This document shows, piece by piece, positions 1-64,000 of a DNA stretch of 64,000 nucleotides. The stretch spans positions 71,992-135,991 of the forward strand of contig JBAZTA010000003.1 of NCBI GenBank assembly GCA_041662125.1. The letters are read 5' to 3'. The position numbers were made by a program, and so were the translations under genes. Source of the stretch: Candidatus Omnitrophota bacterium. Its GTDB lineage: Bacteria > Omnitrophota > Gorgyraeia > Gygaellales > Profunditerraquicolaceae. Under the pieces are notes generated by a model. The model did not search any database. It saw nothing but the letters and a program-made list of their open reading frames with translations, and was not told the DNA's origin. Every line of letters starts with the position of its first letter. Positions within the stretch are counted from its first letter, which is position 1.

Positions 1-552
1 CTGATAAATGATAAAGCCAGGTCATGTTTTTGCGGGCTGATAAAGAATATGCGGGCCCCCAGCGTTCTCCAAAATGCTGTAACGCGCCCGAGCGCTTTTT
101 TATCCGTACTCGTAAGAGGGGTAATGATACAGACAGAATTCATAAAAAGGTTGCCTGAAGCATTTTCAATGCCGCGTTTTTCCGATCCTGCCAGTGGATG
201 GCAGCCGACAAAACGGGGAAACAGCTTTGAGAGGCGCACAACTATTTTTTCTTTTGTGCTGCCTACGTCAATAACGATGCACGTTGGTTTGATCTCCCTG
301 GCGATCGCCGGAGCTAATGCGAGTATTGTTTTGACAGGAGTGGCAAGAATTATAAAGTCTGCGTCTTTTAAAAGCGTGATATCCTGCGAGCCTTTGTCAA
401 TAATGCCTTTTCTTTTGGCTGTAGCAATGGTATGCGCTGAGCGGCTTAAACCCAGTATTGTTTGCGCAAGCTTATGTTTTTTTATATCAAGGGCAAGAGA
501 ACCGCCGATCAATCCTGTTCCCACAATTGCAATCGTATTAAATGGTTTCATA
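1..552 (-). CDS. tyrA: prephenate dehydrogenase (partial, runs off the window start)
   Basis: Reverse-strand translation from the ATG at 550-552 reads MKPFNTIAIVGTGLIGGSLALDIKKH...GCHPLAGSEKRGIENA, a Rossmann NAD-binding N-terminus followed by the HPMAG-like motif typical of TyrA. The frame stays open to position 1. Confidence 0.8.
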
Positions 553-554
553 GG

Positions 555-1571
555 TTATATTTCCCTTAAGACAGCCTGCGCTACCGGTTTTAGTTCCTGC
601 ATGAGTTGATCAAAGGTTGACGGCAAGAGCGACTGCGGCCCGTCAGAAACGGCATCTTCCGGATGGCAGTGGACTTCAATGATGAGCCCGTCTGCCCCGC
701 CAGCTACCGCTGCCTTTGAAAGCGCAGGTACCAGCCCCCATTTTCCTGCCGCGTGGCTGGGGTCAACAATGATAGGCAGATGAGATAATTGTTTCACTAC
801 CGTCACAGCGCTGATGTCGAGAGTGTTACGCGTGGCGTCTTCAAATGTGCGTATGCCGCGTTCACAGAGTATGACATTAAAATTCCCTCCGGCCATGATA
901 TATTCAGCGGACATCAATAACTCTTTAATAGTAGAAGATAACCCTCTCTTTAATAAAACCGGTTTTTTAGCCAACCCGACTTCTTTGAGCAGGTTAAAGT
1001 TTTGCATGTTGCGCGCGCCGATCTGTAATATATCGACGTATTTGGCTACCAGCGCCACATCCCGGGTGTCCATGACTTCGCTTATGGTAACTAAACCAAA
1101 GTTATCTCCGGCTTCTTTGAGATGTTTTAACCCCTCTTCCCCGAGCCCTTGGAAACTGTATGGCGATGTCCGGGGTTTAAATGCGCCCCCGCGCAGTATG
1201 GTCGCTCCTGATTTTTTGACTTCCGCGGCAATTTCCATCAAGGACTCCCGGCTTTCAATTGCGCAGGGCCCTGCCATGACCACAAGTTTTTTCCCGCCGA
1301 TCTTTATTCCTTTACCGACATCAATAACTGAATCTTCTTTTTTGAATTCACGGGAAACGAGTTTATACGGAGCAAGGACCGGGATCACTTTCTCTACTCC
1401 CGGGAAAACTTCCAAAGGAGTATTGCGCAAGATATCTTCCGGGCCGATAACTCCGATAATAGTCCTTTGTGTCCCTTTTGAAAGATGCGGTGTCAATCCC
1501 AGCGATTTAACTTTTTCAACGATATGATTGATTTGTTCGTCAGTCGTATGAGGTTGTAAAACAATGATCAT
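555..1571 (-). CDS. aroF: 3-deoxy-7-phosphoheptulonate (DAHP) synthase, type I-beta with N-terminal regulatory domain
   Basis: 338 aa. The KDO8P/DAHP synthase core ([40 protein letters not shown]) follows a ~70 aa N-terminal ACT/ferredoxin-like extension. Confidence 0.85.
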
Positions 1572-1595
1572 GCCTGTCTCCTCTTTACCGTGCCG

Positions 1596-2675
1596 TTACA
1601 AGATCTCTTTTAAACGTTTAATAAATATTCGGTTTTCAGCCAAACTTCCTATTGAAACGCGGATAAAATCCCTAAGGCCGTATTGCTGCATATCTCGTAT
1701 GATCACGCCTTTTTTAAGAAGTTTTTGGAAGAGCGTGACCCCATCCATGGCAACATCAATGAGGATAAAATTCGCCACTGAGGGTATATACCGTAATCCC
1801 ATCTGATCAAGAGCGTTATAGAGGTATTGTTTTCCCTCGAGCGTCATCTGCCGTGTTTTTCGTAAGAATTCTTTGTCCTGGAGCGCGGCACTCGCAGCTT
1901 GCTGCGCGAGCATGTTTATATTAAAGGGCTGACGGGTTTTTTCCATAAACGGCGTTAATCGAGTGTTAGCAATCGCGTATCCGATCCGTAATCCCGCTAA
2001 TCCGTAAGCCTTGGAAAAAGTTTTCAGAATAATGACATTTTTCTTGATGTAATCCAGTGAATCAGGATAGTCATTAACGTCAATAAAGAGGTCGTAGGCT
2101 TGGTCAAGTACCACAATCACGTTTTGGGGTATTTTGGCCAGAAATCTTTCGAACTCAGATTTAGTAATATACGTACCTGTAGGATTGTTGGGATTAGCAA
2201 TAAATATAAGTTTTGTTTTTTTGTTGACTGCACGCGTGATCGCCTCTAGATCATACTTGAAATCTTTAAGGGGAATGGTACGAATGAGCTTCGCGTTGAC
2301 TTTTGCAATGATCTCGTATTCTAAAAAAGTGACCTTCGAGGTGATGATGTTCTCGTCATCATTGACGAATGTTTTAATGATGATATCAATGACTTCGTCG
2401 GAACCATTGCCTAAGACAATATTCTCAGGCAGGACTGCCAGCTTTTTTGCCAAGTTTTTTCTGAGATAAAAACTTTGGCTGTCCGGATAACGGTTGATCT
2501 TTAAGAGGTTGCGCTTGATCGCTAAGACCGCTTTAGGCGACGGGCCTAAGGGGTTCTCATTTGAAGCAAGTTTAATGATCCGGGAAAGTTTTAGTTCACG
2601 CTTGGTTTCTTCTATCGGTTTGCCGGCTTTGTACGGGGTTAAGTCAGCGATATTTTTTCTCACGAAGCTATTCAT
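1596..2675 (-). CDS. hisC: histidinol-phosphate/aromatic aminotransferase (class II PLP enzyme)
   Basis: 359 aa with the LASNENPLGPSP motif, FSKAYGLAGLRIGY lysine region and NPNNPTG. It sits inside the aromatic amino-acid operon, so it likely serves as the Phe/Tyr aminotransferase. Confidence 0.85.
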   Translation of the reverse strand: MNSFVRKNIADLTPYKAGKPIEETKRELKLSRIIKLASNENPLGPSPKAVLAIKRNLLKINRYPDSQSFYLRKNLAKKLAVLPENIVLGNGSDEVIDIIIKTFVNDDENIITSKVTFLEYEIIAKVNAKLIRTIPLKDFKYDLEAITRAVNKKTKLIFIANPNNPTGTYITKSEFERFLAKIPQNVIVVLDQAYDLFIDVNDYPDSLDYIKKNVIILKTFSKAYGLAGLRIGYAIANTRLTPFMEKTRQPFNINMLAQQAASAALQDKEFLRKTRQMTLEGKQYLYNALDQMGLRYIPSVANFILIDVAMDGVTLFQKLLKKGVIIRDMQQYGLRDFIRVSIGSLAENRIFIKRLKEIL

Positions 2676-2685
2676 ATGCCTTCCA

Positions 2686-3747
2686 CTATTCTCCCAGGGG
2701 GTATGACCCTAAAACTTTTAAAAATTTACACGTGTGTTCTAATGCTGCCAGAGCCCTTTTTACTTTCGGCTCTTCATAGTGGCCTTCCAGGTCAACAAAG
2801 AAATAATAATCCCACGCTTTCTTTTTTGAAGGCCGCGATTCGATTTTGGTAAGGTTGATTTTTTCCTTCTTGAACGGGACCAACATTTCGTGGAGCGCTC
2901 CTATCCGGTCTTTAATGGAAAACAAGATCGAAGTCTTATCGTGTCCTGTCGGCGGCACATCAGTTTTTCCAATGACAAAAAAACGTGTCGCGTTATGGGG
3001 TGAGTCTTCTATGTTTTGGGCGACAATGTTTAATTTATATATTTTTGCCGCAAGCAATGAAGCGATGCAGGCAGTATTCTTTCTTTCCGCGGCAATTTGA
3101 GCTGCGCGGGTAGTGCTTGATACTTCGATCCTCTCGGCATCATTGAGATTTTCTTGAAGCCAGATGCGGCATTGCCCGAATACGTGAGGGTTTGAGTACA
3201 CAGCTTTTATTGCTTTTTTCGGGCAGCGCGCTAAAAGGTTGTGCGTGACCTCAAGAATGATCTGAGCGCAGATCTTTAGGTCTGAATCAACGAACATGTC
3301 CAGCGTATGGTTGATCACCCCTTCAATCGAGTTTTCTATAGGAACGACGCCATAGGCGGCATTATCGCGTTCGACTTCCGTAAAGACATCATTAATATTA
3401 TTACAGGGAATGAATTCTACCTGTGAACCGAAGCGTTTTATAGCCGCTAAATGACTGAAAGTTGCTTCCGGGCCAAGATAGGCGATTTTTAACGAGTTGC
3501 CGAATGACAGGCTGCAGGACATTATTTCTCGGTAGATCGCTTCGAGCGCTTTACTGTTTAACGGGCCTTTATTGATCCCTGATATTTTCTTGAATACTTC
3601 CCGCTCGCGGTCAGGAGAATATACGCTTTTTCCCGCTTTGATCTTTACGCCGGCGATCGTTTGTGAAGTCTTGAGGCGTTTATTAAGCAGAGCAATGATG
3701 TTTTGATCGATTGAATCAATTTGTTTGCGCAGGTTCTCGAGTTTCAT
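2686..3747 (-). CDS. pheA: bifunctional chorismate mutase / prephenate dehydratase (P-protein)
   Basis: 353 aa: N-terminal CM_2 (LRKQIDSIDQNIIALLNKR), PDT domain (IAYLGPEATFSH, ESRP), and C-terminal ACT domain. Confidence 0.9.
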   Translation of the reverse strand: MKLENLRKQIDSIDQNIIALLNKRLKTSQTIAGVKIKAGKSVYSPDREREVFKKISGINKGPLNSKALEAIYREIMSCSLSFGNSLKIAYLGPEATFSHLAAIKRFGSQVEFIPCNNINDVFTEVERDNAAYGVVPIENSIEGVINHTLDMFVDSDLKICAQIILEVTHNLLARCPKKAIKAVYSNPHVFGQCRIWLQENLNDAERIEVSSTTRAAQIAAERKNTACIASLLAAKIYKLNIVAQNIEDSPHNATRFFVIGKTDVPPTGHDKTSILFSIKDRIGALHEMLVPFKKEKINLTKIESRPSKKKAWDYYFFVDLEGHYEEPKVKRALAALEHTCKFLKVLGSYPLGE

Positions 3748-4387
3748 TCTCCGGTTCTCCTTTAGTTAATGAAGCAGCTAGATCACCTTTTTCGATTTTA
3801 GGCAGTTCTTCTAAAGTGTTTAACCCGAAATATTCCAGGAACATTCTCGTGGTCCCGTAGACTTTAGGATTGCCCGGCGCTTTTTTTCTGCCGATGATCC
3901 TGATCAGGCTTTTCTCAAGCAGTGTTTTCATGACGCCATCGACATTTACTTTCCGCAGCGTTTCTATCTCTAATTTTGTCAGAGGCTGTTTATAGGCGAT
4001 AATTGCCAATGTTTCAAGTGCCGGTTTCGATAGTTTGTCGGAATGGGGGTCTTTGTATAATTTACGCAAAAATGTTATAAATTCAGGGGCTGCGATCATT
4101 TGAAAGCCGCCGGCGACTTCATATAACCGGATCCCCCGGTTTGTTGACTCATATTCCGATTTTAACGCATTAAGCACCGAACGGATCTCGTCTGCGGTCA
4201 AATGAGTAAAGACCTTTTTTATCTGTTCAATAAGCAGGGTTTTATCGTTTAAAAACAGCATCGCTTCAATCGCTGATTTTGTGTTGTCATGCGCATGCGC
4301 TGCGTATTCGAGAGTACTGGTTTTTGTCTCTTCTGGCGCGGCAGCGGCCGTTGGCTGTTCGGCTTCTTGTGCGTTTTCTTCAATCAT
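3716..4387 (-). CDS. scpB: segregation and condensation protein B
   Basis: 223 aa with the ScpB tandem winged-helix pattern (IEAMLFLNDKTL, LYEVAGGFQM, KPALETLAIIAYKQPLTKLEIE) and an acidic C-terminus. Confidence 0.8.
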   Translation of the reverse strand: MIEENAQEAEQPTAAAAPEETKTSTLEYAAHAHDNTKSAIEAMLFLNDKTLLIEQIKKVFTHLTADEIRSVLNALKSEYESTNRGIRLYEVAGGFQMIAAPEFITFLRKLYKDPHSDKLSKPALETLAIIAYKQPLTKLEIETLRKVNVDGVMKTLLEKSLIRIIGRKKAPGNPKVYGTTRMFLEYFGLNTLEELPKIEKGDLAASLTKGEPENETREPAQTN

Positions 4388-4429
4388 CGCGGTATCCTTT
4401 TTATGGCTTTGGTCGAGTCTCTGGCTATA

Positions 4430-5056
4430 CTATCGGATCTTGCGTTGTTTATAAACTTCGTTAAGCAGCTCTTCGGTTGTTTTAATGTTTTTGTTGTGTA
4501 GCAGTGCTTTTTTAAGCATAACGCAAGCTTCTGGTTTTTTGTATTCAAGCTGCATTAAGACCGCTAACGCTTCTTCTTCCATGGGCAACGTGACTGTTGG
4601 TTTCGTTGTTTCTGTGGAATCCTGAATAAGCCCGAATTTTCCTATTTTATTCTGAAGTTTAGCGATAATTTCTTTCGCGCGCTGTTGGCCTATCCCGGGA
4701 AGTGATTTCAAGAATTCGACATTGGCTTCATCAATGGCCTGGGCGATCAATGAGATCGGTTGATTTAATGCCTTCAGCGCTGCCCGCGGCCCGATCCCTG
4801 ATACCGTAATAAAGTTTTCGAAAAATTCTTTTTCCAGTTGATTCACAAACCCGATAAGTATCGGGATACTTTTTGATTGATCAACCTGTAAATAATGGTA
4901 CGTAATAAGGTTGATTATTTTATCGGGAGATACAAATTCAGGTAACCGCTGCATTACGGTTACCGGTATGAATACTTCATAGGTAAATCCTCCGGTTGAG
5001 ATGAGGAGGTAGTTTGGTCCTTTTTCAACTATAGTTCCTGAAATGCGGGCGATCAT
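4430..5056 (-). CDS. ruvA: Holliday junction DNA helicase RuvA
   Basis: 208 aa. MIARISGTIVEK is an OB fold, followed by the HhH motifs LPGIGQQRAKEII and a C-terminal RuvB-interaction domain. Confidence 0.9.
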   Translation of the reverse strand: MIARISGTIVEKGPNYLLISTGGFTYEVFIPVTVMQRLPEFVSPDKIINLITYHYLQVDQSKSIPILIGFVNQLEKEFFENFITVSGIGPRAALKALNQPISLIAQAIDEANVEFLKSLPGIGQQRAKEIIAKLQNKIGKFGLIQDSTETTKPTVTLPMEEEALAVLMQLEYKKPEACVMLKKALLHNKNIKTTEELLNEVYKQRKIR

Positions 5057-5562
5057 GCTTTTTGTGAGCCTTGTTTTATGAGCGAATCGGCTTTTTCAAA
5101 ATAACTGTATGCCAGGGCTAATGCCAACGCGTCAGTTACGTCGTGATACCGGGGAATACTTTTGAGCTTTAAGGTGCGTAATACCATCTGCTGCACTTGT
5201 TCTTTGGAGGCCTGCCCTTTGCCTACGATCGCTTTTTTTATCTGCGTGGCCGCATATTCCTTAAGCGGTATATTCCCCTTTGCGCAGGCAAGGCAGATGA
5301 TCCCGCGTGCCTGGCCTAAGAGGAATGCCGTTGTCTGGTGATGGCAATGCACGTAAACTTTTTCAAGGACCAAAACATCCGGCTTGTATTCAGATAGTAA
5401 TGCAAGTATCTTTTCGTAAATTATATTCAAACGTTCGGGTAATCTTTGCCGGTAGCGTGTGATGACCGCTCCTGCTTTGAGCAACGATACCCTGTTTTTA
5501 CAGCAATCAATGATACCGTAACCGGTAATTGCTAATGCCGGGTCGATTCCTATGATTCTCAT
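5053..5562 (-). CDS. ruvC: crossover junction endodeoxyribonuclease RuvC
   Basis: 169 aa. MRIIGIDPALAITGYGI shows the RNase H-like fold and catalytic acids. Confidence 0.9.
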   Translation of the reverse strand: MRIIGIDPALAITGYGIIDCCKNRVSLLKAGAVITRYRQRLPERLNIIYEKILALLSEYKPDVLVLEKVYVHCHHQTTAFLLGQARGIICLACAKGNIPLKEYAATQIKKAIVGKGQASKEQVQQMVLRTLKLKSIPRYHDVTDALALALAYSYFEKADSLIKQGSQKA

Positions 5563-5566
5563 GCTT

Positions 5567-6322
5567 TTAATCAGCAGAAGCTATTTGCTCCATTATTTCA
5601 TCGGGTATATCAAAATTGGCATATACTGCCTGCACGTCATCGTGGTTTTCAAGCGATTCGATCAAGGTTAATACCTGTTTTGCTTCCGGGCCTGCTAATT
5701 TAATCGTTGATGACGGAAGCATCGAGAGTTCAGCGGTAAGCCATTTGACCCCTTTTCCCTGGAGCGCTTGTTTTACTTTTTCCAGGTCAGCGGGGCTCGT
5801 AAAGATCTCAAAATTCTTTTCGTCCTGTTTTATGTCTTCGGCGCCTGCGTCAAGGGCGATATTCATTAATGCATCTTCCGCGATCTCTTTTTTGTCAATG
5901 AGGAGGTAGCCTTTTTTAGCGAACATCCAGTTTACCGCTCCTGTCCCTGACATACTGCCGCCTTTTTTCGACAAAATATTGCGCACTTCCGCGGTTGTAC
6001 GGTTTTTATTATCGGTGAGGGCTTCGATCAGGATCGCAACTCCTCCCGGCCCGTAAGATTCATACATGATCGTCTCGTAGGTGACTCCCGGGAGTTCTCC
6101 GGTTCCGCGTTTGATAGCCATTTTGACGTTGTCAGAAGGCATATTTTGTTCTCTGGCCTTGGCTATTGCGGCACGAAGGCTTGAGTTCATTTCCGGGTTA
6201 CCGCCGCCATCGCGCGCGGCCATGGTTATTTCTTTAATTAATTTTGTGTAAACTGCGCCTTTCTTTGCGTCTGTGGCTGCTTTTTTGTGTTTTATTCCAG
6301 CCCATTTTGAATGACCTGACAT
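5567..6322 (-). CDS. yebC: YebC/PmpR family DNA-binding transcriptional regulator
   Basis: 251 aa. The [23 protein letters not shown]-terminus is diagnostic of YebC. Confidence 0.9.
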
Positions 6323-6454
6323 GACTTCCTCCTTAATTGATTTCTACTTTCGTTTTATTTAATTGAAGTCTATAATCCCTGCTCAAAACCGTTTGCAAAG
6401 TGTATTGAAATAAAATAGCTTTGATCGTGGCTATAAACTGTTACCTGATATAAA

Positions 6455-6957
6455 AAAGGACAGGTAGATAAGCCGAGTTTTGTTATAACCACAGATATCT
6501 TCCAGAAGTAAAACCAGTGTAATTTGAGTTTTATTCCTGTGGTTATGGTGATTATTTCTCTCGATCATCCTGTTGCCAGGAAGACTCAAGCAGCTAACCC
6601 TTCTACCCATCTTGACCTATTACCGTACAAGATTTCAAACGGACCGTTTTTATCTATTCCAGCGCAATGCCGGAATAATGGATAGAACTATTTAACCTTG
6701 CTCCGCGCGGGGTTTTCCGTGCAAACCATATCGCTATGGCTTACGGTAGTCTCTTACACTGCCTTTTCACCTTTACCTCACCGCAATAAAGCGGCGAGGA
6801 AGTTTATTTTCTGTGGCACTTTCCCGACTGAGCACACGCTATATTTCTATAATGCGGCACAATGCTCTTGATTAAAGAGCGCGCTGTCCTCTGGAGCCCG
6901 GACTTTCCTCCCCGATATGCAGGATATCTGGGGCAATCACCTTCTACCTATCCTTAT
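6455..6957 (-). ncRNA. rnpB: RNase P RNA (bacterial type A), long variant ~500 nt
   Basis: The minus-strand RNA contains universally conserved motifs: GGAGGAAAGUCCGGGCUCCA (P4 5' strand, rc of 6889-6909); GGUAAAGGUGAAAAGGCAGUGUAAGAGACUACCG (P10-P12); GGAGCAAGGUUAAAUAG; GGGUAGAAGGGUUAGCUGCUUGAGUC; and 3' ACAAAACUCGGCUUAUC. A P1 helix GGAUAGGUAG/CUACCUGUCC closes the ends. Confidence 0.88.
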
Positions 6958-6974
6958 TGTCAAAGAATACAGAA

Positions 6975-7382
6975 TTACTTTTTAAGCGCTTCTTTTACCG
7001 CTTTTGTTGCTAACGCGTCAGCCCCTTGATTTTGTTCCCGGGGGATATGCTGTATCGTGAAATTCTTAAAACCTGCCATGAGGCGCAGAGCCTGGCCGTA
7101 TAATACTTGTATATTCTGGTTTTTTACTTTGTAAACTTTACGTATCTGGCGGAATAACAGTTCACTATCAGTATAAACATCCACGCTTTCAGCTTTTAAG
7201 AGCAGGCATTCCTGCAGACCGTAAATAAAGGCCGTATATTCCGCGATATTATTTGTCGCTAACCCGATATAGTGAGAAATATCCTTGATCGCCCGGCCAT
7301 TGTGCCAGATGATCACGCCTATCCCGCTGTGCCCGGGATTGCCCTTTGATGCCCCGTCAATATAAATCGTTAATTCTTTCAT
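6975..7382 (-). CDS. rnhA: ribonuclease HI
   Basis: 135 aa. MKELTIYIDGASKGNPG...TNNIAEYTA...YTDSELL...ADALA gives the DEDD catalytic residues of type 1 RNase H. Confidence 0.85.
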   Translation of the reverse strand: MKELTIYIDGASKGNPGHSGIGVIIWHNGRAIKDISHYIGLATNNIAEYTAFIYGLQECLLLKAESVDVYTDSELLFRQIRKVYKVKNQNIQVLYGQALRLMAGFKNFTIQHIPREQNQGADALATKAVKEALKK

Positions 7383-7419
7383 GATGCATTACCGTTTTTC
7401 TACTCATGCATGCGCGCGT

Positions 7420-8148
7420 TTATGAGGGGGTTTCTTCTATATATAATATCCGGTTACAGATGTCACAGCTAATAATATTTTCATACATCTGGACGAGATT
7501 AATGATTTGGGGCGAAACACTCATATGGCATCCCAGGCAGGAACCATCTTTTATGCCGACAATAGCCAGTCCATCCCGGATGGATAATACCCTTTCATAC
7601 TGCGAAAGTATGTTTTTGGCAATGCCGGGAATTATGTGGTTCCTTTGTGATTCTAATTGCGCTAATTGCTCGTCGACTTCTTTTATTTTGTTCTGCACCT
7701 GCGTTTTTTGGCCTTGAAAAGTTTTTTCTTCATTTACCAGGTTTTGTTTTTCTGACTCAAGTTCATTTTTGGTTTTGTCAATTTTCTCAAATGATTCCAA
7801 GATTTTATCCTCAATCACCGACGCATCCGCTTTTGAGGAGGCGATCTGTTGGAGCATGGTTTGGTAATCTTTGTTTGTTTTAAGCGCGAAAAGCTGTCCT
7901 TGGAGCTTCTTGGTAGCTTCTTCTTTGCTGGCTAATTCCAGCTCTTTTTCTTTTTTCTGTTTTTGGAATTCCAATGCTGATTTCTCAAGGCTTAAGAGCT
8001 TTTGTTTTTTTTCTTCAAATGCTGCTTCCAGGGCTTTTATTTCCAGGGGCATGACTTCTTTTTTTTCTTTTAACGAATAAATTTGACTGTCAATTTTCTG
8101 TAATTCTGAGAGCAGCTTAAGTCCTTCTTTTAAATTGACCGTAGGCAA
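7420..8148 (-). CDS. C4-type zinc-ribbon coiled-coil protein (COG1579/DUF164 family)
   Basis: 242 aa. A long coiled coil is followed by the CxxC...CxxC ribbon (GSCLGCHMSV...ISCDICNRILY). This family is commonly adjacent to rnhA. Confidence 0.7.
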   Translation of the reverse strand: MPTVNLKEGLKLLSELQKIDSQIYSLKEKKEVMPLEIKALEAAFEEKKQKLLSLEKSALEFQKQKKEKELELASKEEATKKLQGQLFALKTNKDYQTMLQQIASSKADASVIEDKILESFEKIDKTKNELESEKQNLVNEEKTFQGQKTQVQNKIKEVDEQLAQLESQRNHIIPGIAKNILSQYERVLSIRDGLAIVGIKDGSCLGCHMSVSPQIINLVQMYENIISCDICNRILYIEETPS

Positions 8149-8192
8149 TCTTTTCTCCTTTTATTGTAATTTGTCTCACGTAAAGTTATATA

Positions 8193-8266
8193 TGGGCGCA
8201 GAAGGACTCGGACCTTCGACCTCCACAATGTGAATGTGGCGCTCTAACCAACTGAGCCATGCACCC
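8193..8266 (-). tRNA. tRNA-Val (anticodon CAC)
   Basis: The reverse complement is GGGTGCATGGCTCAGTTGGTTAGAGCGCCACATTCACATTGTGGAGGTCGAAGGTCCGAGTCCTTCTGCGCCCA. It folds as a cloverleaf with a 7-bp acceptor stem, T-loop GGTCGAAGGTCC and anticodon loop TTCACAT. Confidence 0.85.
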
Positions 8267-8304
8267 ATAAAAATATAGAAAGAGTATCCTGTAAAGAGAT
8301 TCCA

Positions 8305-8376
8305 TGGGCCCAGAAGGTATCGAACCTCCGACCAAGTGATTATGAGTCACCTGCTCTACCACTGAGCTATGGGCCC
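8305..8376 (-). tRNA. tRNA with CAT anticodon (elongator Met or Ile2-lysidine type)
   Basis: The reverse complement is GGGCCCATAGCTCAGTGGTAGAGCAGGTGACTCATAATCACTTGGTCGGAGGTTCGATACCTTCTGGGCCCA. Anticodon loop is CTCATAA. The acceptor stem is fully paired with no C1-A72 mismatch, so it is not an initiator. Confidence 0.8.
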
Positions 8377-8536
8377 TAACATACTCAAGGTAATAGTTTT
8401 CCTTAAAAACACAGTACTATAATATACTATTGTAATGATGGTTTTGCAAGTTAAAAATAAAAATTTTCGGCGGGAAGTCCTGTCTCCTTATAGAGCGGCC
8501 TACGGTCAACGCCTGATAGTATCCGTAAAAGGCATT

Positions 8537-9517
8537 TTATTCATGGTTTGTTTTAATCGTTACCTGGTCCCATTTTAGAAATTTCGCCTCTTCGAAGAAA
8601 ACCTGATATTGGGACCCGCTCTTCTGTGAAGGATAAAGCCATACTTCTCTGTTTTTTTGCAGTTTATTTTTTACTAACGGGACTCCCAGTAATCGTTCAA
8701 CCTGGGTAAAGCCCATCTCAGGGGCAAGCATCTTAAACTTTGTAACGTTTTCTCCGGGCTTTATTTGAGCGGTATAGTTTGGCTTTTCTGGTAAGAGGCC
8801 TTCTTGTTGCGGCTTACGTTGTATTGTAGTAACCGGGATACTGATTTGTTGGACGTCTTGTTTGATCTTAGCTTCAACAGCAATAGGTTGAGCTTTTTCC
8901 TGGAGGCTGCCTGAGGCAGGTATTTTTTTATCTGTGGTGTCGATTGATTCCAGTTCTGGTACATAGAGCAAGAGGCTCTTGGCCAGAGTTTTAAATTCAG
9001 AGCTTAAATCATGTATTTGTGAATCCAAGGCTTCAAGGGTAAGGTTTTTATCTGCGTTAAGCTGATAGGCCTTTTTATAGACAGTATAAAGTTCCAGGAG
9101 TATGTTGGAAGTATCGAGATTGGCCGCCGCGTCTTTTTTAAAATCATTGATATCGATTTCAATAAGTGTTTGATTTGTTTCAAGCGTATCAAACTGGCTT
9201 TTGTTATCTCGTAAGAAATCTCCGATGGCATTTTGAAGGTCATGGTTATTCTTCAAAGCGCCGTGCCAAACCCCTGAGGTTTTCTCAAGGAGCTCTAATG
9301 ATACGTTGGTGTTAGTAATGATCTTTTGACTCAGCCCTTTTAGTTTGCAATTGTATTCCATCTGCTTACTTTCTTTTTTGTGTTGAGTTTTCTTCGTAAG
9401 CAGCGTAGAAAATAAAAAGCCCCCTATAAAACAAATAAGGCAGGTTGCGATGCATAAGGGGAAGAATGGGTCGATTTTTTTTGTATGTTTCATAATAAGA
9501 AAAGCAACTCTTTTCAA
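8537..9517 (-). CDS. hypothetical membrane-anchored protein, coiled-coil, possible BamE/SmpA-OmlA-like C-terminal domain
   Basis: 326 aa. An N-terminal TM (PLCIATCLICFIGGFLF) is followed by a low-complexity coiled coil. The C-terminal ~90 aa (GFTQVERLLGVPL...EVWLYP...YQVFFEE) resembles small beta-sheet lipoprotein domains. Confidence 0.45.
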   Translation of the reverse strand: MKRVAFLIMKHTKKIDPFFPLCIATCLICFIGGFLFSTLLTKKTQHKKESKQMEYNCKLKGLSQKIITNTNVSLELLEKTSGVWHGALKNNHDLQNAIGDFLRDNKSQFDTLETNQTLIEIDINDFKKDAAANLDTSNILLELYTVYKKAYQLNADKNLTLEALDSQIHDLSSEFKTLAKSLLLYVPELESIDTTDKKIPASGSLQEKAQPIAVEAKIKQDVQQISIPVTTIQRKPQQEGLLPEKPNYTAQIKPGENVTKFKMLAPEMGFTQVERLLGVPLVKNKLQKNREVWLYPSQKSGSQYQVFFEEAKFLKWDQVTIKTNHE

Positions 9518-9770
9518 CTTAAAAAAGTTGCTTTTTAAAAGTTTTGAAAAGACTCCTCCATTTCTTTATAAAGCATATTTCATGCCAAAATAAACAAATG
9601 GCGCTTTCATTCTGTTGTTTTTTAAACCCTTTCCTTACAAGTGGTTATAATCAGGATGAACAGAAGGTTTTTGGTTTATTCACTCGCAATGTTCACAATG
9701 ATGCAAATTGAATTCAAAAGACCCCCTTTTGCCTTCATTTTGTAAACATTTTTTAAGCCATGCGGGTGTT

Positions 9771-10814
9771 TTATTCGACCAGGTGTTTGGTGGGTTTGTA
9801 TTTCTTGAGTATCATGACGCTGAATATTGAGAGTATGAGAACAACAAAGCTTATAATTGAATCATAGATGAGCGGATTGATCCAAAAGCGTATTGGCATG
9901 AGTGATTCAAAAATGAGATAATGACTTACGTAAATGCCTAAGGTTAATGAAGAATATCGTTCAATAATGCTGTCTTTTCCCAGGCAGGGACGAGCTAATA
10001 CCAGGAGAAATGCTCCTAAACCAAACGGCAGGGTCGCCAGGCTAAAATCGAATTTCTGGATGCCGAAAGACCTTGCCAGAAAGTATGCTTCAGTTAGCTG
10101 TAAGATCATTCCAGCCAATAAAATATAGAGCGCTATCCTAAAATTAATGGTATTACGGCCGGAGAGCTTCCAGCCGATCGCCGTGAAAATCGCCCCGAAA
10201 AATGGCCCATTTCTCACGTTAAGGTGTAGGGAAATGCCGATCGGCGATTTGGAGTATACACCCGCAAGCAAGCCAAAAATATAGAGTGCGGCGCATATGT
10301 ATAAAACATATTTTTCTTTCTTGGCTGCCACGCAGTAGGTAATGATCGATAAAGCGATTATGAGCGCCGGTAGAAACCATAAATGCAGCCTGCTGCCTTG
10401 AAGTAAGAATAAAATAGGGTGGTTTCCTATGAAGCCGACCGTATCAGTAGAGAAGGCTTTTACATACCCGGGGAATCCGTTCTTAATGATCGATCCTAAT
10501 GTTGTTTCAGTGATGATACCGTAAAGAACTGTCCAGCCAACAAAAATTGAGAATATCCTTCGCGCGTATTGTTTAAAGACAACCAGGGGTGGCTTTTTTT
10601 GCAATGATTTACCGAAAAAATACCCGGAAACGATAAAAAAATACGGAACGGCAAAACGGCAGAGTTTATCTATAATGAAATTCACCGCCCACAAGGTGTC
10701 AGAGGCGTATTTCTCGGCGCTGAAATTATACGGTGAAGTATGAATACAAATAACGGCAAAGATAGCGAACAAACGCATCGTGTCAAAGCCTTGGAGATGT
10801 TTTTCAGCGGCCAA
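9771..10814 (-). CDS. acyltransferase family 3 (OafA-like) integral membrane protein
   Basis: 347 aa with about 10 TM helices. The N-terminal FDTMRLFAIFAVICIHT pattern is typical of PF01757. Confidence 0.75.
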   Translation of the reverse strand: MAAEKHLQGFDTMRLFAIFAVICIHTSPYNFSAEKYASDTLWAVNFIIDKLCRFAVPYFFIVSGYFFGKSLQKKPPLVVFKQYARRIFSIFVGWTVLYGIITETTLGSIIKNGFPGYVKAFSTDTVGFIGNHPILFLLQGSRLHLWFLPALIIALSIITYCVAAKKEKYVLYICAALYIFGLLAGVYSKSPIGISLHLNVRNGPFFGAIFTAIGWKLSGRNTINFRIALYILLAGMILQLTEAYFLARSFGIQKFDFSLATLPFGLGAFLLVLARPCLGKDSIIERYSSLTLGIYVSHYLIFESLMPIRFWINPLIYDSIISFVVLILSIFSVMILKKYKPTKHLVE

Positions 10815-10826
10815 GTCTACCTCCTC

Positions 10827-11549
10827 TTATTCAACTTCAAAGGAAATTATGACGGTAAATGATAATTGCGGGTAATCGAGCTCTTTTGGAAAAGCAGGAA
10901 ACGGTGAAGAATCCCTGATGCTTTTGATCGCGGTCTGCTTTAAATAGGAGTTTCCCGAAGATTTTTCTTCCAGAAATTTTAAATCAATCAGTTTTCCGTC
11001 ACTGGCAATGACAAATGATAAATATACTTCTCCGGTTACGGTGCGCACGTAGTTGTAATACGCCGCGCGCCTGATCTTTTCTCTGACGAACTGGTAATAA
11101 CCCATGTAAGAAGGGTTTTTGATCTTATCGGGTTCTACCATAGGTAAAGAGATTTTCTTTTTAATCGGGATCGTATCCGGCTTTATCAATGCCGGTTTAA
11201 TGAACGGTGATGGCCTGCGCAGGCTTTCTATATTTTTTGAGATATCCTGCAGGTTATTTTTTGAGTTGGGTAAAGGCGTTATTGTTTTATCAGCGGTTAT
11301 TGTGGGCTGCAGCGCTACCAGCGGCTGGTTTTTAAGCGCGATATTCTTGGCCGGGATTGCCTGCGGAGGCAGGCGTTTTACATAACTGATGCGGAGTTCC
11401 CGTTGTTTATTTTTTTCCGGTTTATGCAGTAATCCGGAATATTGAAAGAAAATTAAGCTATGGGCGAGCACAGAAAGAGTAAGTGATATTTGGAATATTT
11501 TGTCTGGGAACATGGATATTAGGTTAACATAGTAACTTAGTTTTTTCAA
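10827..11549 (-). CDS. tonB: energy transducer TonB
   Basis: 240 aa with an N-terminal TM, a Pro/Lys-rich spacer and the C-terminal TonB_C fold (YYQFVREKIRRAAYYNY...GEVYLSFVIASDGKLIDLKF...SSGNSYLKQTAIKSIRDSSPFPAFP). It lies immediately downstream of the BtuB-like receptor. Confidence 0.75.
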   Translation of the reverse strand: MKKLSYYVNLISMFPDKIFQISLTLSVLAHSLIFFQYSGLLHKPEKNKQRELRISYVKRLPPQAIPAKNIALKNQPLVALQPTITADKTITPLPNSKNNLQDISKNIESLRRPSPFIKPALIKPDTIPIKKKISLPMVEPDKIKNPSYMGYYQFVREKIRRAAYYNYVRTVTGEVYLSFVIASDGKLIDLKFLEEKSSGNSYLKQTAIKSIRDSSPFPAFPKELDYPQLSFTVIISFEVE

Positions 11550-11562
11550 GTATTATGCGGAA

Positions 11563-11707
11563 CACCTCGCCTTAATTTGAAAGGCGAGTGTACTGCTTTC
11601 TGCAGTAGAAAGCCGCACACCCGCGCAATTCCGCCGCAGCAAGCGGGGCGTACCCAGCCATACCAATTAGCTGGGTGCGATTAGCGCGTGGTGTTGCAGA
11701 CAACTCG
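11563..11707 (+). repeat. structured intergenic element, copy A (AGAAAG-loop hairpin plus bulged CACCC..GGGGUG hairpin, two sub-hairpins)
   Basis: Core GCAGTAGAAAGCCGCACACCCGCG...GCGGGGCG followed by TACCCAGCCATACCAATTAGCTGGGTGCG. The element is enclosed by the long-range pairing GGCGAGTG.../...CAACTCGCC. Related copies occur at 20148-20200 and, inverted, at 28707-28800. Confidence 0.5.
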
Positions 11708-11710
11708 CCA

Positions 11711-13555
11711 TCAAAACTCAATTTTCACGCCATTGGTGATAGCAAATCCCGGCATGGGAAATTCGCGGATCACTTCATATTTTTTGTTTAACAGGTTATC
11801 AATAGAAAAGTAATACGTGAAATATGGGTTGAATCTTTTTGATGCATGTATCCCGATTGAGTAAAATCTTTTCACTTTGACCGTGTTTGCGGCATCGTGG
11901 TAGCGTTTGTCGGTAAATTGAGCGTTTATTTTTATGGAAAAGCCATGTAAGTCTGCGTATGCAAGAGAACAATCAGCTTTATGTTTTGGCTGGTAGATAA
12001 GGTATTTGTTTGTTTGGTCATCGATCGCGCGCAAAAAAGTATATCCGGTATTAAACTGAATATTTTTCGCAAGCGAGATTTTATTCTCAAATTCTATGCC
12101 GTCAATGAGCGCTGAGCCTACATTATCAGGCATCCAAACTCCTGCATCTTCTGCCCAGTTGATCAGGTCTTTGAAGTCATTCCTGAAGTAAGTCAGGCGT
12201 GTGGTTAAAAAGTCATTGATGGATAGTGTTGTGCCGATTTCTTTTGTTATTCCTTTTTCCGGTTTTAATCCGGGATTTCCTTTTGCCCATCCTTCATCAG
12301 GCCAGTAGAGATCATTAAAGGTAGGCGCGCGGAAAGACCGGCTGATCAATCCATGGAATTTTAAGACAGGATTGAAGCGGTAGAGAAAGGAAAAATTGGG
12401 GTTGCTTTGAGTTCCGAAATTCGAATAATCGTCGAATCTGGCCCCTAAGTTGAATTCTAAATTTTCTAAAGCAGTGAATTTGTTCTCTAAATAACCGGCT
12501 ACGACGTGGTAGTTATTCTTTTGGGAATTAGTGCTGTCATTGGTATTGCCAATATAGTTAAAGCCACATATGAAGTGATAGCGGTCCTGGAAGAGTTTTT
12601 TATTGCCTTGAATGTCAAAGCCTGTTACGTTGGTCGTATGGATATCTTTTTTATTTGCGGTATCAAAAAAAGATCCGGCTGTGAACTCACTAAAAATCAA
12701 TTTATCATAACTGTGGTAGGATTTGAACGATAATCCAGCCGATTCATCAGGCGTATATTTCCAGGTGAGATCTTGAGAATTCTTTCGGGAATTCTGCTTG
12801 TCATCGGAATCAGGCTGGGATAGAGAGCCGGGTGAGCCGAGGTTGCTGGAATAAAAGCCGGAATTGAATATGATTGCATGGGCTTCGTGAGGCGTATATT
12901 TTAATTTCATATTATAATCTTGCGCGTTGAATAATGCGTTTGCCCTGAAGCCGTCTGAATGGGTATATCCATGGGTGAAGAGGTATCCGAATTGTGAGTT
13001 TGCGTTTCCATTTGTCAGGCGCTGGGTATAGGTGCGTAAGCTCCCGATACTGGAATATAGTTCTGTCTTAGGGCTTTTGCGCGGTGGATCTTTGGTGATG
13101 ATGTTAATCGCCCCCCCCATGGCGCTTGAACCGTAGAGATGGGATACCGGCCCATGCACGATTTCTATTTTATCTACCGTATCCAGCGGGATCATGCTTA
13201 AATCAGCCTCTCCATTTCTTGGGCTGTTTATAGGCTTGCCGTCGACCATAACTAACGTTTGCGCCGCGCTTGAGCCGCGCATGCGAATGTTTTTGGTCGC
13301 CCCCGGTCCTCCATAATTACTTATATTGACTGCGGTAAATTGCGTGAGGAGTTCGCTGAGGTCGCCTGATGCTGTTTTTTCAATGTCTTCTGAAGTTATC
13401 ATATCGACATTTTGAGGGGTATTTCCCGATGGTTCTTCGGTGCGTGAAGGGGTTACAACGATCTTTTCTAATGAAAGGTCCTGACTTTTCGAAATGCCAT
13501 AAAAGCTTAAAAAAACCAGTGCCGTTAGTATTACGTTCTTGATGCGTGGTATCAT
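11711..13555 (-). CDS. TonB-dependent outer-membrane receptor, BtuB-like (cobalamin/siderophore class)
   Basis: 614 aa. It has a signal peptide, TonB box LEKIVVTP, a plug domain, a 22-strand barrel and a C-terminal aromatic residue (…GVKIEF). It lies directly downstream of a candidate cobalamin riboswitch within the cob/btu locus. Confidence 0.85.
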   Translation of the reverse strand: MIPRIKNVILTALVFLSFYGISKSQDLSLEKIVVTPSRTEEPSGNTPQNVDMITSEDIEKTASGDLSELLTQFTAVNISNYGGPGATKNIRMRGSSAAQTLVMVDGKPINSPRNGEADLSMIPLDTVDKIEIVHGPVSHLYGSSAMGGAINIITKDPPRKSPKTELYSSIGSLRTYTQRLTNGNANSQFGYLFTHGYTHSDGFRANALFNAQDYNMKLKYTPHEAHAIIFNSGFYSSNLGSPGSLSQPDSDDKQNSRKNSQDLTWKYTPDESAGLSFKSYHSYDKLIFSEFTAGSFFDTANKKDIHTTNVTGFDIQGNKKLFQDRYHFICGFNYIGNTNDSTNSQKNNYHVVAGYLENKFTALENLEFNLGARFDDYSNFGTQSNPNFSFLYRFNPVLKFHGLISRSFRAPTFNDLYWPDEGWAKGNPGLKPEKGITKEIGTTLSINDFLTTRLTYFRNDFKDLINWAEDAGVWMPDNVGSALIDGIEFENKISLAKNIQFNTGYTFLRAIDDQTNKYLIYQPKHKADCSLAYADLHGFSIKINAQFTDKRYHDAANTVKVKRFYSIGIHASKRFNPYFTYYFSIDNLLNKKYEVIREFPMPGFAITNGVKIEF

Positions 13556-13584
13556 GGTTCTCCTTTTCTTTCCGTCGAAAGTAC

Positions 13585-13730
13585 TTCCTTGGTAGGTGAT
13601 AGACCGGACTTCTCTTACTTTGATAAGAGTTTACCGTTGCGGGGCAGTGGCTTTTGATTTTTCTTCTCCTTTTATGGAGACCTGTCTCCTTGCAGGCTCA
13701 AATAAGCACTTCCTTCACCTATCCGGGTTT
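13585..13730 (-). promoter_or_regulatory. candidate cobalamin (B12) riboswitch in the leader of the BtuB-like receptor
   Basis: The minus-strand RNA has a closing P1 (GGAUAGGUGA...UAUCACCUACC) enclosing GCCACUG, CCCGCAACGGUAAA and a B12-box-like AAGUCCGGUCUAUCACCUACC. It sits immediately upstream of the receptor start. Confidence 0.45.
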
Positions 13731-13734
13731 GATT

Positions 13735-14442
13735 TTACTTATCGCTGCTGCCGTATTTCTTGATATCAAGAAACCAGTGTTTCCAGAAACCGTCTTTTAA
13801 AATTGGTGATGATTCAATGATCTGGAGCCTTTTTTTAAAAATCGGTCCGTCGATAACAAGCGTATGGTATTCTCCGTTTTCTCCGCAGGGGCAGATGCCT
13901 TTTTTCTTTAGTTCCTCGATCAGGGGGAGGTTGATTTCTCTGCCGATGAATTCTTTGCCCATCAAGTCAGCTTTTGCGCTGACAATGATTGCTTTGAACC
14001 CCAATGCGATGAATTCTTTGATAATATTTTCCGTCGGGATCTCCCAGAGCGGCTCAACCGCCTGTATCCCTATCTCAGCGCAGACGCGTTCGACCCAGCT
14101 TTGGTGGTCTAAGAGGTAAATGTCACCGAACACCATTGATGTAATGCCCTGGGGTAAGAATTCGGTCACTGCTTTTTTAAACTCTGCTTCGTATTTTTGC
14201 ATGTCGGGGCTTACTTCTTTTTGAACTATAGGAACGCCGATTAATTCAGCCTGTAGTTTGAGCAGCCCTCCTTCAAGCCCGTGAAAACAGCCTCGTTTTG
14301 AGTCTTGAGAAATAAAGTTTAAAAGACAGGACACCTGGTATCCCGCCTTGAGCGCTTTATAGTACGCCAGGCAGCTGTCTTTTCCTCCGCTCCAGGAAGA
14401 TATTGCCGTTGTTTTTTTAGATGTTTTTGTCATAGTATCCAT
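13735..14442 (-). CDS. PP-loop ATP pyrophosphatase, Dph6/MJ0570 (DUF71) family
   Basis: 235 aa with the SWSGGKDS PP-loop and ExxE motifs. It is embedded between cobS and the btuB-like gene. Confidence 0.7.
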   Translation of the reverse strand: MDTMTKTSKKTTAISSWSGGKDSCLAYYKALKAGYQVSCLLNFISQDSKRGCFHGLEGGLLKLQAELIGVPIVQKEVSPDMQKYEAEFKKAVTEFLPQGITSMVFGDIYLLDHQSWVERVCAEIGIQAVEPLWEIPTENIIKEFIALGFKAIIVSAKADLMGKEFIGREINLPLIEELKKKGICPCGENGEYHTLVIDGPIFKKRLQIIESSPILKDGFWKHWFLDIKKYGSSDK

Positions 14443-14457
14443 GGTGGACCTCCTGTG

Positions 14458-15189
14458 CTAAAGAATACAAATCCATAATAAACAAATGATTTCGCTTATT
14501 TCGTTGATGGCTCCCAGCGTATCGCCTGTCATGCCTTCGATCTTACGGGATAAAGACCGGCCTAAGAAATAGGTGAAAATAGTTATGATGAGAAAAAGTA
14601 AAAGGCCCTGTAATCTGCCGATGCAGAGGGCGCATACTATGGTTACCAGCGCAGCTTTTGTTACAATTCCTGCGTTTATCCCTTCAAAGAAAGATTTCGC
14701 TTTGCCATCTTTGCGCGCGTAGGGGAATAAAAATAAGTTCCAGACTAAAGCCCATCTGCCAAGCAGGCACATTAAAAGTAATGCTGTCGGTTTAGCTGCT
14801 GGCGCTAAAGCATATAAAAAAGCAAATTTCAGGGACAGAGCGCTGGTTATACTGACTACTCCCATGACGCCGATATGCGGGTCTTTCATGATGGCAAGAG
14901 ATCCTTCTTTACTCTTGCCGCTTAAGAGGCCGTCTGCGGTATCAGCAAGCCCGTCAAGATGCATTGCTGCAGTCAGAATTGCCAGCGTAATCACGAGTAT
15001 AATATCGATAGATAACGGGGGTAATCCGATAAAACGGCACAGGGTATGCATGAAGCATAATGCGGCGCCGAGCAATAATCCTACGAGTGGAAAATATACT
15101 AATGATCGTGATGCTGTTTCTTGAGTGAGCGTTTTTATTTTTACCGGAATAATAGTTAAAAATTGTAAAGCAAAGAATAGATGTGTCAT
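14458..15189 (-). CDS. cobS: adenosylcobinamide-GDP ribazoletransferase (cobalamin 5'-phosphate synthase)
   Basis: 243 aa polytopic membrane protein. MTHLFFALQFLTIIPV and the DGLADTADG motif are present. Confidence 0.85.
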   Translation of the reverse strand: MTHLFFALQFLTIIPVKIKTLTQETASRSLVYFPLVGLLLGAALCFMHTLCRFIGLPPLSIDIILVITLAILTAAMHLDGLADTADGLLSGKSKEGSLAIMKDPHIGVMGVVSITSALSLKFAFLYALAPAAKPTALLLMCLLGRWALVWNLFLFPYARKDGKAKSFFEGINAGIVTKAALVTIVCALCIGRLQGLLLFLIITIFTYFLGRSLSRKIEGMTGDTLGAINEISEIICLLWICIL

Positions 15190-16247
15190 TGTGGCAATTT
15201 TTGAGAAACGTTGGCACTCTGGAAAGAGGCCATTTGGGTTAATATTTTTAAGGAAGCTTCGATGAGCGGCATTGCTAATGCGGCGCCGGTTCCTTCCCCG
15301 AGGCGCAGTCCTAAATTTAAAATAGGTTTAAGCCCTAGTTTCTTTAAGATCACCGCATGGCCTTTTTCCACTGATTCGTGGCTGGCGATCATATACTCTT
15401 TGCTGAGCGGCTGTAATGTATAAGCGATAAGTGCGGCCGCCCCCGAGTTGAAACCGTCTATAACAACAGGGATCTTACGCGCTGCTGCTGCCAGGATGAT
15501 GCCCGTGATCCCGCCAATTTCAAATCCTCCGACTTTTGCCAGGACATCAAGGGGGTCACTATGATCAGGCTGATTGATCTTAAGCGATTTTTTGATAACG
15601 CTGATTTTATGCTTAAGCCCACGTTCATCGATCCCTGTCCCTCTTCCGGTTACATCAACGACATCGTTTTTGGTCAATACCGCGGTGATAGCGCTTGATG
15701 CGGTGGTGTTGCCGATACCCATTTCCCCGGTCCCGATAATATCAATCCCATTCTTGAATTCGTTTTCGAAAATCGTGATACCGGTTTCTATCGCTTGGAT
15801 CGCTTGATCGCTTGACATCGCGGCAGTTTTTGCCATATTGCGCGTGCCGCAGGCGATTTTCTTCACGATTAACCCATTTTTCTGCGCCAGATCGACAGCG
15901 ACGCCCACATCAGCGACGACCACTTTGGCTCCGGCATGTTTTGCCAATACATTGATGCCTGCGCCTCCAGAAAGAAAATTATAAACCATTTGCGCAGTGA
16001 CTTCTTTGGGGAATGCGCTCACGTTTTCTTCAGTGACTCCGTGGTCAGCAACAAGGATGAAAATGACCTTGCGGGATACATCCGGGTTTTTCTGCCCCGT
16101 TATCCCGGCGATTTCTTTTGCCAGGTCTTCTAACCTGCCTAAACTTCCCTGTGGCTTGGTAAGATTATCCAGCCTTATTTGCGTTTCTTGCATCAGGAGA
16201 TGGTTGATACTGGTTATGTTTTTTAGAGTTTGAGTGAGAATATCCAT
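15186..16247 (-). CDS. cobT: nicotinate-nucleotide--dimethylbenzimidazole phosphoribosyltransferase
   Basis: 353 aa with GEMGIGNTT, the ADHGV region and C-terminal GEGTGAALAMPL. Confidence 0.9.
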   Translation of the reverse strand: MDILTQTLKNITSINHLLMQETQIRLDNLTKPQGSLGRLEDLAKEIAGITGQKNPDVSRKVIFILVADHGVTEENVSAFPKEVTAQMVYNFLSGGAGINVLAKHAGAKVVVADVGVAVDLAQKNGLIVKKIACGTRNMAKTAAMSSDQAIQAIETGITIFENEFKNGIDIIGTGEMGIGNTTASSAITAVLTKNDVVDVTGRGTGIDERGLKHKISVIKKSLKINQPDHSDPLDVLAKVGGFEIGGITGIILAAAARKIPVVIDGFNSGAAALIAYTLQPLSKEYMIASHESVEKGHAVILKKLGLKPILNLGLRLGEGTGAALAMPLIEASLKILTQMASFQSANVSQKLPQ

Positions 16248-16249
16248 TT

Positions 16250-16765
16250 TTATTTTACCTTTAACGGTTGCGCTGAAACCATAAAAATAACAGTATCTGA
16301 TTCTTGAGCGATGAGTTGATTGATCAATCCTGCGGTATCCCTGAAAGCTCTTGCCAGTTTGTTAGCCGGGACAATACCAAGCCCGACTTCATTAGAAACG
16401 AGTATAGCCTGAGAGTTGAGTTTTTTCAGCGCTGCGGCCAAAGAAGACATTTTTTTTTGAATGGTATTGTTTTTGATACCGGTTAACATGAGATTCGAAA
16501 CTAACAGTGTTAAACAATCAATGATGACGCATTCGAAATTAAAATCCTTAGCTTTAATTATTTTTTCAGGGTCGAGGCATTCCTCAAAAGTTTTCCAGGC
16601 AGATGGCCGGGATTGTTTATGGAGTTTGATGCGTTGTTTCATCTCTTGATCTTTGGCTTGGGCAGTGGCGATATAGGCGACTCTTGTAAAGCGCTTGGCT
16701 AATTTCAGGGCATGACTGCTTTTCCCGCTTCTTGCCCCTCCTAAAATAAAGGTTATTTTACCCAT
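16250..16765 (-). CDS. cobU: bifunctional adenosylcobinamide kinase / adenosylcobinamide-phosphate guanylyltransferase
   Basis: 171 aa. The Walker A GGARSGKS and the overall CobU/CobP length and fold fit. Confidence 0.85.
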   Translation of the reverse strand: MGKITFILGGARSGKSSHALKLAKRFTRVAYIATAQAKDQEMKQRIKLHKQSRPSAWKTFEECLDPEKIIKAKDFNFECVIIDCLTLLVSNLMLTGIKNNTIQKKMSSLAAALKKLNSQAILVSNEVGLGIVPANKLARAFRDTAGLINQLIAQESDTVIFMVSAQPLKVK

Positions 16766-17399
16766 TTTTTCCCTTCATGCGCATTCTTTTTAAAGAAGGC
16801 GGTTCTAAATGTTTGGTGTCGTTAAAGATCTTTATCCGAGCAGTTTTATCCGTATAAACAATAATACTGATGGCTGTTGAGCGCGGGATCTGTTTCCAGA
16901 AATCACGGGTTTTCAAGAGGTAGGTTATATAGATACTGATCGTCCCTCCGTGGCATACTACCGCTATTGTTTTATTGGTATTGGCAGCAACAATATTTTT
17001 TATTGCTTTTACTACCCGCTTCCTGAAATCTGTTACTTTTTCTCCCCGGGGGATAGCTACGCTGAAAGGGTCGTTAAGCCACCGGGAGTAAAGTGTTGTG
17101 TATTTTTTCATGATTTGCTTATGTTTAAGGCCTTCGAAGCATCCGAAATGCATTTCGCGTAAATCAGGGATCTTTTCTATTTCCTTGTCCTTGAAGATTA
17201 TCTGAGCTGTCTGGATAGCGCGTTTTCTATCGCTGGCATAAATTTTGTGGATAAGCTGGCCTTTGAGCCTTTCAGAGAGCCGTGCTGCTTGTTTTTTGCC
17301 GTCGGCATTAAGCGCTATATCTTTATAACCGCAATATTTTTTTTGAAAATTCCATGCGGTTTGCCCATGCCTGATCAAAAAGAGGGTTGTTGAGGTCAT
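16758..17399 (-). CDS. cobC: alpha-ribazole phosphatase (histidine phosphatase superfamily)
   Basis: 213 aa with the RHGQTAWN catalytic motif and a CHGG region. Its position in the cob operon supports CobC. Confidence 0.75.
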   Translation of the reverse strand: MTSTTLFLIRHGQTAWNFQKKYCGYKDIALNADGKKQAARLSERLKGQLIHKIYASDRKRAIQTAQIIFKDKEIEKIPDLREMHFGCFEGLKHKQIMKKYTTLYSRWLNDPFSVAIPRGEKVTDFRKRVVKAIKNIVAANTNKTIAVVCHGGTISIYITYLLKTRDFWKQIPRSTAISIIVYTDKTARIKIFNDTKHLEPPSLKRMRMKGKNG

Positions 17400-17409
17400 A
17401 TGTTTTCTG

Positions 17410-18204
17410 CTACCTTTCCGGGCTTTTATCAGTTGCGGAAACTAAAAGCACGTACGGTTTTTTATTTATCGGGTTTTTATCAACCACGACCACTGTTTTA
17501 TATACCGATTCGATTGTTTGATACGTGAGTACCTTTTCAGGCGAGCCTTCAGTAAAGATCTTCCCGTGATCCAGTAAAACCAGGCGGTTGCAATATTCCG
17601 CAGCGAGATTTAAGTCGTGCATTATAATGACAATGGTGAGGCTCTTGTTTTGGTTGAGCGTTTTGAGCATGTCTAATATTTGTATTTGATGCCCGATATC
17701 AAGGTGTGAAGTCGGTTCATCAAGGAATAATATTTTAGGCTCCTGCGCGAGCGCTTTGGCAATGAAGACACGCTGGCGTTCTCCGGAACTCAATTCATTG
17801 ATCCGCTTGTTCTTAAGCGTTTCGGTGTCTGTCAGAAGCATAGCTTCATGCGCAGTTGCCAGGTCTTGCTTTGTCTGCCACGCAAGGCGTTTCTGATGAG
17901 GTATCCTGCCCATGAGAACAATTTCAAAGGCAGTGAATGAAAAATTTACGGCAGTATCCTGGGCAACGAACGCAGCCTGCTGGCAGAATTCTTTAATGCC
18001 CATAGTATTGGTTTCTCGGTTGTTAAGCTGGATCGAGCCTTGGCGAGGTTTTAAGGCGCGGCTCATGACGCGTAGTAATGTTGTTTTGCCGGAACCGTTC
18101 GGCCCGATAATACCGATAAAATCACCTTTTGTGATCTCAAGCGTAATATCGTGCAATATGTCTCCTGTATAATAACCCGCGCTTAAATTGTTTATTTGTA
18201 TCAT
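17410..18204 (-). CDS. ABC transporter ATP-binding protein (BtuD/FecE-like, cobalamin/iron-complex import)
   Basis: Walker A GPNGSGKTT, signature LSSGERQRV and Walker B ILFLDEP. The start was reassigned to MIQINNL at 18204, because the track's longer 315 aa ORF overlaps the permease by 157 nt. Confidence 0.85.
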   Translation of the reverse strand: MIQINNLSAGYYTGDILHDITLEITKGDFIGIIGPNGSGKTTLLRVMSRALKPRQGSIQLNNRETNTMGIKEFCQQAAFVAQDTAVNFSFTAFEIVLMGRIPHQKRLAWQTKQDLATAHEAMLLTDTETLKNKRINELSSGERQRVFIAKALAQEPKILFLDEPTSHLDIGHQIQILDMLKTLNQNKSLTIVIIMHDLNLAAEYCNRLVLLDHGKIFTEGSPEKVLTYQTIESVYKTVVVVDKNPINKKPYVLLVSATDKSPER

Positions 18205-19181
18205 TTTTCTTGTACCCGTTGGCTCTTTTTGAGCAGGATAATGAATACAGGAGCGCCAATGATCGCTGTGATAACACCGATCGGGATCTCCAAAGGCGGA
18301 TATATGGTCCGTGAAACGGTATCGCAGGTGACCATGAATGCCGCTGCTGCCAGGCACGTCGTGGGAATAAGTATTTTATGATTTGAACCTACCAGTAAAC
18401 GCATGATATGGGGAATGATCAATCCGACAAAACCGATAATACCGCATATGCAGACGATGCCGGCGGTAATAAGCGAAGTGACTACCAGTAAGATCTTCTT
18501 GACAGTTTCAACGTTAATGCCTACGTGCAGCGCTTCTTCTTCTCCCAGGCTTATGGCATTGAGGTCCTGAGAAAATATGTAAAGTATTGCGATGCCTGCG
18601 CAAACCAGGAATGCGACCATGGCAATAAGAGTAATGTCGTATACCTGCAGGCTTCCCCAGAGCCACCAGGTTATCCCGTGCAGCGCTTCATTTCCTGAAA
18701 TTGAGATCAAAAAGACGATGACCGCTGAGAGTGCTACTGACACGATAACTCCGGAAAGTATCAGTGATTGTTCCTGAACCTTGTTGTTCTGTTTGGCCAG
18801 GGTATAGACTAAAATACAGCTGGAAATTGCCCCCAAGAATGCCGCCAAGGGGAAATAGATACGTGATATGCCAATGATCAGCCCTATGACTGCTGCCAGG
18901 CCCGCACCGCTTGATGTCCCCAGAAGGTATGGTTCAGCCAGCGGGTTGCGTAAAATAGCCTGGAGGACTAATCCCGAGACAGCTAAACCACTGCCGGCTA
19001 CTATCGCGATCAATATCCGGTAGAGCCGTAGCGTAAGGATCGGATGGTTTTCTTTCTTGAGTAATTCTCCAATTGATAAATTAGCCGCGCCTTTGATGAC
19101 GCCTATGATGACTGCCGCAATTAATATTGCTCCCAGCCAGAATAATATTTTCTTAAGATTAATATTCATGTGCGGATACAT
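18201..19181 (-). CDS. ABC transporter permease, FecCD/BtuC family
   Basis: 326 aa with about 9 TM helices and the LGEEEALHVGIN region typical of FecCD permeases. Confidence 0.85.
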   Translation of the reverse strand: MYPHMNINLKKILFWLGAILIAAVIIGVIKGAANLSIGELLKKENHPILTLRLYRILIAIVAGSGLAVSGLVLQAILRNPLAEPYLLGTSSGAGLAAVIGLIIGISRIYFPLAAFLGAISSCILVYTLAKQNNKVQEQSLILSGVIVSVALSAVIVFLISISGNEALHGITWWLWGSLQVYDITLIAMVAFLVCAGIAILYIFSQDLNAISLGEEEALHVGINVETVKKILLVVTSLITAGIVCICGIIGFVGLIIPHIMRLLVGSNHKILIPTTCLAAAAFMVTCDTVSRTIYPPLEIPIGVITAIIGAPVFIILLKKSQRVQEK

Positions 19182-20004
19182 ACAATTTCTCGAACAATAG
19201 CTTCAGGCCTTTGGTGATCCGCGGCCCCGGCCGAAGCAGTATATCGGGCTGTATGTCATTATAAATCCGGTTATTTCTTACGGCATTGATCTGCTGCCAT
19301 CCAAAACGTTTTTTGACCAGTTCAATTGGTTTTTCTTCATTCATATAGGTCAGGAATATGCAATCGGGGTTTTGCTTGATAACTTCTTCCGGGCTAAAGA
19401 TACTATAGGGTCGAAGCGTGTTTTTTGCAATGTTGATCCCTCCTGCTAAAGTGATAAGTTCATCAATAAATGAACCTTTTCCTGCGGTCGTCAGCGGCTC
19501 AAACCAGATCTCAATGAATATTTTCAAACGTTTATCCGCGGGGATACGCTGCGCTTGTTGAGTAATTTTGGTGATCTCATCTTGCATTGCAACGATCACC
19601 TGCTGTGCCTGAGTATTTCTTTTTGTCAATTCACCTATTTGCTTTATAGATTCCAGCAGCTCTTGTATATTTTTTGGGTCAGCTACATAAACCGGCAGCC
19701 CGTAACGTTTTAAACTTTCAATCGCAGGCGTTTGTTCAAGCCCGGTGCAAAATATATAATCGGGTTTAAGCGCCAGGATCTTTTCAATATTGGGAGAACT
19801 AAAATCACCTATCTTTTCTTTGGCTTTAGCTTTAGGTGGATAATTGCAAAAAGAGCTGACCCCGATAATCTCATCATCAAGGCCTAAAGCAAAAAGGATT
19901 TCCGTGGTTGACGGGGCTAATGAAATGTAACGGGTTCCTTCAGCGGCAAACAAAGGCAGTGAGGTTACCAGTAATAAGCAGGCACTAAGAATGAATTTTT
20001 TCAT
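19159..20004 (-). CDS. periplasmic cobalamin/iron-complex binding protein (BtuF-like, class III SBP)
   Basis: The start was reassigned to MKKFILSACLLLVTSLPLFAAEG, a signal peptide. The track's upstream extension covers the leader hairpin. Confidence 0.75.
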   Translation of the reverse strand: MKKFILSACLLLVTSLPLFAAEGTRYISLAPSTTEILFALGLDDEIIGVSSFCNYPPKAKAKEKIGDFSSPNIEKILALKPDYIFCTGLEQTPAIESLKRYGLPVYVADPKNIQELLESIKQIGELTKRNTQAQQVIVAMQDEITKITQQAQRIPADKRLKIFIEIWFEPLTTAGKGSFIDELITLAGGINIAKNTLRPYSIFSPEEVIKQNPDCIFLTYMNEEKPIELVKKRFGWQQINAVRNNRIYNDIQPDILLRPGPRITKGLKLLFEKLYVSAHEY

Positions 20005-20023
20005 GTGAGTAGTAGGTATATTA

Positions 20024-20147
20024 CTCCACCTCGTAAGCATGCGTAAAATTCCCTCATTTCCCAAGAGGTGCGCAAAAATTTCTTTTAAAATTTTTGCGGT
20101 GTTACGTTGTGGGAAATGAGGGAATTTTATTCGCATACTCGGTGGAG
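20024..20147 (-). promoter_or_regulatory. large leader hairpin (~125 nt) immediately upstream of the btuF-like start codon
   Basis: Outer arms CTCCACC/GGTGGAG, perfect 17-bp inner stem AATTCCCTCATTTCCCA/TGGGAAATGAGGGAATT, and a nested palindrome GCAAAAATTT...AAATTTTTGC at the apex. Confidence 0.5.
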
Positions 20148-20200
20148 TTTGCGGCAGAAAGCCGCATACCCGCGTAGTACCGATTAACGCGGGGTGTCGC
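20148..20200 (+). repeat. structured intergenic element, copy B
   Basis: TTTGCGGCAGAAAGCCGCATACCCGCGTAGTACCGATTAACGCGGGGTGTCGC: an AGAAA-loop hairpin followed by a bulged ACCCGCG/CGCGGGGTG hairpin. Same architecture as copy A (11594-11680). Confidence 0.5.
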
Positions 20201-20527
20201 TATATTTTGTTTTATATATGTGCTCAAAAAACCAAAAACCCCAAGGACAGTTTATGTGAATTAAACTATGCTCGGGGTTACGCCCTGTTTTAAAACCTTA
20301 TCCTCGAGGTATAACAAAATATGCAGGTGAGGTGTTCTGACTCGGAGATCATCCTACTTTTCCACGCCTTCCCGGAGCTAAAGCTCCAGTGGCTTGATCT
20401 TTGGAATTTCGTACTTCCTTACAGCAGCGGGACTGTGCTTGAATTTAACAAGCTTCCCTTACCTTTTTTCATCCTAACCGAAATATATAGTTGTGTCAAG
20501 AAAATTTTTTTAAAAAAAACCTAATTC

Positions 20528-20758
20528 CTAAGGATTGTCTTTGTCAGGGGCCCTTTTTACGAGTATTACAGCTGCGTTATATTCTATGCGCTGTCCCGGG
20601 CGGATCTTTGCTGCTTTGCGCGTTTCAATGATGCCGTCGACTTTAACCAAGCCTGATTCGATGGCGTGTTTAGCCATGCCGCCGCTTTCAGAGAGGCCCA
20701 TAATTTTTAATATTTTGAAAAGTTCGAGGTATTCGCTGGTCAGATCAAAAGAGTCCAT
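20528..20758 (-). CDS. S4-domain RNA-binding protein (YbcJ-like)
   Basis: 76 aa with the S4 fold pattern (GLVKVDGIIETRKAAKIRPGQRIEYN). Confidence 0.65.
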   Translation of the reverse strand: MDSFDLTSEYLELFKILKIMGLSESGGMAKHAIESGLVKVDGIIETRKAAKIRPGQRIEYNAAVILVKRAPDKDNP

Positions 20759-20763
20759 GGCTT

Positions 20764-21267
20764 TTAATATTCTATTCCCTTTCGAGCTTTTATTCCTTGT
20801 TTAAAATAGTGTTTTACTTCCTTGATCTCACTGACCAGGTCAGCACAGTCTCGAATTTGTTTCGGGGCGTTCCTGCCGGTCAGGATCAGTTCTATAGAGG
20901 AAGGTGTGTTTTTGAGCAGTTCGATTACTTTGCTTATTTCAATAAGCTTCAGGTTTATCGCGCAATTAATTTCATCAAGAATAACTACATTATAAGCGCG
21001 GGATGCTATTGCTTTGCTCACCGATAGAAATCCTTCTTGAGCAAGCTGAATATCTTTCTTGGTCGGCGACTTTCGAATAAAACATCGCCTGCCATGCTGG
21101 CAGAAAGTGATGTTCTTGAGCTTTTTTAAGGCTGCCAGCTCGCTGTACGGCTGGTTCTTTAAGAACTGGCAGATATATACGGTAAGGCCGGCGCCTGTAG
21201 CGCGCAGCGCCATCCCTAAGGCAGCGGTTGTTTTACCTTTTCCATCTCCCGTATAAACTTGGATCAT
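20764..21267 (-). CDS. cobO: cob(I)yrinic acid a,c-diamide / cob(I)alamin adenosyltransferase
   Basis: 167 aa with the P-loop GDGKGKTTAALGMALRA and the ILDEINCAIN region. It is a BtuR/CobA/CobO family member. Confidence 0.85.
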   Translation of the reverse strand: MIQVYTGDGKGKTTAALGMALRATGAGLTVYICQFLKNQPYSELAALKKLKNITFCQHGRRCFIRKSPTKKDIQLAQEGFLSVSKAIASRAYNVVILDEINCAINLKLIEISKVIELLKNTPSSIELILTGRNAPKQIRDCADLVSEIKEVKHYFKQGIKARKGIEY

Positions 21268-21761
21268 TGCGTTACCGCCTTCCAGCTCATGATCCCCAAT
21301 GCGCAGAGGACGCTTACAATTATTCCGGCAGCGATCACTCCCGCCACAATCGAGATAAATGCGTATCGAAATTTTATCTTAAAAAGAGATGCCGCGATCA
21401 CTCCGCTCCAGGCTCCGGTCATAGGTAAGGGTATCCCTACAAAGATGGCCAGGCCGATCGCTTCATATTTTTGTATGGAATCGGAATTTTTCATGGTGCG
21501 TTTTTCAATCCATGCAAAGAAACGTGTGTACCATTTGAATCTCATTAATTTCCGTGATAGAGGTTCAAATAAAAAGAGTGCGGGCGCGATAAAGCTGATG
21601 TTTCCCAGGACTGAGAGCCAGAAAGCCTTGTATAACGGCATTCCTAAAGACAGCCCTAAAGGGATCGCGCCTCTTAATTCTGAAATGGGCAATGCTCCGA
21701 CAATAAATACGATCCATTCTTTCGGTAAGCCTTTTAACCCGTGAAGTATTTCGTTTAACAT
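21264..21761 (-). CDS. small membrane protein, putative small-multidrug-export-like (PF06695-like)
   Basis: 165 aa with 4 TM helices and the ALPISELRGAIPLGL motif. The overlapping plus-strand ORF 21259-21744 has no domain signal. Confidence 0.45.
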   Translation of the reverse strand: MLNEILHGLKGLPKEWIVFIVGALPISELRGAIPLGLSLGMPLYKAFWLSVLGNISFIAPALFLFEPLSRKLMRFKWYTRFFAWIEKRTMKNSDSIQKYEAIGLAIFVGIPLPMTGAWSGVIAASLFKIKFRYAFISIVAGVIAAGIIVSVLCALGIMSWKAVTQ

Positions 21762-21828
21762 GGTCCTGCTTTCATGTGCATGCCTTTCATTTCTTTGAGT
21801 TTAAGCAAAGCTGACGGTAACCTTTTTT

Positions 21829-22488
21829 TTAGTTGTACTGGATGCCGGTTGCGTCGTTCCCAAATTTTCCTATTAAGGGGACAAAAACACAGCCGCATAT
21901 ATAGGTTGATTCAAGCTTGTTTGCTTTCTTTTCAACTAATGTTAACATTTGGCTCATCTGCTGCCCTATCGGTAAAATGAGCTTGCCGGATTCTTTAAGC
22001 TGTTCGGTTAACGGCAGCGGAATACAGGGGCTGGCGGCGGTGATGATGATCCGGTCAAAGGGAGCCTCTTCTTTCCAACCTAATGTCCCATCACCTATTG
22101 AAAAACGGATGTTTTTATATCCCATCGCAGTGAGGGTATCGGCTGCATGTAATGAGAGCTTTTCGAGCCGTTCTATGCTCAAGACCTCTTTTGCTAATTC
22201 CGCAAGTATTGCCGTTTGATATCCTGATCCTGTGCCGATCTCAAGGACTTTCTCTCCGCCGCTTAAGTCCAGGTATTGCGTCATTATTGCAACAATATAG
22301 GGTTGCGAAATGGTTTGTCCTTCTCCAATAGGCAGGGGAAAATCTTCGTAGGCCGAAGCAAGGTGTTCTTCATTCAGGAACCGGTGACGTTCTACTTTCC
22401 TGAAGGCATCAAGGACGCGTTTGTTTTTGATCCCCCGGGCAATAAGTTGTTTTTCAACCATGCGTTTTCTTAATGACGAGTAATCCAT
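21829..22488 (-). CDS. pcm: protein-L-isoaspartate O-methyltransferase
   Basis: 219 aa with TISQPYIVAIMT and the LEIGTGSGYQTA SAM motif. Confidence 0.85.
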   Translation of the reverse strand: MDYSSLRKRMVEKQLIARGIKNKRVLDAFRKVERHRFLNEEHLASAYEDFPLPIGEGQTISQPYIVAIMTQYLDLSGGEKVLEIGTGSGYQTAILAELAKEVLSIERLEKLSLHAADTLTAMGYKNIRFSIGDGTLGWKEEAPFDRIIITAASPCIPLPLTEQLKESGKLILPIGQQMSQMLTLVEKKANKLESTYICGCVFVPLIGKFGNDATGIQYN

Positions 22489-23210
22489 AGTTCTTTTATG
22501 ATGAATCTGATGAACCGAATGGTGTCCCAGACAGGATGAATGTTGCTTTTTTCACCCTGGTAGACAGTTTTTACCGGGATAGATTTAATGGTAAACCCCA
22601 GGCGTGCGGCTTGAATGAGGATTTCAGATTCAGCTTCATACTTATAGGTTTTCAGGTTTATTTTACTGAGTACTTCTTTTCTAATGAGCCGAAAGCCGCA
22701 TTGCGAATCGGGGATCTTTTGTTTGCATAATTGAGAAATAATCCAGGACATCAATTTGTTGGTTTGGATGCGTATGAATGGCATGGTTCTTAGCTGGTTC
22801 ATACGATTTCCTATCAATATTCCGGCATTCGATTGTTCGGCCAGGGCAATAAAGTGGGTCACTTCTTCGGGGAGGTGTTGGCCGTCTGCATCCATGGTAA
22901 CCACAGCGTCAAATTCCCGTGAAAGAGCGAAATCGAAACCTTTATTTAATGAGGCGCCTTTACCGATATTCTGCGGGTTAAGAAGCACTATTGCCCCCGA
23001 GTTTCTGGCAAGGGAAGCCGTATTGTCTGAGGAACCGTCGTCAATGAGTATGATCTCGAGGTTTTGCCCCAAAATGCTTTTGACGAGCCCTTCTACGGCG
23101 CGGGATTCGTTATAGGCGGGCATGATAACACAGGTTTTCATATTATGGCTCGATCCAGTATTTTCTGAACATATACCATTGTTCAGGGTATTTTCTGATA
23201 TACGTTTCAA
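22470..23210 (-). CDS. glycosyltransferase family 2 (Dpm1-like polyprenyl-phosphate glycosyltransferase)
   Basis: 246 aa with CVIMPAYNE, ILIDDGSSDNT and a DAD motif. Confidence 0.8.
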   Translation of the reverse strand: MKRISENTLNNGICSENTGSSHNMKTCVIMPAYNESRAVEGLVKSILGQNLEIILIDDGSSDNTASLARNSGAIVLLNPQNIGKGASLNKGFDFALSREFDAVVTMDADGQHLPEEVTHFIALAEQSNAGILIGNRMNQLRTMPFIRIQTNKLMSWIISQLCKQKIPDSQCGFRLIRKEVLSKINLKTYKYEAESEILIQAARLGFTIKSIPVKTVYQGEKSNIHPVWDTIRFIRFIIKELWITRH

Positions 23211-24039
23211 TGATCGCCTTGTAAAGAATTGTGATCTCTTCTACTTTTTTGTCATCTAAGCTAAAACCATTGTTTTTATCCTGGTTTTTTAAGGTTTGCG
23301 CAGGTATTTCAATCGGTTTTTCAAATCTGAGCGTGAAGCTGTCATCAGGGTTACGCAGCATGAACCCGGGTATGATGGGAGCTCCTGTTTTGAGCGCGAA
23401 GGCTGCCGGGCCTTTGGGCAGAGTTGTGAATTTATTAAGAAAATCGACCGCAACACCTTTTTCTTTAGTAAAATCCCTGTCTCCTACCAGTGCCAGGAGC
23501 TTATTATCTTTTAAGACCTTTAAGCTTTGCCTGACTGCATTCCCAAAAGGTATTATTTTTACATTTTTTATTGCCCTTTGAAAATTAAAAAAATCATTCA
23601 CTTTTTTGTTTTTATGCGGGAGCGCGACTGCCCAGAAAGGATATCCAAGCTGCGCGGTAACGACCCCTCCTAATTCCCAGTTTCCGATATGCGCGGTCAA
23701 TATAATGCCGCCTTTGCCTTTTTTGAGGGTATCATCCAGGTAGTGCAGGTTTTCAATGGTAATGTTGTTCCTGATATATTCTTTATTTAAGATTGAAAAC
23801 CTGAAGAAATCTACGAGGTATTTTGCAAAATTCCTGAACATCTCTAAGCGTATTTTATTGCGTTCCCGGGAGGTTTTTTCCGGGAAGATCGCTTTCAGGT
23901 TTTCCTTAACAGTTTTGCGGTCAATATTGGCAAAAAGGAAATGAACATCAGAGAAGAATATAGCCAGGTGGTAACTCAGCTTTAAGGGGAGCGCTAATAC
24001 TAAGAATTGCCCTAAACGGTAAAGGAGATAATTAAACAT
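23143..24039 (-). CDS. lysophospholipid/lipid A acyltransferase, LpxL (HtrB/MsbB) family
   Basis: 298 aa with a single N-terminal TM, an HIGNWE catalytic motif and a LPLAT fold. Confidence 0.7.
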   Translation of the reverse strand: MFNYLLYRLGQFLVLALPLKLSYHLAIFFSDVHFLFANIDRKTVKENLKAIFPEKTSRERNKIRLEMFRNFAKYLVDFFRFSILNKEYIRNNITIENLHYLDDTLKKGKGGIILTAHIGNWELGGVVTAQLGYPFWAVALPHKNKKVNDFFNFQRAIKNVKIIPFGNAVRQSLKVLKDNKLLALVGDRDFTKEKGVAVDFLNKFTTLPKGPAAFALKTGAPIIPGFMLRNPDDSFTLRFEKPIEIPAQTLKNQDKNNGFSLDDKKVEEITILYKAIIETYIRKYPEQWYMFRKYWIEP

Positions 24040-24066
24040 ATGTGTCGAATGTTGATTCGATGTGTG

Positions 24067-25185
24067 CTATTTAAGGCTTAATATCAACTTGCCAATATCA
24101 ACGCTGGAATTGGGCTTACTGATTTTTCCTGCGGATTCGCGTAATGCTTCAAGCATCTGCCGGTTTCCGATTAGTTCATCTATGGTAAAATTTATTTTAT
24201 TTGGTTTTTCTATCTTAACTGCCGCATGTTTTTGCGTCAAATAGTGGGTATTATTTATTTCCTGTCCCGGTATGGGTTTTACGATAATTAAGGGGAGTTT
24301 CTTAGTCAGTGCCTCTGCAGTCGTGATCCCTCCCGGTTTCGTGATGATGATATCGGCTATAGACATGAGTTCATTTATAGCATCGGTATATCCGAAAAGA
24401 ACAATTCTTTTCTTGTATTTCTTTATCTTTCGTTTGAGTGATCTGTTCAGCTTTTTGTTTGTTCCCGTAACGATGATCTCTTGAATATTGTGCGTAACTT
24501 TCTCTAAAGATTTAACAATTGTTTTGATGGGGCCCAGGCCCTGGCCTCCTCCCATGATCAAGAGGGTAGCCGCTTTTGGATCAAGTTTGAGCTTTTTTAT
24601 GACTTTGTCGCAGTCAACCGGATCATTGAATTTTGGGTCAAAGGGGATCCCGAAAGCTTTTATCCTGTTCTGAAAGATACCTTTTTTTATCAGGTTAAGC
24701 GAAACTTCTTCAGAAGGAGTTATATAATAATTGACCGTATCATAAACCCAGTATGAGTGCGGTACATAGTCGGTTAGCACAGCGATAAGCGGGATATCAG
24801 AGCCATAGGTCTTTTTGTAATCTGCGACCATTCCGCAGGGGAATGCCTGGGTACAGACAACAACATCGGGTTTAAAACGGTCAAAAAGGTTTTTGAGTTT
24901 CGGAGAATTGAATTTATGGATCACCTCTTTCATTTTTGCGATTTTCTTGGCAATTGTTGGGTTATCGTAAAGGTAATCCCAGATTTTAGGGGTTCGCTTA
25001 ATGATGCTCATGTAAATGCTGTTAACGAACTTTTCGGAGATCGGGTTTGTGTAATTAAATGCATTGATGTTGAGTGTTACGCTATCGGGTGATAACATCT
25101 TGATCGTTTTCTCGATCGCCAGTGTAGCGCTGTGGTGGCCGGAATTTTCAGAGATGTACATGAGGATGACACGTTTTTTGACCAT
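24067..25185 (-). CDS. glycosyltransferase family 28, MGDG-synthase/UgtP-like diacylglycerol glycosyltransferase
   Basis: 372 aa: N-terminal MGDG_synth domain and C-terminal Glyco_tran_28_C (LLIMGGGQGLGP, ITKPGGITTAEAL). Confidence 0.75.
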   Translation of the reverse strand: MVKKRVILMYISENSGHHSATLAIEKTIKMLSPDSVTLNINAFNYTNPISEKFVNSIYMSIIKRTPKIWDYLYDNPTIAKKIAKMKEVIHKFNSPKLKNLFDRFKPDVVVCTQAFPCGMVADYKKTYGSDIPLIAVLTDYVPHSYWVYDTVNYYITPSEEVSLNLIKKGIFQNRIKAFGIPFDPKFNDPVDCDKVIKKLKLDPKAATLLIMGGGQGLGPIKTIVKSLEKVTHNIQEIIVTGTNKKLNRSLKRKIKKYKKRIVLFGYTDAINELMSIADIIITKPGGITTAEALTKKLPLIIVKPIPGQEINNTHYLTQKHAAVKIEKPNKINFTIDELIGNRQMLEALRESAGKISKPNSSVDIGKLILSLK

Positions 25186-25187
25186 AG

Positions 25188-26357
25188 TTAGATTCTTCCT
25201 TCTTGATAAGCTTTTGTAAATGCTGCGACAATGTTCGGATTAAACTGCTGGCAGGCGAGGCTCTTGATCTCCTGAAGAGCTTCTTGTTTATCCTTTGCTT
25301 TACGATAGGGCCTGTCCGTTGTCATGGCATCGAAACTGTCGGCGACCGCGATAATAGCAGCGATTAGGGGGATATTTTCTTCACGTAATCCATCGGGATA
25401 TCCTTTTCCGTCATAGCGTTCATGGTGGTACTTTACCCCTAAAATGGCGTTTCCTAACTCTCCAATTGAATGAAGTATATTGGCGCCGATTACGGGGTGT
25501 GTCTGCATTTTTTTCCACTCTTCAGGCGTTAAAGGCCCTTCTTTGTTCAAGATGTTTTCCGGTATGCCGATCTTCCCGATATCATGGAGGAGTGCTGCTA
25601 TATGTAAATCTTCATAAAATTTATCCGCCAGGTTTATTGATTGTTCCTGGATTACTGTTTTGGCGATCTCGACACTGTAATGCGTTACCCGTTCAGTATG
25701 GCCGTGTGTATAGCGGTCTTTAGCTTCTACTGCCGCAGCAAGCGCGACTGTCGTGTTCATGAAGAGCTTTTGCCTTTTATCCAATTCGTCCTGCAGTTGT
25801 TTGAAAAGGCGCGCGTTGCGCATCGCCATCGCTACGTCTGAAGTCAGCGCGCTGAAAAATGCCAGCTCGTCCTGTTCAAACCGCCTCTTATTTTTCTTTT
25901 TTCCTAAAAATAATATGCCGACCAGGTCCTCCCGGAAAAAACTCGGTATACATACGGCGACATCAAAAATGTCAAGTTGATAGAGTACCTGTTCAAGCAG
26001 AGTCCTTATTTCCGGGCTAATATTCTTATTCTTTTTTAAGGCGTGTTCTGCTTCAGTATAGACGAAGGCCTCGTGATTAAAAAGCAGCCGTTCTTTATGT
26101 TCACGAAAGAACCGGATTAAAGGATTATCTATGTCGAGGCGGGCAAATCCTGCCGGCACCTTTAAGCCGAGCGGGCCCCGTGATACGGTGAGCACGTAGG
26201 TGTTTTGTTCAGGATGGTGCAGTAAAATCCCTGCGTGGCTTACTTGTACTTTTTGTACGACCAGCCTTACGATCATTTTAATGAGCAGGTCAGGCTCATG
26301 TACCAGGATCATGCTTTTAGCTGCCGCTTCAAGTTCTTTTTTGTAATCAATGCCCAT
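25188..26357 (-). CDS. GAF domain + HD-GYP c-di-GMP phosphodiesterase
   Basis: 389 aa: N-terminal GAF, then an HD domain (LLHDIGKIGIP) and the HD-GYP signature HHERYDGKGYPDGL. Confidence 0.85.
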   Translation of the reverse strand: MGIDYKKELEAAAKSMILVHEPDLLIKMIVRLVVQKVQVSHAGILLHHPEQNTYVLTVSRGPLGLKVPAGFARLDIDNPLIRFFREHKERLLFNHEAFVYTEAEHALKKNKNISPEIRTLLEQVLYQLDIFDVAVCIPSFFREDLVGILFLGKKKNKRRFEQDELAFFSALTSDVAMAMRNARLFKQLQDELDKRQKLFMNTTVALAAAVEAKDRYTHGHTERVTHYSVEIAKTVIQEQSINLADKFYEDLHIAALLHDIGKIGIPENILNKEGPLTPEEWKKMQTHPVIGANILHSIGELGNAILGVKYHHERYDGKGYPDGLREENIPLIAAIIAVADSFDAMTTDRPYRKAKDKQEALQEIKSLACQQFNPNIVAAFTKAYQEGRI

Positions 26358-26363
26358 GTGCCC

Positions 26364-26732
26364 TTATTCTTTTTTTAGGAAAGATAATACAATTCTTTCC
26401 AGCTCTTCCATCACGAGAGGTTTATGGATATAGTCAGAAGCCCCTAAGGCGATACATTTTTGGTAAATCTCTTCTTCGTCAGGTTTTTTACCTGTTACCA
26501 TGATGACTTGAATATCTTTGTTTTTCGCTTTAATGCATTGTAACGTCTCAATCCCGTCTTTACCGTCCATTTTTATATCGAGCAGTACTAATTGCGGGTG
26601 TTCTATATCAATTTTGCTTAATGCGTCATCGCCGCCGCAAGCAGTTTGTACGTCAATGTTACGCTTGCGGAAGAAACTAGCCGCAAACTCTCTGACATCC
26701 TGCTCATCATCAACAATCAGTAATTTAGCCAT
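26364..26732 (-). CDS. single-domain response regulator (CheY-like receiver)
   Basis: 122 aa with receiver residues LIVDDE, the phospho-Asp LLDIKMDG, and T/K at conserved positions. Confidence 0.85.
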   Translation of the reverse strand: MAKLLIVDDEQDVREFAASFFRKRNIDVQTACGGDDALSKIDIEHPQLVLLDIKMDGKDGIETLQCIKAKNKDIQVIMVTGKKPDEEEIYQKCIALGASDYIHKPLVMEELERIVLSFLKKE

Positions 26733-26799
26733 TCTACCCCCTTATTAATATAGCGTACTTCAAAAAAAAGAAAAGTTATTTTATTGCCTCACTGTTGCC

Positions 26800-28695
26800 T
26801 TATTCAAATGTCAGGGTCAGTGAAAAATTATCCTCTGAGTTTCCCAGCGTTACAGGAATGGGAGAAAATGGCGATGCCTGTAAGACGCAGAGTTCAGCGA
26901 CAGCATTTAAATTTTGATTAGTAGAAGTTACAATTTTTACCGGGCTTTTAAGGTTGCCGTCTTCATCAAGGGCAAAAGACAATGAAACTTTGCCTTTTTG
27001 AGTGGGATCATGGCGTGTTTGGGTATTCATTAAGGACTTTATCTTATTTATAATAGTTGTTTTGTATTCATCCAAAGTGCCTGGCTCTTTATTGCCAGCT
27101 TCAGCCGTGTTGTCATTACCTTGAGCTTGGGCAAAGGACTGAATATAGCTTATGTCTTTATCACCGGTGAGGCTGGTATATTCAAGAGGTTCGGCGCCGG
27201 TGATTATATGGGGAGTAATAAAAATCACCAGCTCCGTCTTTATGTTTTCAGTCCTGGTATTTTTTGTGAAAATATTGAGAATTGGTATATCACCCAAGAA
27301 TGGTATCTTTTTTTCTTCTTTTTCCCGCTGGTCTTTTTTAAGGCCGGCGATAATTATGGTTGTGCCGTCTTTTACCATGATCGTTGTTTCAGACTCAGAA
27401 GTGGTGACGATGGGGATCTGGGTAATTTTGCCGTCTGCGGTTATGTCGGTGCGTTTCGCGGAGCTAATTTCAGGTTTTATTTTCATGGTGACAAAACCGT
27501 CCCGGTTTATCGTCGGGGTAACATAGAGTTTAATCCCGACATCGACGAAATTCACCGATTGTGAAGTAACCGAAGAATCTCCCGACTGCGTGATGGCGGA
27601 AGTGATATAGGCTTCTTTGGTCCCGACCAGGATCTTTGCTTCCTGGTTATTCAGTGCCATGATCCGGGGGCTGGAAAGGATCTTGGTTTTTCCTATTGCG
27701 CTGAGCAAGTTGATCACTGATTTATATTCGCCTTTTTTGCTTACCGTTTCATTTGCAGCAGCAACTCCGAAAGATAGTTTGTTAGGGATGCTGGTAACAT
27801 CGCTTAAGGAAGGCGCTGGCAGCGAACTGACCAGCCGGACGTGGTCTTTAAGCCAGTAATCCCAGTCAATTCCCATGGTGAACTGGTCTTTTTGAGGGGT
27901 AATTTCGATGATTTGAGCGTCAATTAAGACCTGTTGTGTTTTTTCATCAAAAGCAGTGATAATTTTGGCTATGTCGTTGAGTTTTTCCGGGTAATCGGTT
28001 ACCGCGATCTTATTGGTCCGTTCATCGATTTTCATGGAGCCGATCGATTTTGTGATTGTTTCTGCGAGTTTTGCGCTTAATTTTTCTGCCGTCGCGTATT
28101 TAAGCTCAAAGATCATGGTTTCCAGAGGCAAGTCGGTTTTCAGGATAAAACTTTCTATTTCAGCTACTTTTTCCGGCGTATCGACTATGGTAAGGGTGTT
28201 TGAGCCTTCATCAACCACAACTTTGCCGATATTTGATTTTAGCTGCATAATGGCTTTCGATAAGTCTGCGGCTTTGGCATTCTTTATATGGAATACCTGC
28301 ACCTCTTTTTTATCCTGGAAACGTTCACCGTAAATAAGCTCATAATCACGTTGCGTCATGACGTTGATAATATCGTTTTTCTTGTCATAGGCGAGGTCAT
28401 TGGCAGATAACAGGATTTGAAAGGCTTCCCAGAGATCAACATCTTTTAGAAAGAGCGTTACTTTTCCGGTGACATTTTTTCCGACAATAATATTTAACCC
28501 GGAGCGAGTCGCAAGCATTTTCAGGACATCAGTAATGTCCATGCCCTTTATATCAAGTGAAACCCTGTTTTGTTCAGACGGCTTGGATATTTCCATTTGC
28601 GCAAGTTTTGCGTTTTGAGATATTTCCTGCGCAAAGGCTCTTGGGATAAACACGAACAATAGGAAACATAGGTATATGGTAATTCCCTTTTTCAT
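26800..28695 (-). CDS. type II secretion / type IV pilus secretin (GspD/PilQ family) with C-terminal TonB_C-like domain
   Basis: Start reassigned to MKKGITIYLCFLLFVFIPRAFA (signal peptide; RBS GGAGGA sits 6 nt upstream). It has N0/N domains and a secretin core (ILSSPRIMALNNQEAKILVG...IPFLGDIPILNIFTKN...ELVIFITPHII). The final ~95 aa (GKVSLSFALDEDGNLKSPVKIV...AVAELCVLQASPFSPIP) align with the C-terminus of the local TonB at 10827-11549. Confidence 0.85.
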   Translation of the reverse strand: MKKGITIYLCFLLFVFIPRAFAQEISQNAKLAQMEISKPSEQNRVSLDIKGMDITDVLKMLATRSGLNIIVGKNVTGKVTLFLKDVDLWEAFQILLSANDLAYDKKNDIINVMTQRDYELIYGERFQDKKEVQVFHIKNAKAADLSKAIMQLKSNIGKVVVDEGSNTLTIVDTPEKVAEIESFILKTDLPLETMIFELKYATAEKLSAKLAETITKSIGSMKIDERTNKIAVTDYPEKLNDIAKIITAFDEKTQQVLIDAQIIEITPQKDQFTMGIDWDYWLKDHVRLVSSLPAPSLSDVTSIPNKLSFGVAAANETVSKKGEYKSVINLLSAIGKTKILSSPRIMALNNQEAKILVGTKEAYITSAITQSGDSSVTSQSVNFVDVGIKLYVTPTINRDGFVTMKIKPEISSAKRTDITADGKITQIPIVTTSESETTIMVKDGTTIIIAGLKKDQREKEEKKIPFLGDIPILNIFTKNTRTENIKTELVIFITPHIITGAEPLEYTSLTGDKDISYIQSFAQAQGNDNTAEAGNKEPGTLDEYKTTIINKIKSLMNTQTRHDPTQKGKVSLSFALDEDGNLKSPVKIVTSTNQNLNAVAELCVLQASPFSPIPVTLGNSEDNFSLTLTFE

Positions 28696-28706
28696 ATTAG
28701 TCCTCC

Positions 28707-28800
28707 TGCCACAGAAAGTGGCATACCGGCCTATCCGATAAGGCCGGGTGTAAACAGCACCCCAGCTAATAGGTATGCTGGGTGCGCCCTTTCTGGGCAG
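28707..28800 (-). repeat. structured intergenic element, copy C (inverted relative to A and B), directly upstream of the secretin RBS
   Basis: Minus-strand RNA: a closing stem CUGCCCAGAAAG/CUUUCUGUGGCAG encloses hairpins CACCCAGC-AUACCUAUUA-GCUGGGGUG and CCGGCCU-UAUCGGAU-AGGCCGG. Hairpin 1 is near-identical to the second hairpin of copy A. Confidence 0.5.
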
Positions 28801-28816
28801 TAAGCGAAACATGCCG

Positions 28817-29458
28817 CTATAAGTATAGTTCAAATTTTTGCCCCTTATGATTGAGGATTATTTTGCCGTCAAGTATTTCTTCGACCATGAGTTCTCCGAT
28901 ACATTGGCCTTTGGAGACGTAATAGGTCTTTTCTGTTTTTTTATCTTCAATGATCGCCTGAGGATTATCACCGGCAATAACACCGACAAGATTTATGTCT
29001 TTCAGGAGATCGTGATTGACCGAAGCCATGCTTGTGCTTGTTTCCAAAGCAGCCTGGCTGTGAAACATTTGCTCGTTATTGATGCCTGTTTGATAATACT
29101 CAAGCGGTTTTATAGGGCTTGAACTTATTACTGGTTTCTGCACAATGCCTGGTTTCTCTTTTATGTCAGAGATGTTGATCGAAGGCGAGTTTATGAGAGG
29201 ATAGATCAGAGATCCTGTCAAGTATGCGAGTGAAGCGAAAAAACAGATCAAAACTATTTTTCCCGGGTTTAATCTTAAAGATATTATGTGTTGTGGCTTG
29301 ATTTTTGCATGGCCTGTTTTTGTTTGAACACTCGGCTCTGGAAGAGGGGGAACCCGTCCGGTTTGCAGCATTGATTGTTTTTCTGCCGGAAGGCGCTGTT
29401 TTTGCTCGTTTCGTATAAGCCGTAAAAGTTTTTCTTCAGGTGAAATATTGTCAGCCAT
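28817..29458 (-). CDS. GspC/GspB/PilP-like secretin-interacting inner-membrane protein
   Basis: 213 aa with one TM (IVLICFFASLAYLTGSLIY) and a C-terminal beta-domain (LVGVIAGDNPQAIIEDKKTEKTYYVSKGQCIG...ILDGKIILNHKGQKFEL) resembling the GspC HR / PilP fold. It lies between gspA and the secretin. Confidence 0.5.
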   Translation of the reverse strand: MADNISPEEKLLRLIRNEQKQRLPAEKQSMLQTGRVPPLPEPSVQTKTGHAKIKPQHIISLRLNPGKIVLICFFASLAYLTGSLIYPLINSPSINISDIKEKPGIVQKPVISSSPIKPLEYYQTGINNEQMFHSQAALETSTSMASVNHDLLKDINLVGVIAGDNPQAIIEDKKTEKTYYVSKGQCIGELMVEEILDGKIILNHKGQKFELYL

Positions 29459-29460
29459 AG

Positions 29461-30273
29461 TTATGCGCGTGCTGTTATTAAATGCTGGATAATCTCTTCA
29501 TCTACAGAGCTTTTCCCTTTCATGACGACAGTTTCCAGGGCATCATGGCATAAAAGCGCAATTTTGCGGGGATGCCCTTGAGTTTGTTCATAGATCAAAC
29601 GTATCGCTCCCAATGAAAATAACTCATCAGGGGCACTATGCCCGGCTTGCATAAGACGAAAAGCGATCATTTCTTTAACTTCCGTTTCGTCGAACGGATT
29701 AATGGTATATTTGAGGGCGATACGGTCGATAAAATTATTGATCCTCTTGATGCGCGGCAAGAGTTCCAGTTGCGCCATAATTACCAGTTGTAATAGTTTA
29801 AATTCATTGGTCTCGTAGTTGAGCAGCATGCGTAAGACTTCGAGGTTTTCGGTCGAGATAGTTTGTCCTTCATCAATAAGCAGGATTATCGTTTTATTCT
29901 CATTGATGCCGGCATGAAACAAATATTTTTCCAGGTCTTCTTTGAAAGTCAGGGTTGATTTAAAAGTTGATTTGATCCCGAAGATTTTTGTTAAGCTTAA
30001 CAGGAATTGAAATTCCGATTTATAACTGGGATCGAGGATCATATGGAAGACAAAATCGTCTTCGTTCTTGAAGGTTTGCAGGAGCGTGCGCGAGAGTGTT
30101 GTTTTGCCCATGCCGACATCCCCTAAAATTAAGCTTAAGCCTCTGCGCAGCCTTATGGCGATTTCCAGGCGTTTAAGTGTGGTGTCATGGCTGACGGAAC
30201 GGTAAAGGAACGCGGGGTCGGGGCTGGTAGAAAACGGTTCTTTTTCAAGTCCTAATACTTTAAAGTAACTCAT
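29461..30273 (-). CDS. gspA: T2SS protein A (ExeA/GspA-like AAA+ ATPase)
   Basis: 270 aa with Walker A LILGDVGMGKTTL, Walker B ILLIDEGQ and an ExeA-type N-terminus (PF13401-like). Confidence 0.8.
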   Translation of the reverse strand: MSYFKVLGLEKEPFSTSPDPAFLYRSVSHDTTLKRLEIAIRLRRGLSLILGDVGMGKTTLSRTLLQTFKNEDDFVFHMILDPSYKSEFQFLLSLTKIFGIKSTFKSTLTFKEDLEKYLFHAGINENKTIILLIDEGQTISTENLEVLRMLLNYETNEFKLLQLVIMAQLELLPRIKRINNFIDRIALKYTINPFDETEVKEMIAFRLMQAGHSAPDELFSLGAIRLIYEQTQGHPRKIALLCHDALETVVMKGKSSVDEEIIQHLITARA

Positions 30274-30481
30274 TCTTTATCTCATGAAGTGACTTATCTT
30301 GTTTTCTTAAGCTGCGAATTACCTTTAATGTTTCAACGTTTGAATCATTGAAATAACGATAATGGGTTTCAGGGCTACGGCTGATTTCTTTGAGAAGGCC
30401 AATTTTGAGGTAAAATTTTATGGTATGAATTGAATATCCGGTAATACGCGCTAAATCTTTTATTAAGTAAATGTTAGAAAT
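30260..30481 (-). CDS. small MerR-family HTH protein (non-ATG start; overlaps the gspA start codon)
   Basis: Reverse-strand frame reads ISNIYLIKDLARITGYSIHTIKFYLKIGLLKEISRSPETHYRYFNDSNVETLKVIRSLRKQDKSLHEIKNELL*, a canonical MerR HTH and wing. An RBS GGGAGG lies 5 nt before an AUU/AUC codon. It is absent from the ATG-only ORF track. Confidence 0.5.
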   Translation of the reverse strand: MSNIYLIKDLARITGYSIHTIKFYLKIGLLKEISRSPETHYRYFNDSNVETLKVIRSLRKQDKSLHEIKNELL

Positions 30482-30582
30482 GATTACCTCCCTTTACTCT
30501 CTAACTAGAGAGTATATCAGTTCCTGTATATTAGTCAAGGATAATTAGAGGAGCGATTTGGGATTGAGCTAAAGGGCGTGAT

Positions 30583-31110
30583 TTAATCAATAGAAAGCTT
30601 GGAAATACTGAAGTTTGCTTCAAGTAACGCAGAGTTAGTGCGAGAGGTGAATTGAAATCGTTTGATACGTATTAATAAAAGTGAGTTCTCCAGATTGTAA
30701 ATGAATTTAACATAATCATTAAGCGCGCCTTCTGTCCTTAATTCTATCAGGATTTCTTCGTAACTACCCTCTTCTTTTCGCAGTTGAGGCCGTATATCTA
30801 GTATTCTGATATTCGCCGTATTTGCCATATTCTCAATTTCGGAAAGCGTTATGAGCGTGGAATTTTCTTTAGCTCCTGAAACCGGGCCGGAAGCGCTCAA
30901 ACTGGTGTATTTTGTCTGCAGGGCCTGTTTTTGGCTTAAGAGTTGAAGGTATTTCTTCAGTTTTGTTTTCGTGCTGTGTATTTCTATGTTTAAAAGGCTT
31001 ATTTTTCGAATAACAGGTGTTATGATAAAATTATAGAATACGCTCAAAGATACGATTCCTATAGTACAATACAATATTGCTTTTTCTCTTTTGCTAAGTA
31101 TTTTCTGCAT
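30583..31110 (-). CDS. GspM/PilO-like inner-membrane assembly protein
   Basis: 175 aa with an N-terminal TM, a coiled coil and a C-terminal ferredoxin-like domain. It sits at the gspM position. Confidence 0.5.
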   Translation of the reverse strand: MQKILSKREKAILYCTIGIVSLSVFYNFIITPVIRKISLLNIEIHSTKTKLKKYLQLLSQKQALQTKYTSLSASGPVSGAKENSTLITLSEIENMANTANIRILDIRPQLRKEEGSYEEILIELRTEGALNDYVKFIYNLENSLLLIRIKRFQFTSRTNSALLEANFSISKLSID

Positions 31111-32549
31111 TACTGTTTCCCTTTAGTATTGTTGCAGGCAATCTCAAAGTCGACCATATCGCCGGTTTGGCTTTTGTTTTGAGTGGCATATTTCACTTTT
31201 ATCGTGAAATTCCTGAATATCGGTAATTTCTCAAGCACAGAGATAAATTCGAACACGGTACTCAAAGTTTGCGCTTGGCCGTGTAATATGATCTGCGAGT
31301 TTTCTTCATAGATAAGACTGGTTAATGATAGTGTATTGGGGACCGCGTTGTTTAACTCATAGAATACTTCAAGGCTTGAAAGGCGTTTCTCTGACCTGGT
31401 TTCTAATATCTTAAGCCTTGTATCCATCTCTTCTAAGGGTTTTGCCTCAGTTGCGAGCCTGGAAAGTTCCGCTTTTAACCGGTTTAAATAGTCAGTTTTT
31501 GTATTGAGGTTCTTTGCTATTGCGGCGCTTACCATGAATATGATACCGATAATTAAGAGAGCAATACGCAGATATGCATAGCGTTTAGACAGTTTTATAT
31601 GTTCTGATTTTATCTCATGAGGCAGAAGTTTTAAAGATTCTTCAATACTTCCTCCTCCCAGTCCAAACATGCTGACATAAGAAAATGGCGTGTTGGCAAG
31701 TGTTGCGGTTACCGCATCCGGTAACCTTAATTGGTCAGGAAATGTCCGTATGTCAGAGGATGGAATGGCCTGATCATTGAGTACTTCGTTTATACGCGTC
31801 AGTGATGCAGGTGTCCCTAAACATACTATTTTTTGCGGCTCTGTTTTTCCGACTTCTTTGAGAAAGGCATCGTTAGTTTTAATGATTTCTTCCCGCAACA
31901 GGTTTTTCCAGCCGGATGCCGGGCCGCTTAATTTAAAATACCGGTTGAAGAGTATTTTATTGTTAGCAATGATGATCAATTCGACCAGTTGGCCGTCAAT
32001 ATCCAGAAGCATAACCGGGGAAATTTCCTCAGGGTATAAACGGCAATAAAGGTTACTTATGCCGTAAGAGCTTAAGGTGAAGGAGAGTTGAGAGCATTTG
32101 AAGCTGTTAAAGATCCTTAGAGAACGTTGGAGTGTTTCTTTATGGGCGATAATCGCATTGATCACAGAAAAACCGTCTTTGTCTTTTTCAATGACCTGAT
32201 AGGCGGTAATTAATTCTTGCGCAGAATAAGGAAGGTATTTTGCCGCCTGTAAAGAAAGCATTTTATCTATTTCTTCGGGTAAGTGTGTGGGGAATTTTAG
32301 ATACCGGCAGGTCGTATTTGCCCGGGGGAATGAAACAATGATCTCATTTTTATGGAACCCAAGTTTTTTTAATGCCTCAGATAGGGCTTCTGTTATCTTT
32401 TTCTCATCCATGCTTTCCGCAGGCAGCATGATGGTTTCTAACGCAACAAAATCATTATAAGGAGTATTGCCCGGAAGGCATTTAAGCACCCGTATGGTGT
32501 TTTCAATGATCTGACAGACAAAAATAGGTTTTTTAGTTTTAGCTTTCAT
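31110..32549 (-). CDS. GspL-like protein (PilM-type actin-like cytoplasmic domain fused to TM and PilN-like periplasmic domain)
   Basis: 479 aa: residues ~1-300 have the PilM/FtsA-like fold, a TM (LRIALLIIGIIFMVSAAIA) follows, then a ~130 aa periplasmic coiled-coil/PilN-like domain. Confidence 0.7.
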   Translation of the reverse strand: MKAKTKKPIFVCQIIENTIRVLKCLPGNTPYNDFVALETIMLPAESMDEKKITEALSEALKKLGFHKNEIIVSFPRANTTCRYLKFPTHLPEEIDKMLSLQAAKYLPYSAQELITAYQVIEKDKDGFSVINAIIAHKETLQRSLRIFNSFKCSQLSFTLSSYGISNLYCRLYPEEISPVMLLDIDGQLVELIIIANNKILFNRYFKLSGPASGWKNLLREEIIKTNDAFLKEVGKTEPQKIVCLGTPASLTRINEVLNDQAIPSSDIRTFPDQLRLPDAVTATLANTPFSYVSMFGLGGGSIEESLKLLPHEIKSEHIKLSKRYAYLRIALLIIGIIFMVSAAIAKNLNTKTDYLNRLKAELSRLATEAKPLEEMDTRLKILETRSEKRLSSLEVFYELNNAVPNTLSLTSLIYEENSQIILHGQAQTLSTVFEFISVLEKLPIFRNFTIKVKYATQNKSQTGDMVDFEIACNNTKGKQ

Positions 32550-33423
32550 GTAAGGATATTATTTTTTTTTCTTGCCGGTCGTAAACCGCGGCAAAGATAC
32601 TCTTTATTGTACCCATATTTCCAACAACTTCAATTAAAAAATAGTTTGATTTAAATTCGACTTTTTCCACAAGACTATTGAATATGTTGGTTTCTTCGTC
32701 ACCGGAAAGCGTGACCGTAATATCGTTTTTATCAGTGAATGCGCCTTTGGTATTGCGTAATGCTATGATCTTTGATGTTACGCTGTCTGCGTAATTATCT
32801 GCCATTGGTTCAGCAAGGGTCCGTGCAACATACCGGCAGAAAATCTTTAAGGTTTCCGGTGAAGCCGTGTTTACATTGAGTGTTTCCTTTGTGCTGTTTC
32901 CATAGATGGTGATGAGATCTTTGAGCATGGTTAGATATTCCCGGGTAAAATCCTTGACCAGGAGTAATTCTTCCGGAGCGCTGAATTTTTCTGCTTTGCA
33001 GGAATAACCGGATTTCTCATATATCTTGTTTTCATCAGCTTTATCACCGCGCCAGATCAGGATATTGTCAAACAGGCTGCTTGCGTCAGGGATCTGGCAA
33101 TTTTCAAGCAGGGTAAGCAATAATTCACGGGAGGCAGTATTGATGTTGATCTTACGTTCTTGGTCTGTTACTTCGAATATATCTTTGTTGTTTGCCCAGT
33201 TCTCAAGTAAAGAGTCGCAATCCGGTGTCTGGTCATTATCAATTTCCCTGATCGCCCGGTTTAATCCTGCGTGACTGAGGTATTGAGCTTTAAGCTTGTT
33301 TTTCTGGTAATTACTCATCCGCAGAGAGAATGATACCCGGTGGGCGATACTGATAGCAAGGATCGCTAGTATCACCAGGGTCCAGAGGGTTATGATAAGT
33401 GATTGCGCTTTTTTTTGAACCAT
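32539..33423 (-). CDS. gspK: T2SS minor pseudopilin K
   Basis: 294 aa with an N-terminal hydrophobic helix (SLIITLWTLVILAILAI) and two repeats of the GspK-specific NTAS helix-hairpin motif (ININTAS, LNVNTAS). Confidence 0.75.
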   Translation of the reverse strand: MVQKKAQSLIITLWTLVILAILAISIAHRVSFSLRMSNYQKNKLKAQYLSHAGLNRAIREIDNDQTPDCDSLLENWANNKDIFEVTDQERKININTASRELLLTLLENCQIPDASSLFDNILIWRGDKADENKIYEKSGYSCKAEKFSAPEELLLVKDFTREYLTMLKDLITIYGNSTKETLNVNTASPETLKIFCRYVARTLAEPMADNYADSVTSKIIALRNTKGAFTDKNDITVTLSGDEETNIFNSLVEKVEFKSNYFLIEVVGNMGTIKSIFAAVYDRQEKKIISLHES

Positions 33424-33438
33424 TCCGGTTGAGATGAT

Positions 33439-34026
33439 CTATCCTCCCTGCGGTATATATATAGTCCGAACAAGCGTGATCGTTGATTTCTTTTTTATCG
33501 ACACAAGCACTTTTACTGCTGCCGGCAGCTTTTCTTGAGCGATCCAGGAAGACTGCCACTGCAGGGGCTCTTTGGGATCAGGAGCCTGTCCGTAACTAAA
33601 TGAGATCTTTTCAATATCGCCTGTCATCTCATCAGGTTGGATGTTTGATTTTTCGTTAAGGCTTTCTTTGTTTTTCCGGCAGAGCCGTAAAAGTTTATTA
33701 TTGACGAGTGTATAGGAAATAAATGCCACGTCTTTCTGGCGGTTGTTTCCCTCGTAGGTGTCAAGTATCGTCAGAAAGTTGATCTCGCTGCCGGTCCCCG
33801 AGAAAAGAGGTTTACCTTTTGAGAACAAAAACGAGTTCCTTAAGTCGCTGTTAATACGTTCTATTATCTGCCCTCCCGCTAAAAAACCGTTGAGTGCTTC
33901 ATCAATATTGCCGTACCCGAAAATTCCTATTTGGAGAGCAGAGAAAATACTCAGGGCTACCACAAGCAATAGTGTTGAGGCAATAAGTAATTCTATAAGG
34001 GTGAATCCCCGGGTTTTACTGGTCAT
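33439..34026 (-). CDS. minor pseudopilin, GspJ-like (prepilin-type N-terminal cleavage/methylation domain)
   Basis: 195 aa with the prepilin motif RGFTLIELLIASTLLLVV. Confidence 0.65.
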   Translation of the reverse strand: MTSKTRGFTLIELLIASTLLLVVALSIFSALQIGIFGYGNIDEALNGFLAGGQIIERINSDLRNSFLFSKGKPLFSGTGSEINFLTILDTYEGNNRQKDVAFISYTLVNNKLLRLCRKNKESLNEKSNIQPDEMTGDIEKISFSYGQAPDPKEPLQWQSSWIAQEKLPAAVKVLVSIKKKSTITLVRTIYIPQGG

Positions 34027-34397
34027 CGTAAATATGTTTGAAAGGTTATCGTCTCTTGCCTTTTTGACCTCATCCAGCGTATATCAACGCTGGAGGTGTA
34101 CAGGTTTAATTCTGTGTTTAATTCTTTCTGAAAGCGCAATTGGAATTTGCCGGCCGTAGTGCGGCTGTCAGGATTTTCTTGAGCGATAAGAGAATTATTC
34201 TCTTTGAATTCCAGTTCCTGCAGCTTATCTTTTGCCAGTAAAACTGCCTGGAGCACCTCGCAGGATAACGCCGCCGAACGGGTAGAAAAAGAGAATCCTT
34301 GTAATATAATGACGATACCCGATGAAAGTATCGCTATAGAGATCAGCAGCTCTAATAATGAAAAAGCGCCTTTACTGCTCCTTAGTTTTAATCCCAC
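34023..34397 (-). CDS. minor pseudopilin, GspI-like
   Basis: 124 aa with KGAFSLLELLISIAIL. Size and gene order fit GspI. Confidence 0.65.
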   Translation of the reverse strand: MGLKLRSSKGAFSLLELLISIAILSSGIVIILQGFSFSTRSAALSCEVLQAVLLAKDKLQELEFKENNSLIAQENPDSRTTAGKFQLRFQKELNTELNLYTSSVDIRWMRSKRQETITFQTYLR

Positions 34398-34812
34398 CGA
34401 ATACTCCTTGTGTTGTCAGGGTGATGTTTTGTTTTTGCCTGTTGATAAGTGTGATGGTGACTTTGTCGATTGTTCCGTCAGGATAAACGAATATCTCCGG
34501 TTGGTCGGATTCTATGTGTATGCCGTCGGGCAGGCGGTAATTCCGAAAATGGCTGGCATCGGCCTCAAATTTTACCCGGTAACTATTTTCTTGAGTGTCC
34601 AGGATTAAACGTATGGGTTTTGTTTCGACGATCGCCCGCTGGCTCAGGAAGTTGATATATGCTTGTAACTGCCGTGAAGCGTTGGCCAGTTGTATGTTCT
34701 CGGCGGAACGCTTGAATTGGGGTAATGACAGGGCGGTCAAGATCCCCAGCAGGGTTATGACGATAAGCAGTTCGATAAATGTAAAACCAACATGTCCCGG
34801 CGTCTTGGTCAT
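34372..34812 (-). CDS. minor pseudopilin, GspH-like
   Basis: 146 aa with GFTFIELLIVITLLGILTAL. Confidence 0.65.
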   Translation of the reverse strand: MTKTPGHVGFTFIELLIVITLLGILTALSLPQFKRSAENIQLANASRQLQAYINFLSQRAIVETKPIRLILDTQENSYRVKFEADASHFRNYRLPDGIHIESDQPEIFVYPDGTIDKVTITLINRQKQNITLTTQGVFGGIKTKEQ

Positions 34813-34818
34813 AGCCTT

Positions 34819-35238
34819 TTACCAGTTACTTATATCATCATGATCCCCTTCTATCATATTGGCACCCGCAGAAGAAAGATCATAATTTTCATTATGCGCG
34901 CCGGGAGATGTATAGGAATAGGCATTGCCCCAGGGGTCTTTGGGAACTTTTTTAAGGTACGGCCCTTTCCAGCCCTTCAGCGATCCCGGGTTAGTGATAA
35001 GTGCTTGGAGCCCTTCTGTAGTCGCAGGATAACGGTCGTTATCGGTTTCGAAGATGTCTAATGCCAGTGCGATAGATGCGTTTATTTCCGACTGGGCAGC
35101 GGCGATCTTTGCAGTTTCAGAACGCCCCACGAGCCGGGGAGCGACCATCGCAGCTAATATGCCGATAATGACCACGACAAGCATTAATTCTATTAACGTA
35201 AAGGCTTTAAGAGGTTGTTGCTTGAGCTTTTCTATCAT
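34819..35238 (-). CDS. gspG: T2SS major pseudopilin G
   Basis: 139 aa. KAFTLIELMLVVVIIGILAAMVAP...DPWGNAYSY...YDLSSAGANMIEGDHDDISNW has the GspG-specific DPWG and C-terminal calcium-site motifs. Confidence 0.9.
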   Translation of the reverse strand: MIEKLKQQPLKAFTLIELMLVVVIIGILAAMVAPRLVGRSETAKIAAAQSEINASIALALDIFETDNDRYPATTEGLQALITNPGSLKGWKGPYLKKVPKDPWGNAYSYTSPGAHNENYDLSSAGANMIEGDHDDISNW

Positions 35239-35241
35239 GAG

Positions 35242-36450
35242 CTATCTCACAATTAAATTGATCTGGAATATTGGCAAAAGCATTGCAATGACGATGAAAC
35301 CAACCACTAACCCCATGATCAAGATTATCACCGGCTCTAAAAGACGGGTTAAAGTTTTAATAATCCGGTCGACTTCTTTTTCATAATCAACGGCGATCCT
35401 TAAAAGTGCTTTCTCGAGATTTCCGGTTTCTTCTCCGGTATTGACGATGTTCGTCACCAAGGACGGGAATAAGGCAGAGCCTTTGAGGCATTGGGAAAGG
35501 CTTCCCCCCTGTGATAACGTATGTTTAAACGTTAAAACCTCTTGTTTGAGGACTTCGTTTTGAATGGATGATGCGGTGACATCCAGCGCGTATACAATCG
35601 GGATCCCTCCAGAGATTAACAAAGATAAGGTGCGGACAAAACGGCTGATCTCAGTCTTTAAGATAATGATCCCTAATCCCGGTATTTTGATCTTGAAACG
35701 GTCAAAGATCATTCTGCCTTCAGGTTTCATAGAGAGTTGACGGATGATGAAAACAATGACTATGATAATTAACCCGAGTATGAGCCAGTACGTGCGTAAG
35801 AATATTGAAACAGTAACTAAAATCTGTGTCGGCAAGGGCAAAACCTGCCCCATATCAGTAAACATGGTGACCAGGCGGGGAATAACAAACCCTAAAAGGA
35901 TAAAGACCGTGATGATACTGACTGCTAAAAGGAAAAACGGGTAGGTTAATGCTGCTAAGAGAGAACTTTTAAATTCTTCTTCTTTTTCCATGAATTCTGC
36001 CAGCCGTTTGAGCGCGGGCTCAACTGACCCGCCTACTTCGCCGGAATGGACCATGGAAATGTATAATGGCGAGAATATCCCGGGATATTCAGAGAAACTT
36101 TCTGACAGGGATCGACCGTCTCTAATTTTATGAGCGATATCCTGTAATACTGCTTTGAAATATGTGTCGGCAGTCTGGTTGGATAATATGGTAAGGCCAT
36201 TTAAGATAGTGACGCCTGATTCTATCAGGCTTGCGAGTTGTCCGGTAAAAAGGGAGACGTTTTTATCGGATACCTTCCAGAGCCGCCGTAAACCTGTTTT
36301 CTGAAGGTTGGGGGCCGCGCTTTGAATAGAAACCGGAAAATACCCCTTTTGGGTGATTTTATTTACAGCGTCTTGTTCGCTCTCCGCTTCAATACTGCCC
36401 TCTATGATCTCTTGTGGTTTTGATTTTGCGGTATAAATATATTTTTGCAT
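35242..36450 (-). CDS. gspF: T2SS/T4P inner-membrane platform protein F
   Basis: 402 aa with duplicated GspF domains and 3 TM segments. YIYTAKSKPQEIIEGSIEAESEQDA is the typical N-terminus. Confidence 0.9.
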   Translation of the reverse strand: MQKYIYTAKSKPQEIIEGSIEAESEQDAVNKITQKGYFPVSIQSAAPNLQKTGLRRLWKVSDKNVSLFTGQLASLIESGVTILNGLTILSNQTADTYFKAVLQDIAHKIRDGRSLSESFSEYPGIFSPLYISMVHSGEVGGSVEPALKRLAEFMEKEEEFKSSLLAALTYPFFLLAVSIITVFILLGFVIPRLVTMFTDMGQVLPLPTQILVTVSIFLRTYWLILGLIIIVIVFIIRQLSMKPEGRMIFDRFKIKIPGLGIIILKTEISRFVRTLSLLISGGIPIVYALDVTASSIQNEVLKQEVLTFKHTLSQGGSLSQCLKGSALFPSLVTNIVNTGEETGNLEKALLRIAVDYEKEVDRIIKTLTRLLEPVIILIMGLVVGFIVIAMLLPIFQINLIVR

Positions 36451-36459
36451 GAGTACTCT

Positions 36460-38169
36460 TTAGGTGAGTTCTTCCTGCTGGGTGACGCGTATAACTTCGG
36501 TTAACGTCGTAATGCCAAGTTCAACTTTTTGCATTCCGTTTTGACGCATCGTGCGCATCCCTTGCGCAATGGCCTTTTGCATAATGTGCTGGCTGGAGGC
36601 GTGATTTATGATGAGATCCCGTATAGCGTCAGTGACCGTGAGGATTTCATAGATCGCAGTCCTCCCCTGGTATCCGGTAAAACGGCATTCTTCGCAGCCC
36701 GTGCCTTCATAAAACACGGCATTTCCAGATTTGGAATTCATATCTTTTATCTGTCCCAGTATTTCTTTTTTCGACGGTGAGACAATCTTGCATTTTGGGC
36801 AGATCACCCTTACTAAACGCTGAGCAATAAGGCATTCAAGCGAGGATGATACTAAAAATGGCTCCACTCCCATATCGACAAGACGAGTTACTGCGCCGGA
36901 TGCGTCGTTGGTATGCAGGGTTGAGAAAACCAGATGCCCCGTTAATGCGGCGCGTATCGCGATCTCTGCGGTCTCATAATCCCGGACTTCTCCGATCATC
37001 ATGATATCAGGGTCATGGCGCAGCATGTGCCGCAATCCCATGGCAAAATCAAGGCCGATCTTAGGTGAGACCTGCATTTGGTTGACGCCTTTGAGCTGGT
37101 ATTCTATGGGGTCTTCTATCGTGATGATCTTGACTGAGTCTGAGTTAATACGCGCAAGGCTGGCATAAAGTGTCGTCGATTTTCCTGAACCGGTCGGGCC
37201 GGTAACGAAAATGATCCCGTGAGGTTTTTTGATCACCTGCTCGATGATCGCTAAATCCTGCGGCAGAAGCCCTAATTTCTCAAGTTCGAGGAAAAAACGC
37301 TGGCTTAAGATCCTGATGTGTACAGCTTCCCCAAAGGCCGTCGGCAGGGTCGAAATACGCAGGTCAAGTTCGGTATCATTAATGCCTATTTTTATCCTTC
37401 CATCTTGCGGCAGCCTGTGTTCTGCGATATTAAGGTGCGCCATGATCTTAATGCGTGAGACGATCGCTTGATGGAATACACTAATGGTTTTGGGAATGTT
37501 GATATTGTAGAGGATGCCATCAATACGAAACCGAGTACGCAATTCACCTTCAAATGGTTCCAGATGAATATCGGTTGCCCGGTCTTTAATGGCTTCGGTC
37601 AGTATTTGATTGACAAATTTAATGATTGAGGCGCCTTCGGCCAAGGATTCAAGGTCTTCGGTTTTTTGTATATCGAGTTTTGCTTCTTCAGCAGGAAGTT
37701 TTAGCGATATCATCTTCTCGAGCGTTTCAGCTCCTACCCCGTAATATTTCCGGATAGCTTCCTGAATTTGGAATTCGCTGGTTAAGACACCTTTTATTTC
37801 AAAGCCCAAAAGCAGCCGTAAGTCGTCAAGGGTGCGGGTATCCAGCGGGTCTGCCATGGCGATGGTCAGCGTATTTTCGTTTAAGTCAATAGGGATGATC
37901 TTATAATGGCTTGAGAATTTCGGAGTGACCTTTTGAATTACTGCCGTTGGAATCTCCAAATCATTTAACTTGATGTACGGGACATTGAGCTGGTGGGAAA
38001 GCACGGTGAATATCCTCTCCTCGATCGCGAATCCCATTCGAGAGAGGGTAGTGCAGAGATGTTCATGAGTTTTCTTCTGTTCTTTTAATCCGGCTTCTAA
38101 CTGTTCTTTGGTGATGATGCCTTGATCCAGCAGCATCTTGCCGATCATTTTCGTAGATTTTGTGGACAT
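36460..38169 (-). CDS. gspE: T2SS/T4P assembly ATPase (GspE/PilB) with N-terminal MshEN-type domain
   Basis: 569 aa with Walker A GPTGSGKST, Asp/His boxes and a C-terminal CPKC...CEEC zinc site. The N-terminus MIGKMLLDQGIITKEQLEAGLKEQ ... LCTTLSRMGFAIEERIFTVLSHQLNV matches the tandem MshEN c-di-GMP-binding motif. Confidence 0.9.
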   Translation of the reverse strand: MSTKSTKMIGKMLLDQGIITKEQLEAGLKEQKKTHEHLCTTLSRMGFAIEERIFTVLSHQLNVPYIKLNDLEIPTAVIQKVTPKFSSHYKIIPIDLNENTLTIAMADPLDTRTLDDLRLLLGFEIKGVLTSEFQIQEAIRKYYGVGAETLEKMISLKLPAEEAKLDIQKTEDLESLAEGASIIKFVNQILTEAIKDRATDIHLEPFEGELRTRFRIDGILYNINIPKTISVFHQAIVSRIKIMAHLNIAEHRLPQDGRIKIGINDTELDLRISTLPTAFGEAVHIRILSQRFFLELEKLGLLPQDLAIIEQVIKKPHGIIFVTGPTGSGKSTTLYASLARINSDSVKIITIEDPIEYQLKGVNQMQVSPKIGLDFAMGLRHMLRHDPDIMMIGEVRDYETAEIAIRAALTGHLVFSTLHTNDASGAVTRLVDMGVEPFLVSSSLECLIAQRLVRVICPKCKIVSPSKKEILGQIKDMNSKSGNAVFYEGTGCEECRFTGYQGRTAIYEILTVTDAIRDLIINHASSQHIMQKAIAQGMRTMRQNGMQKVELGITTLTEVIRVTQQEELT

Positions 38170-38230
38170 ACCTCCCCCTTATCTATAAAAAATTATACGG
38201 TATATGATTTAGAATGTAAAGATGAATAAT

Positions 38231-39304
38231 TTAATACAGGATAAGCGGATTAAATTTAAGCCTATTGAAAATGAGCCAGCAGGTAGGTGCAATTGCTTTC
38301 CAGGGCTGGAGTGTCCAGAAATCAGAGGCATCGCCGGTGTTTGTAGCCAAGAGGACCGAACCGTCTTTTTGTTGGGCTTTGGTAGCTTCGTTCAGATAAA
38401 AACTATATTTTGAACTTACGTGAGCACGCAAGAACGCCAGTGACATTTGTAATGTGCCTTCCAGCCAAACTGTATCGAGATGGCTGTTATAGTCAAATCC
38501 TTTGATGAGCGCTGATGAGTTATTCAGGGGTTTAATTAAACCCAGGTTATTTTCTGCCCACGATAAGGCGGCAGAGTATTTTACCCCTAAAAGTAAAACT
38601 CCAAGCGATTGCACGTCAGTAACCGCTGTTGAATCAAAGGGGCCGCGGTTGAATCGCGTCCCATCCCATACCGCGGGGCTGGTAATGAATTTTTTGATTT
38701 TTTGCGCCTTGCTATAATATGAAAAAAGATTGTTTAAACGCCCGTAATTAGAAAGTGCAGCGCAGGCGATAATATTATGCTCGGTGCTTTTCCAAGAGTC
38801 ATAGGTGCTGCCTCGCAGTCCTGCGTCATTGCTATCCTGGAGTTTCAGCAGAAAGTCAGCGAGCAGTCTTTGCGTGGCGAGAAACTCTTTGGAGTTCGTA
38901 TGTTTTTGATAAATAGTATATGCTTGTAATAACCATGCGGTATTCCCGCAGTAAGAAACCCCATTGCCTCTTCCTGATGCGTCGGAAAACGTATAACTTT
39001 CGTAAGGCACGTTATCCAGGCTTAATTTTACTTCAGTACTTAACGTAGCCAGGATCTCTTGAGCTAATCCGTAATTGCCCGTGATTGTAAATGCGATCGC
39101 AGCAAGGGCATTGTCATAAACGTAGCTGATATCACTTGCGTCTTCCTGATATGAATCCACAAGCCCTATTCCTTTAATTTGATTGGCGAGAAATATCTGC
39201 GCTTTCCAAGCGGAATTGTTTTTAACTTGCACGGGAGCGCTATATGCGCAGGTAGACATTGCAGTGAAAACAAGTAAGAATAAAATTTTTGCGAATTTCA
39301 TCAT
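38231..39304 (-). CDS. secreted hypothetical protein (signal peptide; possible alpha/alpha-toroid glycosidase-like fold), candidate T2SS cargo
   Basis: 357 aa with signal peptide MMKFAKILFLLVFTAMSTCAYSA. Repeated aromatic/Ala-rich helical segments (YDNALAAIAF, NTAWLLQAY, IIACAALSNYG) suggest a six-hairpin fold. Confidence 0.4.
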   Translation of the reverse strand: MMKFAKILFLLVFTAMSTCAYSAPVQVKNNSAWKAQIFLANQIKGIGLVDSYQEDASDISYVYDNALAAIAFTITGNYGLAQEILATLSTEVKLSLDNVPYESYTFSDASGRGNGVSYCGNTAWLLQAYTIYQKHTNSKEFLATQRLLADFLLKLQDSNDAGLRGSTYDSWKSTEHNIIACAALSNYGRLNNLFSYYSKAQKIKKFITSPAVWDGTRFNRGPFDSTAVTDVQSLGVLLLGVKYSAALSWAENNLGLIKPLNNSSALIKGFDYNSHLDTVWLEGTLQMSLAFLRAHVSSKYSFYLNEATKAQQKDGSVLLATNTGDASDFWTLQPWKAIAPTCWLIFNRLKFNPLILY

Positions 39305-39357
39305 GTTCGTATCCTTTTTAGTTTATAGTTTTAGTTTACCGTGAAAATACCGTCACC

Positions 39358-41067
39358 TTATTCAAATTGTTTAAAACGTATCATAGTGTGCGTATGTAAA
39401 ATATATTTTGCAATAGTCATGAGTATCCCGAAACCATAAAAAACAGCAGGTAAGAATTTAATCGTTGAAGCCTCATCAAAATAACGTGTGCGGATAGGTA
39501 TCTCCTCTATCTTAAGGTTGTGCAGAAAAAGCTGTACAATGATCTCGGTGTCGAAAACAAAATTATCGCTGTTGAGGCAATAGTGTATTGAGCGCAGAGT
39601 TTTTGCCGAATACGCCCTAAAGCCGGAATGGTATTCCGTCAGAAATACTCCAAAAGCAATATTCTCCAGCGCAGTAAGGATTATATTAATATTGTGTTTC
39701 CAAAGCGGCATGCCGCCTTCGAGAGCTCCCCCCTTCATCATCCGCGACCCGAATACCGCATCCGCCCTGCCTTGTTCTATCGGTTCGATGAGGTCCGCGA
39801 TTGCTTTGGGGTCATATTGATAATCCGGATGAACCATTATGACAACATCTGCTCCAAGTTCGAGAGCTTTTTTATAGCAGGTTTTTTGATTAGCGCCGTA
39901 TCCTTTATTTCTGTCATGCTCAAATACTTTGAGCCCTAATTTCTTAGCTACGTTTATGGTGTCATCGGTACTGCCATCATCGACAAGCAGTATATCATCA
40001 ACAATATCGCGAGAAATATCGCTTACGGTTTTTTCTAAAGTTTTAGCAGCGTTATAGGCTGGTAAGACCACTATTTTTTTTAGATTATTTCTCTCTGTAT
40101 GAAGGGGAGGAATTTCCAGCTCTTCCAGATATTCAATTTTTCGTATTTTCTTTGCGTATACCTCGATCTGGTCTTTGAAATCAATGGGGAATAATACATT
40201 ACGTATGATCTTTTTTTGGATGAGGAAAATAAAGATATCGTGCAATACTTTATTATATGACTTAAATCTGCTTACCCAGTACTGCAGGCTGAATATCCGT
40301 GTGTGTGATTTGCTTTTTATTGGCATAAAACCAGCAGCGCGCAGCATCGCGAACAGGGTTTTTTGGGTAAAATAAAAAATATGATGCTGTTTAACTCCCC
40401 ACCAGCGCGCTTTTAATATCCTGCTCAGGAAACTGGCTATATCAGGAGTATTAATGCAAATAATCCCATTGGTTTTTAATATTCTTCTTGTTTCAATGAG
40501 TAACCCTTTGGGGTCGGGGATATGCTCTAAAGTATCTTTTATGATGACGACATCAAAAAAATTATTAGCGTAGTGCTTCTCGTGTAAAGAACCTTCAAAA
40601 ATAGTCTCGATTTTAAGGTTTGTTTGAGCATAGTGGACTGCCCATGACGATAATTCTACGCCGTATATTTCCCAGCCTGTTTTGCGTGCTTCGTCCAATA
40701 AAAAGCCTGTTGCGCAGCCTATCTCTAACAATTTCCCCGTCTTTCCCATTTTCTTAAGTATTCGTAAAATTGATTGGTCAGATAACCGCCTTCCTTTCTC
40801 TTCTTGTATATAAAGTTCGTCTTGCATATCTTTATAGGTTGACTTGAGTTCATCAACAGGCTGGCGAGGATTGGCATAGATAAGATTACAATGGCGGCAT
40901 TTAACGATGCGCAGCGGAGCCGCAAGGGTATGGTCGGTTATCGTATAGTTCTTCTTGAGCGTTGATATGTCGCCCGTATAGGTTTTGTATACAACGGTAT
41001 AATTATCGGCGCCGCATAAATTGCACCCTATATTCTCTAACATTTTTTGAACGCTCTTATCATTCAT
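39358..41067 (-). CDS. bifunctional class I SAM-dependent methyltransferase / family 2 glycosyltransferase
   Basis: 569 aa with an N-terminal zinc ribbon (CNLCG...CRHCN) plus methyltransferase (LLEIGCATGFLL), and a C-terminal GT2 (VVLPAYNAAKTL...LLVDDGSTDDT). Confidence 0.75.
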   Translation of the reverse strand: MNDKSVQKMLENIGCNLCGADNYTVVYKTYTGDISTLKKNYTITDHTLAAPLRIVKCRHCNLIYANPRQPVDELKSTYKDMQDELYIQEEKGRRLSDQSILRILKKMGKTGKLLEIGCATGFLLDEARKTGWEIYGVELSSWAVHYAQTNLKIETIFEGSLHEKHYANNFFDVVIIKDTLEHIPDPKGLLIETRRILKTNGIICINTPDIASFLSRILKARWWGVKQHHIFYFTQKTLFAMLRAAGFMPIKSKSHTRIFSLQYWVSRFKSYNKVLHDIFIFLIQKKIIRNVLFPIDFKDQIEVYAKKIRKIEYLEELEIPPLHTERNNLKKIVVLPAYNAAKTLEKTVSDISRDIVDDILLVDDGSTDDTINVAKKLGLKVFEHDRNKGYGANQKTCYKKALELGADVVIMVHPDYQYDPKAIADLIEPIEQGRADAVFGSRMMKGGALEGGMPLWKHNINIILTALENIAFGVFLTEYHSGFRAYSAKTLRSIHYCLNSDNFVFDTEIIVQLFLHNLKIEEIPIRTRYFDEASTIKFLPAVFYGFGILMTIAKYILHTHTMIRFKQFE

Positions 41068-42970
41068 TGAGTGTGAAGTCAGTCAAATAAACACTTCCGC
41101 AGGAGCATCCAACGGAGGGTTCTAAGTATTTATCTGTTATACGGTTAAAAAATTTAAGCGAAAGCACGTATTTGCCTGCAGAAAACCACTCAGGCAGCTT
41201 AATATATTTATATTCTTTTATTATACTGTTTGGCTTCCATAAATATGAAGGCAATATTCTGTAGCAAAGCGGTGAATACAGGCTGGCTATAAGTTTTCCG
41301 GAAGCATCCATGATAGTAAAGACAGTATCAATATCATCGCTGGTCTTTTGCGTCGAGCTCCAATAAAGAATACAGTTTAAATAATTATTTCTTATGTCGG
41401 CTGTTTCATGGCCGAGAAATTCAATTGAGCTGTTTATACGGCAGCGATTGACATTGCTTATGGCAGGCTCTGATTTTAATACGTCATAAAGCGGGTACGC
41501 GTCTTTCTCACCCTTTTGAAATAAAATAAGATTATTGATGACACGCCGGGTTTTCCAATTTCCTGAGTTGATAAAGTCATCGAAACAAGCAAGCGGATTT
41601 TGTTTTAAAAAAGCATAAAAAGTCTGATGGTCATTAGAATCTATCAACGCATATTGGGCATCCGGGGGCAAAAGGTATTTCTTTGAGGATATCGTATAGG
41701 TCCCTATATATACATGGTGGAAAGAATAAAGCGATTTGCGATGAGCAAGATGAGATAAAAATTCAAATGTAGCCACTATTGGGGCATCAGGAGGTATCTC
41801 TTTAAGTAATAAGTCTTTTTCTAGATCCAATTGGGTTTTCTGAAGGAAATTTTTACGATGTTCCAGTAAAACGATATAGGGGCCCATAATTGTACTTGAG
41901 GCGAAGGCGGATAAAAATAAGATACCGGCCGCCGCTGCCTGGTTTTTTTTAACCCATTCTAAAGATGCTATCTTTTTTATTCCATTAATGTATGCGAAGA
42001 AAAGAAATGGTACGATTTCGGCTGTGTAATGATAGAAGATCATGGTTTCCGCTTCGCGATTGGATAATAAGTGCTGCAGAAAAAAAGGCAGCGCAGGCAA
42101 AATACTCAGAGGAGACAGTAACGGTATATATATAAACAATGAGAAAAGTTCGTTCAGGTATTTAATTTTGTCACCCGTAAACATGACTTTGATAACTTCC
42201 CCGGGATGGGTAATGATTTTTATAAGGATACTCGAATATGAATCTCCCAGCTGGCTGTATATCGAGATAAATTCTATCACTCCTTTGTTGCAGTACGGTA
42301 AGATGATAAAGATGCACAAACAGAAATATAAAACTCCCAATACTATCGGCGTAATGATCCAGGCGCGTTTTTTACGTTTGAGGAGCGCATAGAACCCCAG
42401 CGCTATAACGGCAAGTGAAATATTCTCCTGGCAGGACATTGCTAATATCATACATAAAAGATAATTCCTGAATTGATTTTTTTGAAAATAATAAAGCGTG
42501 CAGAGTAAGAAAAAGGTCGAAAATGCTATGGGATGGAATTCGTATAAGTTAATAAAGCCTAATAAAGGATTGATAAGGTATAGTAACGCGATCAGCAGGG
42601 CCCATCGGTATCCTACGATAAGCCTGGCGAGATAGTATAGTGGGTATGCCCCTGCTCCTAAAGCTAATGACTGCAGGAAGAGAAGTGTGCAGGGATGGGG
42701 AAATAGTTTGTAGAAAGGCGCCAGTAAGAACGTGATGGGGTGTACATGGTTACCTAAGAAATTTATCCCTAAAATAGAGTTATAGAGTGAGCCATGCAGG
42801 ATATTCCACATGATCTGGGAGTGTACCGCAAGGTCGAAATCCCAGTAAGCAAAAGCGCGATATTTGAGGAAACAAAGTGCGCTCAGAAAGGCTACATAAA
42901 GTATGATGCTGACGTTGAGCAATAAAATCACGCTGCGTTCTTTTATGTTAGATATTGATCCTGTGCTCAT
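41060..42970 (-). CDS. large polytopic membrane protein, DUF2079-like (putative glycosyltransferase of the GT-C type)
   Basis: 636 aa with about 12 TM helices in the N-terminal half (YRAFAYWDFDLAVHSQIMWNILHGS) and a soluble C-terminal domain. Confidence 0.45.
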   Translation of the reverse strand: MSTGSISNIKERSVILLLNVSIILYVAFLSALCFLKYRAFAYWDFDLAVHSQIMWNILHGSLYNSILGINFLGNHVHPITFLLAPFYKLFPHPCTLLFLQSLALGAGAYPLYYLARLIVGYRWALLIALLYLINPLLGFINLYEFHPIAFSTFFLLCTLYYFQKNQFRNYLLCMILAMSCQENISLAVIALGFYALLKRKKRAWIITPIVLGVLYFCLCIFIILPYCNKGVIEFISIYSQLGDSYSSILIKIITHPGEVIKVMFTGDKIKYLNELFSLFIYIPLLSPLSILPALPFFLQHLLSNREAETMIFYHYTAEIVPFLFFAYINGIKKIASLEWVKKNQAAAAGILFLSAFASSTIMGPYIVLLEHRKNFLQKTQLDLEKDLLLKEIPPDAPIVATFEFLSHLAHRKSLYSFHHVYIGTYTISSKKYLLPPDAQYALIDSNDHQTFYAFLKQNPLACFDDFINSGNWKTRRVINNLILFQKGEKDAYPLYDVLKSEPAISNVNRCRINSSIEFLGHETADIRNNYLNCILYWSSTQKTSDDIDTVFTIMDASGKLIASLYSPLCYRILPSYLWKPNSIIKEYKYIKLPEWFSAGKYVLSLKFFNRITDKYLEPSVGCSCGSVYLTDFTLNE

Positions 42971-43031
42971 TGATTTTTGTTATTCTCTGAATGTGTTGTG
43001 TTTTGGGGCATAAGAGTAAAATGATCAAGGA

Positions 43032-45233
43032 TTACAAAACAGGTTGTATAGCTTTGAACAGCGGTAATTCTACTATAAATTTAGTGCCGATTGTGTGCTG
43101 CGATTCGATGAAGATCTTTCCTGTATGGGTATCGGTGATGATCTTGTTGATGACGTATAGCCCCAGGCCCGTGCCTCTGCGCGAAGAAACCTTTGTGGTA
43201 AAAAACGGGGTAAAAAGTTTTTTAAAGTTCTCTTCCTTGACCCCCATGCCGTTGTCCTGGATTTCAATGCGCATGATAGCGTCTTGTTCCTGGGCGCGGA
43301 TGGTTATCTTGCCCCTATACCCTTCTTCTTGCAGCGTCGTTCTTCGTTCTACGATAGCATCGTAGGCATTATCGATAAAATTGAAGAATACTTCTTCTAA
43401 TTGTACGAGGTTGCCTTTGATTTTTGCTAAATCTAAGGGATATTCGCGAATGAGGTCGAAATCAGCTAATTTGACTTTATACTGGACCATGGCTAAGGTG
43501 CCGTCAATGATCTGGTCCATGGTCAGGGCTTCAAAACCTTCGTTTCCTTTACGGGTGTATTTTAAAATACCTTTGACTACTTCTCCACCCTGGATGACAT
43601 TAAACTGTATGCGTTCAAGGGCATGGTTGATCTGGCCTAACATAACTTTGATCTCAGGCGAACAGTTTGAAGCGTCGGTTATTTTGATGGTGTCAATAGT
43701 GTCTCCGGCGATCAATGAGAGCGCGTAAAAGCGGTTATTAATCTGATGTGATAACCCGTCAGCCATAGTGCCGATAGTAGCCATTTTTTCAGCCTGGGCG
43801 ATCTGCTCTTGCATATTTTTGGCATCTTCATAGAATTGGGCGTTTTCAATGGCTAAGGCTGCCTGGCTTGCAAGTATCTGAAAAACATTGAGGTCTTCAA
43901 GCGTGTAAATTTGTCCGGAAAGTTTGTCGCCGAGAACAATAAAACCGAGAAGTTTGTTTTCAAGGAAGCTGGGAATGATGACCGCGGCGGACAAAAGGTT
44001 CATATTTTCTTCCAGCGCTTTGTATACAGGCTCGTTAAAATCCTGCATTTTCCGTTTTACTTCTTCGTAAACCAGCGGCTGCCTGGTTTTGTTGATCCAG
44101 GTCAACAACGGATTTTTTGAAGATATTTTTTTAGCAAGAGCTCTTTTTTTGTCCCTGCAAACTTGTAGAGTGAACTCTTGTTCTTCTGTATTAAAAAGAT
44201 AGATCGCTGCGAAAGAAATCCTTACAGTTTTGGTAATGATGTGAGTGATCAAATCAAAAAGTTTGGCCAGATTTCTAATACGCGTTATACCGATTGAGGC
44301 CTGTTTTAAGGTGTTTTGGTATCTTTTTTGTTCTTTGAGTATCCTTCCTTCTGCTTTGCGTTCTAAATAAATATAAATAAATGGGCCAACAGTCGCTAAA
44401 ACTGCCATCAGGATTAAAGGAATAGCCCACCAATTCAGGTTAAATATGCCGATCAGCCAATATTTCGCCAATAATGCTACCGCAAACGGAATTCCTAAAA
44501 CAAAAGTGTAAACAAGCACAAAAATACCAGTGCGGGTTATGGCGACTTTAATATCCATCAAGCGGTATTTAATAATGGCATAGGTGGCGACGCAAACATA
44601 GACCGGGACTGCGTAGGTGCCGTACGGGTTCAAGGGGAAAATATCAAGATCATAAATAATAAGGAAATTATTGACGCCACCGATAAATCCAAAAAGAGAA
44701 CTCCAGAAGAGGTATTTCATCTGGTTATGCCGCAGCCCTTTTGAGTGTATATATTCAAGAAAAAGGCGTAATAAACCATAAGCAACGCAAGCCGCGAAAT
44801 AAAAGACAAAAAGATGATACCATATTCCTCCCGGTGTCATCAGATAGAGCACGTTATGCCGGGGAGTGACATTTTTTACAAATAAAGATGTGAATCCTGC
44901 TGCAACTGAAACGCAGGCTATAAAATACATGAGCCGCAGGAGCCATTTTTTTAGCGGTGTGATCATATCGTTCAGGAAGACCAGGACAAAATGCACGAAG
45001 GTGACCGGGATGAAAGCGGCGCCGATATGCAGGGCGTGCGCCGCAAATATTGATGTTTCTTGGTTTCTGGTAAATCCGTGTATTGAGACAAAGAAACTCC
45101 AAATAGAGATACTGAAAGAGTAGAGCGCGAAAATTCTGTTCAGTTTGGCTTTTGGGTTCTTGATAAATACGAATAACGCCAGGAATAATGTGGTGAGCGA
45201 TGTTAATAAGGTTGAGATGGCGAAATTGTTCAT
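43032..45233 (-). CDS. sensor histidine kinase (polytopic N-terminal sensor, GAF, HisKA, HATPase_c)
   Basis: 733 aa with about 7 N-terminal TM helices, a GAF domain, a H-box ATIGTMADGLSHQINN, and N/G boxes (DNGMGV...GTGLGL). Confidence 0.85.
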   Translation of the reverse strand: MNNFAISTLLTSLTTLFLALFVFIKNPKAKLNRIFALYSFSISIWSFFVSIHGFTRNQETSIFAAHALHIGAAFIPVTFVHFVLVFLNDMITPLKKWLLRLMYFIACVSVAAGFTSLFVKNVTPRHNVLYLMTPGGIWYHLFVFYFAACVAYGLLRLFLEYIHSKGLRHNQMKYLFWSSLFGFIGGVNNFLIIYDLDIFPLNPYGTYAVPVYVCVATYAIIKYRLMDIKVAITRTGIFVLVYTFVLGIPFAVALLAKYWLIGIFNLNWWAIPLILMAVLATVGPFIYIYLERKAEGRILKEQKRYQNTLKQASIGITRIRNLAKLFDLITHIITKTVRISFAAIYLFNTEEQEFTLQVCRDKKRALAKKISSKNPLLTWINKTRQPLVYEEVKRKMQDFNEPVYKALEENMNLLSAAVIIPSFLENKLLGFIVLGDKLSGQIYTLEDLNVFQILASQAALAIENAQFYEDAKNMQEQIAQAEKMATIGTMADGLSHQINNRFYALSLIAGDTIDTIKITDASNCSPEIKVMLGQINHALERIQFNVIQGGEVVKGILKYTRKGNEGFEALTMDQIIDGTLAMVQYKVKLADFDLIREYPLDLAKIKGNLVQLEEVFFNFIDNAYDAIVERRTTLQEEGYRGKITIRAQEQDAIMRIEIQDNGMGVKEENFKKLFTPFFTTKVSSRRGTGLGLYVINKIITDTHTGKIFIESQHTIGTKFIVELPLFKAIQPVL

Positions 45234-45240
45234 AGTTTAC

Positions 45241-46287
45241 TTATTTTAAGACAAAATAACTTTGACTGGCGAAATCAAAACGGCGTTCTTCAACGATCGT
45301 ATACCCTGTTTTTTTAAACAGCTCTCTCCATTCTTCCCGGGAGAGCAGGTGTTGTTTTGCTAATGAGTGAAAGAGATGATGTTCAGCGATGGCAGATGCG
45401 TTTTTACGTATTATTTCAGAGGGTTGCCTGCAAAGTTCACAAATGATGAGATATTTGTCCTTGAAACGATTTTTTAGTTTTTTAAAAAGCTCGGTTAACC
45501 TGATTAAGTCGTCACCGATAAACTCATGCATGACATACATGCTGGTAATGGCGTCAACATCATCTAAAGCAACATCTATTGTATCAATTTTAAAGATATC
45601 TCCAACAAGTAATTTGATTTTTTTATCTAACCCGCGCTTAGTGACTTGTTCCCGGGCGTAGTTGATTGATTCCGCGGAAAGGTCAATGCCGTAACCGCAG
45701 AGCTTTTTTTCGTGGCCGCAGAGACTTATTAAGAATTCGGCGCTCCCGCAGCCTAAATCCATGACTTTTTTAAACTTGTATTTTTTGATGATATTCCTGG
45801 TCATGGGAAAGGGTAGCCATTTTTCTGTCTCAGCGCTTGCTTGAGAAACCGATTTTTCTCTACGGATAACATCTTTTCCGTACACTTTTTCTTTTTTGAG
45901 CAATGCTTCCAGGTTTTCAAAAATGGGGGCGTACGCGTGTAGAAAAAAGAATGCTCCTTGCGCATAGGTCAATGCGTGCTTGCTTTTTTTGGTTAGAAAA
46001 TAATCGTTTCCTTTTTTTTCAAGCATGCGCACCGCGTAAAGGTATTCGCAGAGTATAGTGAGTGTTTCTTTATCTAAATGCTTCTGCCGTGAGAAATCAG
46101 CGCAGTTAATCATCCCTTTTTCAGAGATGAGTTCAAAGAATCCTACATGAATGAGGCTGACCATGCAATGCATGGTCATGTAACTGCGAGCGTATTTTAA
46201 TATTTCACCGTGAGTTTTCTTGATGTCGGAAACCTGTTTTGTCCCTAGTGTTTTAATCAGATCGTATACCTGCTGTATCATAGTCAT
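45241..46287 (-). CDS. SAM-dependent O-methyltransferase-like protein
   Basis: 348 aa with an N-terminal dimerisation-like helical domain, then motif I VMDLGCGSAEFL and motif post-I. Confidence 0.7.
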   Translation of the reverse strand: MTMIQQVYDLIKTLGTKQVSDIKKTHGEILKYARSYMTMHCMVSLIHVGFFELISEKGMINCADFSRQKHLDKETLTILCEYLYAVRMLEKKGNDYFLTKKSKHALTYAQGAFFFLHAYAPIFENLEALLKKEKVYGKDVIRREKSVSQASAETEKWLPFPMTRNIIKKYKFKKVMDLGCGSAEFLISLCGHEKKLCGYGIDLSAESINYAREQVTKRGLDKKIKLLVGDIFKIDTIDVALDDVDAITSMYVMHEFIGDDLIRLTELFKKLKNRFKDKYLIICELCRQPSEIIRKNASAIAEHHLFHSLAKQHLLSREEWRELFKKTGYTIVEERRFDFASQSYFVLK

Positions 46288-46880
46288 ATTCCTTTCCCCT
46301 GTTTATATGGTCGTAAGGGTAAAAAAGCATTCACCGCTTTTTTGTAGTGTAAATAAATATCGGGGAACCTCGAGAGTAATTCTTTTTCTTCTAGTTTTAT
46401 GCGCGTTAAAAGAAACGGCGCCTGGATTAACGCTACCGCCGTAACAGTCAAATATGAATTTGAAATCAATGAAAAACCGGTTAATTCAAGGATGACCGCC
46501 AAATAGTACGGGTGGCGTATAAATTGGTATGGTCCCGTGGTAATGATTTTCTTTACCAATTTGGCGCTAACATGGATATTCCAATTATCGCCACATTCTT
46601 TCATTGCTGCAGCGCGAAGTTTTATTCCGGTAAGAAAAATACTGAATCCCAGGGCACTTATCCAATAATTGACCGGCCGGTTTCCCGAAAAATATTCAAC
46701 TATCGCCAGAGCGGCTATTATGCAATACGTAATCAGGGGGATAGTGGTTATTAATTGAGGTGTTTGATGGGCGACTTCTTTTGATACGGCAAAAGTTGCG
46801 CTTGCCCGTTCGATGGCAAAACAAACAATAACAATAAGGTAAAAAGAACTAAAGATCGTTTCTGTCTGGAACTTATGCAT
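46284..46880 (-). CDS. isoprenylcysteine carboxyl methyltransferase (ICMT)/PEMT-family membrane methyltransferase
   Basis: 198 aa with 4-5 TM helices and the C-terminal signature TTGPYQFIRHPYYLAVILE. Confidence 0.75.
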   Translation of the reverse strand: MHKFQTETIFSSFYLIVIVCFAIERASATFAVSKEVAHQTPQLITTIPLITYCIIAALAIVEYFSGNRPVNYWISALGFSIFLTGIKLRAAAMKECGDNWNIHVSAKLVKKIITTGPYQFIRHPYYLAVILELTGFSLISNSYLTVTAVALIQAPFLLTRIKLEEKELLSRFPDIYLHYKKAVNAFLPLRPYKQGKGI

Positions 46881-46990
46881 TAGTGCGTTTAAACAAAGAT
46901 CGGCAATGCATCGATGAATTCCGTGCCGATTTTATGCTGTGATTTGATGAATGTTTTACCTTTATATTTTGTTGATCCTGTACGCATGGA

Positions 46991-47368
46991 TTATTTCCCC
47001 AGGTTCTTTTTTACCGCCGAAATAAAGACTTCGACGTCAAACGGTTTATAGATATAATCAGCGACGCCAAGCTGTTGAGCTTCGATCCTGTTTTCGTCTG
47101 AGGCATAGCCGGTTATGATGATTTCAGGGACAGTAGTATTATATTTATCCTTGATTATCTGCCGTAATCGTTTAATAGTCTCTATCCCGTTCATCCCGGG
47201 CATGCGGATATCGGCAATGATCAGGTCAAAAGAACAAACTTCAGCGGCTTGTAGCGCTTCTTGGCCGCTTGCGGCTGATGCTATGTCATAGCCGAAGGTT
47301 TTCAGGTAGCGCGTTAAAGTTTTAAGCACCAGGGAATCATCATCAACCACGAGAATGTTTTTATCCAT
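46991..47368 (-). CDS. single-domain response regulator
   Basis: 125 aa with receiver residues VVDDD, DLIIADIRMPGMNG and a conserved K. Confidence 0.85.
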   Translation of the reverse strand: MDKNILVVDDDSLVLKTLTRYLKTFGYDIASAASGQEALQAAEVCSFDLIIADIRMPGMNGIETIKRLRQIIKDKYNTTVPEIIITGYASDENRIEAQQLGVADYIYKPFDVEVFISAVKKNLGK

Positions 47369-47394
47369 AGTAAAACTCCTTCTTCGTATAGAGT

Positions 47395-47808
47395 TTACAG
47401 GTTAGTAAAGTTTACGATCACCTGTTTCATATTATCGGGTATATTGGTGAATTTCTTGGCTATAACATCGACAAAGGCTACTTTTTGCACGCCTTTTGCG
47501 ATAACGTTACCGGTGCGCTCATTTTTAAAGTCTATATGCATCTCAAAGGATATTTTTTTGATATTGGCGGTAGTTAAGATCGCCTGGATCTTGTCTGCCC
47601 AGCGGCAGGTTCCGGTCACGGTGATAGATAATCCCATGGTGAACATTTGTATGGGACTTTCCACGAATTTCAGGTGGTCCGGGCAGGAAGATTTAAAATA
47701 CTGTTCTCTGGTCATGGACATCCATTCGCCGATCTTTTCCAAATGGACTTTTCCTGATGCTGACAGGTCTTCAAAATAGATGTCAAATCCGGAATTGAAT
47801 GTTTTCAT
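47395..47808 (-). CDS. hotdog-fold thioesterase-like protein
   Basis: 137 aa with the 4HBT-like pattern FEDLSASGKVHLEKIGEWMSMTREQYF. Confidence 0.4.
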   Translation of the reverse strand: MKTFNSGFDIYFEDLSASGKVHLEKIGEWMSMTREQYFKSSCPDHLKFVESPIQMFTMGLSITVTGTCRWADKIQAILTTANIKKISFEMHIDFKNERTGNVIAKGVQKVAFVDVIAKKFTNIPDNMKQVIVNFTNL

Positions 47809-47814
47809 GTAAGT

Positions 47815-48285
47815 TTAATATTTAAACAGCAATGATTTTTCGTCTACTGCAATAGGGGTTAAGATATTTTTGACCAGATTTTCCGGTAGATTTACCACAT
47901 CTGCTGTTTTTGAATTACGGAAGCATATTTTTTGCTTTCCCAGGCTTATCAATAACGCGTTATCTTTACGGATCAAAGTAAACAGAAGATTGAATCCTTT
48001 TTCTTTGATGTCCGCAGCGTTGACTTTAATGAGAATTTCATCCTGCAGTATAGCTTCACGCTTATACTGTATGTCGCAAAAAGAAACTTCGGTTTCGATA
48101 AGCGGTTTTAAGTTCTCCTGGAAACCGAGGTTTTTCCAGGCCAAAAGCGCGTCTCGGGCAATATTGTACCAGCGGATATAGTTGATAAACGAAGCGCTTC
48201 CGTAGGGAGTTGTGTCTCCCTGTGTTACGATAAGCTCGAATATGAATTCACGCTGTTTGGACGCCGTAAATATTGGTTGGTTCAT
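47815..48285 (-). CDS. hotdog-fold (4HBT-family) thioesterase-like protein
   Basis: 156 aa with VTQGDTTPYGSASFINYIRWYNIARDALL, similar to the YbgC/4HBT active-site region. Confidence 0.45.
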   Translation of the reverse strand: MNQPIFTASKQREFIFELIVTQGDTTPYGSASFINYIRWYNIARDALLAWKNLGFQENLKPLIETEVSFCDIQYKREAILQDEILIKVNAADIKEKGFNLLFTLIRKDNALLISLGKQKICFRNSKTADVVNLPENLVKNILTPIAVDEKSLLFKY

Positions 48286-48286
48286 T

Positions 48287-48661
48287 TTACTTTAAGTTTT
48301 TTTTGACTATCTCCAGGAAATCTTTTATATCAAACGGTTTAGAGAGATAATCGGCAACTTTGAGTGCCTGCGCCTCTTTCAAATGCTCATCACTGGAGTA
48401 TCCGGTGATCAGTATCTCCGGTATGGGCTTCTTTTGGGATATCTTATAATAATGCCTGATATTTTTGATAATTTCAAGACCGTTTACTTCGGGCATCCGG
48501 ATATCTGATACCACCAGGTTAAATTCGATTTCTTTTATCTTTTCCATCGCTTCAGTATTATTACGGGCAATAGCGACAGTATAGCCCTCTTTTTTAAATA
48601 ATCGTTTTAAGCTTTCTGTCACTAATTCTTCGTCATCGATCACCAGGATGTTCTTACTCAT
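48287..48661 (-). CDS. single-domain response regulator
   Basis: Start reassigned to MSKNILVIDDEELV (ATG at 48659-48661) and the receiver domain is complete. The track's longer start would overlap the kinase gene. Confidence 0.85.
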   Translation of the reverse strand: MSKNILVIDDEELVTESLKRLFKKEGYTVAIARNNTEAMEKIKEIEFNLVVSDIRMPEVNGLEIIKNIRHYYKISQKKPIPEILITGYSSDEHLKEAQALKVADYLSKPFDIKDFLEIVKKNLK

Positions 48662-48692
48662 AGCGCTCCTTACTTTTTTAAAAAAATTAAAC

Positions 48693-50852
48693 TTACAGTG
48701 TGCTGAGTTCTTTAGCGTCAGGCAGTAAAATATTGAATACCGTCCCTGTATTGACTTCTGATTCAACCGTGATCAACCCTTTGTGTTTTTCAATGATTGA
48801 TTGGCAGATCGACAAGCCAAGCCCTAATCCTTTTCCGACATCTTTGGTTGTAAAGAACGGATCGAATATCTTAGAAATGATCTCTTTTGGGATGCCGCTG
48901 CCTTCATCTTTGATCAACATTTTTATCCATTTGCCGCTTTTGGCGACAGAAACATGAATTGTCCCGCTTTTTTTAACGCCGATAATAGCGTCTTTGGCAT
49001 TTATGAGAATATTCGTTATTACCTGTTCCAATTCATTCTGGTTGCCTAAGACAAAACAATTCCTTTCTTTTTCTTCTATATCGATCTTTATATTATCTTG
49101 TTCAAATTGGTAGCTTAAGAATGCGATTACTTTGTTTAATATGTCGGATACCAGGATTCTGCCGATCTTTGACTCTTCAAGGGGCTTTTTCGCGTATGCC
49201 ATCAATTTCTGAACGATCGTGCGGCAGCGTTTTGTTGCCTCTTCTATAAGCTCTAAAGATTCTTTGGAATCGATATCCAGGGTGTCGCAGGTTGCAAGGA
49301 GTATCTGGACATTGGTCAATATCGCAGTTAAGGGATTGTTGATCTCATGGGCAACGCCGCCGGCAAGGGTGCCAACGGTCGCCAGCTTCTCAGCGTGCAC
49401 AAGCTGCTTCTGGACATCGACTAATTCTTCAGTGCGTTGTTTAACTTCCTCTTCTATCTTGCCATATAATTGCGCGTTTTCTGTTGCCAGGGCCGCCTCG
49501 CTGGCTAAAAAAGAAAAGTTCAATAAATCGTCAGAATTATAGATCTTCCCCGAAAGTTTCTCACCCAGGATCAGTATGTCAAATATTTTATCTTGCAGGA
49601 AACAGGGTACTATAACGGCGGCATTGAGTTTTCTCATTTGTTCTTCTAACTTCTTAAAGTCCTGTTTAGAATTATCTTCGGCTTGGTGTTTGATTTCTTC
49701 GTATACTAAGGGTTCTTTATTCTTTTCAAGCCAGGAGATCAATATGTTTTTGTGTTCGATGCTCTGTGGTTGGGAATCTTTTACATGGGTGCCGGCCTTT
49801 AAAAGAAAAACCTTCTTTTTTGCATCGAGAACATAGATGATCGCATGCGAGATACGGACAACTTCAGTTACCGTCTGAGCGATATAATCGATCAATTTTT
49901 GTAAATTACGGATCCTGGAGAGATCAACCGCCACATGTTTGAGGGTTTCTTGATAACGGCGTTGTTCCCGCAATAATATGGACTCTGCCTTTTTTTCAAG
50001 ATACACGTAGACAAACGGCCCGATGGTCCCTAGCATCACTAATGAAGAAAATGGGCCCATCCACCAATTCGTACCTAAATGTCTCATAAACCATTCTTTG
50101 AGAACTGCAGAAAGAATAAAAGGGATCCCCAAGACAATAGAATAAACCGCTAAAAATACAGCAGCGCGGGTAATGACGATTGAAATATCCATGATCCTGT
50201 ATCTGACGATAGCGTACGCTGTCGCTAGGATAAAAATGATTACCGGTGCAAATCCAATAGGATAGATTTCGATGCCGTAATGCGCTAAATAATCCAATCC
50301 TCCTAAATAACCAAAAGAAATCGCCCAGAACATGTATTTTGCTCTTTGGCGTTCCAGCGCAAGCCTAGCTGAAAGGTATCCGAGCCGAAGGTTACGAAAG
50401 GCCATGATCAAAGGTGTAATCCAGAATATGAGGAAAATATTGTGTAAGACGCCGATTTTCGTATGGTATCCCCAATAGTGCATGGTTACTCCGTTTACCA
50501 GCAGGCTTGTTCTCGTGAGAAGCGCAAAAATAAAGGCTAAGAGGTAAAAAAAAGTGATTATCCTGTTTTTTTGCGGTATTTTTACAAAGGCGACCGAAAA
50601 ATGGTATGTCGCAGGAGTAATAAAGGCGATCCCCAGGTAGGCGAATTGACACCAGAAATAGGCTGATTTTTCCGCAGTGCTTATATAAGACATAAAATAA
50701 CCCAGGTTCCAAAGAAAGCAGCTAAAACCCAATATTCCAAATGCCCTATTTGCGGAAGATTTCCTGTTTTTGAGATAAACAAACGCGCCGATGATCAAAC
50801 AAAATAAAGCGGTGATTAACGGCGGTATCGCATAAGGATTAAATTTAAACAT
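48693..50852 (-). CDS. sensor histidine kinase, paralog of 43032-45233 (polytopic sensor, GAF, HisKA, HATPase_c)
   Basis: 719 aa with the same architecture as the first kinase: H-box ATVGTLAGGVAHEINNPL and ATP lid DEGSGIP...GLGLGLS. Confidence 0.85.
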   Translation of the reverse strand: MFKFNPYAIPPLITALFCLIIGAFVYLKNRKSSANRAFGILGFSCFLWNLGYFMSYISTAEKSAYFWCQFAYLGIAFITPATYHFSVAFVKIPQKNRIITFFYLLAFIFALLTRTSLLVNGVTMHYWGYHTKIGVLHNIFLIFWITPLIMAFRNLRLGYLSARLALERQRAKYMFWAISFGYLGGLDYLAHYGIEIYPIGFAPVIIFILATAYAIVRYRIMDISIVITRAAVFLAVYSIVLGIPFILSAVLKEWFMRHLGTNWWMGPFSSLVMLGTIGPFVYVYLEKKAESILLREQRRYQETLKHVAVDLSRIRNLQKLIDYIAQTVTEVVRISHAIIYVLDAKKKVFLLKAGTHVKDSQPQSIEHKNILISWLEKNKEPLVYEEIKHQAEDNSKQDFKKLEEQMRKLNAAVIVPCFLQDKIFDILILGEKLSGKIYNSDDLLNFSFLASEAALATENAQLYGKIEEEVKQRTEELVDVQKQLVHAEKLATVGTLAGGVAHEINNPLTAILTNVQILLATCDTLDIDSKESLELIEEATKRCRTIVQKLMAYAKKPLEESKIGRILVSDILNKVIAFLSYQFEQDNIKIDIEEKERNCFVLGNQNELEQVITNILINAKDAIIGVKKSGTIHVSVAKSGKWIKMLIKDEGSGIPKEIISKIFDPFFTTKDVGKGLGLGLSICQSIIEKHKGLITVESEVNTGTVFNILLPDAKELSTL

Positions 50853-52314
50853 GTGGTTTTCTTTTGTGTTTATATGCGTACTGATGATAATTGAGCCCGG
50901 TTAAGATCCACATTATTGAAGTGCATTGTTTGTTCCAGAGGCTCTTCAATATAAATTTTACCTCTCCCGTATTGAAGCTTAGTAAGGAGAGTAAAGAAAT
51001 CAAGAAGCGAGTTTTCGAAAATAAAGTCTTATTTTCCTGCCTGACAAAAATACCTTTATTCCATAAATATTGTAAGCGTTCATATAAACGAGGATAAGAA
51101 TAAATATCTTTGAGGAGCCATGTCTGGCCGTCCTCTAGCTGTTGCTGTGAAATAAGTTTAGGCCTGTAACAGGCCCAGTCAGCGTTCGCTTTCCACCATT
51201 CGAAACCGAGAGCTCTCTGTTCAGCTTTTAACCTCGCAAAAACTTTTGAGCCGGGAAGCAGCGTCATAATATTGATCATTGAAAAGGCGATGTGAGTATC
51301 TTGTATAAACCGGGCTGTTTCTTTAAAAATAGCATCCGTATCAGTATCGCTTCCTAAGATGAAAGACCCAAAAATAGACATTTTATGTTTATGCACTTTT
51401 TCAATTATTCCTTTATACTCATTGGTTTTATTTATCATATCTTTATTCATTGATGCCACACTCGGCTGGGAAATTGATTCAAATCCAACGAAAATAACCC
51501 GGCACCCCGCAGCATACATTAAATCTAACATAGTGTCGTTGGATAACCTGTTTATTGAAGACTGGCACATCCAGTTCTTTATTTTAAGAGGGACAAGTCT
51601 TTTAAACAAATCTTGAGCATACGCAGGAATTGAAAGCAGGTTATCATCAGTAAAGAAAATTAACTTTTGCGTGTCAATTGCTTGCAGTTTTTTGATCTCT
51701 TCAACGACAATGTCGATCCTTTTATGCCGGTATTCCCGTCCGTTAAACTCTTTTACGGTGCAAAATTCGCAGTCGTAAGGGCAGCCGCGGCCGGTTTGAA
51801 TAGTAAAATAGCAATAGCGTTGGTTTTTCAGCAGGTCCCAACGGGGTATGGGGGAATGCGTCAGGTCAGGGAATCCGCTCGTGCGGTAGGTTTTTTGCAA
51901 ACTTCCTTTTCTGGCGTCTTCTATTACCTGTTGCCAAATTTCTTCAGCTTCTCCGATAACAACTGCATCGCTGTGCTGTGCTGCTTCTTCAGGCAGCATT
52001 GAAGCATGAATGCCGCCCATGATGACTAAAACGCCTCTTTTTCTGAATTCATCCGCGATCGCGTAAGCGCGCGGGATAACACAGGTCATTCCCGTAATTC
52101 CTACGAGGTCAACATGCTCGTTAAAATCAATCGTTTCAACATTTTCGTCAGTGAGGATTACTTCGATATCGCCAGGAGTGAGTGCCGCTAAAGTAGGAAG
52201 TGCAAGTGGGGCCCCTCCTGCTTTTTTACGGGTCAGGTGAGAAAGTGTTTTTAAATCCCAGAAACTTTCCCCCCACTCATCCAGTCTTTTTGGTGAGATG
52301 AGTTTTATTCTCAT
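50845..52314 (-). CDS. B12-binding radical SAM protein (class B rSAM)
   Basis: 489 aa with an N-terminal cobalamin-binding Rossmann domain (DLVGITGMT) and a radical SAM core with GRGCPYDCEFCTV. Confidence 0.85.
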   Translation of the reverse strand: MRIKLISPKRLDEWGESFWDLKTLSHLTRKKAGGAPLALPTLAALTPGDIEVILTDENVETIDFNEHVDLVGITGMTCVIPRAYAIADEFRKRGVLVIMGGIHASMLPEEAAQHSDAVVIGEAEEIWQQVIEDARKGSLQKTYRTSGFPDLTHSPIPRWDLLKNQRYCYFTIQTGRGCPYDCEFCTVKEFNGREYRHKRIDIVVEEIKKLQAIDTQKLIFFTDDNLLSIPAYAQDLFKRLVPLKIKNWMCQSSINRLSNDTMLDLMYAAGCRVIFVGFESISQPSVASMNKDMINKTNEYKGIIEKVHKHKMSIFGSFILGSDTDTDAIFKETARFIQDTHIAFSMINIMTLLPGSKVFARLKAEQRALGFEWWKANADWACYRPKLISQQQLEDGQTWLLKDIYSYPRLYERLQYLWNKGIFVRQENKTLFSKTRFLISLLSLLSFNTGEVKFILKSLWNKQCTSIMWILTGLNYHQYAYKHKRKPHV

Positions 52315-53875
52315 GAATGATGCTTTGCATCCTTTCTATAAGCTGATTGTCTATCAGTGTATCTCCCCAATAAAAATCAGCAACTTCAAAACCATGCTTT
52401 TTGCCTAAATTTCTGATTTCTTCAATTTTTTCTATTGTAATATTGCCTCTTCCAAAGCTGTAATTTTCAAAGCGTTTTTCTAAAGCCAGGATTATTCCCT
52501 CAGCGAAACATCCGTATATCACGTGCGGCGACGGAAGCCCAAAATCAAGCGGAAAGGCTATGGGTGTCGGGCTTTTCGCTAATCCTCCGGAAAATACAAA
52601 GATGTCGTTTCTTTGTGTCGGCGCGTGAGAAATGTTTTTTGGATAGCCCACATCGCAAATAATGGCTCCCGGTTTAAACCATTCGACCTGCAGAATGGGC
52701 GCTGTAGCGCTGGCAGCTGAAATAATAATATCCGCGCCTTCGACCGCCTTTTTATTATCTAAACTGATCGTTACGCGGGCTTTCTTTTTTTTCTTTAATT
52801 CAGCGCTCAATTTGCTTAAATGTGATTTTGTCCTGCCGGTAATGACAAGGTTTTTTACTGTATCAGTAAAAAACCGGGCACAGGCGCTTCCGATATCTCC
52901 CGTGCCGCCTATAATCGCCAAGGTTGATTTACTGATGTCCAAGTTTACTAAATCAGCTGCTTTTAAAACACCGTCAATAGCCATCGCTGCAGTATAGGTG
53001 TTCCCTGAGGTGACTGCGATATCGACTTCTCGTGAGATCTCCTGTCCGATCCGCTCAGCGACAATAGAGGTAAAACCGCCTAAGGTAACAATGCCAATAC
53101 CGTGTTTTTCGGCGATTTTGCAGGCGCGGACTACCTTCGAAAATACGCTCCAGATATCTTTTTCCATCATATCGGGAATGAATGTTGCGATCATAAATGA
53201 ACCATTCACGCTTTCCCCTGTCCGGGACCTGAAATCATTGATATCATAGAGTTTAAACGAAGGGCTGACATGGAAGAGCTGGCTGACAAATTCAGGAGAG
53301 CTGACGTTGAAATTCGGATTTAACGTCTTAAAGCATTTTTCCAGGTGCGAGAAATCATAGGGGTGGGCGATAATACCAAAGCCGGCTACCTTATCGATGT
53401 TGCCGTGTTTATAACTATCATAGCGAAGCGAGATTATTTTCTTTTCAATCGCTTCCAACATCGCTTCAAAATTCTTCGTGAGCAGTTTTTTTATGTAGCT
53501 TTCCGCAAATTCTTTTATCGCGGGAATATCGACTTTAAGCGAAACGTTAACGGTCACCAGAGTGCCCTGCGGATCGTCCTGGAACTTCCAGGAGCCTTTA
53601 AATTCATGCAGGTCGCCTTCGCTTGCTTTAAATAGGATTTGGTTATGAGTAAGGTTGAGCGTGTCAACTTCTGTCCAGCTCATGGGGATACTGTCGACCT
53701 GGATCTTCCATTTTGTTTTAATCGTATTATGGATTTTTTCTAAGACAGTGACTTCCTTGACATTGGGCATATAGCCGGGAAATTCATTGACTTTGGTCAG
53801 TAACCTGATCACTCTCCATTTTTTCGCGGGTATTAACTTTGAAACGTTTATTTCTATGAGTTCATTATTTTCCAT
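52277..53875 (-). CDS. SRPBCC (START/Bet v1-like lipid-binding) domain fused to NAD(P)-binding Rossmann oxidoreductase (COG5322-like)
   Basis: 532 aa: an N-terminal ~150 aa polyketide-cyclase/SRPBCC-like domain, then a dinucleotide fold IIGGTGDIGSACARFF. Confidence 0.55.
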   Translation of the reverse strand: MENNELIEINVSKLIPAKKWRVIRLLTKVNEFPGYMPNVKEVTVLEKIHNTIKTKWKIQVDSIPMSWTEVDTLNLTHNQILFKASEGDLHEFKGSWKFQDDPQGTLVTVNVSLKVDIPAIKEFAESYIKKLLTKNFEAMLEAIEKKIISLRYDSYKHGNIDKVAGFGIIAHPYDFSHLEKCFKTLNPNFNVSSPEFVSQLFHVSPSFKLYDINDFRSRTGESVNGSFMIATFIPDMMEKDIWSVFSKVVRACKIAEKHGIGIVTLGGFTSIVAERIGQEISREVDIAVTSGNTYTAAMAIDGVLKAADLVNLDISKSTLAIIGGTGDIGSACARFFTDTVKNLVITGRTKSHLSKLSAELKKKKKARVTISLDNKKAVEGADIIISAASATAPILQVEWFKPGAIICDVGYPKNISHAPTQRNDIFVFSGGLAKSPTPIAFPLDFGLPSPHVIYGCFAEGIILALEKRFENYSFGRGNITIEKIEEIRNLGKKHGFEVADFYWGDTLIDNQLIERMQSIIHENKTHLTKKTG

Positions 53876-54458
53876 TGATTTTTTCCTTTATTGCGTTTTT
53901 TATCCTTGTAATGCCTTCCTGCAGGTCAGAATCGTCGATGACATCTTCAAACTCTTTTAATAAAAAAACGGGTTTGCATATTCTTACCGTTATGGAGACA
54001 AATCGCGGGAATTTCGCTTTAATGGGGAGCGCTTCAAAGGCGCCCGAGATCGCGCACGGCACTATCGGCCGGCCCGTTTTCATCGCTAAGAGTGCTGCCC
54101 CTCTCTTAAACTCGCGTAATCTACCGTCTCTGCTGATGCCTCCTTCGGGGAACAATCCTACGATATTATTCTTAACTAAAAGCTCAATGGCGCATTCGGA
54201 AGACGCCCCTGTTGGTAAACAATCGAGTTTACGCAGTGCCCATTTTAATTTCGGGAAGGCGTATAACGAGCGGGAAGCAATACAATAGACCTTAGCAGGT
54301 ATCGCTGCCGCGACAACAAGCGGGTCTAGGAAACTTGCATGATTTGCCACTACGATATAATTACTTTTTTTAGGCAAATTCTCCCGACCTTCTATCTTAA
54401 GCCGGAAAAACAACTTTAGGAAAATAATGCAACCTGCGCGGAATATAGTATACCACAT
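53865..54458 (-). CDS. plsC: 1-acyl-sn-glycerol-3-phosphate acyltransferase (LPLAT/PlsC family)
   Basis: Contains motifs VVANHASFLDPLVV (HX4D), FPEGGISRDG and PIVPCAISG. Start reassigned to MWYTIFRAG (ATG at 54456-54458) to avoid a 77-nt overlap with the next gene. Confidence 0.8.
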   Translation of the reverse strand: MWYTIFRAGCIIFLKLFFRLKIEGRENLPKKSNYIVVANHASFLDPLVVAAAIPAKVYCIASRSLYAFPKLKWALRKLDCLPTGASSECAIELLVKNNIVGLFPEGGISRDGRLREFKRGAALLAMKTGRPIVPCAISGAFEALPIKAKFPRFVSITVRICKPVFLLKEFEDVIDDSDLQEGITRIKNAIKEKINGK

Positions 54459-54477
54459 ATATATAAATAGCGACGAG

Positions 54478-55521
54478 CTATCGGATGTGTGCCTGCTGTA
54501 TAAGATCGCAGACCTCAAAGCCGTACCCAACAGCGATATCGGCGATATCCTCAAGCCTGTTTATATTTGTCGCCCCTCCTAGTGAGAAATTGCCGGTTCT
54601 TTCTTCAAACGCTAACAAAATCGGCTCGGCAAATGCCGCGTGTATCAAATTGTCGGGTAAGCCTAAATCAATGCCAAGATCAATTGATGCCGGCAATTTA
54701 ATCATGCCGCCTTTTATAACCGTACTATCTTTTAAGAGCGCGGCCAGTGTATCGAGGTTTTGGCAATCTGGCACAGCGCAAATAATGCTTTTCGGTTTCA
54801 ATCTGATGCGAGCGAATTTTTCACAAGCGGTATTGGATACGAGGATAAAAATATCCGCCTGCGCTGCTTTTTCAGGCAGCTCATCCATTGAGATTGACTC
54901 AATAGATCCCTGTTTGTGCTCTTCTGTGTTCTGTAAAACAAGTATTTCTTTCAGGGTCTTGAGTTTTTCTTCGTCAGTATCGGCCAGTATGATGTTTGAA
55001 GCGTATGAAGCCAGTTTTTTTGCGCAGAGCATTCCCAGTGATGAAGCTGCCCCGATTATTGCGATTGAAGCATGGTTGAGCTGAAGTTTCTTTTCCTGAG
55101 CTCTCAGGAAAATAGATTCAAAAAATGACCAGCTCAAAAGAGACTCCCCGCTGGTAAAAGGTATTTTTATTTTCTGGGCAATGGTTGTTAAGTCTTGCGC
55201 AGAAAGTCCATATGAGCCGTTGGTGCCCATGATCCGGGCTCCTAAGCGGCCTGCAAGAAGGCCTGCTTCTATGATCTTGGTTTTGATTGTTTCTTTATCA
55301 AGTGAATCGATGGTTTGTTTTAAAACAGGCCAAACGATTATGTGTCCTGAGACCTCTTTACCTTCCCGGGAACGGATCTTTTTTAGAGTGAGCACTTTAA
55401 AAGAGAGATTTTTTCGTAATAAGAATCCCAGAGCTGAATTTGGAAGGAATCGTGTAACCGGCAGTAATCGTTTGAGTTCCTGTGTGGTGGTTGGATTTAT
55501 AAGAATGGCGAATGTTTTCAT
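54478..55521 (-). CDS. NAD(P)-binding Rossmann oxidoreductase, paralog of the C-terminal domain of 52277-53875
   Basis: 347 aa with IIGAASSLGMLCAKKL. The C-terminal GFEVCDLIQ region parallels GFEVADFYW of the paralog. Confidence 0.55.
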   Translation of the reverse strand: MKTFAILINPTTTQELKRLLPVTRFLPNSALGFLLRKNLSFKVLTLKKIRSREGKEVSGHIIVWPVLKQTIDSLDKETIKTKIIEAGLLAGRLGARIMGTNGSYGLSAQDLTTIAQKIKIPFTSGESLLSWSFFESIFLRAQEKKLQLNHASIAIIGAASSLGMLCAKKLASYASNIILADTDEEKLKTLKEILVLQNTEEHKQGSIESISMDELPEKAAQADIFILVSNTACEKFARIRLKPKSIICAVPDCQNLDTLAALLKDSTVIKGGMIKLPASIDLGIDLGLPDNLIHAAFAEPILLAFEERTGNFSLGGATNINRLEDIADIAVGYGFEVCDLIQQAHIR

Positions 55522-55530
55522 GGTTATCCG

Positions 55531-55773
55531 TTAAGGATTTAAGATATCAGGCGAATTCTTTCTGCGCTCTTTTCCAGCGCCGTTATGAATTACTTTATCT
55601 TTGATCCAGTTTTCAATATAATTTTTGTGGAAACGCCAATCAGTGCCTATTTTAAATGCGGGGATCTTACCTTCCCGCGCGTATTTATTCACGGTCAAAG
55701 GGTGAATGTTCAGGTATTCGGCAACCTCTTTGGTGGTCATGATAGGTTTATTTTCATTAATGTTTTCAGCCAT
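55531..55773 (-). CDS. excisionase-family helix-turn-helix DNA-binding protein
   Basis: 80 aa. MTTKEVAEYLNIHPLTVNKYAREGKIPAFKIGTDWRF is the MerR-superfamily excisionase-type HTH_17. Confidence 0.7.
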   Translation of the reverse strand: MAENINENKPIMTTKEVAEYLNIHPLTVNKYAREGKIPAFKIGTDWRFHKNYIENWIKDKVIHNGAGKERRKNSPDILNP

Positions 55774-55874
55774 AGTTCACCTTATTTAGACATATTTAGA
55801 ATAGTTATAAATATACAAAGAAAACCACCTGTTGTCAATGACAATTTATTATTAAAGCTAAGTGACATTTATAG

Positions 55875-56639
55875 TTAGGTGAATTTCTTAGAATGGATTT
55901 GTTGAGAATATTCTTGATAGAGTAAATACAATCCTTTAAGGGTCAAATCAGGGTCGACCTTGTCAATTTTCGTGCAGTAAGGGCGAATGAAGGCAATATT
56001 TCCTCCTGTGGCGATAACACGGGAGTTTTTCCCGATCTTAGCCTTTATGCGTTCAGTGAGGTTATCGGTAAGGCAGGCAAACCCGTACACAATGCCGCTT
56101 AACATGCTGTTTTTAGTATCTTTGCCGATAAATGCTCTGGGTTTTTCCAGCTGTATACGGGGTAAAAGGGCAGTTTTATTTTTGAGTACTTCCAGAGAAA
56201 TACGCAGGCCCGGTATGATCATGCCTCCTAAATATTCTTTTCTTTTGGAAATAACATCAAAGGTGATCGCAGTCCCGTAGTCAATGACTACAAGCGGTGC
56301 TCCATAGAGCATGATCCCGGCGTAGGCATTGACGAGACGGTCCTGTCCGACCTGTTGGGTGTCATGGTATAAGTTTGTGATAGGGACGATATAATCGCGC
56401 CCTAAAATAACGGGTTGAGTGTTTAAGAATTGATTAATAGCCTTTTGGAGTTTGACGGTACTCGTGGGGACCACGCTGCAGATAATAGCTTTTTTGATCG
56501 GATAGCTTTTGAAGATCCCGGAAAGTTGTTTTGCGTAACCCGGTTTTTGTGTCGGGATAATAAAACGTTTCAGTAGCTTTTTTCCCTTAAAAACGCCGAG
56601 GTTAATATTTGTGTTCCCGATATCAGCTGTGAGAAGCAT
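55875..56639 (-). CDS. coaX: type III pantothenate kinase
   Basis: 254 aa with MLLTADIGNTNINLGVF, the DxGTA motif (VVIDYGTAITFD) and GGNIAFI. Confidence 0.9.
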   Translation of the reverse strand: MLLTADIGNTNINLGVFKGKKLLKRFIIPTQKPGYAKQLSGIFKSYPIKKAIICSVVPTSTVKLQKAINQFLNTQPVILGRDYIVPITNLYHDTQQVGQDRLVNAYAGIMLYGAPLVVIDYGTAITFDVISKRKEYLGGMIIPGLRISLEVLKNKTALLPRIQLEKPRAFIGKDTKNSMLSGIVYGFACLTDNLTERIKAKIGKNSRVIATGGNIAFIRPYCTKIDKVDPDLTLKGLYLLYQEYSQQIHSKKFT

Positions 56640-56654
56640 GTGCTCTCCCTTATT

Positions 56655-58625
56655 TTACCTGGTCTGTTCCTGTAACGCTTTGATTTTATCGCGCAGTATT
56701 GCCGCTTGTTCAAATTGTAAACTTCTTGCTGCCAGTTCCATTGCGTGTTCTAATTCGGCAATATATTTTTTCATTTCGTATTCATCTTTTTCCTGGCCGG
56801 TGAGTTCCTGCACAAACCTTTCAGCGCCCGCTATATCTTCTATGCCTTCTTTTATAGTTTTTTCAATTGAGCGGGGAGTGATCTTATTCTTTTTGTTGAA
56901 TGCAAGTTGGATTTTCCGGCGCCGCAAGCTCTCAAAGATCGATTTTTTCATTGAAGCGGTGACCGTATCCGCGTACATGATCACGGTGCCGTTAATATTG
57001 CGCGCTGCCCTTCCGGAAACCTGGATAAGCGAGCTTGCCGATCTCAAGAACCCTTCTTTATCAGCGTCTAAGATCGCTACAAGGGAAACTTCCGGCAGAT
57101 CAAGTCCTTCTCTGAGCAAATTGATACCGACTAAACAGTCAAAATCTTTTTTTCGCAGTTCTCTGAGTATTTTGGAACGTTCGATGGTCTCTATGTCTGA
57201 ATGGAGGTATTTTACCCTGATTCCCTTCTCTTGTAAATAGTCCGTGAGATCTTCCGCCATTTTTTTGGTAAGCGTGGTTACTAATGTCCGTTCATTGCGT
57301 GCAGCCCTTATTTTTACTTCTTTGATCAAATCGTCAAGCTGGTTTTGGGTGGGCTTAATGATGATTTCAGGATCGATAAGCCCTGTTGGACGGATGATCT
57401 GTTCAACGACTTTGCTTTCACTGAGCTTGATTTCATAGTCAGTGGGTGTTGCCGAAACGAAAATAGTTTGTTTTATGAGTTCGTTAAACTCGTTAAAGGT
57501 AAGTGGCCGGTTATCCAGGCATGACGGAAGTCGAAACCCGTATTCTACCAGAGTTTCTTTTCTTGCTTTATCTCCTGCATACATCCCTCGTATCTGGGGC
57601 AGGCTGACATGCGACTCATCAATGACCGTCAAAAAGTCACCCCTGAAATAGTCGATCAGCGAATACGGCCGTGACCCGGCCGGCCTGCCTGAAAGGTGGC
57701 GTGAATAATTCTCTATCCCATGACAGTAACCTATCTCTTTGAGCATTTCCATGTCATAGCGGGTGCGGGATTCAAGCCTTTGGGCTTCCAATAACTTGTT
57801 TTTTCCCTTTAAAACGGCAAGCTGTTGATTCAGCTCAGATTGTATTGATGAGATAGCCCCGTTAATACTGTCTTGGGAAGCAATAAAATGTTTTGCCGGA
57901 TATATCGCGACTTGTTCAAGCACGCAGATTATCTCGGCAGAAACCGGGTTTATTTCCGTTATTTTATCAATGGTCTCATCCAATAACTCCACACGCAATG
58001 CTTTTTCCTGATATGTCGGATATATCTCGATAACGTCGCCGCGTACCCTGAATTTTCCTCGAATGAATTCATAGTCGTTTCGCTCATACTGGATTTTAAT
58101 GAAACTAAGCAGTAGTTCATCGCGGGAAACGCGTTGCCCTTTTTCGATGAAAACCAGCATATTTCTATAATCTTGAGGATTACCGAGATTGTAAATGCAG
58201 GAAACTGAAGCGACAATCAGGACATCATTGCGCGACATAAGGTTTGAGGTCGCTGAAAGCCGCAGCCTGTCAAGGCGGTCATTAATTGAAGAATCCTTTT
58301 CAATATAAGTATCTGTCGAAGGTATGTAGGCTTCCGGTTGGTAATAATCATAGTAGCTGACGAAATATTCAACTGCGTTATGAGGAAAGAATTCTTTGAA
58401 TTCAGCGTAAAGCTGGGCTGCCAGGGTTTTATTATGGGAAATAACCAGAGTCGGCAAGTTCACCTTTTCGATGATATTGGCCAGGGTAAAGGTTTTTCCT
58501 GAGCCGGTTACTCCCAAAAGGGTCTGAAAACGGGTTTTTTCCAGGATTGAACTGGTCAACTCTTGTATTGCTTTTGGCTGGTCGCCGCAAGGTTCAAATT
58601 GTGAGGCTAGCGAGAATTTTTCCAT
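56655..58625 (-). CDS. uvrB: excinuclease ABC subunit B
   Basis: FSLASQFEPCGDQPKAI, GVTGSGKTF, a beta-hairpin region and a C-terminal UVR domain. Start reassigned to MEKFSL at 58625, because the upstream MAICF codons lie inside a terminator-like hairpin. Confidence 0.93.
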   Translation of the reverse strand: MEKFSLASQFEPCGDQPKAIQELTSSILEKTRFQTLLGVTGSGKTFTLANIIEKVNLPTLVISHNKTLAAQLYAEFKEFFPHNAVEYFVSYYDYYQPEAYIPSTDTYIEKDSSINDRLDRLRLSATSNLMSRNDVLIVASVSCIYNLGNPQDYRNMLVFIEKGQRVSRDELLLSFIKIQYERNDYEFIRGKFRVRGDVIEIYPTYQEKALRVELLDETIDKITEINPVSAEIICVLEQVAIYPAKHFIASQDSINGAISSIQSELNQQLAVLKGKNKLLEAQRLESRTRYDMEMLKEIGYCHGIENYSRHLSGRPAGSRPYSLIDYFRGDFLTVIDESHVSLPQIRGMYAGDKARKETLVEYGFRLPSCLDNRPLTFNEFNELIKQTIFVSATPTDYEIKLSESKVVEQIIRPTGLIDPEIIIKPTQNQLDDLIKEVKIRAARNERTLVTTLTKKMAEDLTDYLQEKGIRVKYLHSDIETIERSKILRELRKKDFDCLVGINLLREGLDLPEVSLVAILDADKEGFLRSASSLIQVSGRAARNINGTVIMYADTVTASMKKSIFESLRRRKIQLAFNKKNKITPRSIEKTIKEGIEDIAGAERFVQELTGQEKDEYEMKKYIAELEHAMELAARSLQFEQAAILRDKIKALQEQTR

Positions 58626-58629
58626 GAAA

Positions 58630-58666
58630 CAAATAGCCATTGATACGCACTATCAATGGCTATGCT
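58630..58666 (-). terminator. rho-independent terminator-like hairpin downstream of nadC, abutting the uvrB start codon
   Basis: Minus-strand RNA AUAGCCAUUGAUA-GUGCG-UAUCAAUGGCUAU (13-bp perfect stem) followed by UUGUUUC and then the uvrB AUG. Confidence 0.6.
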
Positions 58667-58693
58667 CATTTGCAATTATTTACTTTTTGTTAT

Positions 58694-59581
58694 TTAACCG
58701 GGTAGGATATCTAAACTGATATCCGCTGTTTTAAACGAATGGGTTAAGTCTCCTACTGAAATAATATCAACGCCGGTTGCCGCGAGTTTCTTGACGATCT
58801 TGATATTTACTCCTCCGGAAGTTTCAAGTTTTGTTTTCGGATGATGGCTGTCAAACCGGGTATTATCGCGGATCTCAACCGCAGTTTTGATGTCTTTGAT
58901 ATCCATATTGTCTAACATGATCACATCCGGCTTAAAGCGCAGCGCGTGGTTGAATTCCTGCATATTTTGCACTTCGATCTCAACTTTATACCCTTTCGGG
59001 ACTTTGGGGAATTGATGGTATCCATCCATAATTTGGATATGATTATCTTTTATCAAGATCATTTCATCCAAAGCCATACGGTGGTTAAATCCTCCTCCGA
59101 TACGGACAGCATATTTCTGTAATTCGCGCAGGCCTGGCATAGTTTTACGGGTATCGGTGATCTTAACTTTATATGGTTTGACTTTTTCCACATATTCCCT
59201 GGTTTTTGTCGCGATACCTGAAAGCATGCTTAAGAGGTTAAGACCGACTCGTTCTGCGCTGAGGATACTGTGGGCTTTACCTTCAATGAGCGCTATTTTT
59301 TTTCCTTTTTTTACCTGGTGGCCTTCTTTGACTTGCGGGGTAAAGATAATATTCTTATCAACTGTCGTAAAAACCCGTTGGATGACTGCCATGCCGCAGA
59401 TCACGCAATCTTCTTTGGCGATCAGAATAGCTTTGATCTGTTTGTCTTGTGGAATAGTCAGTTGAGTGGTGATATCTCCTTTGCCGATATCTTCACATAA
59501 GGCGTGCCGTACGATACTATCCAGTTTGCTCTGGTCCAAACTTGGTTCAGCGCTTGAAAGGAAATACTTATTGGAGTCCAT
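58694..59581 (-). CDS. nadC: nicotinate-nucleotide diphosphorylase (carboxylating) / quinolinate phosphoribosyltransferase
   Basis: 295 aa with ALCEDIGKGDITT and MLDNM, in the TIM-barrel QPRTase family. Confidence 0.9.
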   Translation of the reverse strand: MDSNKYFLSSAEPSLDQSKLDSIVRHALCEDIGKGDITTQLTIPQDKQIKAILIAKEDCVICGMAVIQRVFTTVDKNIIFTPQVKEGHQVKKGKKIALIEGKAHSILSAERVGLNLLSMLSGIATKTREYVEKVKPYKVKITDTRKTMPGLRELQKYAVRIGGGFNHRMALDEMILIKDNHIQIMDGYHQFPKVPKGYKVEIEVQNMQEFNHALRFKPDVIMLDNMDIKDIKTAVEIRDNTRFDSHHPKTKLETSGGVNIKIVKKLAATGVDIISVGDLTHSFKTADISLDILPG

Positions 59582-62255
59582 CGCTCACCTCCTTCTGTTT
59601 TTTTAATTTCTCGTTAAGTTCCGATAGTTTAATTTTTTCTTTCTCCACTATGTCTTGCGGTGCCCGCTTTACAAAGTTCTCGTTCGATAAAAGATTTTCT
59701 TTTGCTTTTATTTCGGATAGGGTCTTTTGTATCTCGGTATCTATCTTGTTTTTATGCTTCTGGGTATCCAGTACGCCGGAAAGCGGGATAACGATATGCG
59801 CGCCGTTTAAGACTAAATCGAATTGGCCGGGGCTATGGATATATTCCGCTTGGCTTGCGGTGCCAATAAGCTTGTTTTTGGAGATAGTTTCAATGTGAGT
59901 TGCAAGCGATTGAAAGAGCTTTTGCTCAACCAAAGAGGTGAAAACCTTAAAATTAAGGATACTCGTAAGCGGGATCTCAAGTTCAGCCCGTAAGTTGCGG
60001 ATAGCAGTGACCGCAACAAACACCGCAGACATTTTTTCTTCGATTTTCTTATCGATGAGGTTGGTTTGCAGGTGCGGCCAGGGTTGGATCATGATCGATT
60101 CCGTTGCCGGGTGCAGGCGGTGCCAGATTTCTTCTGTAATAAACGGCATGAAGGGATGGATGACACGCAAAAACTTTTCCAGCACCTTATACATAATGAG
60201 TTGATTATGGGGATCCTTGATGTCGGTTTTTATTAATTCCAGGTACCAGTCGCAGAAATCGTGCCAGAAAAACCCATATAAAAGGTTCGCTGCTTCATTA
60301 AACTTAAAGGAGTCGAGGTTCTTGTTTGCTTCTCTTATTACGGAATACAGCCTGCTTAATATCCAGCGGTTAACGATATCCAGTTCATTTTTTTTAACAT
60401 GCGCGCAAAGGTCTTCTTTGATATACGCAGTATCAAGGTTCATCATGATAAATCGTGAAGCGTTCCATATTTTGTTCGCGAAATTCCTTCCTTGCTCAAA
60501 GCGTTCTTTGGATAAATATACATCCTGGCCCTGGGCGGTAATTGAAATGAGGCTGAACCGCAGCGCGTCAGTCCCGTATTCATTGATAATTTCAAGAGGG
60601 TCGATGATGTTGCCGAGGGATTTCGACATCTTTTTACCTTCACTATCCCTGACGGTCCCGTGTATGTAGACATCTTTAAACGGGATATCTTTCATGAATT
60701 CAAGCCCGGACATGATCATGCGCGCTACCCAGAAGAAAATAATTTCAGGCGCGGTTACCAGGACAGAAGTAGGGTAGAAATAGTCCAATTCCTGCTTTGC
60801 CTGCTGCCGTTTGCCTTCAGGCAATGAATCGAATGGCCAGTAAAATGTTGCGAACGGCCATAGCCAGCTTGAAAACCAGGTATCTAATACATCTTCATCC
60901 TGATATATATCAGATGACCCGCAGCCGGGGCAATGCGTTGGTTGTTTCCGGGAGACGATGACTCCTGCTGCGGGATGAGGTTTTTCTGCGCAGGTTTTGC
61001 AGTAATAGACCGGAATGCGATGTCCCCACCAGATCTGCCGTGAAATGCACCAATCCTGGATGTTTTCCATCCAGTTCAGGTAAACTTTTGTCCATCGTTT
61101 CGGATGAAACTTTATTTTTCCTTTTTTTACGGCTTCTATTGCCGGCTTGGCGAGCGGGCCCATTTTAACGAACCACTGTTTTGATAAATATGGCTCAATA
61201 AGAGTATGGCAGCGGTAGCAGTGCCCTGCTGATAATTCATGCGGCTGTATTTTTTCAAGCAGCCCTTGATCTTTCATGTCCTTAATAATGGCTTCACGGG
61301 CTTTAAAGCGGTCCATGTTTTTATAGGCCGCGGCATTTTCGTTCAAGCGGCCGTCAGGAAACATGATCGTGATGAATTGCAAGTTATGCTTTTTGCCCAT
61401 CGCGTAATCATTGGGGTCATGAGCAGGCGTGACCTTTACCGCGCCGGTACCGAATTTTGCGTCGACCATTTCATCGCCGATGATCTCAATTTCACGGTTT
61501 ACCAGGGGCACGATAAGTTTTTTACCGATCAATTTTTTGTAGCGTTTATCTTTAGGGTTCACCGCGACTGCAGTGTCGCCCAGCATGGTTTCCGGACGGG
61601 TTGTCGCCACGACTACAAAATCAGTAGGGGACTCCTTAAGCGGGTATTTTAAAAAAAAGAGATTACCCTGTAACTGCTGGTGAGGAGCTTCTTCATCAGA
61701 AAGGGCAGTTTGGCAGCGGGGGCACCAGTTAATGATATAGTTTCCTTGATAAATCAGGCCCTTTTCATATAAACTGACAAATACTTCTTTGACCGCGCTG
61801 GAATAATCCTGGTCCATGGTAAAACGAAGCCTCTCCCAGTCGCAGGAAGACCCTAATTTCTTAAGCTGGCGAATTATGGTTTGGCCGTATTCTTCTTTCC
61901 ACGACCACACTCTTTCAATGAATTTCTCTCTTCCCATGTCCTGGCGTTTGAGGTTTTCTTTGGCAATTGATTTCTCGACCACATTCTGTGTCGCAATTCC
62001 GGCGTGGTCAGTACCGGGCATCCAGAGGGCCTCTTGCCCTTTCATACGGTGATAGCGCACCAGTATATCCTGAATAGTGTTATTAAGGGCATGCCCCATG
62101 TGCAGGATACCGGTTACATTGGGGGGAGGAATAACGATGCAAAACGGCGCTTTCGCCGGATCAGGCTTCCCATGGAAGAGATTCTTTTCCTGCCAGAAGG
62201 CGTACCACCTGTCTTCTACTTCTTTGGAGTTATAAATTTTAGGTAATTCACTCAT
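59568..62255 (-). CDS. valS: valine--tRNA ligase
   Basis: 895 aa with PPPNVTGILHMGHA (HIGH), KMSKSLGN, an editing domain and a C-terminal coiled coil. Confidence 0.95.
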   Translation of the reverse strand: MSELPKIYNSKEVEDRWYAFWQEKNLFHGKPDPAKAPFCIVIPPPNVTGILHMGHALNNTIQDILVRYHRMKGQEALWMPGTDHAGIATQNVVEKSIAKENLKRQDMGREKFIERVWSWKEEYGQTIIRQLKKLGSSCDWERLRFTMDQDYSSAVKEVFVSLYEKGLIYQGNYIINWCPRCQTALSDEEAPHQQLQGNLFFLKYPLKESPTDFVVVATTRPETMLGDTAVAVNPKDKRYKKLIGKKLIVPLVNREIEIIGDEMVDAKFGTGAVKVTPAHDPNDYAMGKKHNLQFITIMFPDGRLNENAAAYKNMDRFKAREAIIKDMKDQGLLEKIQPHELSAGHCYRCHTLIEPYLSKQWFVKMGPLAKPAIEAVKKGKIKFHPKRWTKVYLNWMENIQDWCISRQIWWGHRIPVYYCKTCAEKPHPAAGVIVSRKQPTHCPGCGSSDIYQDEDVLDTWFSSWLWPFATFYWPFDSLPEGKRQQAKQELDYFYPTSVLVTAPEIIFFWVARMIMSGLEFMKDIPFKDVYIHGTVRDSEGKKMSKSLGNIIDPLEIINEYGTDALRFSLISITAQGQDVYLSKERFEQGRNFANKIWNASRFIMMNLDTAYIKEDLCAHVKKNELDIVNRWILSRLYSVIREANKNLDSFKFNEAANLLYGFFWHDFCDWYLELIKTDIKDPHNQLIMYKVLEKFLRVIHPFMPFITEEIWHRLHPATESIMIQPWPHLQTNLIDKKIEEKMSAVFVAVTAIRNLRAELEIPLTSILNFKVFTSLVEQKLFQSLATHIETISKNKLIGTASQAEYIHSPGQFDLVLNGAHIVIPLSGVLDTQKHKNKIDTEIQKTLSEIKAKENLLSNENFVKRAPQDIVEKEKIKLSELNEKLKKQKEVSDGLQ

Positions 62256-62283
62256 AGTGAGAATATAGCGTAGAGAGATAAAA

Positions 62284-62493
62284 TTATTTTTTCTTTACGT
62301 TTGTTTTTGAAGAATCCAGGATCTCCGGCTTTTCGTAATATTCGCTGCTTACTTGTTTTTTTTGCAATGTCCCGACTTCTTTGGTGATCGAATCAAGGAT
62401 TTTCAAACATCCCGGGCCTTTCAGTCCTTTAATATGTACTTTTAATTGCCCGTCATCAGAAATAAAGAGTTCTATTTCCTGCTTGGCAGCCAT
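62284..62493 (-). CDS. DUF2997 family small protein
   Basis: 69 aa. IELFISDDGQLKVHIKGLKGPGCLK...SEYYEKPE matches the DUF2997 consensus. Confidence 0.7.
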   Translation of the reverse strand: MAAKQEIELFISDDGQLKVHIKGLKGPGCLKILDSITKEVGTLQKKQVSSEYYEKPEILDSSKTNVKKK

Positions 62494-62505
62494 ATGCCCT
62501 CCTCT

Positions 62506-62907
62506 TTATGACCACTTGCGCGCAACAAGGCGGATAGTATTATTTTGGACCTTCTCTTCCTGCGCAATAACATAGCCCTGTTTCTTGAGTTGGTCTATAA
62601 CGACATTATACGAGTAACGCTGCCTCAGTTTCTTTATTAAATTTTGCTGTTCCTTGATTTGAGCGGGGTTTAATCCTGAGGTATCGGCAATTACTGAGTA
62701 GTCGCCTTTTGCTGTTTTTTCGAAACCGATATTCCTACCGTTTTTGTCTGTGATGATCAGGTCAGCTTTATGGATGGTACCATCGGCGGCCTTCATCGAT
62801 GAAAGTTGGCGGTATTCAATGCCTAAATCCACAATTGATTTAATCAAGGCTGACAGGCAGTGTAGTTCTAATCCTATGATACCTTCTCCTGACATAATTC
62901 CCTCCAT
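62506..62907 (-). CDS. DUF1257 (Ycf35-like) family protein
   Basis: 133 aa with KSIVDLGIEY...KADLIITDKNGRNIGFEKTAKGDYSVIADTSGLN, matching DUF1257. Confidence 0.7.
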   Translation of the reverse strand: MEGIMSGEGIIGLELHCLSALIKSIVDLGIEYRQLSSMKAADGTIHKADLIITDKNGRNIGFEKTAKGDYSVIADTSGLNPAQIKEQQNLIKKLRQRYSYNVVIDQLKKQGYVIAQEEKVQNNTIRLVARKWS

Positions 62908-62914
62908 TTATTTA

Positions 62915-63619
62915 TCAGCGAAATACCCTAAAGAAACAAGACCCGAATTGGAAAACGATGAAAATCAGGAATACAATAAGGCCGACAATACGCCAACTCA
63001 GGCTTCTTCTGATGCTTTCTAAACGTGATGCAATATCAAATGATGCTTGTTGTGCCTGCGTATTCCTTTCGTTAAGCCATGCTTCTATAACTTTGGAACT
63101 ATACCCCTGCTTACGGATACGCCCCATTAAAGCGAAAATCTCGGGGGGCAGATTTTTATCAGTTGATTTATATATTTTATCGTCAATATTTAAAACGATT
63201 ACATTCTCAGATTCTTTGACGGCTTTCAAATCTCCGGCTAAGGTAAAGTCTATGCCGCAGACCCAGCAATTTGCCCTGTCAGCTTGATTTACCGCTTGGC
63301 AGGCAGGACAGCGTTTTAATCCTTTTACTTTTGTTTGATAGTCTTCTGCAAATTTAGTCTTTAGTCCAGCGCTGCAATAATAACATTTCTCCGCCAGGGG
63401 GGAGTTTTCAGCGCCGCAATAGGGGCAGAGAAAAAAATAATCAACTTTTGCCGGAGCTGTTTCCTGTGGCGTGATTTTGTCTGATATCTCTACTTTGATC
63501 TTTTTATTGCCTATTTCTAAACATTCAAACCGTTTTGAAGCCCGCAGGTAACTTTCACAAACGCGGCCCTTGGTGGTATGTTCTAACCGTTCAAAGCGTT
63601 TTAAGAATTTCTTGATCAC
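62915..63619 (-). CDS. double zinc-ribbon protein with C-terminal transmembrane anchor
   Basis: 234 aa with two ribbons (CPYCG...CYYC and CPAC...CWVCG) and a C-terminal TM WRIVGLIVFLIFIVFQF. Confidence 0.55.
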   Translation of the reverse strand: MIKKFLKRFERLEHTTKGRVCESYLRASKRFECLEIGNKKIKVEISDKITPQETAPAKVDYFFLCPYCGAENSPLAEKCYYCSAGLKTKFAEDYQTKVKGLKRCPACQAVNQADRANCWVCGIDFTLAGDLKAVKESENVIVLNIDDKIYKSTDKNLPPEIFALMGRIRKQGYSSKVIEAWLNERNTQAQQASFDIASRLESIRRSLSWRIVGLIVFLIFIVFQFGSCFFRVFR

Positions 63620-64000
63620 TCCAGTTCCAATTTCCTTTCTTTATCGTGGGAATGTGTTTTATTCCCTTCCTTGCTGGCGCAGCGAGCCCTGAATTTCGCC
63701 CAGTCCCTGAGCTGATCAATATTTTCTTTCATGGTAACTGATAAAGGCACGCTTTGCTTGATATTTGTCACGATATCCGTAGTCGTTATATCCCTGTTCT
63801 CAAGAAAAGCGTCATACATCGCTGAAATGACCGCTTGTTCGATCTCGGCCCCGCTGAAACCCGTGCTTTCTTTGGCGAGTAACTCCAGATCGAATTTTAC
63901 GGGGTCACGCTTGCGTTTTTTTATATGGATGCCAAAGATGTCCCTGCGGTCACTTTCTGATGGCAAGTCAACAAAGAAAATTTCGTCGAAACGCCCTTTT
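63616..64000 (-). CDS. AAA+ ATPase, Ycf46/CbbX-like (C-terminal part; gene continues beyond the window end)
   Basis: The C-terminal AAA lid (FDEIFFVDLPSESDRRDIFGIHI...LAKESTGFSGAEIEQAVISAMYDAF) overlaps the next gene by 4 nt. Confidence 0.75.
   Translation of the reverse strand, partial: KGRFDEIFFVDLPSESDRRDIFGIHIKKRKRDPVKFDLELLAKESTGFSGAEIEQAVISAMYDAFLENRDITTTDIVTNIKQSVPLSVTMKENIDQLRDWAKFRARCASKEGNKTHSHDKERKLELE

What the first reader, a model, noticed from the sequence alone, without database searches (positions are those of the whole stretch)
26800..28695. Secretin fused to a TonB C-terminal domain
The last ~95 residues of the T2SS/T4P secretin (…KGKVSLSFALDEDGNLKSPVKIVTSTNQNLNAVAELCVLQASPFSPIPVTL…) align residue-by-residue with the C-terminal domain of the TonB encoded 16 kb away (GEVYLSFVIASDGKLIDLKF…SSGNSYLKQTAIKSIRDSSPFPAFP). 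The TonB_C domain contacts the TonB box of outer-membrane receptors or peptidoglycan. Placing one on a secretin, where GspD/PilQ normally carry an S-domain or pilotin-binding tail, is not a described architecture. It could tether the secretin to the cell wall or to a TonB-box partner, or replace the missing peptidoglycan-binding domain of the short GspA.
Basis: seen in the sequence. Interest (0 to 1): 0.8.

Follow-up and report, generated by a model that had tools for sequence, protein, structure and literature searches.

The report
Secretin with a TolA/TonB-type tail
The outer-membrane pore protein of a type II secretion system in an uncultivated Omnitrophota bacterium really does end in a TolA/TonB-type domain, a conserved lineage-wide feature that no paper I could search describes and that probably anchors or helps assemble the pore rather than transmitting energy.

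Summary
The gene at 26800..28695 (-) encodes a 631-aa secretin: signal peptide, N0/STN, two Secretin_N domains and the secretin domain. A conserved linker with one helix follows, then a 90-residue C-terminal domain (residues 541-631, nt 26803..27075).

It is not a fusion artefact. 117 of the 120 closest database homologues carry it, as do 69 of 80 related genome loci, nearly all Candidatus Omnitrophota. It sits in the same gspE-to-gspD operon in those loci. Scattered lineages lack it.

Related secretins carry three tandem copies. A Tad/CpaC-type secretin clade, one member labelled Omnitrophota, carries the same domain.

The protein is not a TonB. It has no membrane anchor, no proline-rich spacer and no exbBD neighbour. 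The most likely role is a passive periplasmic anchoring or assembly module, but the ligand is unknown.

I found no paper describing it, although annotation pipelines flag it and sometimes misname these secretins "energy transducer TonB". I rate it a new variant of a known kind, of moderate interest.

The parts
26800..28695 (-). Secretin gene (631 aa plus stop), GspD/PilQ-type, with a C-terminal TolA/TonB-type domain
   Evidence: ORF. ATG at 28695 preceded by AGGAGG. Pfam and NCBIfam hits. 100% identical database protein P0001.
28630..28695 (-). Signal peptide (residues 1-22, ...PRAFA|QE). No lipobox and no TonB-type membrane anchor.
   Evidence: Read from the sequence. Helix 2-15 in the model.
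28330..28566 (-). N0 / STN domain (residues 44-122)
   Evidence: Pfam STN and type_II_gspD_N0. AF2 secondary structure.
27949..28305 (-). Two Secretin_N ring domains (N1 at residues 131-187, N3-like at 192-249)
   Evidence: Pfam Secretin_N, two stretches. AF2 model.
27202..27933 (-). Secretin pore domain (residues 255-498)
   Evidence: Pfam PF00263, E 9e-46. Foldseek best matches are PulD, GspD, ExeD and PilQ.
27076..27201 (-). Linker (residues 499-540): conserved motif EPLEYxSLTxDKDIxxIQ, one predicted helix (513-533, S-domain-like), then a variable stretch
   Evidence: Alignments A1 and A2. AF2: helix at pLDDT 52-72, residues 529-536 below 50.
26803..27075 (-). TolA/TonB-type C-terminal domain (residues 541-631): alpha1 541-560, beta1 568-577, beta2 587-591, alpha2 595-607, SPFxPxP loop, beta3 621-630
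28817..29458 (-). 213-aa GspC-like protein (HR-domain type), immediately upstream of the secretin
   Evidence: Weak Pfam T2SSC hit, E 1e-3, residues 123-213. Syntenic in 78 of 80 related loci.
29461..30273 (-). GspA/MshM-like AAA ATPase, short form (270 aa, no periplasmic part)
   Evidence: Pfam AAA_22. NCBIfam TIGR03015, E 1e-47, below cut-off. Present in 60 of 80 loci.
30583..32549 (-). GspM/PilO-like protein (30583..31110) and GspL-equivalent PilM-PilN fusion (31110..32549)
32539..35238 (-). Pseudopilins GspK, J, I, H and G
   Evidence: NCBIfam: GspG 135 bits, above the 88.85 cut-off. GspK, J, I and H match below cut-off.
35242..38169 (-). GspF platform protein (35242..36450) and GspE ATPase (36460..38169), the latter with an MshEN c-di-GMP-binding N-terminus
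   Evidence: NCBIfam.
10827..11549 (-). Comparator: a TonB-type protein (240 aa: N-terminal hydrophobic helix, Pro-rich stretch, TonB_C/TonB_2 domain) next to a TonB-dependent receptor (11711..13555)
   Evidence: The tail profile hits it at E 1e-17.

Best explanation
**Shown.** This is the outer-membrane secretin of a complete type II secretion operon (gspE-F-G-H-I-J-K-L-M-A-C-D) in a Candidatus Omnitrophota bacterium. After the pore domain, each subunit continues into a conserved linker with one helix, about 40 residues in all. A TolA/TonB-type alpha-beta-beta-alpha-beta domain then ends exactly at the C-terminus.

**Inferred.** In T2SS secretins the C-terminal segment lies on the periplasmic face just under the outer membrane. 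An assembled 12-15-mer would therefore carry a ring of these domains hanging below the membrane on flexible tethers.

The protein has a cleavable signal peptide. It lacks the TonB membrane helix and proline-rich spacer, and no exbBD genes lie nearby. The domain therefore cannot transmit proton-motive force. It most likely acts as a passive binding module.

Its proposed ligand is an abundant envelope component: peptidoglycan, or a peptidoglycan- or outer-membrane-associated protein bound by beta-strand addition. Binding would be strengthened by many copies acting together. The effect would be to hold the pore in place or help it assemble. This is the job done elsewhere by PilQ AMIN domains, by GspA/GspB, or by the S-domain with its pilotin. 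The ligand is not known.
For: **Architecture and fold:**

**Real and conserved.**
- 117 of 120 nearest database homologues carry the tail.
- Of 80 related genome loci, 65 have it in frame and 4 have it just downstream in another frame. Nearly all are Omnitrophota MAGs.
- The operon context is the same in those loci.
- The tail is less conserved than the pore (34% against 74% identity to the window protein) but keeps its hallmark positions.

**T2SS identity:** GspG scores above the NCBIfam cut-off. GspE, F, K, J, I and H match their families. Foldseek ranks PulD, GspD and ExeD first.

**Not an energy transducer:** a signal peptide followed by N0 at the N-terminus, and no ExbB/ExbD genes in the operon.

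**A generic binding module acting by multiple copies.**
- Copy number varies from 1 to 3 on secretins (P0121 has three).
- The same domain sits on a different secretin class, Tad/CpaC-type with other N-terminal domains, in a small clade that includes an Omnitrophota record.
- Among the best 150 matches to the domain there are 120 non-secretin proteins. 78 of these carry 2-5 tandem copies. The few inspected have signal peptides and no TonB anchor, and the one locus examined is not next to exbBD.

**Accessory rather than core:** tail-less relatives are scattered through the tree of tail-bearing ones.

[quoted passage not shown] C-termini of T2S secretins were not detected at the cell surface (PMC4453517).
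Against: - No ligand was identified and no binding was tested.
- Solved TonB and TolA C-terminal domains bind specific protein strands (TonB box, TolB N-terminus, phage g3p). They are not established peptidoglycan binders. A specific protein partner is therefore as plausible as a wall anchor.
- Comparison of tail-bearing and tail-less loci revealed no compensating gene.
- The position of the C-terminus is inferred from proteobacterial T2SS secretins. This secretin scores below both the GspD and PilQ equivalog cut-offs, and T4P secretin C-termini have been reported to be extracellular (PMC4453517).
- Repeated loss shows the domain is dispensable in some lineages.
Confidence: 0.55

Rival explanations
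1. Docking within the machine. The TonB-type domain binds a beta-strand of the secretion machine itself by strand addition. Candidates are the N0/STN domain of the same or a neighbouring secretin subunit, the conserved EPLEYxSLT linker motif of a neighbour, or the GspC-like protein. Binding would lock the ring, guide its assembly without a pilotin, or couple it to the inner-membrane platform.
For: - TonB and TolA C-terminal domains work by beta-strand addition (PMC12204202).
- Secretin N0 has the fold of the signalling domain of TonB-dependent receptors. An interaction between TonB-like proteins and N0 has been proposed for ExeB-ExeD (PMC4098917) and for TonB3-PilQ (PMC5285504).
- This secretin has an N0/STN domain.
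- It also has a conserved linker motif that AF2 leaves without secondary structure, the kind of segment that often serves as a binding motif.
- The linker of about 42 residues could in principle span much of the periplasmic vestibule.
Against: - The same domain is fused to a Tad/CpaC-type secretin that has no N0/STN domain.
- The stretch between the signal peptide and N0 is not conserved, so there is no TonB-box-like N-terminal strand.
- The EPLEY-type linker is not strictly coupled to the tail. A second linker type occurs both with and without it.
- Copy number varies from 1 to 3, which is unusual for a stoichiometric lock.
- No complex prediction could be run.
Confidence: 0.2
2. Surface display. 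The C-terminus passes to the outside of the cell, as reported for some type IV pilus secretins. The TolA/TonB-type domains would then form an extracellular ring that binds a ligand, a substrate or a host cell.
For: - BfpB and PilQ C-termini were reported to be extracellular (PMC4453517).
- This secretin scores slightly higher on the PilQ model than on the GspD model, below cut-off for both.
Against: - The operon is T2SS-like: GspG scores above cut-off, GspH-K are present and no retraction ATPase is in the operon.
- T2S secretin C-termini were not detected outside the cell (PMC4453517).
- Foldseek ranks T2SS secretins first.
- Every TolA or TonB C-terminal domain among the matches belongs to a periplasmic protein.
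Confidence: 0.07
3. Cross-talk with the Ton system. The secretin-borne domain binds TonB boxes of TonB-dependent receptors, or competes with genuine TonB. This would link secretion to nutrient uptake or gate the pore.
For: - The tail profile is close to the genome's own TonB domain (E 1e-17).
- That TonB sits beside a TonB-dependent receptor 15 kb away.
Against: - There is no linkage to the receptor or to exbBD in any of the 80 loci.
- The domain has no link to a motor.
- Tandem-array relatives point to a generic binding role.
- Closeness to the local TonB is what common ancestry within the lineage would produce anyway.
Confidence: 0.05
4. Artefact or evolutionary relic. The fusion would be an assembly or gene-calling error, or a decaying remnant without function.
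For: - Several lineages lack the tail.
- In four loci it lies in another reading frame.
- The Pfam score of the single sequence is borderline.
Against: - A continuous ORF is found in 65 independent genomes and in 117 of 120 database homologues.
- The hallmark residues are invariant.
- The predicted fold is confident.
Confidence: 0.03

Closest known systems
T2SS secretins GspD / PulD / ExeD (and T4P PilQ)
   Same: - Signal peptide, N0/STN, Secretin_N ring domains and secretin pore domain.
- Last gene of a gsp operon, after a GspC-like gene.
- Best structural matches are PulD, GspD, ExeD and PilQ.
   Different: - Only three N-domains.
- Scores below the GspD and PilQ equivalog cut-offs.
- The C-terminus carries a 90-residue TolA/TonB-type domain after a short S-domain-like helix. 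Characterised secretins end with an S-domain that binds a pilotin (PMC6882859).
- No pilotin candidate was found nearby.
TonB C-terminal domain (PF03544) and TolA domain III / TonB_2 (PF13103)
   Same: - Same fold and hallmark residues.
- The domain sits at the extreme C-terminus of the protein, behind a flexible spacer.
   Different: - It is attached to an outer-membrane pore rather than to an inner-membrane helix that engages ExbBD or TolQR.
- No SHLS-type anchor, no Pro-rich rod and no motor genes nearby. Force transduction is therefore not possible.
Peptidoglycan- or envelope-anchoring accessories of secretins: PilQ AMIN domains, GspA/ExeA with GspB/ExeB/OutB
   Same: - Accessory, variable-copy periplasmic modules or partner proteins that anchor or assemble the secretin.
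- ExeB was historically called "TonB-like" and binds the periplasmic part of ExeD (PMC4098917, PMC9239104).
   Different: - AMIN domains are N-terminal and have a different fold.
- GspB and ExeB are separate inner-membrane proteins whose similarity to TonB lies in the Pro-rich region, not in a TonB_C domain.
- Here the module is a true TonB/TolA-fold domain fused in cis at the C-terminus.
TonB_C-like domains in non-Ton machines (Myxococcus AgmX/PglI-type tails; PocAB-TonB3 needed for P. aeruginosa pili)
   Same: - A TonB-type domain recruited to a motility, pilus or secretion apparatus.
- A weak NCBIfam hit to the AgmX/PglI C-terminal domain.
- TonB3 has been proposed to contact PilQ N0 (PMC5285504).
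   Different: Those proteins keep an inner-membrane, motor-linked context. None is a secretin fusion.

Membership tests
Secretin superfamily (PF00263), GspD/PilQ type | Secretin pore domain above the Pfam gathering score | tested here: met
   PF00263, 156 bits against a cut-off of 27.5, residues 331-498
Secretin superfamily (PF00263), GspD/PilQ type | Periplasmic N0/STN domain plus Secretin_N ring domains | tested here: met
   Secretin_N, two copies, 81.2 bits. STN scores 27.5 (cut-off 28.4) and type_II_gspD_N0 scores 27.5 (cut-off 27). The folds are seen in the AF2 model.
Secretin superfamily (PF00263), GspD/PilQ type | Encoded with T2SS or T4P partner genes | tested here: met
   gspE, F, G-K, L- and M-like, A-like and C-like genes lie upstream on the same strand. 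The arrangement is syntenic in related loci.
Secretin superfamily (PF00263), GspD/PilQ type | Forms a gated 12-15-mer pore in the outer membrane | not testable with these tools
   Only a monomer model was possible
T2SS GspD equivalog (TIGR02517) / PilQ (TIGR02515) | Score above the curated equivalog or subfamily cut-off | tested here: not met
   GspD 242.7 against 351.35. PilQ 255.8 against 284.35. It is a divergent lineage-specific branch, filed as GspD-type by operon context only.
TonB_C / TonB_2 domain family (PF03544 / PF13103) | Pfam gathering score | tested here: inconclusive
   Whole protein: TonB_C 25.5 against 24.6, just met. Isolated tail: 21.2-21.9, not met. TonB_2: 17.5-19.6 against 22, not met. 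At family level 29 of 30 and 27 of 30 homologous tails match, with best E-values of 2e-10 and 4.5e-9.
TonB_C / TonB_2 domain family (PF03544 / PF13103) | alpha-beta-beta-alpha-beta fold of TonB/TolA C-terminal domains | tested here: met
TonB / TolA energy transducers (whole-protein family) | N-terminal transmembrane helix that engages ExbBD or TolQR (SHLS-type motif) | tested here: not met
   The N-terminus is a cleavable signal peptide followed by the N0 domain
TonB / TolA energy transducers (whole-protein family) | Periplasm-spanning proline-rich or helical domain II between anchor and C-terminal domain | tested here: not met
   The secretin N-domains and pore lie between the N-terminus and the C-terminal domain
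TonB / TolA energy transducers (whole-protein family) | Genomic association with exbB/exbD or tolQ/tolR | tested here: not met
   None in the operon or in the 80 related loci examined for gsp genes. A genome-wide search was not possible.
Pilotin-dependent secretins (S-domain type) | C-terminal S-domain helices that bind a lipoprotein pilotin | tested here: inconclusive
   One conserved helix (513-533) follows the pore domain at modest confidence. No pilotin-like gene lies next to the secretin. The rest of the genome was not searched.

The most novel reading that the evidence does not exclude
The fusion could be a "Rosetta stone" showing that TonB/TolA-type C-terminal domains are natural ligands of secretins. 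On this reading the domain binds, by beta-strand addition, the secretin's own N0/STN domain or linker strand. Omnitrophota would then have hard-wired in cis the contact long suspected in trans for ExeB-ExeD and TonB3-PilQ, giving a self-piloting or self-locking secretin.
Probability: 0.15. Interest if true: 0.75.

Novelty: new variant of a known kind. Interest (0 to 1): 0.5.

Why it matters
Secretins are the outer-membrane gates of type II and III secretion, type IV pili and filamentous phage export. How they are targeted, anchored and stabilised is known almost only from Proteobacteria, through S-domains with pilotins, AMIN domains and GspAB.

In a whole uncultivated phylum, the T2SS secretins and at least one clade of Tad secretins instead end in one to three TolA/TonB-fold domains. 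This indicates a different solution to the same problem.

It also shows that the TonB/TolA C-terminal fold is used as a stand-alone periplasmic binding module outside energy transduction. The fusion offers a compact experimental handle on an old suggestion that was never resolved: that TonB-like proteins touch secretins. The relevant piece is a 90-residue domain attached to its own secretin.

On the practical side, annotation pipelines currently name some of these secretins "energy transducer TonB", which is wrong.

Tried and rejected
- **Chance or low-complexity similarity:** rejected.
- **Gene-fusion artefact:** rejected by conservation.
- **The longer TTG start at 28833:** rejected. A ribosome-binding site precedes the ATG at 28695, and the longer ORF overlaps the upstream gene.
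- **Tail compensating for the short GspA:** GspA-like presence and tail presence vary independently.
- **A compensating gene in tail-less loci (pilotin, stand-alone TonB_C protein):** nothing consistent lies downstream, and no stand-alone tail domain appears in those loci.
- **A conserved TonB-box-like strand ahead of N0:** that region is not conserved.
- **Strict coupling of the EPLEY linker motif to the tail:** not found. There are two linker types.
- **Genome scan with the tail alignment alone:** failed because no stretch was conserved enough. I used the full-length alignment instead.
- **Literature:** six full-text searches and a check of a 2025 study on TonB/TolA evolution found no description of the fusion.
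- **Rfam scan of the window:** nothing in or near the operon.
Full report
**1. The observation**

The minus-strand ORF ending at 26800 can be read from a TTG at 28833 (677 aa). That start overlaps the upstream gene. An ATG at 28695 is preceded by AGGAGG at the right distance.

Pfam finds these domains in the protein:
- STN/N0, residues 48-112.
- Two Secretin_N domains.
- Secretin, residues 331-498, E 9e-46.
- TonB_C, residues 566-616, E 1.8e-5, 25.5 bits against a gathering score of 24.6.
- TonB_2, residues 542-627, E 4.6e-3.

I compared the last 106 residues by BLASTP with the 240-aa TonB-type protein at 10827..11549 (-). This gives 31% identity over 67 residues, E 2e-6. For the single sequence the match is real but borderline.

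**2. Family-level evidence makes it unambiguous**

A database search returned more than 100 secretins at 50-87% identity. Those that carry a taxon name are from Candidatus Omnitrophota/Omnitrophica, and about half have precomputed TonB_C or TonB_2 hits.
- All but three truncated entries have a 124-173-residue extension after the pore domain. A profile of the domain finds it in 117 of 120.
- In an alignment of 30 tails, 29 hit TonB_2 and 27 hit TonB_C individually, with best E-values of 2e-10 and 4.5e-9.
- The tail profile finds the Helicobacter pylori TonB C-terminal domain in the PDB at E 7.5e-7. It finds the window's own TonB at E 1e-17.

The full-length model lays out as follows:
- N0, residues 44-122.
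- N1, residues 131-187.
- An N3-like domain, residues 192-249.
- The pore domain, residues 255-498.
- A helix, residues 513-533, at modest confidence.
- The TolA/TonB-type domain, residues 541-630, pLDDT 81-92.

Foldseek ranks PulD, GspD, ExeD and PilQ structures first for the whole chain.

**3. Context**

The secretin is the last gene of a complete T2SS-type operon on the minus strand:
- GspE (36460..38169).
- GspF.
- GspG, 135 bits against a curated cut-off of 88.85.
- GspH, I, J and K.
- A PilM-PilN fusion in the place of GspL.
- A GspM/PilO-like protein.
- A short GspA/MshM-like AAA ATPase.
- A 213-aa GspC-like protein.

The secretin itself scores below the curated cut-offs of both the GspD and the PilQ models. 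It belongs to a divergent, lineage-specific branch.

**4. Distribution**

A scan of one genome per species found 154 relatives. The best 80 loci are almost all Omnitrophota MAGs. The tail is distributed among them as follows:

| Tail status | Loci |
|---|---|
| In frame with the secretin | 65 |
| Immediately downstream in another frame (frameshift or split) | 4 |
| Locus cut by a contig end | 2 |
| Absent (short or charged endings) | 9 |

On a rough neighbour-joining tree of the pore domain, the tail-less sequences are scattered among tail-bearing ones. This suggests an ancestral fusion with repeated loss.

Gene order is conserved. The GspC-like gene precedes the secretin in 78 of 80 loci, and the GspA-like ATPase is present in 60 of 80. 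Presence of the ATPase does not track presence of the tail.

**5. Relatives of the domain**

I searched the domain profile against 1.84 billion representative proteins. This gave 8508 hits at E <= 1e-3 and 475 at E <= 1e-10. The best 150 break down as follows:
- 30 are secretins or secretin fragments with one to three tails. P0121 has three in tandem.
- 120 are not secretins. Of these, 78 carry 2-5 tandem copies of the domain.

The tandem-array proteins I inspected begin with signal peptides, or in one case a lipoprotein-like leader. They lack a TonB-type anchor and Pro-rich region. The one locus examined has no exbBD neighbours.

One hit, P0220, is a Tad/CpaC-type secretin (T2SS-T3SS_pil_N plus Secretin) with two copies of the domain. 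It is encoded between an RcpC-like gene and a TadZ/TadA-like gene. Its only close relatives with the same architecture form a small clade that includes an Omnitrophota record. CpaC secretins from other phyla lack the domain.

In this lineage the domain has therefore been attached to two different secretin classes.

**6. What it is not**

It is not a TonB. There is no N-terminal membrane helix, no proline-rich rod and no motor genes. The labels "energy transducer TonB" and "TonB family protein" given to some homologues by annotation pipelines are misnomers. It is also not an artefact, as sections 2 and 4 show.

**7. How it most likely works**

*Shown:* the domain order, the fold, the conservation, the variable copy number and the operon.

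*Established knowledge:* in T2SS secretins the C-terminal S-domain and its lipidated pilotin sit on the outside of the pore core, under the outer membrane (PMC6882859). T2S secretin C-termini were not detected on the cell surface (PMC4453517). TonB and TolA C-terminal domains bind their targets by beta-strand addition (PMC12204202).

*Inference:* an assembled secretin would carry a ring of 12-15 TolA/TonB-type domains on tethers of about 40 residues beneath the outer membrane. In relatives with three copies, the number would be up to three times that. Four observations point to a passive, multi-copy anchoring or assembly module that binds an abundant envelope component:
- There is no motor link.
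- Copy number varies.
- The domain occurs on unrelated secretin N-termini.
- Its nearest relatives are tandem arrays.

Functionally it would resemble PilQ AMIN domains, the GspA/GspB system or the S-domain with its pilotin. I put this at about 0.55. The ligand, peptidoglycan or a protein strand, is unresolved.

**8. Rivals**

- **Docking within the machine** (about 0.2). The domain would bind the secretin's own N0/STN domain, the conserved linker motif, or GspC.
  - For: N0 shares the fold of TonB-dependent receptor signalling domains. TonB-like contacts with N0 have been proposed for ExeB (PMC4098917) and TonB3 (PMC5285504).
  - Against: the Tad-type fusion has no N0. There is no conserved strand ahead of N0. 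The tail and the linker type are only loosely coupled.
- **Surface exposure of the C-terminus**, as reported for BfpB and PilQ (about 0.07).
- **Cross-talk with TonB-dependent receptors** (about 0.05).
- **Relic or artefact** (about 0.03).

**9. Novelty and interest**

Full-text searches found nothing on this architecture. These combined secretin with TonB C-terminal, TonB_C, TonB-like, Omnitrophota and Omnitrophica. A dedicated 2025 study of TonB/TolA evolution mentions neither secretins nor Omnitrophota. The architecture is visible in databases but appears undescribed.

It is a new variant of a known kind: a secretin with a new class of C-terminal accessory domain. It is not a new kind of system. 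Interest is moderate at 0.5, for three reasons:
- The feature is lineage-wide.
- It touches the open question of how non-proteobacterial secretins are anchored and assembled.
- It gives a handle on the old TonB-secretin hints.

The function remains inferred, and the organisms are uncultivated.

Noticed in passing
window 36460-38169 (-), 26364-26732 (-), 25188-26357 (-): The GspE ATPase has an MshEN-type c-di-GMP-binding N-terminal motif (48.2 bits against a cut-off of 38). A response regulator and a GAF/HD-GYP phosphodiesterase lie directly downstream of the secretin and are syntenic in about 20 related loci. This suggests c-di-GMP control of this T2SS.
   Followed up: partly
window 31110-32549 (-): The protein in the GspL position hits Pfam PilM_2 (N-terminal) and PilN (C-terminal). 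It is an explicit PilM-PilN fusion rather than a recognisable GspL.
   Followed up: no
window 30274-30582: A 309-bp non-coding gap inside the operon, between the gspM-like and gspA-like genes, contains a promoter-like site (TTGACT-16-TATACT, 30538-30511, minus strand). A similar gap exists in related loci. It may be an internal promoter for a gspA-gspC-gspD sub-operon.
   Followed up: partly
P0121 (851 aa, metagenomic): A GspD-type secretin of the same family carries three tandem TolA/TonB-type domains at its C-terminus (residues 518-601, 632-716 and 765-851).
   Followed up: partly
L081:1851-5126 (P0220) and relatives P0278-P0281: A Tad/CpaC-type secretin (T2SS-T3SS_pil_N plus Secretin) carries two TonB_C domains embedded in a lysine-rich tail, within an RcpC - secretin - TadZ/TadA locus. 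The two repeat units are nearly identical, so a real duplication cannot be told apart from an assembly artefact. One relative is labelled Omnitrophota. CpaC secretins of other phyla lack the domain.
   Followed up: partly
P0122, P0123, P0125, P0128, P0129; L082:2449-3603: The nearest non-secretin relatives of the tail are signal-peptide (or lipoprotein-like) proteins made of 2-5 tandem TonB_C/TonB_2 domains. They have no TonB anchor, and the one locus examined has no exbBD neighbours. This is a periplasmic repeat family of unknown role.
   Followed up: partly
L021:3355-7041: A single 1229-codon ORF runs from the secretin, with its tail truncated before the last strand, straight into GspE. This is either an assembly or sequencing error or a real fusion. 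In L014 and L075 gspE also follows the secretin, so gene order differs in that subgroup.
   Followed up: no
L046, L050, L067, L077 (just after the secretin ORF): The tail domain is present but in a different reading frame from the secretin, indicating a frameshift or split gene. L067 comes from a record labelled as a chromosome-level MAG assembly, so a genuinely split form is possible.
   Followed up: no
database homologues P0012, P0017, P0023, P0029, P0102: Full-length secretins of this family are named "TonB family protein", "energy transducer TonB" or "TonB C-terminal domain-containing protein" by JGI and NCBI pipelines. This is a systematic misannotation caused by the tail.
   Followed up: yes
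window 499-540 of the protein (nt 27076-27201) and homologues: Two alternative linker types follow the pore domain across the family: EPLEYxSLTxDKDIxxIQ and SSFTDFSExxPxDGAxxKM. The second occurs both with and without the tail. Their roles are unknown.
   Followed up: partly
window 6453-6954 (-), 8193-8376 (-), 20309-20497 (-): Rfam finds an RNase P RNA, two tRNAs and a cobalamin riboswitch. None is related to the secretin.
   Followed up: no

Follow-up and report, generated by a model that had tools for sequence, protein, structure and literature searches.

A stand-alone MerR-type winged-helix protein, probably translated from an AUU codon, accompanies a GspA-like ATPase in Omnitrophota secretin clusters

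Canonical MerR regulators carry an α5 coiled coil and an effector domain, and their operator dyad lies inside an over-long −35/−10 spacer of 19–20 bp. Among proteins of MerR type, GlnR and TnrA are short repressors controlled by glutamine synthetase, and CbpM is a MerR-like modulator of CbpA. Conserved AUU start codons are known from infC, which encodes IF3, and from E. coli pcnB. BldC of Streptomyces is a 68-residue MerR-like global developmental regulator, which binds direct repeats as cooperative head-to-tail multimers (PMC5859096). For the classical GspA–GspB (ExeA–ExeB) module, no MerR-type gene has been described (PMC4098917, PMC9239104). Here we describe a small MerR-type gene, which we call mini-MerR, in a 64-kb stretch of DNA from Candidatus Omnitrophota that was analysed as a whole (the window). 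Our literature search found no paper on this gene or on any MerR protein of secretion clusters in Omnitrophota, and none tying a MerR protein to GspA, ExeA or MshM.

The mini-MerR coding sequence resides on the minus strand at positions 30260–30481. It opens at ATT 30481–30479 with ISNIYLIKDLARITGYSIHTIKFYLKIGLL, ends in KNELL and is closed by a TAA stop at 30262–30260, giving 73 sense codons rather than the 71 counted in a preliminary description, which had rightly placed a MerR helix-turn-helix frame on this strand between gspM and gspA. The in-frame stop upstream is TAA 30496–30494. Between the two stops there is no ATG, GTG or TTG, and the gene is for this reason missing from the program-made list of open reading frames, as the preliminary description had said of callers that rely on ATG. 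The translated frame matches Pfam MerR_1 (PF13411; E = 2.9e-16; score 59.8 bits, cutoff 21.6) and MerR (PF00376; E = 1.9e-8; score 34.4 bits, cutoff 28.2). A database search returned more than 120 homologs at 62–88% identity, the closest being 88% identical.

The protein is a single MerR-type winged-helix domain. Its AF2 model (pLDDT 90.4) has a helix-helix-wing-helix-helix layout, with the last helix spanning residues 65–72, and by Foldseek it superposes on the DNA-bound structures of CadR, BmrR, HiNmlR and MtaN with TM scores of 0.84–0.89 and rmsd values of 1.0–1.5 Å. Over residues 4–70 it is about 30–37% identical to the N-terminal winged-helix fold of MerR, CueR, CadR, BmrR and MtaN, with the helix-turn-helix and wing residues conserved. 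Five residues, S17, K22, Y24, R42 and R59, are invariant in the family and align with positions that we take to be the DNA contacts of BmrR. Unlike in the canonical family, however, the chain consists of α1–α4 and the wing alone. Alignments to BmrR and CadR stop at residues 65–70 of those proteins, the NCBIfam models for CadR, CueR, ZntR and MerR are matched at model positions 2–67 only and far below their cutoffs, and no residues follow the DNA-binding domain. As the protein ends where the α5 coiled coil would begin, it has neither a dimerisation helix nor a C-terminal effector-binding domain; the preliminary description had noted the latter absence. GlnR and CbpM are also among the structural matches, and the similarity to GlnR DNA-binding constructs extends over the whole chain (TM normalised to target, 0.82). 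With GlnR and TnrA the protein further shares the lack of a classical effector domain and a palindromic operator, here putative, of about 17–18 bp, but it belongs to another family and another gene context. BldC is likewise a stand-alone MerR-related domain of about 70 residues lacking coiled coil and effector domain, yet it appeared neither among PDB sequence matches at E ≤ 1 nor in the top 50 Foldseek matches, and the mini-MerR gene, unlike bldC, is linked with a single operon and a single partner ATPase.

Members of the family, 56–90% identical, are found at an equivalent place in 80 genomes of Candidatus Omnitrophota, within the conserved order pilMN-pilO-[miniMerR]-gspA-gspC/B-secretin, so that the small frame seen in the window recurs in orthologous clusters. 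The gene is present in 80 of 80 genome loci, with gspA, gspC and the secretin gene downstream in nearly all. The family is compact, since no more than about 23 clusters, formed at 50% identity, reach E ≤ 1e-10 ahead of the first generic MerR proteins. In the window, a PilO/GspM-like gene (30583–31110, minus strand; weak PilO, T2SSM and T2SSM_b matches) stops 101 nt ahead of the mini-MerR ATT; it is not found upstream in about 20 loci. Downstream on the same strand lies the gene for a GspA/ExeA/MshM-like AAA_22 ATPase (29461–30273; 270 aa, apparently the cytoplasmic domain only), which matches PF13401 at E = 3.3e-16 and TIGR03015 at 1e-47, under the curated cutoff. This is followed by a GspC/GspB-like gene (28817–29458, minus strand; 213 aa, weak T2SSC match, E = 0.001), syntenic in almost all loci, and by a syntenic secretin gene of GspD/MshL type (26800–28695, minus strand, from the ATG giving MKKGITIYL), with Secretin (E = 9e-46), Secretin_N, N0 and STN matches. 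The succession of GspA-like ATPase, GspC/B-like protein and secretin is that of the GspA–GspB module (PMC4098917, PMC9239104), although the ATPase here has 270 residues and no match to a Pfam peptidoglycan-binding domain.

The 3′ end of mini-MerR overlaps the 5′ end of the gspA-like gene by 14 nt (ATGAGTTACTTTAA, 30260–30273, minus strand). The stop codon thus does not touch the gspA start codon (ATG, 30273–30271), as had been claimed; the reading frames overlap instead. That ATG has no Shine–Dalgarno sequence (−2.7 kcal/mol). Among 79 loci, the two frames overlap in 54, by 14 nt in 45, by 4 nt in 7 and by 1 nt in 2, and translational coupling of mini-MerR to gspA is plausible from this arrangement.

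Upstream of mini-MerR we found a predicted promoter on the minus strand, with a −35 hexamer TTGACT at 30533–30538 and a −10 hexamer TATACT at 30511–30516. It is the best sigma-70-like match in 26000–31500 (10 of 12 positions), extended by a TG at 30519–30518, with a spacer of 16 nt. In orthologous loci cTTGACA is kept at the −35 position, and the spacer measures 16–17 nt in 54 of the 55 loci scored. The family pattern, TTGACA-16/17-TATnCT, leads into a palindrome that shares bases with the 3′ end of the −10 box or directly follows it, the last two bases of the box being the first two of the palindrome in 35 loci. In the window this is an 18-bp element, ACTCTCTA-GT-TAGAGAGT, at 30496–30513 (core 30497–30512), and the DNA of the putative operator reads ACTCTCTAGTTAGAGAGT. 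Across the family it takes the form ACTCTCTA-NN-TAGAGAGT, with nearly invariant arms and a central pair of bases that varies freely. The exact core occurs in 50 of 80 orthologous loci, in one or two copies each and always just upstream of mini-MerR; 12 loci carry a second, tandem palindrome. In the window it is the single match even when two mismatches are allowed, so that no second palindrome pointing to a wider regulon is present in the 64 kb, and the sole recognisable operator is at the gene's own promoter, heading the miniMerR-gspA-gspC/B-secretin block. Among 120 exact occurrences in metagenomes, 58 precede a mini-MerR homolog by no more than 260 nt. About 51 others lie away from one and look like chance matches, given a GC content ranging from 0.24 to 0.66 and a TTGAC at the −35 position in only one.

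These features differ from those of canonical MerR promoters. The putative target is palindromic, as it is in that family, but the spacer is of 16–17 nt, and the palindrome covers the predicted −10/+1 region rather than sitting inside the spacer, an arrangement that points to simple occlusion and not to activation by DNA distortion. A BldC-like mode of binding, with multimers on direct repeats, is argued against by the conserved element being an inverted repeat. We infer that the palindrome is an autorepressor operator bound by mini-MerR itself. Promoter, putative 18-bp operator and minimal MerR protein together probably form a control element of the secretin-assembly genes, proposed here for a phylum with almost no genetics.

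The explanation that we favour, with a probability of roughly 0.65, is that mini-MerR is a translated, AUU-initiated autorepressor that is coupled to gspA and heads a secretin-assembly unit. The 73-residue protein would be the first product of a miniMerR-gspA-gspC/B-secretin transcription unit within a cluster of T2SS/MSHA-like type. Translation would begin at AUU 30481 with initiator tRNA, and output would stay low because the strong Shine–Dalgarno sequence would offset the poor codon only in part. The protein, probably as a DNA-templated dimer, would bind the palindrome over its own −10 box and predicted transcription start and would thereby repress both itself and the secretin-assembly genes downstream. 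Ribosomes finishing mini-MerR would translate the gspA-like gene, which has no Shine–Dalgarno sequence of its own, by way of the 14-nt overlap, tying the two syntheses together. It counts against this explanation that mini-MerR lacks the MerR coiled coil for dimerising on a palindrome, and that it is conserved above the level of structural components, which is unusual in a repressor whose role is purely local.

An alternative, compatible with autorepression and to be held tentatively, is that mini-MerR works mainly through the GspA-like ATPase, with autoregulation being secondary. The ATPase could act as the missing effector or dimerisation module, in the manner of GlnR and TnrA, or mini-MerR could modulate the ATPase, in the manner of CbpM; control by the ATPase is conjecture. 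The structural matches to GlnR and CbpM fit this alternative. Conservation within the block is highest for mini-MerR and for the GspA-like ATPase, the latter 55–92% identical between loci (PilMN, 21–71%), and the frequent overlap of their reading frames also fits a functional pair. The pair is kept outside secretion clusters at 39–48% identity: in two loci (L088, L089) it precedes genes for a DnaA_N-domain protein and a bactofilin, with no secretin, and in one (L090) it precedes PilM. A further candidate (L087), 39% identical and beside a ParA-type ATPase, was judged to fall outside the family. Judging by gene order, the constant partner of mini-MerR is thus the GspA-like ATPase and not the secretion cluster as such, and the suggestion that mini-MerR is a cluster-specific regulator, while reasonable, needs narrowing to the block under its own promoter and to this partner. 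Moreover, four loci (L005, L012, L032 and L041) have a well-conserved mini-MerR and no palindrome within the 4.5–8.2 kb available for each, so that autoregulation at the palindrome cannot be the only function of the protein. Against a role exercised mainly through the ATPase stand the invariant residues at presumed DNA contacts and the fact that the palindrome travels with the miniMerR-gspA pair. Fused MerR–AAA_22 proteins were also absent from the best 120 GspA-like matches listed, a weak negative, as these are close relatives only.

More speculative, and rather unlikely as a whole, is the idea that the pair constitutes an ancient two-protein switch. The ATPase would then supply the missing effector or dimerisation function, sense secretin or pilus assembly and feed back through mini-MerR on transcription of the secretin-assembly operon, the AUU start and coupling fixing the stoichiometry and lending sensitivity to IF3 and to translational status. 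If true, it would give the poorly understood cytoplasmic ATPases of GspA/ExeA/MshM type a regulatory, DNA-linked role. The pairing itself, also outside secretion clusters, offers a new handle on what these ATPases do.

Less probable still is that the palindrome serves a different regulator as operator, or acts in the 5′ RNA as a stem-loop, stabilising the mRNA or tuning translation. In RNA, its arms could form a hairpin of 8 bp, and some variants retain pairing through G–U pairs or double changes (CTCCCT..AGGGAG in L031, CTATCT..AGATAG in L074). However, three loci (L023, L002, L076) have changes in a single arm that break the pairing, the leader has no Rfam match and folds no better than shuffled sequence (z = −1.1), and the arms are nearly invariant around two bases that vary freely. 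In most loci the left arm is shared in part with the conserved −10 box, and for that reason transcription starting about 7 nt past the box would exclude this arm from the RNA; a start further upstream than predicted would let the hairpin form. The site also follows mini-MerR into unrelated gene contexts, and the distant members L082 and L088 keep an ACTCT-N8-AGAGT frame. In L084, an altered palindrome (CTCAATA-GT-TATTGAG) occurs together with an altered recognition helix.

As to the start codon on which our favoured explanation depends, the preliminary description had proposed AUU or AUC behind a strong Shine–Dalgarno sequence, and both elements have held up. The sequence GGGAGG at 30487–30492 (minus strand) lies 5 nt before ATT 30481, and its predicted duplex with the anti-Shine–Dalgarno sequence (−12.8 kcal/mol) ranks second in strength among 47 starts in the window (median −3.05). 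The ATT is homologous to the first codon of orthologs. It is a better candidate than ATC 30484, which lies only 2 nt from the GGGAGG, because in orthologs 5 nt separate the AGGAGG from the codon equivalent to this ATT. Among 81 loci, 26 start with an isoleucine codon, ATH (13 ATT, 12 ATC, 1 ATA), and one further locus has ATT two codons downstream of the start position; 18 of the ATH loci have no canonical alternative. A near-cognate codon at an N-terminus defined by homology, the lack of a usable canonical start and a correctly spaced Shine–Dalgarno sequence are also what mark infC, and we regard the AUU start as well supported. That the frame is instead a decaying pseudogene that lost its ATG, that the ATT reflects an error of assembly, or that another start such as ATC 30484 is used is very improbable: the frame does lack a canonical start and the gene is apparently uncalled in the source assembly, but the two closest relatives (L001, L002) likewise begin with ATT, divergence from L001 is mostly synonymous (pS 0.49, pN 0.06), and in 14 ATH-only genes the frames are intact and under strong purifying selection (median pS 0.81, pN 0.18).

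Start codon and Shine–Dalgarno strength are linked across species. All 26 ATH loci have an AGGAGG-type sequence 4–6 nt upstream (about 5), with a mean duplex energy of −11 kcal/mol and −7.9 or stronger in every case, whereas 52 orthologs starting with ATG have almost no Shine–Dalgarno sequence (mean −4 kcal/mol), 9 of them reaching a laxer cut-off of −6 kcal/mol. The association is strong by Fisher's test, which ignores kinship among loci (p = 2e-13). Kinship was taken into account through sister contrasts alone, on the gspA tree, where about 11 switches between the ATG and ATH classes occur; at 7–8 places where ATG and ATH loci adjoin, the ATG locus has the weaker sequence. In a metagenome sample, 6 of 57 mini-MerR loci had an ATH start, with a mean of −8.8 against −3.6 for 47 ATG loci. 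The same gene, in some 80 species, thus offers a natural example of compensation between start codon and Shine–Dalgarno sequence, and the alternation of AUH behind a near-perfect sequence with AUG behind almost none suggests stabilising selection for a low initiation rate. As in infC and pcnB, a near-cognate start appears to be under selection in a regulatory gene, implying deliberately limited and possibly IF3-sensitive translation. Unlike in those genes, the protein is unrelated, AUU, AUC and AUA interchange, and the weak codon alternates with AUG among orthologs as Shine–Dalgarno strength shifts in the opposite direction.

Isoleucine starts do not appear to be a genome-wide habit, since the other stop-to-stop frames of at least 60 codons in the window that have no canonical start all lie out of frame over called genes, in a survey that would not detect a gene with an ATG further inside it. 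Three such frames were translated (34118–34333, 34583–34825 and 13380–13697) and look like noise. Re-initiation at the ATT from an upstream mini-ORF was also considered and set aside, as the sole frame ending beside it has no start codon. Mini-MerR shows how gene callers that rely on ATG can lose a conserved regulator. The neighbouring GspA-like protein is present at 100% identity in the public collection (NCBI, JGI, Logan) and mini-MerR is absent under four choices of start, indirect support for its having been called unannotated; few loci of any start-codon class matched a called protein exactly. Two orthologs already stand in NCBI as proteins annotated from ATT (P0007, locus L004) and ATC (P0055, locus L014), each with methionine as its first residue.

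The minus strand of the window carries, from an ATT at 30481-30479 to a TAA at 30262-30260, a frame of 73 sense codons encoding the peptide ISNIYLIKDLARITGYSIHTIKFYLKIGLLKEISRSPETHYRYFNDSNVETLKVIRSLRKQDKSLHEIKNELL, here called mini-MerR. The preceding in-frame stop is a TAA at 30496-30494 and, from stop to stop, the frame holds no ATG, GTG or TTG, which is why mini-MerR is missing from a mechanical ORF list. Pfam matches to MerR_1 (E=2.9e-16) and MerR (E=1.9e-8) cover residues 5-70; together with conservation in orthologous clusters, they establish that the MerR helix-turn-helix gene noticed in the preliminary description is real. The AF2 model (pLDDT 90.4) has a helix-helix-wing-helix-helix arrangement and superposes on the DNA-bound domains of CadR, BmrR, HiNmlR and MtaN with TM scores of 0.84-0.89 and rmsd of 1.0-1.5 Å. 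Sequence alignments with these proteins end at their residues 65-70, short of the dimerisation coiled coil, marking mini-MerR as a bare MerR DNA-binding domain. Canonical MerR regulators share this fold, but have a coiled coil, an effector domain and an operator in a 19-20-bp spacer, and mini-MerR departs from them in all three. Its architecture resembles that of BldC, which binds direct repeats (PMC5859096); no homology between the two was detectable, and the putative mini-MerR site is, unlike that of BldC, an inverted repeat.

A Shine-Dalgarno (SD) sequence, GGGAGG, lies at 30492-30487 on the minus strand, 5 nt before the ATT and 2 nt before an ATC at 30484. We aligned the N-termini of 80 homologous loci and the window on an invariant LIKDL motif. 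At the position homologous to 30481, 26 loci carry an isoleucine codon (ATT in 13, ATC in 12, ATA in one); L008 has ATT two codons downstream, 52 loci have ATG at the position or 1-5 codons upstream, and two have TTG. In eighteen of the 26, the window included, no ATG, GTG or TTG occurs in frame either past the upstream stop or in the eight upstream codons scanned; the remaining eight have as sole candidate a GTG that lies upstream of the SD core and inside or overlapping either the SD or a leader palindrome. Each of the 26 has an SD of AGGAGG type, usually placed exactly 5 nt before the codon, with anti-SD duplex energies of -7.9 to -12.8 kcal/mol (mean about -11). For the ATG loci the mean is -4.0, and just 9 of the 52 attain -6 (Fisher p=2e-13; Mann-Whitney p=1e-12; phylogeny ignored). 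An independent metagenome sample gave means of -8.8 for 6 ATT/ATC loci and -3.6 for 47 ATG loci. Of 47 starts tested within the window (median -3.05), only one has a stronger SD than mini-MerR (-12.8).

On a neighbour-joining tree of the ATPase encoded by the next gene, all isoleucine-class loci except L055 fall in a single large clade, and about 11 switches are inferred. Reading this tree against the SD energies yielded 7-8 contrasts between neighbouring ATG and isoleucine-codon loci, with the weaker SD on the ATG side every time (-12.5 in L014 vs -2.9 in L007 and L018; -8.4 in L064 vs -2.9 in L072; -11.7 in L008 vs -3.9 in L038). Several ATG variants resemble single-base conversions in the SD region, as in L018 (...GAGAGCGATGGAG...), where one base change would create the ATG and destroy the SD together. 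The unusually clear way in which SD strength and start codon trade off in evolution accounts for much of the interest of mini-MerR.

Fourteen isoleucine-start genes with no canonical alternative have a median pS of 0.81, near saturation, and a pN of 0.18; between the window and L001, whose mini-MerR is 90% identical, the values are 0.49 and 0.06. The excess of pS over pN therefore indicates that the frame is translated in the very lineages without a canonical start. Annotated starts of this kind already exist at NCBI for two orthologs: P0007 opens with 'MSNIY' at the ATT of L004, and P0055 does so at the ATC of L014. The window's own mini-MerR was not found in a 15-billion-sequence collection with four start choices tried; the neighbouring ATPase is present there at 100% identity (NCBI, JGI, Logan). 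Other long start-less frames in the window were out-of-frame noise. We put the probability that the AUU at 30481 is the initiation codon at roughly 0.9. The proposal of a non-ATG start behind a strong SD is thus well supported; of the two codons it had named, we retain ATT and set aside ATC, to which the SD stands too close. In the second-closest relative (L002:3995-4003; P0001), the called start is a GTG overlapping the SD GGGAGGTGGCTATT, giving 'MAISNTY'; the ATT 5 nt past the SD is more likely, and the start looks mis-set. Similar start codons occur in infC and pcnB. Near-cognate codons are read inefficiently by initiator tRNA, and IF3 discriminates against them; we infer that mini-MerR output is kept deliberately low and is perhaps IF3-sensitive.

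A search of 5.8 billion proteins returned 128 homologs of 62-88% identity, nearly all of 73-80 aa; named ones are called 'MerR family transcriptional regulator' or equivalent and the organism, where given, is Candidatus Omnitrophota. When 1.84 billion cluster representatives were searched exhaustively, only 23 clusters reached E<=1e-10 before scores fell to about 1e-7 with generic MerR proteins; the family is thus compact, with sharp boundaries. It is already named in public annotation and is not a new category; in mini-MerR, a conserved non-AUG start occurs together with a minimal MerR-type regulator. Our literature search found no paper describing the gene or its pairing with a GspA-like ATPase.

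Upstream of mini-MerR lie a PilO/GspM-like gene and a PilM-PilN fusion and, farther away, pseudopilins, GspF and an MshE-type GspE; downstream follow a 270-aa GspA/ExeA-like AAA_22 ATPase, a GspC/B-like protein and a secretin. The downstream genes are similar to the ExeA-ExeB secretin-assembly module (PMC4098917, PMC9239104), although the ATPase, at 270 aa, has no Pfam match to a peptidoglycan-binding domain. The small ORF is kept at the same place in orthologous clusters, a comparison that the preliminary description had proposed: mini-MerR is present in 80 species-level genomes, almost all with the order pilMN-pilO-[miniMerR]-gspA-gspC-secretin. It and the ATPase are the best conserved of the block (56-90% and 55-92% identity, against just 21-71% for PilMN). 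PilMN and PilO are missing upstream in about 20 loci, so mini-MerR travels with gspA-gspC-secretin.

The ATPase ATG (30273-30271, minus strand) lies within mini-MerR, giving a 14-nt overlap (ATGAGyTAyTwTAR) that recurs in 45 of 79 loci; seven have a 4-nt and two a 1-nt overlap. This ATG has no SD (-2.7 kcal/mol), which with the overlap makes coupled translation plausible on sequence grounds. An overlap had been claimed correctly, but not its geometry, in which the mini-MerR stop was said to overlap the gspA start codon; apart from this, the choice between ATT and ATC and a count of 71 codons for the small minus-strand ORF, the earlier observation and interpretation were essentially right. The pair persists at 39-48% identity and is also found in L088 and L089, ahead of a DnaA_N-domain protein and bactofilin but without a secretin, and in L090, ahead of a PilM-domain protein. 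The constant unit is therefore mini-MerR and the GspA-like ATPase with their own promoter/operator, not the secretion cluster as such; the suggested 'cluster-specific regulator' is reasonable in a narrower sense. In L088 (647-3868) and L089, mini-MerR (47% identity) and AAA_22 precede the 438-aa DnaA_N-domain protein, a 73-aa ORF and bactofilin, with a palindrome ACTCTA-N6-TAGAGT and an ATG preceded by a strong SD. L087:464-1481 provides a further pair of small HTH and P-loop ATPase genes, in which a more distant mini MerR-like gene (39% identical, starting with TTG) directly precedes a ParA/MinD-type ATPase.

This constant pairing adds to the interest of mini-MerR. Mini-MerR might act as a partner-switch, as GlnR/TnrA do with glutamine synthetase, or as a CbpM-like modulator; GlnR and CbpM are among its structural matches. 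The best 120 GspA-like matches included no MerR-ATPase fusion. Two observations speak against a purely autoregulatory role: four loci keep mini-MerR with no palindrome in the locus DNA searched, and most local repressors are less conserved than this protein.

Within 26000-31500, the sigma-70-like site that scores best is a TG-extended TTGACT-16-TATACT (30538..30511, minus strand); its last bases run into the palindrome ACTCTCTA-GT-TAGAGAGT at 30513-30496. CTCTCTANNTAGAGAG has its sole match in the 64 kb here, two mismatches allowed. Exact copies of the core are present in 50 of 80 loci (singly in 48, in tandem in two), and copies with up to two mismatches in about 75 of 80 (73 scorable for upstream sequence). 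They always lie shortly upstream of mini-MerR, most often starting 30-31 nt ahead of codon 1. The arms hardly vary; the two central bases are free to do so. A promoter with a TTGAC-like -35, a spacer of 16-18 nt and a TAnnnT -10 adjoins the palindrome in 55 of the 73 scorable loci, and in 35 of those 55 the -10 overlaps the palindrome's first two bases. Transcription starting some 7 nt past such a -10 would begin within the palindrome, a geometry that speaks for a DNA operator over -10/+1 and against an RNA hairpin; the leader has a fold z-score of -1.1 and no Rfam match. These features are those expected of an autoregulatory operator, presumably bound by mini-MerR, and the putative operator is easily testable. 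Among the first 120 exact occurrences in 241 million metagenome records scanned, 58 were located no more than 260 nt upstream of a mini-MerR homolog; the rest, unrelated to it (GC 0.24-0.66), were without promoter context. The distant members L082 and L088 keep an ACTCT-N8-AGAGT frame, and L084 combines an altered palindrome of the same 7-2-7 design (CTCAATA-GT-TATTGAG) with an altered recognition helix. In twelve loci the palindrome is followed by a second one about 26 bp further on; such tandems occur in deeper-branching orthologs (L045, L054, L056, L057, L060, L067-L069, L071, L073, L077-L079), the second copy often a variant such as CTATCTANNTAGATAG. An unrelated metagenome contig (L142:61-483) has seven copies of ACTCTCTANNTAGAGAGT at 66-70 bp spacing, which looks like a CRISPR-like or tandem array sharing the palindrome by chance.

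Elsewhere in the cluster, all on the minus strand, the secretin (26800-28695) ends in a TonB_C-like domain (PF03544, E=1.8e-5, residues 566-616), an unusual addition to a GspD/MshL-type secretin. Actin-like PilM and PilN are fused in one 479-aa protein (31110-32549), as in most orthologous loci. The GspE-type ATPase (36460-38169) has an MshEN N-domain of the c-di-GMP-binding type and an HD_5 (HD-GYP-like) gene directly follows the secretin (25188-26357), a hint of possible c-di-GMP control of the system. A 357-aa ORF with no Pfam match (38231-39304) is flanked by the genes for the GspE-type ATPase and a methyltransferase/glycosyltransferase. L001, L010, L028, L033 and other 'binchicken' records are labelled 'uncultured Planctomycetales/Planctomycetia bacterium'; these labels look doubtful, because the whole cluster is syntenic with, and highly identical to, that of Omnitrophota MAGs.

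Follow-up and report, generated by a model that had tools for sequence, protein, structure and literature searches.

In the α-hydroxyketone systems CqsA/CqsS of Vibrio and LqsA/LqsS/LqsR of Legionella, as well as in agr, the synthase gene adjoins that of a kinase with a transmembrane-helix ligand site; in staphylococcal agr, the synthase and the sensor domain are hypervariable and the kinase core is conserved. In the Rpf/DSF system of Xanthomonas, the signal, derived from a fatty acid, is cut from acyl-ACP and sensed by a polytopic membrane kinase, whose output involves a receiver together with a c-di-GMP phosphodiesterase of the HD-GYP type. The phc quorum-sensing system of Ralstonia consists of the methyltransferase PhcB, the kinase PhcS and the receivers PhcR and PhcQ, and signals with a 3-OH fatty-acid methyl ester; the SAM methyltransferase gene is followed by that of the membrane sensor kinase and then by those of receivers without DNA-binding domains (PMC11960443). 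The locus described here, found in a 64-kb stretch of DNA from an uncultivated Omnitrophota bacterium (the window), resembles phc in layout, as the preliminary description had suggested: a methyltransferase gene precedes a membrane kinase gene, and the response regulators have no DNA-binding domains. Cassettes with fused enzymes in related loci are ordered MT, HK, RR, RR, as in phcBSRQ, and the product that we predict, a methylated fatty-acyl acid, is of a similar class to the phc signal. Unlike phc, the locus has two methyltransferases of other families, an MppJ-type C-methyltransferase and a membrane ICMT, along with thioesterase or ketosynthase partners, enzyme-attached REC domains and a 7TM + GAF sensor; no equivalent of the LysR-type PhcA was seen. 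The similarity to Rpf lies in a receiver (RR3) and a GAF-HD-GYP protein, which are present in the window and directly follow the HK1-type kinase in two relatives (L122 and L125). However, no crotonase-type RpfF was found, the thioesterase being of the hotdog or LuxD-like type; the locus adds methylation steps, and REC and HD-GYP are separate proteins, located 16 kb from HK1 in the window. The resemblance to Cqs, Lqs and agr is proposed as an analogy only, their synthases having an unrelated chemistry (aminotransferase-like CqsA; peptide AgrD/AgrB).

We take the eight genes for the variable core of a conserved Omnitrophota signalling locus, in which each polytopic 7TM-GAF kinase is encoded right behind enzymes that draw an acyl chain from fatty-acid metabolism and methylate it, and consider the chances of this interpretation to be about even. 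The ORFs of all eight genes were found at the coordinates given by the preliminary description, with the domains it named, including the four bracketed enzymes (a class-I methyltransferase, an ICMT/PEMT membrane methyltransferase and two 4HBT_2 hotdogs); the mirror-image arrangement it reported holds for the order of gene types and fails for orientation, all eight genes, like almost everything in the window, being on the minus strand. Most of them are linked via start/stop overlaps or spacers of 1–31 nt: the ICMT gene runs 4 nt into the start of MT, the HK1 gene begins 7 nt past MT, RR2 is located 1 nt upstream of hotA, and the hotdog pair is flanked by RR1 and RR2. The block is not self-contained, as the upstream rSAM gene stops 8 nt into HK2. 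Neither an ACP gene nor an acyl-activating gene was found in the eight-gene block.

The soluble MT (45241..46287, minus strand), judged by its sequence, belongs to the MppJ/SgvM/MrsA family of class-I, metal-dependent keto-acid C-methyltransferases, which also suggests its substrate. It shares the two-domain architecture of this family, and its best PDB matches are MrsA (5e-13), MppJ (1e-10) and 8ftr (6e-9), the last labelled only 'Methyltransferase' and taken by us to be SgvM. The metal ligands are conserved, MT residues H254, E255 and H307, invariant in the family, aligning with MppJ H243, D244 and H295 (the Zn ligands of SgvM are H244 and H296), and conservation extends to the position that corresponds to MppJ R127; the identity to MppJ, SgvM and MrsA is only about 20–25%, and the match to the NCBIfam 2-ketoarginine MT model scores 126 bits against a cutoff of 425 bits. 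MppJ, SgvM and MrsA are α-keto-acid β-C-methyltransferases tied to an NRPS or antibiotic pathway, whereas the window MT is tied, or fused in relatives, to ICMT and a sensor kinase. The acids expected from a thioesterase or ketosynthase are β-keto or plain acids, unlike the α-keto acids of the MppJ family. The MT had been described as O-methyltransferase-like; its nearest characterised relatives are C-methyltransferases, so any carboxyl methylation, a step of the original proposal, would be left to the ICMT (46284..46880, minus strand), a polytopic membrane methyltransferase of the ICMT/PEMT family (Pfam ICMT 4.8e-18; PDB 5v7p 5e-11, 4a2n 2e-7). ICMT-MT fusions are common: they were found in P0005, P0019, P0021 and P0026, and, among the 26 best cluster representatives, in about 10, with lengths of 524–550 aa.

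Upstream lie the genes of hotA (47815..48285, minus strand), a CalE7/SgcE10-type hotdog thioesterase-like protein (4HBT_2 2.3e-9; PDB 4i4j 9.5e-6, CalE7 4.8e-4), and hotB (47395..47808, minus strand), a second, divergent hotdog (4HBT_2 1.2e-5; PDB 4i4j 3e-3), which adjoins hotA in every case and is its probable heterodimer partner. The closest solved relatives of both are ACP-thioester hydrolases of enediyne PKSs. In hotA, Y36 aligns with Y29 of CalE7 and R44 with its R37, R44 not being kept in distant orthologues; hotB retains the Arg as R34, which is invariant across the family; the similarity to CalE7, DynE7 and SgcE10 is weak (E 1e-5 to 3e-3), and the window locus differs from them in having no PKSE partner and two paralogous subunits. 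The position of the YbgC catalytic Asp (D18) is occupied by T26 in hotA and S16 in hotB, and distant hotdog orthologues still contain the canonical Asp. The preliminary description had named the lack of the catalytic Asp/Glu as evidence against its model, and both window hotdogs do lack the canonical 4HBT/YbgC Asp; this argument is weak because CalE7, DynE7 and SgcE10 are active thioesterases without that acid.

HK1 (43032..45233, minus strand, 733 aa) is a 7TM-GAF-HATPase sensor kinase (HisKA_7TM 1.2e-17, GAF 9e-9, HATPase_c 6e-22), and HK2 (48693..50852, minus strand, 719 aa) contains 7TM, GAF-like, HisKA and HATPase domains (HisKA_7TM 4e-16, HisKA 7e-13, HATPase_c 1e-23). They are paralogues, as had been proposed (34% identity across the full length, E=2e-141); of the two GAF domains ascribed to them, that of HK1 was confirmed and that of HK2 gave a sub-threshold match only. 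The H-box of HK2 is canonical (AHEINNPL) and that of HK1 atypical (SHQINNRF), and HK1 may be a weak kinase because Gln replaces the acidic residue after the phospho-His. HK2 and its L001 orthologue are 52% identical in the 7TM, 84% in the GAF and 87% in the kinase core; for HK1 and its orthologues encoded behind other enzymes, the values are 41–52%, 65–69% and 68–93%, a pattern reminiscent of agr. In close relatives, tandem enzyme-then-kinase units have cores 93% identical to that of HK1 and 7TMs only 44–52% identical. However, faster evolution is usual for TM domains compared with catalytic cores, and the 7TM of L064, although an MppJ-like MT precedes it, resembles that of HK1 (43%) no more than do the 7TMs behind unrelated MTs (41–47%), so co-diversification of enzyme and sensor is not demonstrated.

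Each kinase had been thought to adjoin a receiver gene; this is true of HK2, separated by a 31-nt spacer from RR2 (48287..48661, minus strand; Response_reg 6.9e-26), and not of HK1, since the ICMT and MT genes lie between it and RR1 (46991..47368, minus strand). The receiver-only proteins RR1 and RR2 are 50% identical and form one REC clade with the REC of REC-KS fusions and the RRs beside hotA/hotB, with post-kinase RRs standing apart; the RR1 orthologue in L125 (65% identity) occupies the same place before the MT-containing slot. A third receiver-only protein, RR3 (26364..26732, minus strand; Response_reg 2.5e-26), is encoded next to a GAF + HD-GYP protein (25188..26357, minus strand; Pfam HD_5 1.8e-36), a candidate c-di-GMP output, in which the HD and HHERYDGKGYP motifs were read directly from the sequence. 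RR3 is 63% identical to the RR following HK1 in L125, L122 is arranged likewise, and the RR-HD_5 pair is kept in L122, L124 and L125. The segment of about 16 kb between HK1 and RR3 in the window (26800..42970, minus strand), encoding DUF2079, MT-GT2, a 357-aa protein, T2SS/T4P-like proteins and a secretin, does not occur at the corresponding place in L122 or L125.

On the other side, HK2 is preceded by the gene of a B12-binding radical SAM enzyme, rSAM (50845..52314, minus strand), which shares only 60% identity with the orthologue in L001 (flanking genes, 86–93%), and by SRPBCC-AAR (52277..53875, minus strand), a fusion of an SRPBCC lipid-binding domain (Pfam Polyketide_cyc 1e-15) with an acyl-ACP-reductase-like domain (NCBIfam AcACP_reductase 1.6e-51, under cutoff). 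SRPBCC-AAR is a repeated partner of HK2-type kinases, seen again in L001, L090, L124 and L125. Next come a PlsC-type acyltransferase (53865..54554, minus strand; Pfam Acyltransferase 7.6e-27), whose real start is probably internal to the 229-aa ORF, and a 347-aa acyl-ACP-reductase-like paralogue (54478..55521, minus strand), similar to the AAR domain of SRPBCC-AAR in a phmmer search and without a Pfam match. The latter is the first gene past the single large intergenic gap upstream of the array (55522–55874), which contains the best promoter-like site of the region, a sigma-70-like TTGACA-17-TATATT (55810..55838, minus strand; 11/12, a consensus match only); the region has as many such matches as shuffling would predict. 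Genes for lipids and glycolipids surround the locus in the window, a setting that fits membrane homeostasis equally well.

The link between the enzymes and the kinases was assessed in two MT clades, which comprise 21 non-redundant loci, with neighbours counted within 6 kb. Both ICMT and a 7TM-GAF kinase were found near MT in 19 of them, the two exceptions ending at a contig edge, and neither neighbour was found for the remaining 63 MT homologues (Bryobacterales, Streptomyces, tandem-ketosynthase KS-KS loci). The presence of the triad in every adequately flanked member of the two clades supports the functional coupling of enzymes and membrane kinases, as initially proposed. For acyl handling, the loci have either the two hotdogs, with a REC gene ahead of them, or a FabF-like ketosynthase, which in the largest group is fused to an orthologous REC. 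Kinase-anchored searches yielded four loci only (L122–L125), in all of which the gene immediately ahead of the HK1-type kinase encodes a SAM-MT, each time of a different family. L125 shows synteny with the window to either side and retains its whole frame (SRPBCC-AAR, rSAM, HK2, RR, slot, RR, slot, HK1, RR, HD-GYP); its MT slot contains one fused protein made up of SRPBCC, a LuxD-like acyl-ACP thioesterase/acyltransferase (Acyl_transf_2 8.8e-34) and MT. Taken together, the recurrent triad, the upstream methyltransferases and the L125 frame support the proposed succession of thioesterase, methylation and sensor as a working model, and the L125 fusion repeats this logic independently.

The enzymes encoded just ahead of each kinase probably free a fatty-acid-like molecule and methylate it. 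HotA/hotB, probably as a heterodimer, would cleave an ACP thioester to set free a (keto)acyl acid; the MppJ-type MT, to judge from its family, would C-methylate the carbon beside the chelated keto-acid group, and the membrane ICMT, given the family chemistry and the ICMT-MT fusions, may esterify the carboxylate. The hydrophobic methylated product would enter the membrane and be read by the 7TM of HK1, and HK2 would probably read the product of the upstream SRPBCC-AAR/rSAM branch likewise. Such a molecule may serve between cells, as a quorum signal, or solely inside the envelope of its producer. Phosphotransfer to the receiver-only proteins would follow; RR1 and RR2, orthologous to the ketosynthase-fused REC, most likely control the enzymes by protein contact, a post-translational feedback on synthesis, and RR3 and the GAF-HD-GYP protein, located beside HK1 in relatives, may relay the state to c-di-GMP.

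Alternatively, though we regard this as unlikely, at roughly one chance in four, the enzymes may modify bulk envelope lipids with no dedicated signal molecule, the 7TM kinases sensing the physical or compositional state of the membrane like DesK and tuning the enzymes via REC domains; the AAR-like, PlsC, rSAM, DUF2079, GT2, MGDG-synthase-like and LpxL-like flanking genes would belong to the same function. Lipid and glycolipid biosynthesis genes do flank the locus in the window and in L001, L122, L124 and L125, the ICMT has a relative in the lipid A phosphate methyltransferase LmtA (NCBIfam match 3.4e-8), and the REC-KS and REC-MT (L123) fusions and receiver-only RRs suggest direct control of enzymes, not of transcription. 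However, the cassette also occurs away from any lipid genes, next to trp genes (L063), SSB (L056) and mobile or toxin-antitoxin genes (L002), and all characterised MppJ-family enzymes act on free α-keto acids. Homeostasis would also not lead one to expect the swapping of enzymes at one slot (hotdog, KS, LuxD-MT, MT_20, MT_31), nor the tandem units with diverged sensors.

It is rather improbable that the kinases detect fatty or keto acids of prey, host or environment, which the REC-controlled enzymes would detoxify or assimilate by methylating or esterifying them. Capping toxic free acids by methyl-esterification is plausible, Omnitrophota are called predatory bacteria in the title of a preprint, and a FadL/TodX outer-membrane channel for hydrophobic molecules is encoded inside cassette L067, where it would suit our main interpretation too, but in this one cassette only; thioesterases, FabF-like ketosynthases and acyl-ACP-reductase-like enzymes use endogenous ACP thioesters, which argues for synthesis. 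Receptor adaptation, i.e., CheR-like methylation of the kinases or their partners that resets sensitivity under REC or PilZ control, seems very improbable: some methyltransferase always stands upstream of HK1-type kinases in L122–L125, the REC-MT and PilZ-MT fusions resemble REC-controlled CheB, and ICMT, named after a protein carboxyl methylase, forms a minimal pair with the kinase in L001 and L105, but the window MT retains the metal-binding His/Glu/His triad of small-molecule enzymes, lipid enzymes (KS, thioesterases, LuxD-like, SRPBCC) accompany the methyltransferases, neither kinase has a Cys-containing motif at its C-terminal end, and the cassettes showed no methylesterase gene. That the eight genes are adjacent merely because almost the entire window is co-directional, with promoter and terminator scans of the region at chance level, is hardly credible and already contradicted by the start/stop overlaps, the gene fusions and the conservation of the triad and its accessories where MTs are 33–76% identical and the surroundings change.

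No description of a family of units that make and sense a lipid signal was found in the searchable literature. The signalling framework kept in the relatives of this locus, with its enzymes swapped, suggests that such a family exists.

The eight genes at 43032-50852 all lie on the minus strand and encode, in order of transcription, the 7TM sensor kinase HK2 (48693-50852, 719 aa), the receiver-only protein RR2 (48287-48661, 124 aa), the hotdog proteins hotA (47815-48285, 156 aa) and hotB (47395-47808, 137 aa), a second receiver-only protein, RR1 (46991-47368, 125 aa), the ICMT/PEMT-family membrane methyltransferase ICMT (46284-46880, 198 aa), the class-I methyltransferase MT (45241-46287, 348 aa) and the sensor kinase HK1 (43032-45233, 733 aa). 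Pfam and NCBIfam searches bear out the domain calls of the preliminary description, which had proposed a mirror-image pair of two-component systems, each kinase having an adjacent receiver; the mirror image is seen in the order of gene types but not in the strand, and RR1 is not beside HK1, since the two receivers lie on either side of the hotdog pair. The block belongs to a longer tight array comprising genes for an acyl-ACP-reductase-like (AAR-like) protein, PlsC, an SRPBCC-AAR protein and a B12-dependent radical SAM (rSAM) protein, then the eight genes, DUF2079, a methyltransferase–GT2 fusion and a 357-aa protein. The rSAM and HK2 genes overlap by 8 nt and those of ICMT and MT by 4 nt, MT and HK1 are separated by 7 nt, and most remaining spacers measure 1–31 nt; the sole large gap (55522-55874) bears the best promoter-like match (11/12). 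Match counts in the promoter and terminator scans were at the shuffle or chance level, so the operon boundaries are drawn from spacing. An Rfam scan of the block found no RNA element. The window MT is identical to NCBI MFA6217127.1 (396-kb contig, Candidatus Omnitrophota MAG), where the public gene call begins two codons later.

Several other features of the window can be mentioned. The 347-aa AAR-like protein (54478-55521) has no Pfam match and is a diverged paralogue of the AAR-like domain of the SRPBCC-AAR gene located two genes downstream; its orthologue is found near the kinase in locus L122. Genes for a BtuF/FecCD/ABC transporter set (15186-20136) have a cobalamin riboswitch upstream (20309-20497, minus strand, 86.6 bits), and CobT and a TonB-dependent receptor are encoded further on; corrinoid import and remodelling are probable for this organism and would be in keeping with the B12-dependent rSAM at the locus. 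A match to bacterial RNase P class A RNA (6453-6954, minus strand) spans 502 nt against the 367 positions of the model, which implies sizeable insertions.

Pfam, NCBIfam and PDB searches with MT indicate MppJ, SgvM, MrsA and ApyS; the best solved relatives are the 2-ketoarginine methyltransferase MrsA (5e-13), MppJ (1e-10) and PDB entry 8ftr (6e-9), labelled only "Methyltransferase", which we take to be SgvM. MrsA, MppJ and SgvM are metal-dependent beta-C-methyltransferases acting on alpha-keto acids, and MT has their metal site and two-domain fold: H254, E255 and H307 align with H243, D244 and H295 of MppJ (two His and a carboxylate), are invariant in family alignments of 26 and 21 sequences, and are accompanied by R142, which aligns with MppJ R127. 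In SgvM, the Zn ligands include H244 and H296 (PMC10502145). The MppJ-type relatives and the invariant metal ligands mark MT as a small-molecule enzyme, for which C-methylation is, judged from these alignments, more likely than O-methylation. The score of 125.9 bits does not reach the 2-ketoarginine methyltransferase equivalog TIGR04543 (cutoff 425), and MT is, by its sequence, a family relative of that enzyme and a different enzyme.

ICMT passes the Pfam ICMT gathering score (65.8 bits vs 24) and matches ICMT structures from Tribolium and Methanosarcina; in the alignment with PDB 5v7p (5e-11), the RHPxY and EE regions correspond. It remains below the isoprenylcysteine-specific equivalog NF040696 (60.4 bits; cutoff 160), so that an isoprenylcysteine substrate is not implied. 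The two methyltransferases also occur as a single ICMT-MT protein (P0005, P0019, P0021 and P0026); of the 26 best-ranking representatives from a library of 1.84 billion proteins, about 10 are such fusions, 524–550 aa long. No kinase fusion was found among the five ICMT homologues listed.

Both hotdog proteins pass the 4HBT_2 gathering score of 25.5 (hotA with 38.2 bits, hotB with 26.2 bits), and their closest solved relatives are SgcE10, CalE7 and DynE7, hydrolases of ACP-bound polyketides. An AfsA-like butyrolactone synthase was considered for the pair and rejected, 4HBT_2 being the sole match. The pair had been described as thioesterases, but T26 takes the place of the catalytic Asp of 4HBT thioesterases (YbgC D18 / 4HBT D17) in hotA, and S16 does so in hotB; at the YbgC D18 position, Asp is retained in distant orthologues from other cassettes (SDTD, KHTD). 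This loss is no proof of inactivity, since CalE7, reportedly described by Kotaka et al. in 2009, is said to use Tyr29 and Arg37 and to work without an acidic catalytic residue. The equivalent of Tyr29 in hotA, Y36, is invariant in the hotA family, and that of Arg37, R44, is present in the window clade only, the distant hotA orthologues retaining the Asp at the YbgC D18 position instead; hotB has only R34 of this pair, with Arg-Glu invariant at that site.

HK1 and HK2 each contain an N-terminal HisKA_7TM domain, a phospho-acceptor His and HATPase_c, as expected of HisKA_7TM sensor kinases, and share 34% identity from end to end (E=2e-141); the GAF domain is clear in HK1 and sub-threshold in HK2, where it can be aligned with that of HK1. 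Identification as the PEP-CTERM/exosortase kinase PrsK was rejected (TIGR02916, 90–98 bits vs a cutoff of 300), the resemblance being one of architecture only, as was the label of a T2SS-associated kinase, with scores far under the cutoffs. HK1 has no Pfam HisKA match and retains the phospho-acceptor His in SHQINNRF. The H-box of HK1 (43032-45233) reads MADGLSHQINNRF; in HK1-type kinases of this clade, Gln replaces the Glu/Asp that normally follows the phospho-His, and Arg replaces Pro three residues on, changes that may point to a weak autokinase or to a bias towards phosphatase activity. RR1 and RR2 are 50% identical and both have complete Asp pockets.

A recurrent cassette emerged when metagenomes were scanned with the MT subfamily and the neighbours were labelled with phmmer, the loci collected in this way being biased towards MT. 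When 84 non-redundant MTs are placed in an NJ tree, the loci that have ICMT and a 7TM-GAF kinase no more than 6 kb away group into two clades, one of 17 and one of 4 members; both neighbours are present in 19 of the 21 members, the two exceptions ending at a contig edge, and in none of the 63 other MTs was either neighbour found. The matches listed in a contig scan with the broad MT alignment were distant homologues (Bryobacterales, Streptomyces) that had neither a kinase nor ICMT nearby; these served as a negative control and were not used for Omnitrophota synteny. The acyl-handling partner has two alternative forms, which never co-occur in the surveyed loci. The first, a receiver (REC) gene with hotA and hotB, is found in the window and in L001, L061, L067, L074 and L090; in L067 (2.17-Mb contig), a gene for a FadL/TodX-type outer-membrane channel of the kind that passes hydrophobic compounds (6993-8393) is located between the receiver and hotA. 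The second is a FabF-like ketosynthase (KS), which is fused to REC in the largest group (L002, 8299-10008; L057, 761-2452; L066, L079 and L083) and unfused in L065, L070, L075, L077 and L100. The fused ketosynthases resemble FabF (2e-98 to 4ls5) and, in all five distinct REC-KS loci, have Cys-His-Tyr for Cys-His-His, with Tyr at the second catalytic His (EAYGNATP); the unfused enzymes keep Cys-His-His, except for the degenerate L100 protein. In a REC tree, RR1, RR2, the receivers beside hotA/hotB and the REC of REC-KS make up one clade, and the single and tandem receivers that follow kinases fall outside it; on this basis, RR1 and RR2 are probably the unfused equivalents of a receiver that is attached to an enzyme elsewhere. 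Cassettes with fused enzymes are ordered MT-HK-RR-RR.

With the sensor half of HK1 as query, more than 800 homologues were obtained, far above the return for the MT family, and the named homologues among the 120 best matches are nearly all from Omnitrophota. In the kinase-anchored set, which comprises four loci only, a SAM-methyltransferase gene directly upstream of the HK1-type kinase is present in 4/4 cases, each time of a different family: a Methyltransf_20-like enzyme in L122, a REC-MT fusion in L123, a receiver followed by a Methyltransf_31 enzyme in L124, and a 711-aa fusion of SRPBCC, Acyl_transf_2 (LuxD-like acyl transferase/thioesterase, 8.8e-34) and class-I MT in L125 (5861-7996). 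The MppJ-like profile found nothing significant in the methyltransferases upstream of the kinases in L122–L124, which belong to other methyltransferase families. The 711-aa fusion is also present in L061 (1081-3213), where RR1, the fusion and a kinase precede ICMT-MT; on paper, its domains would make it a one-protein fatty-acid methyl-ester synthase. Close relatives differ by whole units, L001 having an extra ICMT and kinase in place of the window RR1.

The surroundings of this variable slot are conserved. L125 keeps the whole frame of the window, namely SRPBCC-AAR, rSAM, an HK2-type kinase, a receiver, a slot, a receiver, a slot, an HK1-type kinase, a receiver and a GAF-HD-GYP protein, and continues, as in the window, with MGDG-synthase-like, LpxL-like, GT2 and PCMT genes; identities to the window are 59% for RR2, 65% for RR1, 63% for RR3, 63% for GAF-HD-GYP and 68% for the MGDG-synthase-like protein. 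Two PilZ (c-di-GMP-binding) proteins were noticed: one in L125 (4111-5460), within the signalling locus, is fused to a Methyltransf_20-like methyltransferase, and one of equal length and position in L063 (8037-9389) has a Pfam match to PilZ alone and is at most a candidate for the same fusion. The receiver-only protein RR3 (26364-26732) and the GAF and HD-GYP protein that follows it (25188-26357, motif HHERYDGKGYP) form a pair that several Omnitrophota loci conserve beside the MGDG-synthase-like, LpxL-like, GT2 and PCMT genes. In the window, this pair is about 16 kb from HK1, and in L122 and L125 it stands directly after the HK1-type kinase, so the intervening stretch (26800-42970) was probably inserted, as it would have been in L001, which shares it; it contains a secretin, PilM/N-like proteins, pseudopilins, T2SS F and E ATPase, DUF2079, the methyltransferase–GT2 fusion and the 357-aa protein, which has no Pfam matches.

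Identities of the kinases were also compared by domain. Compared with its strict orthologue in L001, HK1 shows identities of 89% (7TM), 85% (GAF) and 84% (kinase core); compared with kinases behind other enzymes, the values are 41–52%, 65–69% and 68–93%, and two of these kinases have a core 93% identical to that of HK1 and a 7TM just 44% and 52% identical. HK2 and its L001 orthologue share 52% (7TM), 84% (GAF) and 87% (core). The rSAM (50845-52314, 60%) and the HK2 7TM (49953-50852, 52%) form a divergent patch relative to L001, surrounded by SRPBCC-AAR, the HK2 GAF/kinase part, RR2, hotA and hotB, which are 84–93% identical (86–93% for the flanking genes); this pattern suggests that the rSAM and the adjoining sensor domain were replaced together. 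Fast evolution is typical of transmembrane domains anyway, and in the few available cases 7TM similarity does not track the MT type.

With family assignments, synteny and fusions directly observed, the conservation, the fusions and the behaviour of the slot make functional coupling of enzyme and kinase very likely. The order of thioesterase, methylation and membrane sensor proposed in the preliminary description gains support from the SRPBCC-thioesterase-MT fusion, which is found independently in the same slot. In the most economical model that we infer for substrates, product, ligand–receptor relation and phosphotransfer partners, an acyl or keto-acyl acid would be released from ACP, C-methylated by the metal-dependent MT and O-methylated by ICMT; the hydrophobic product would be detected by the 7TM domain, REC-mediated feedback would act on the enzymes, and the output would pass to c-di-GMP via RR3 and HD-GYP. 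The block holds no ACP gene, and the substrates of the MppJ family are so far alpha-keto, not beta-keto, acids. The main rival explanation is regulated remodelling of envelope lipids instead of a signal, which fits the surrounding lipid genes; however, the swapping of enzymes, the tandem units and the occurrence of cassettes in unrelated contexts are hard to explain by it. Taken together, the signalling observations permit a tentative, rather doubtful reading as diversifying private lipid-signal circuits of Omnitrophota, similar to agr or com pherotypes in their units of synthase and matched sensor, where each swappable synthase would have a dedicated 7TM sensor that evolves fast while the kinase core is conserved, with post-translational control of synthesis by REC/PilZ and a c-di-GMP read-out. 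The synthases seen include a hotdog thioesterase or ketosynthase with ICMT and C-MT, the LuxD-MT fusion, REC-MT and PilZ-MT.

We rate the locus as a variant of a known general kind, a cognate synthase with a sensor kinase for a putative lipid-derived signal. The layout is like that of Ralstonia phc, a methyltransferase followed by a kinase and receivers without DNA-binding domains, as RR1, RR2 and RR3 are; phc receivers likewise have no DNA-binding sites (PMC11960443). The matches of the window MT are to the MppJ group. In phc, the signal sensed by the kinase is a 3-hydroxy fatty-acid methyl ester. The likeness to Rpf/DSF consists of a polytopic kinase, an acid presumed to derive from acyl-ACP and a putative output through REC and HD-GYP; no crotonase-family match, as expected of the synthase RpfF, was found among the block and flank proteins scanned, which comprised all but a few smaller ORFs. 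Both likenesses are of layout. Literature text searches revealed no HisKA_7TM kinase linked to ICMT or other methyltransferase genes, and no description of REC-ketosynthase fusions.

The cassette genes are small and could be expressed in a heterologous host, which would allow a check of the central claim that needs no cultivation. The variable enzyme slot and the diverged 7TM domains on near-identical cores offer a natural panel for the co-evolution of ligand–receptor specificity. The REC-KS, REC-MT and PilZ-MT fusions would represent two-component and c-di-GMP systems that switch biosynthetic enzymes directly and not via transcription, with REC-ketosynthase and REC-methyltransferase constituting, if this is true, a new class of response-regulator output. 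If the model holds, it would add to phc and DSF a third way of making bacterial signals enzymatically from fatty acids and give Omnitrophota, a widespread candidate phylum without a cultured model, a concrete and testable signalling chemistry; on the reading as private circuits, and as far as the searches show, this would be the first cell–cell signalling proposed for these uncultivated, ultra-small and possibly predatory bacteria.
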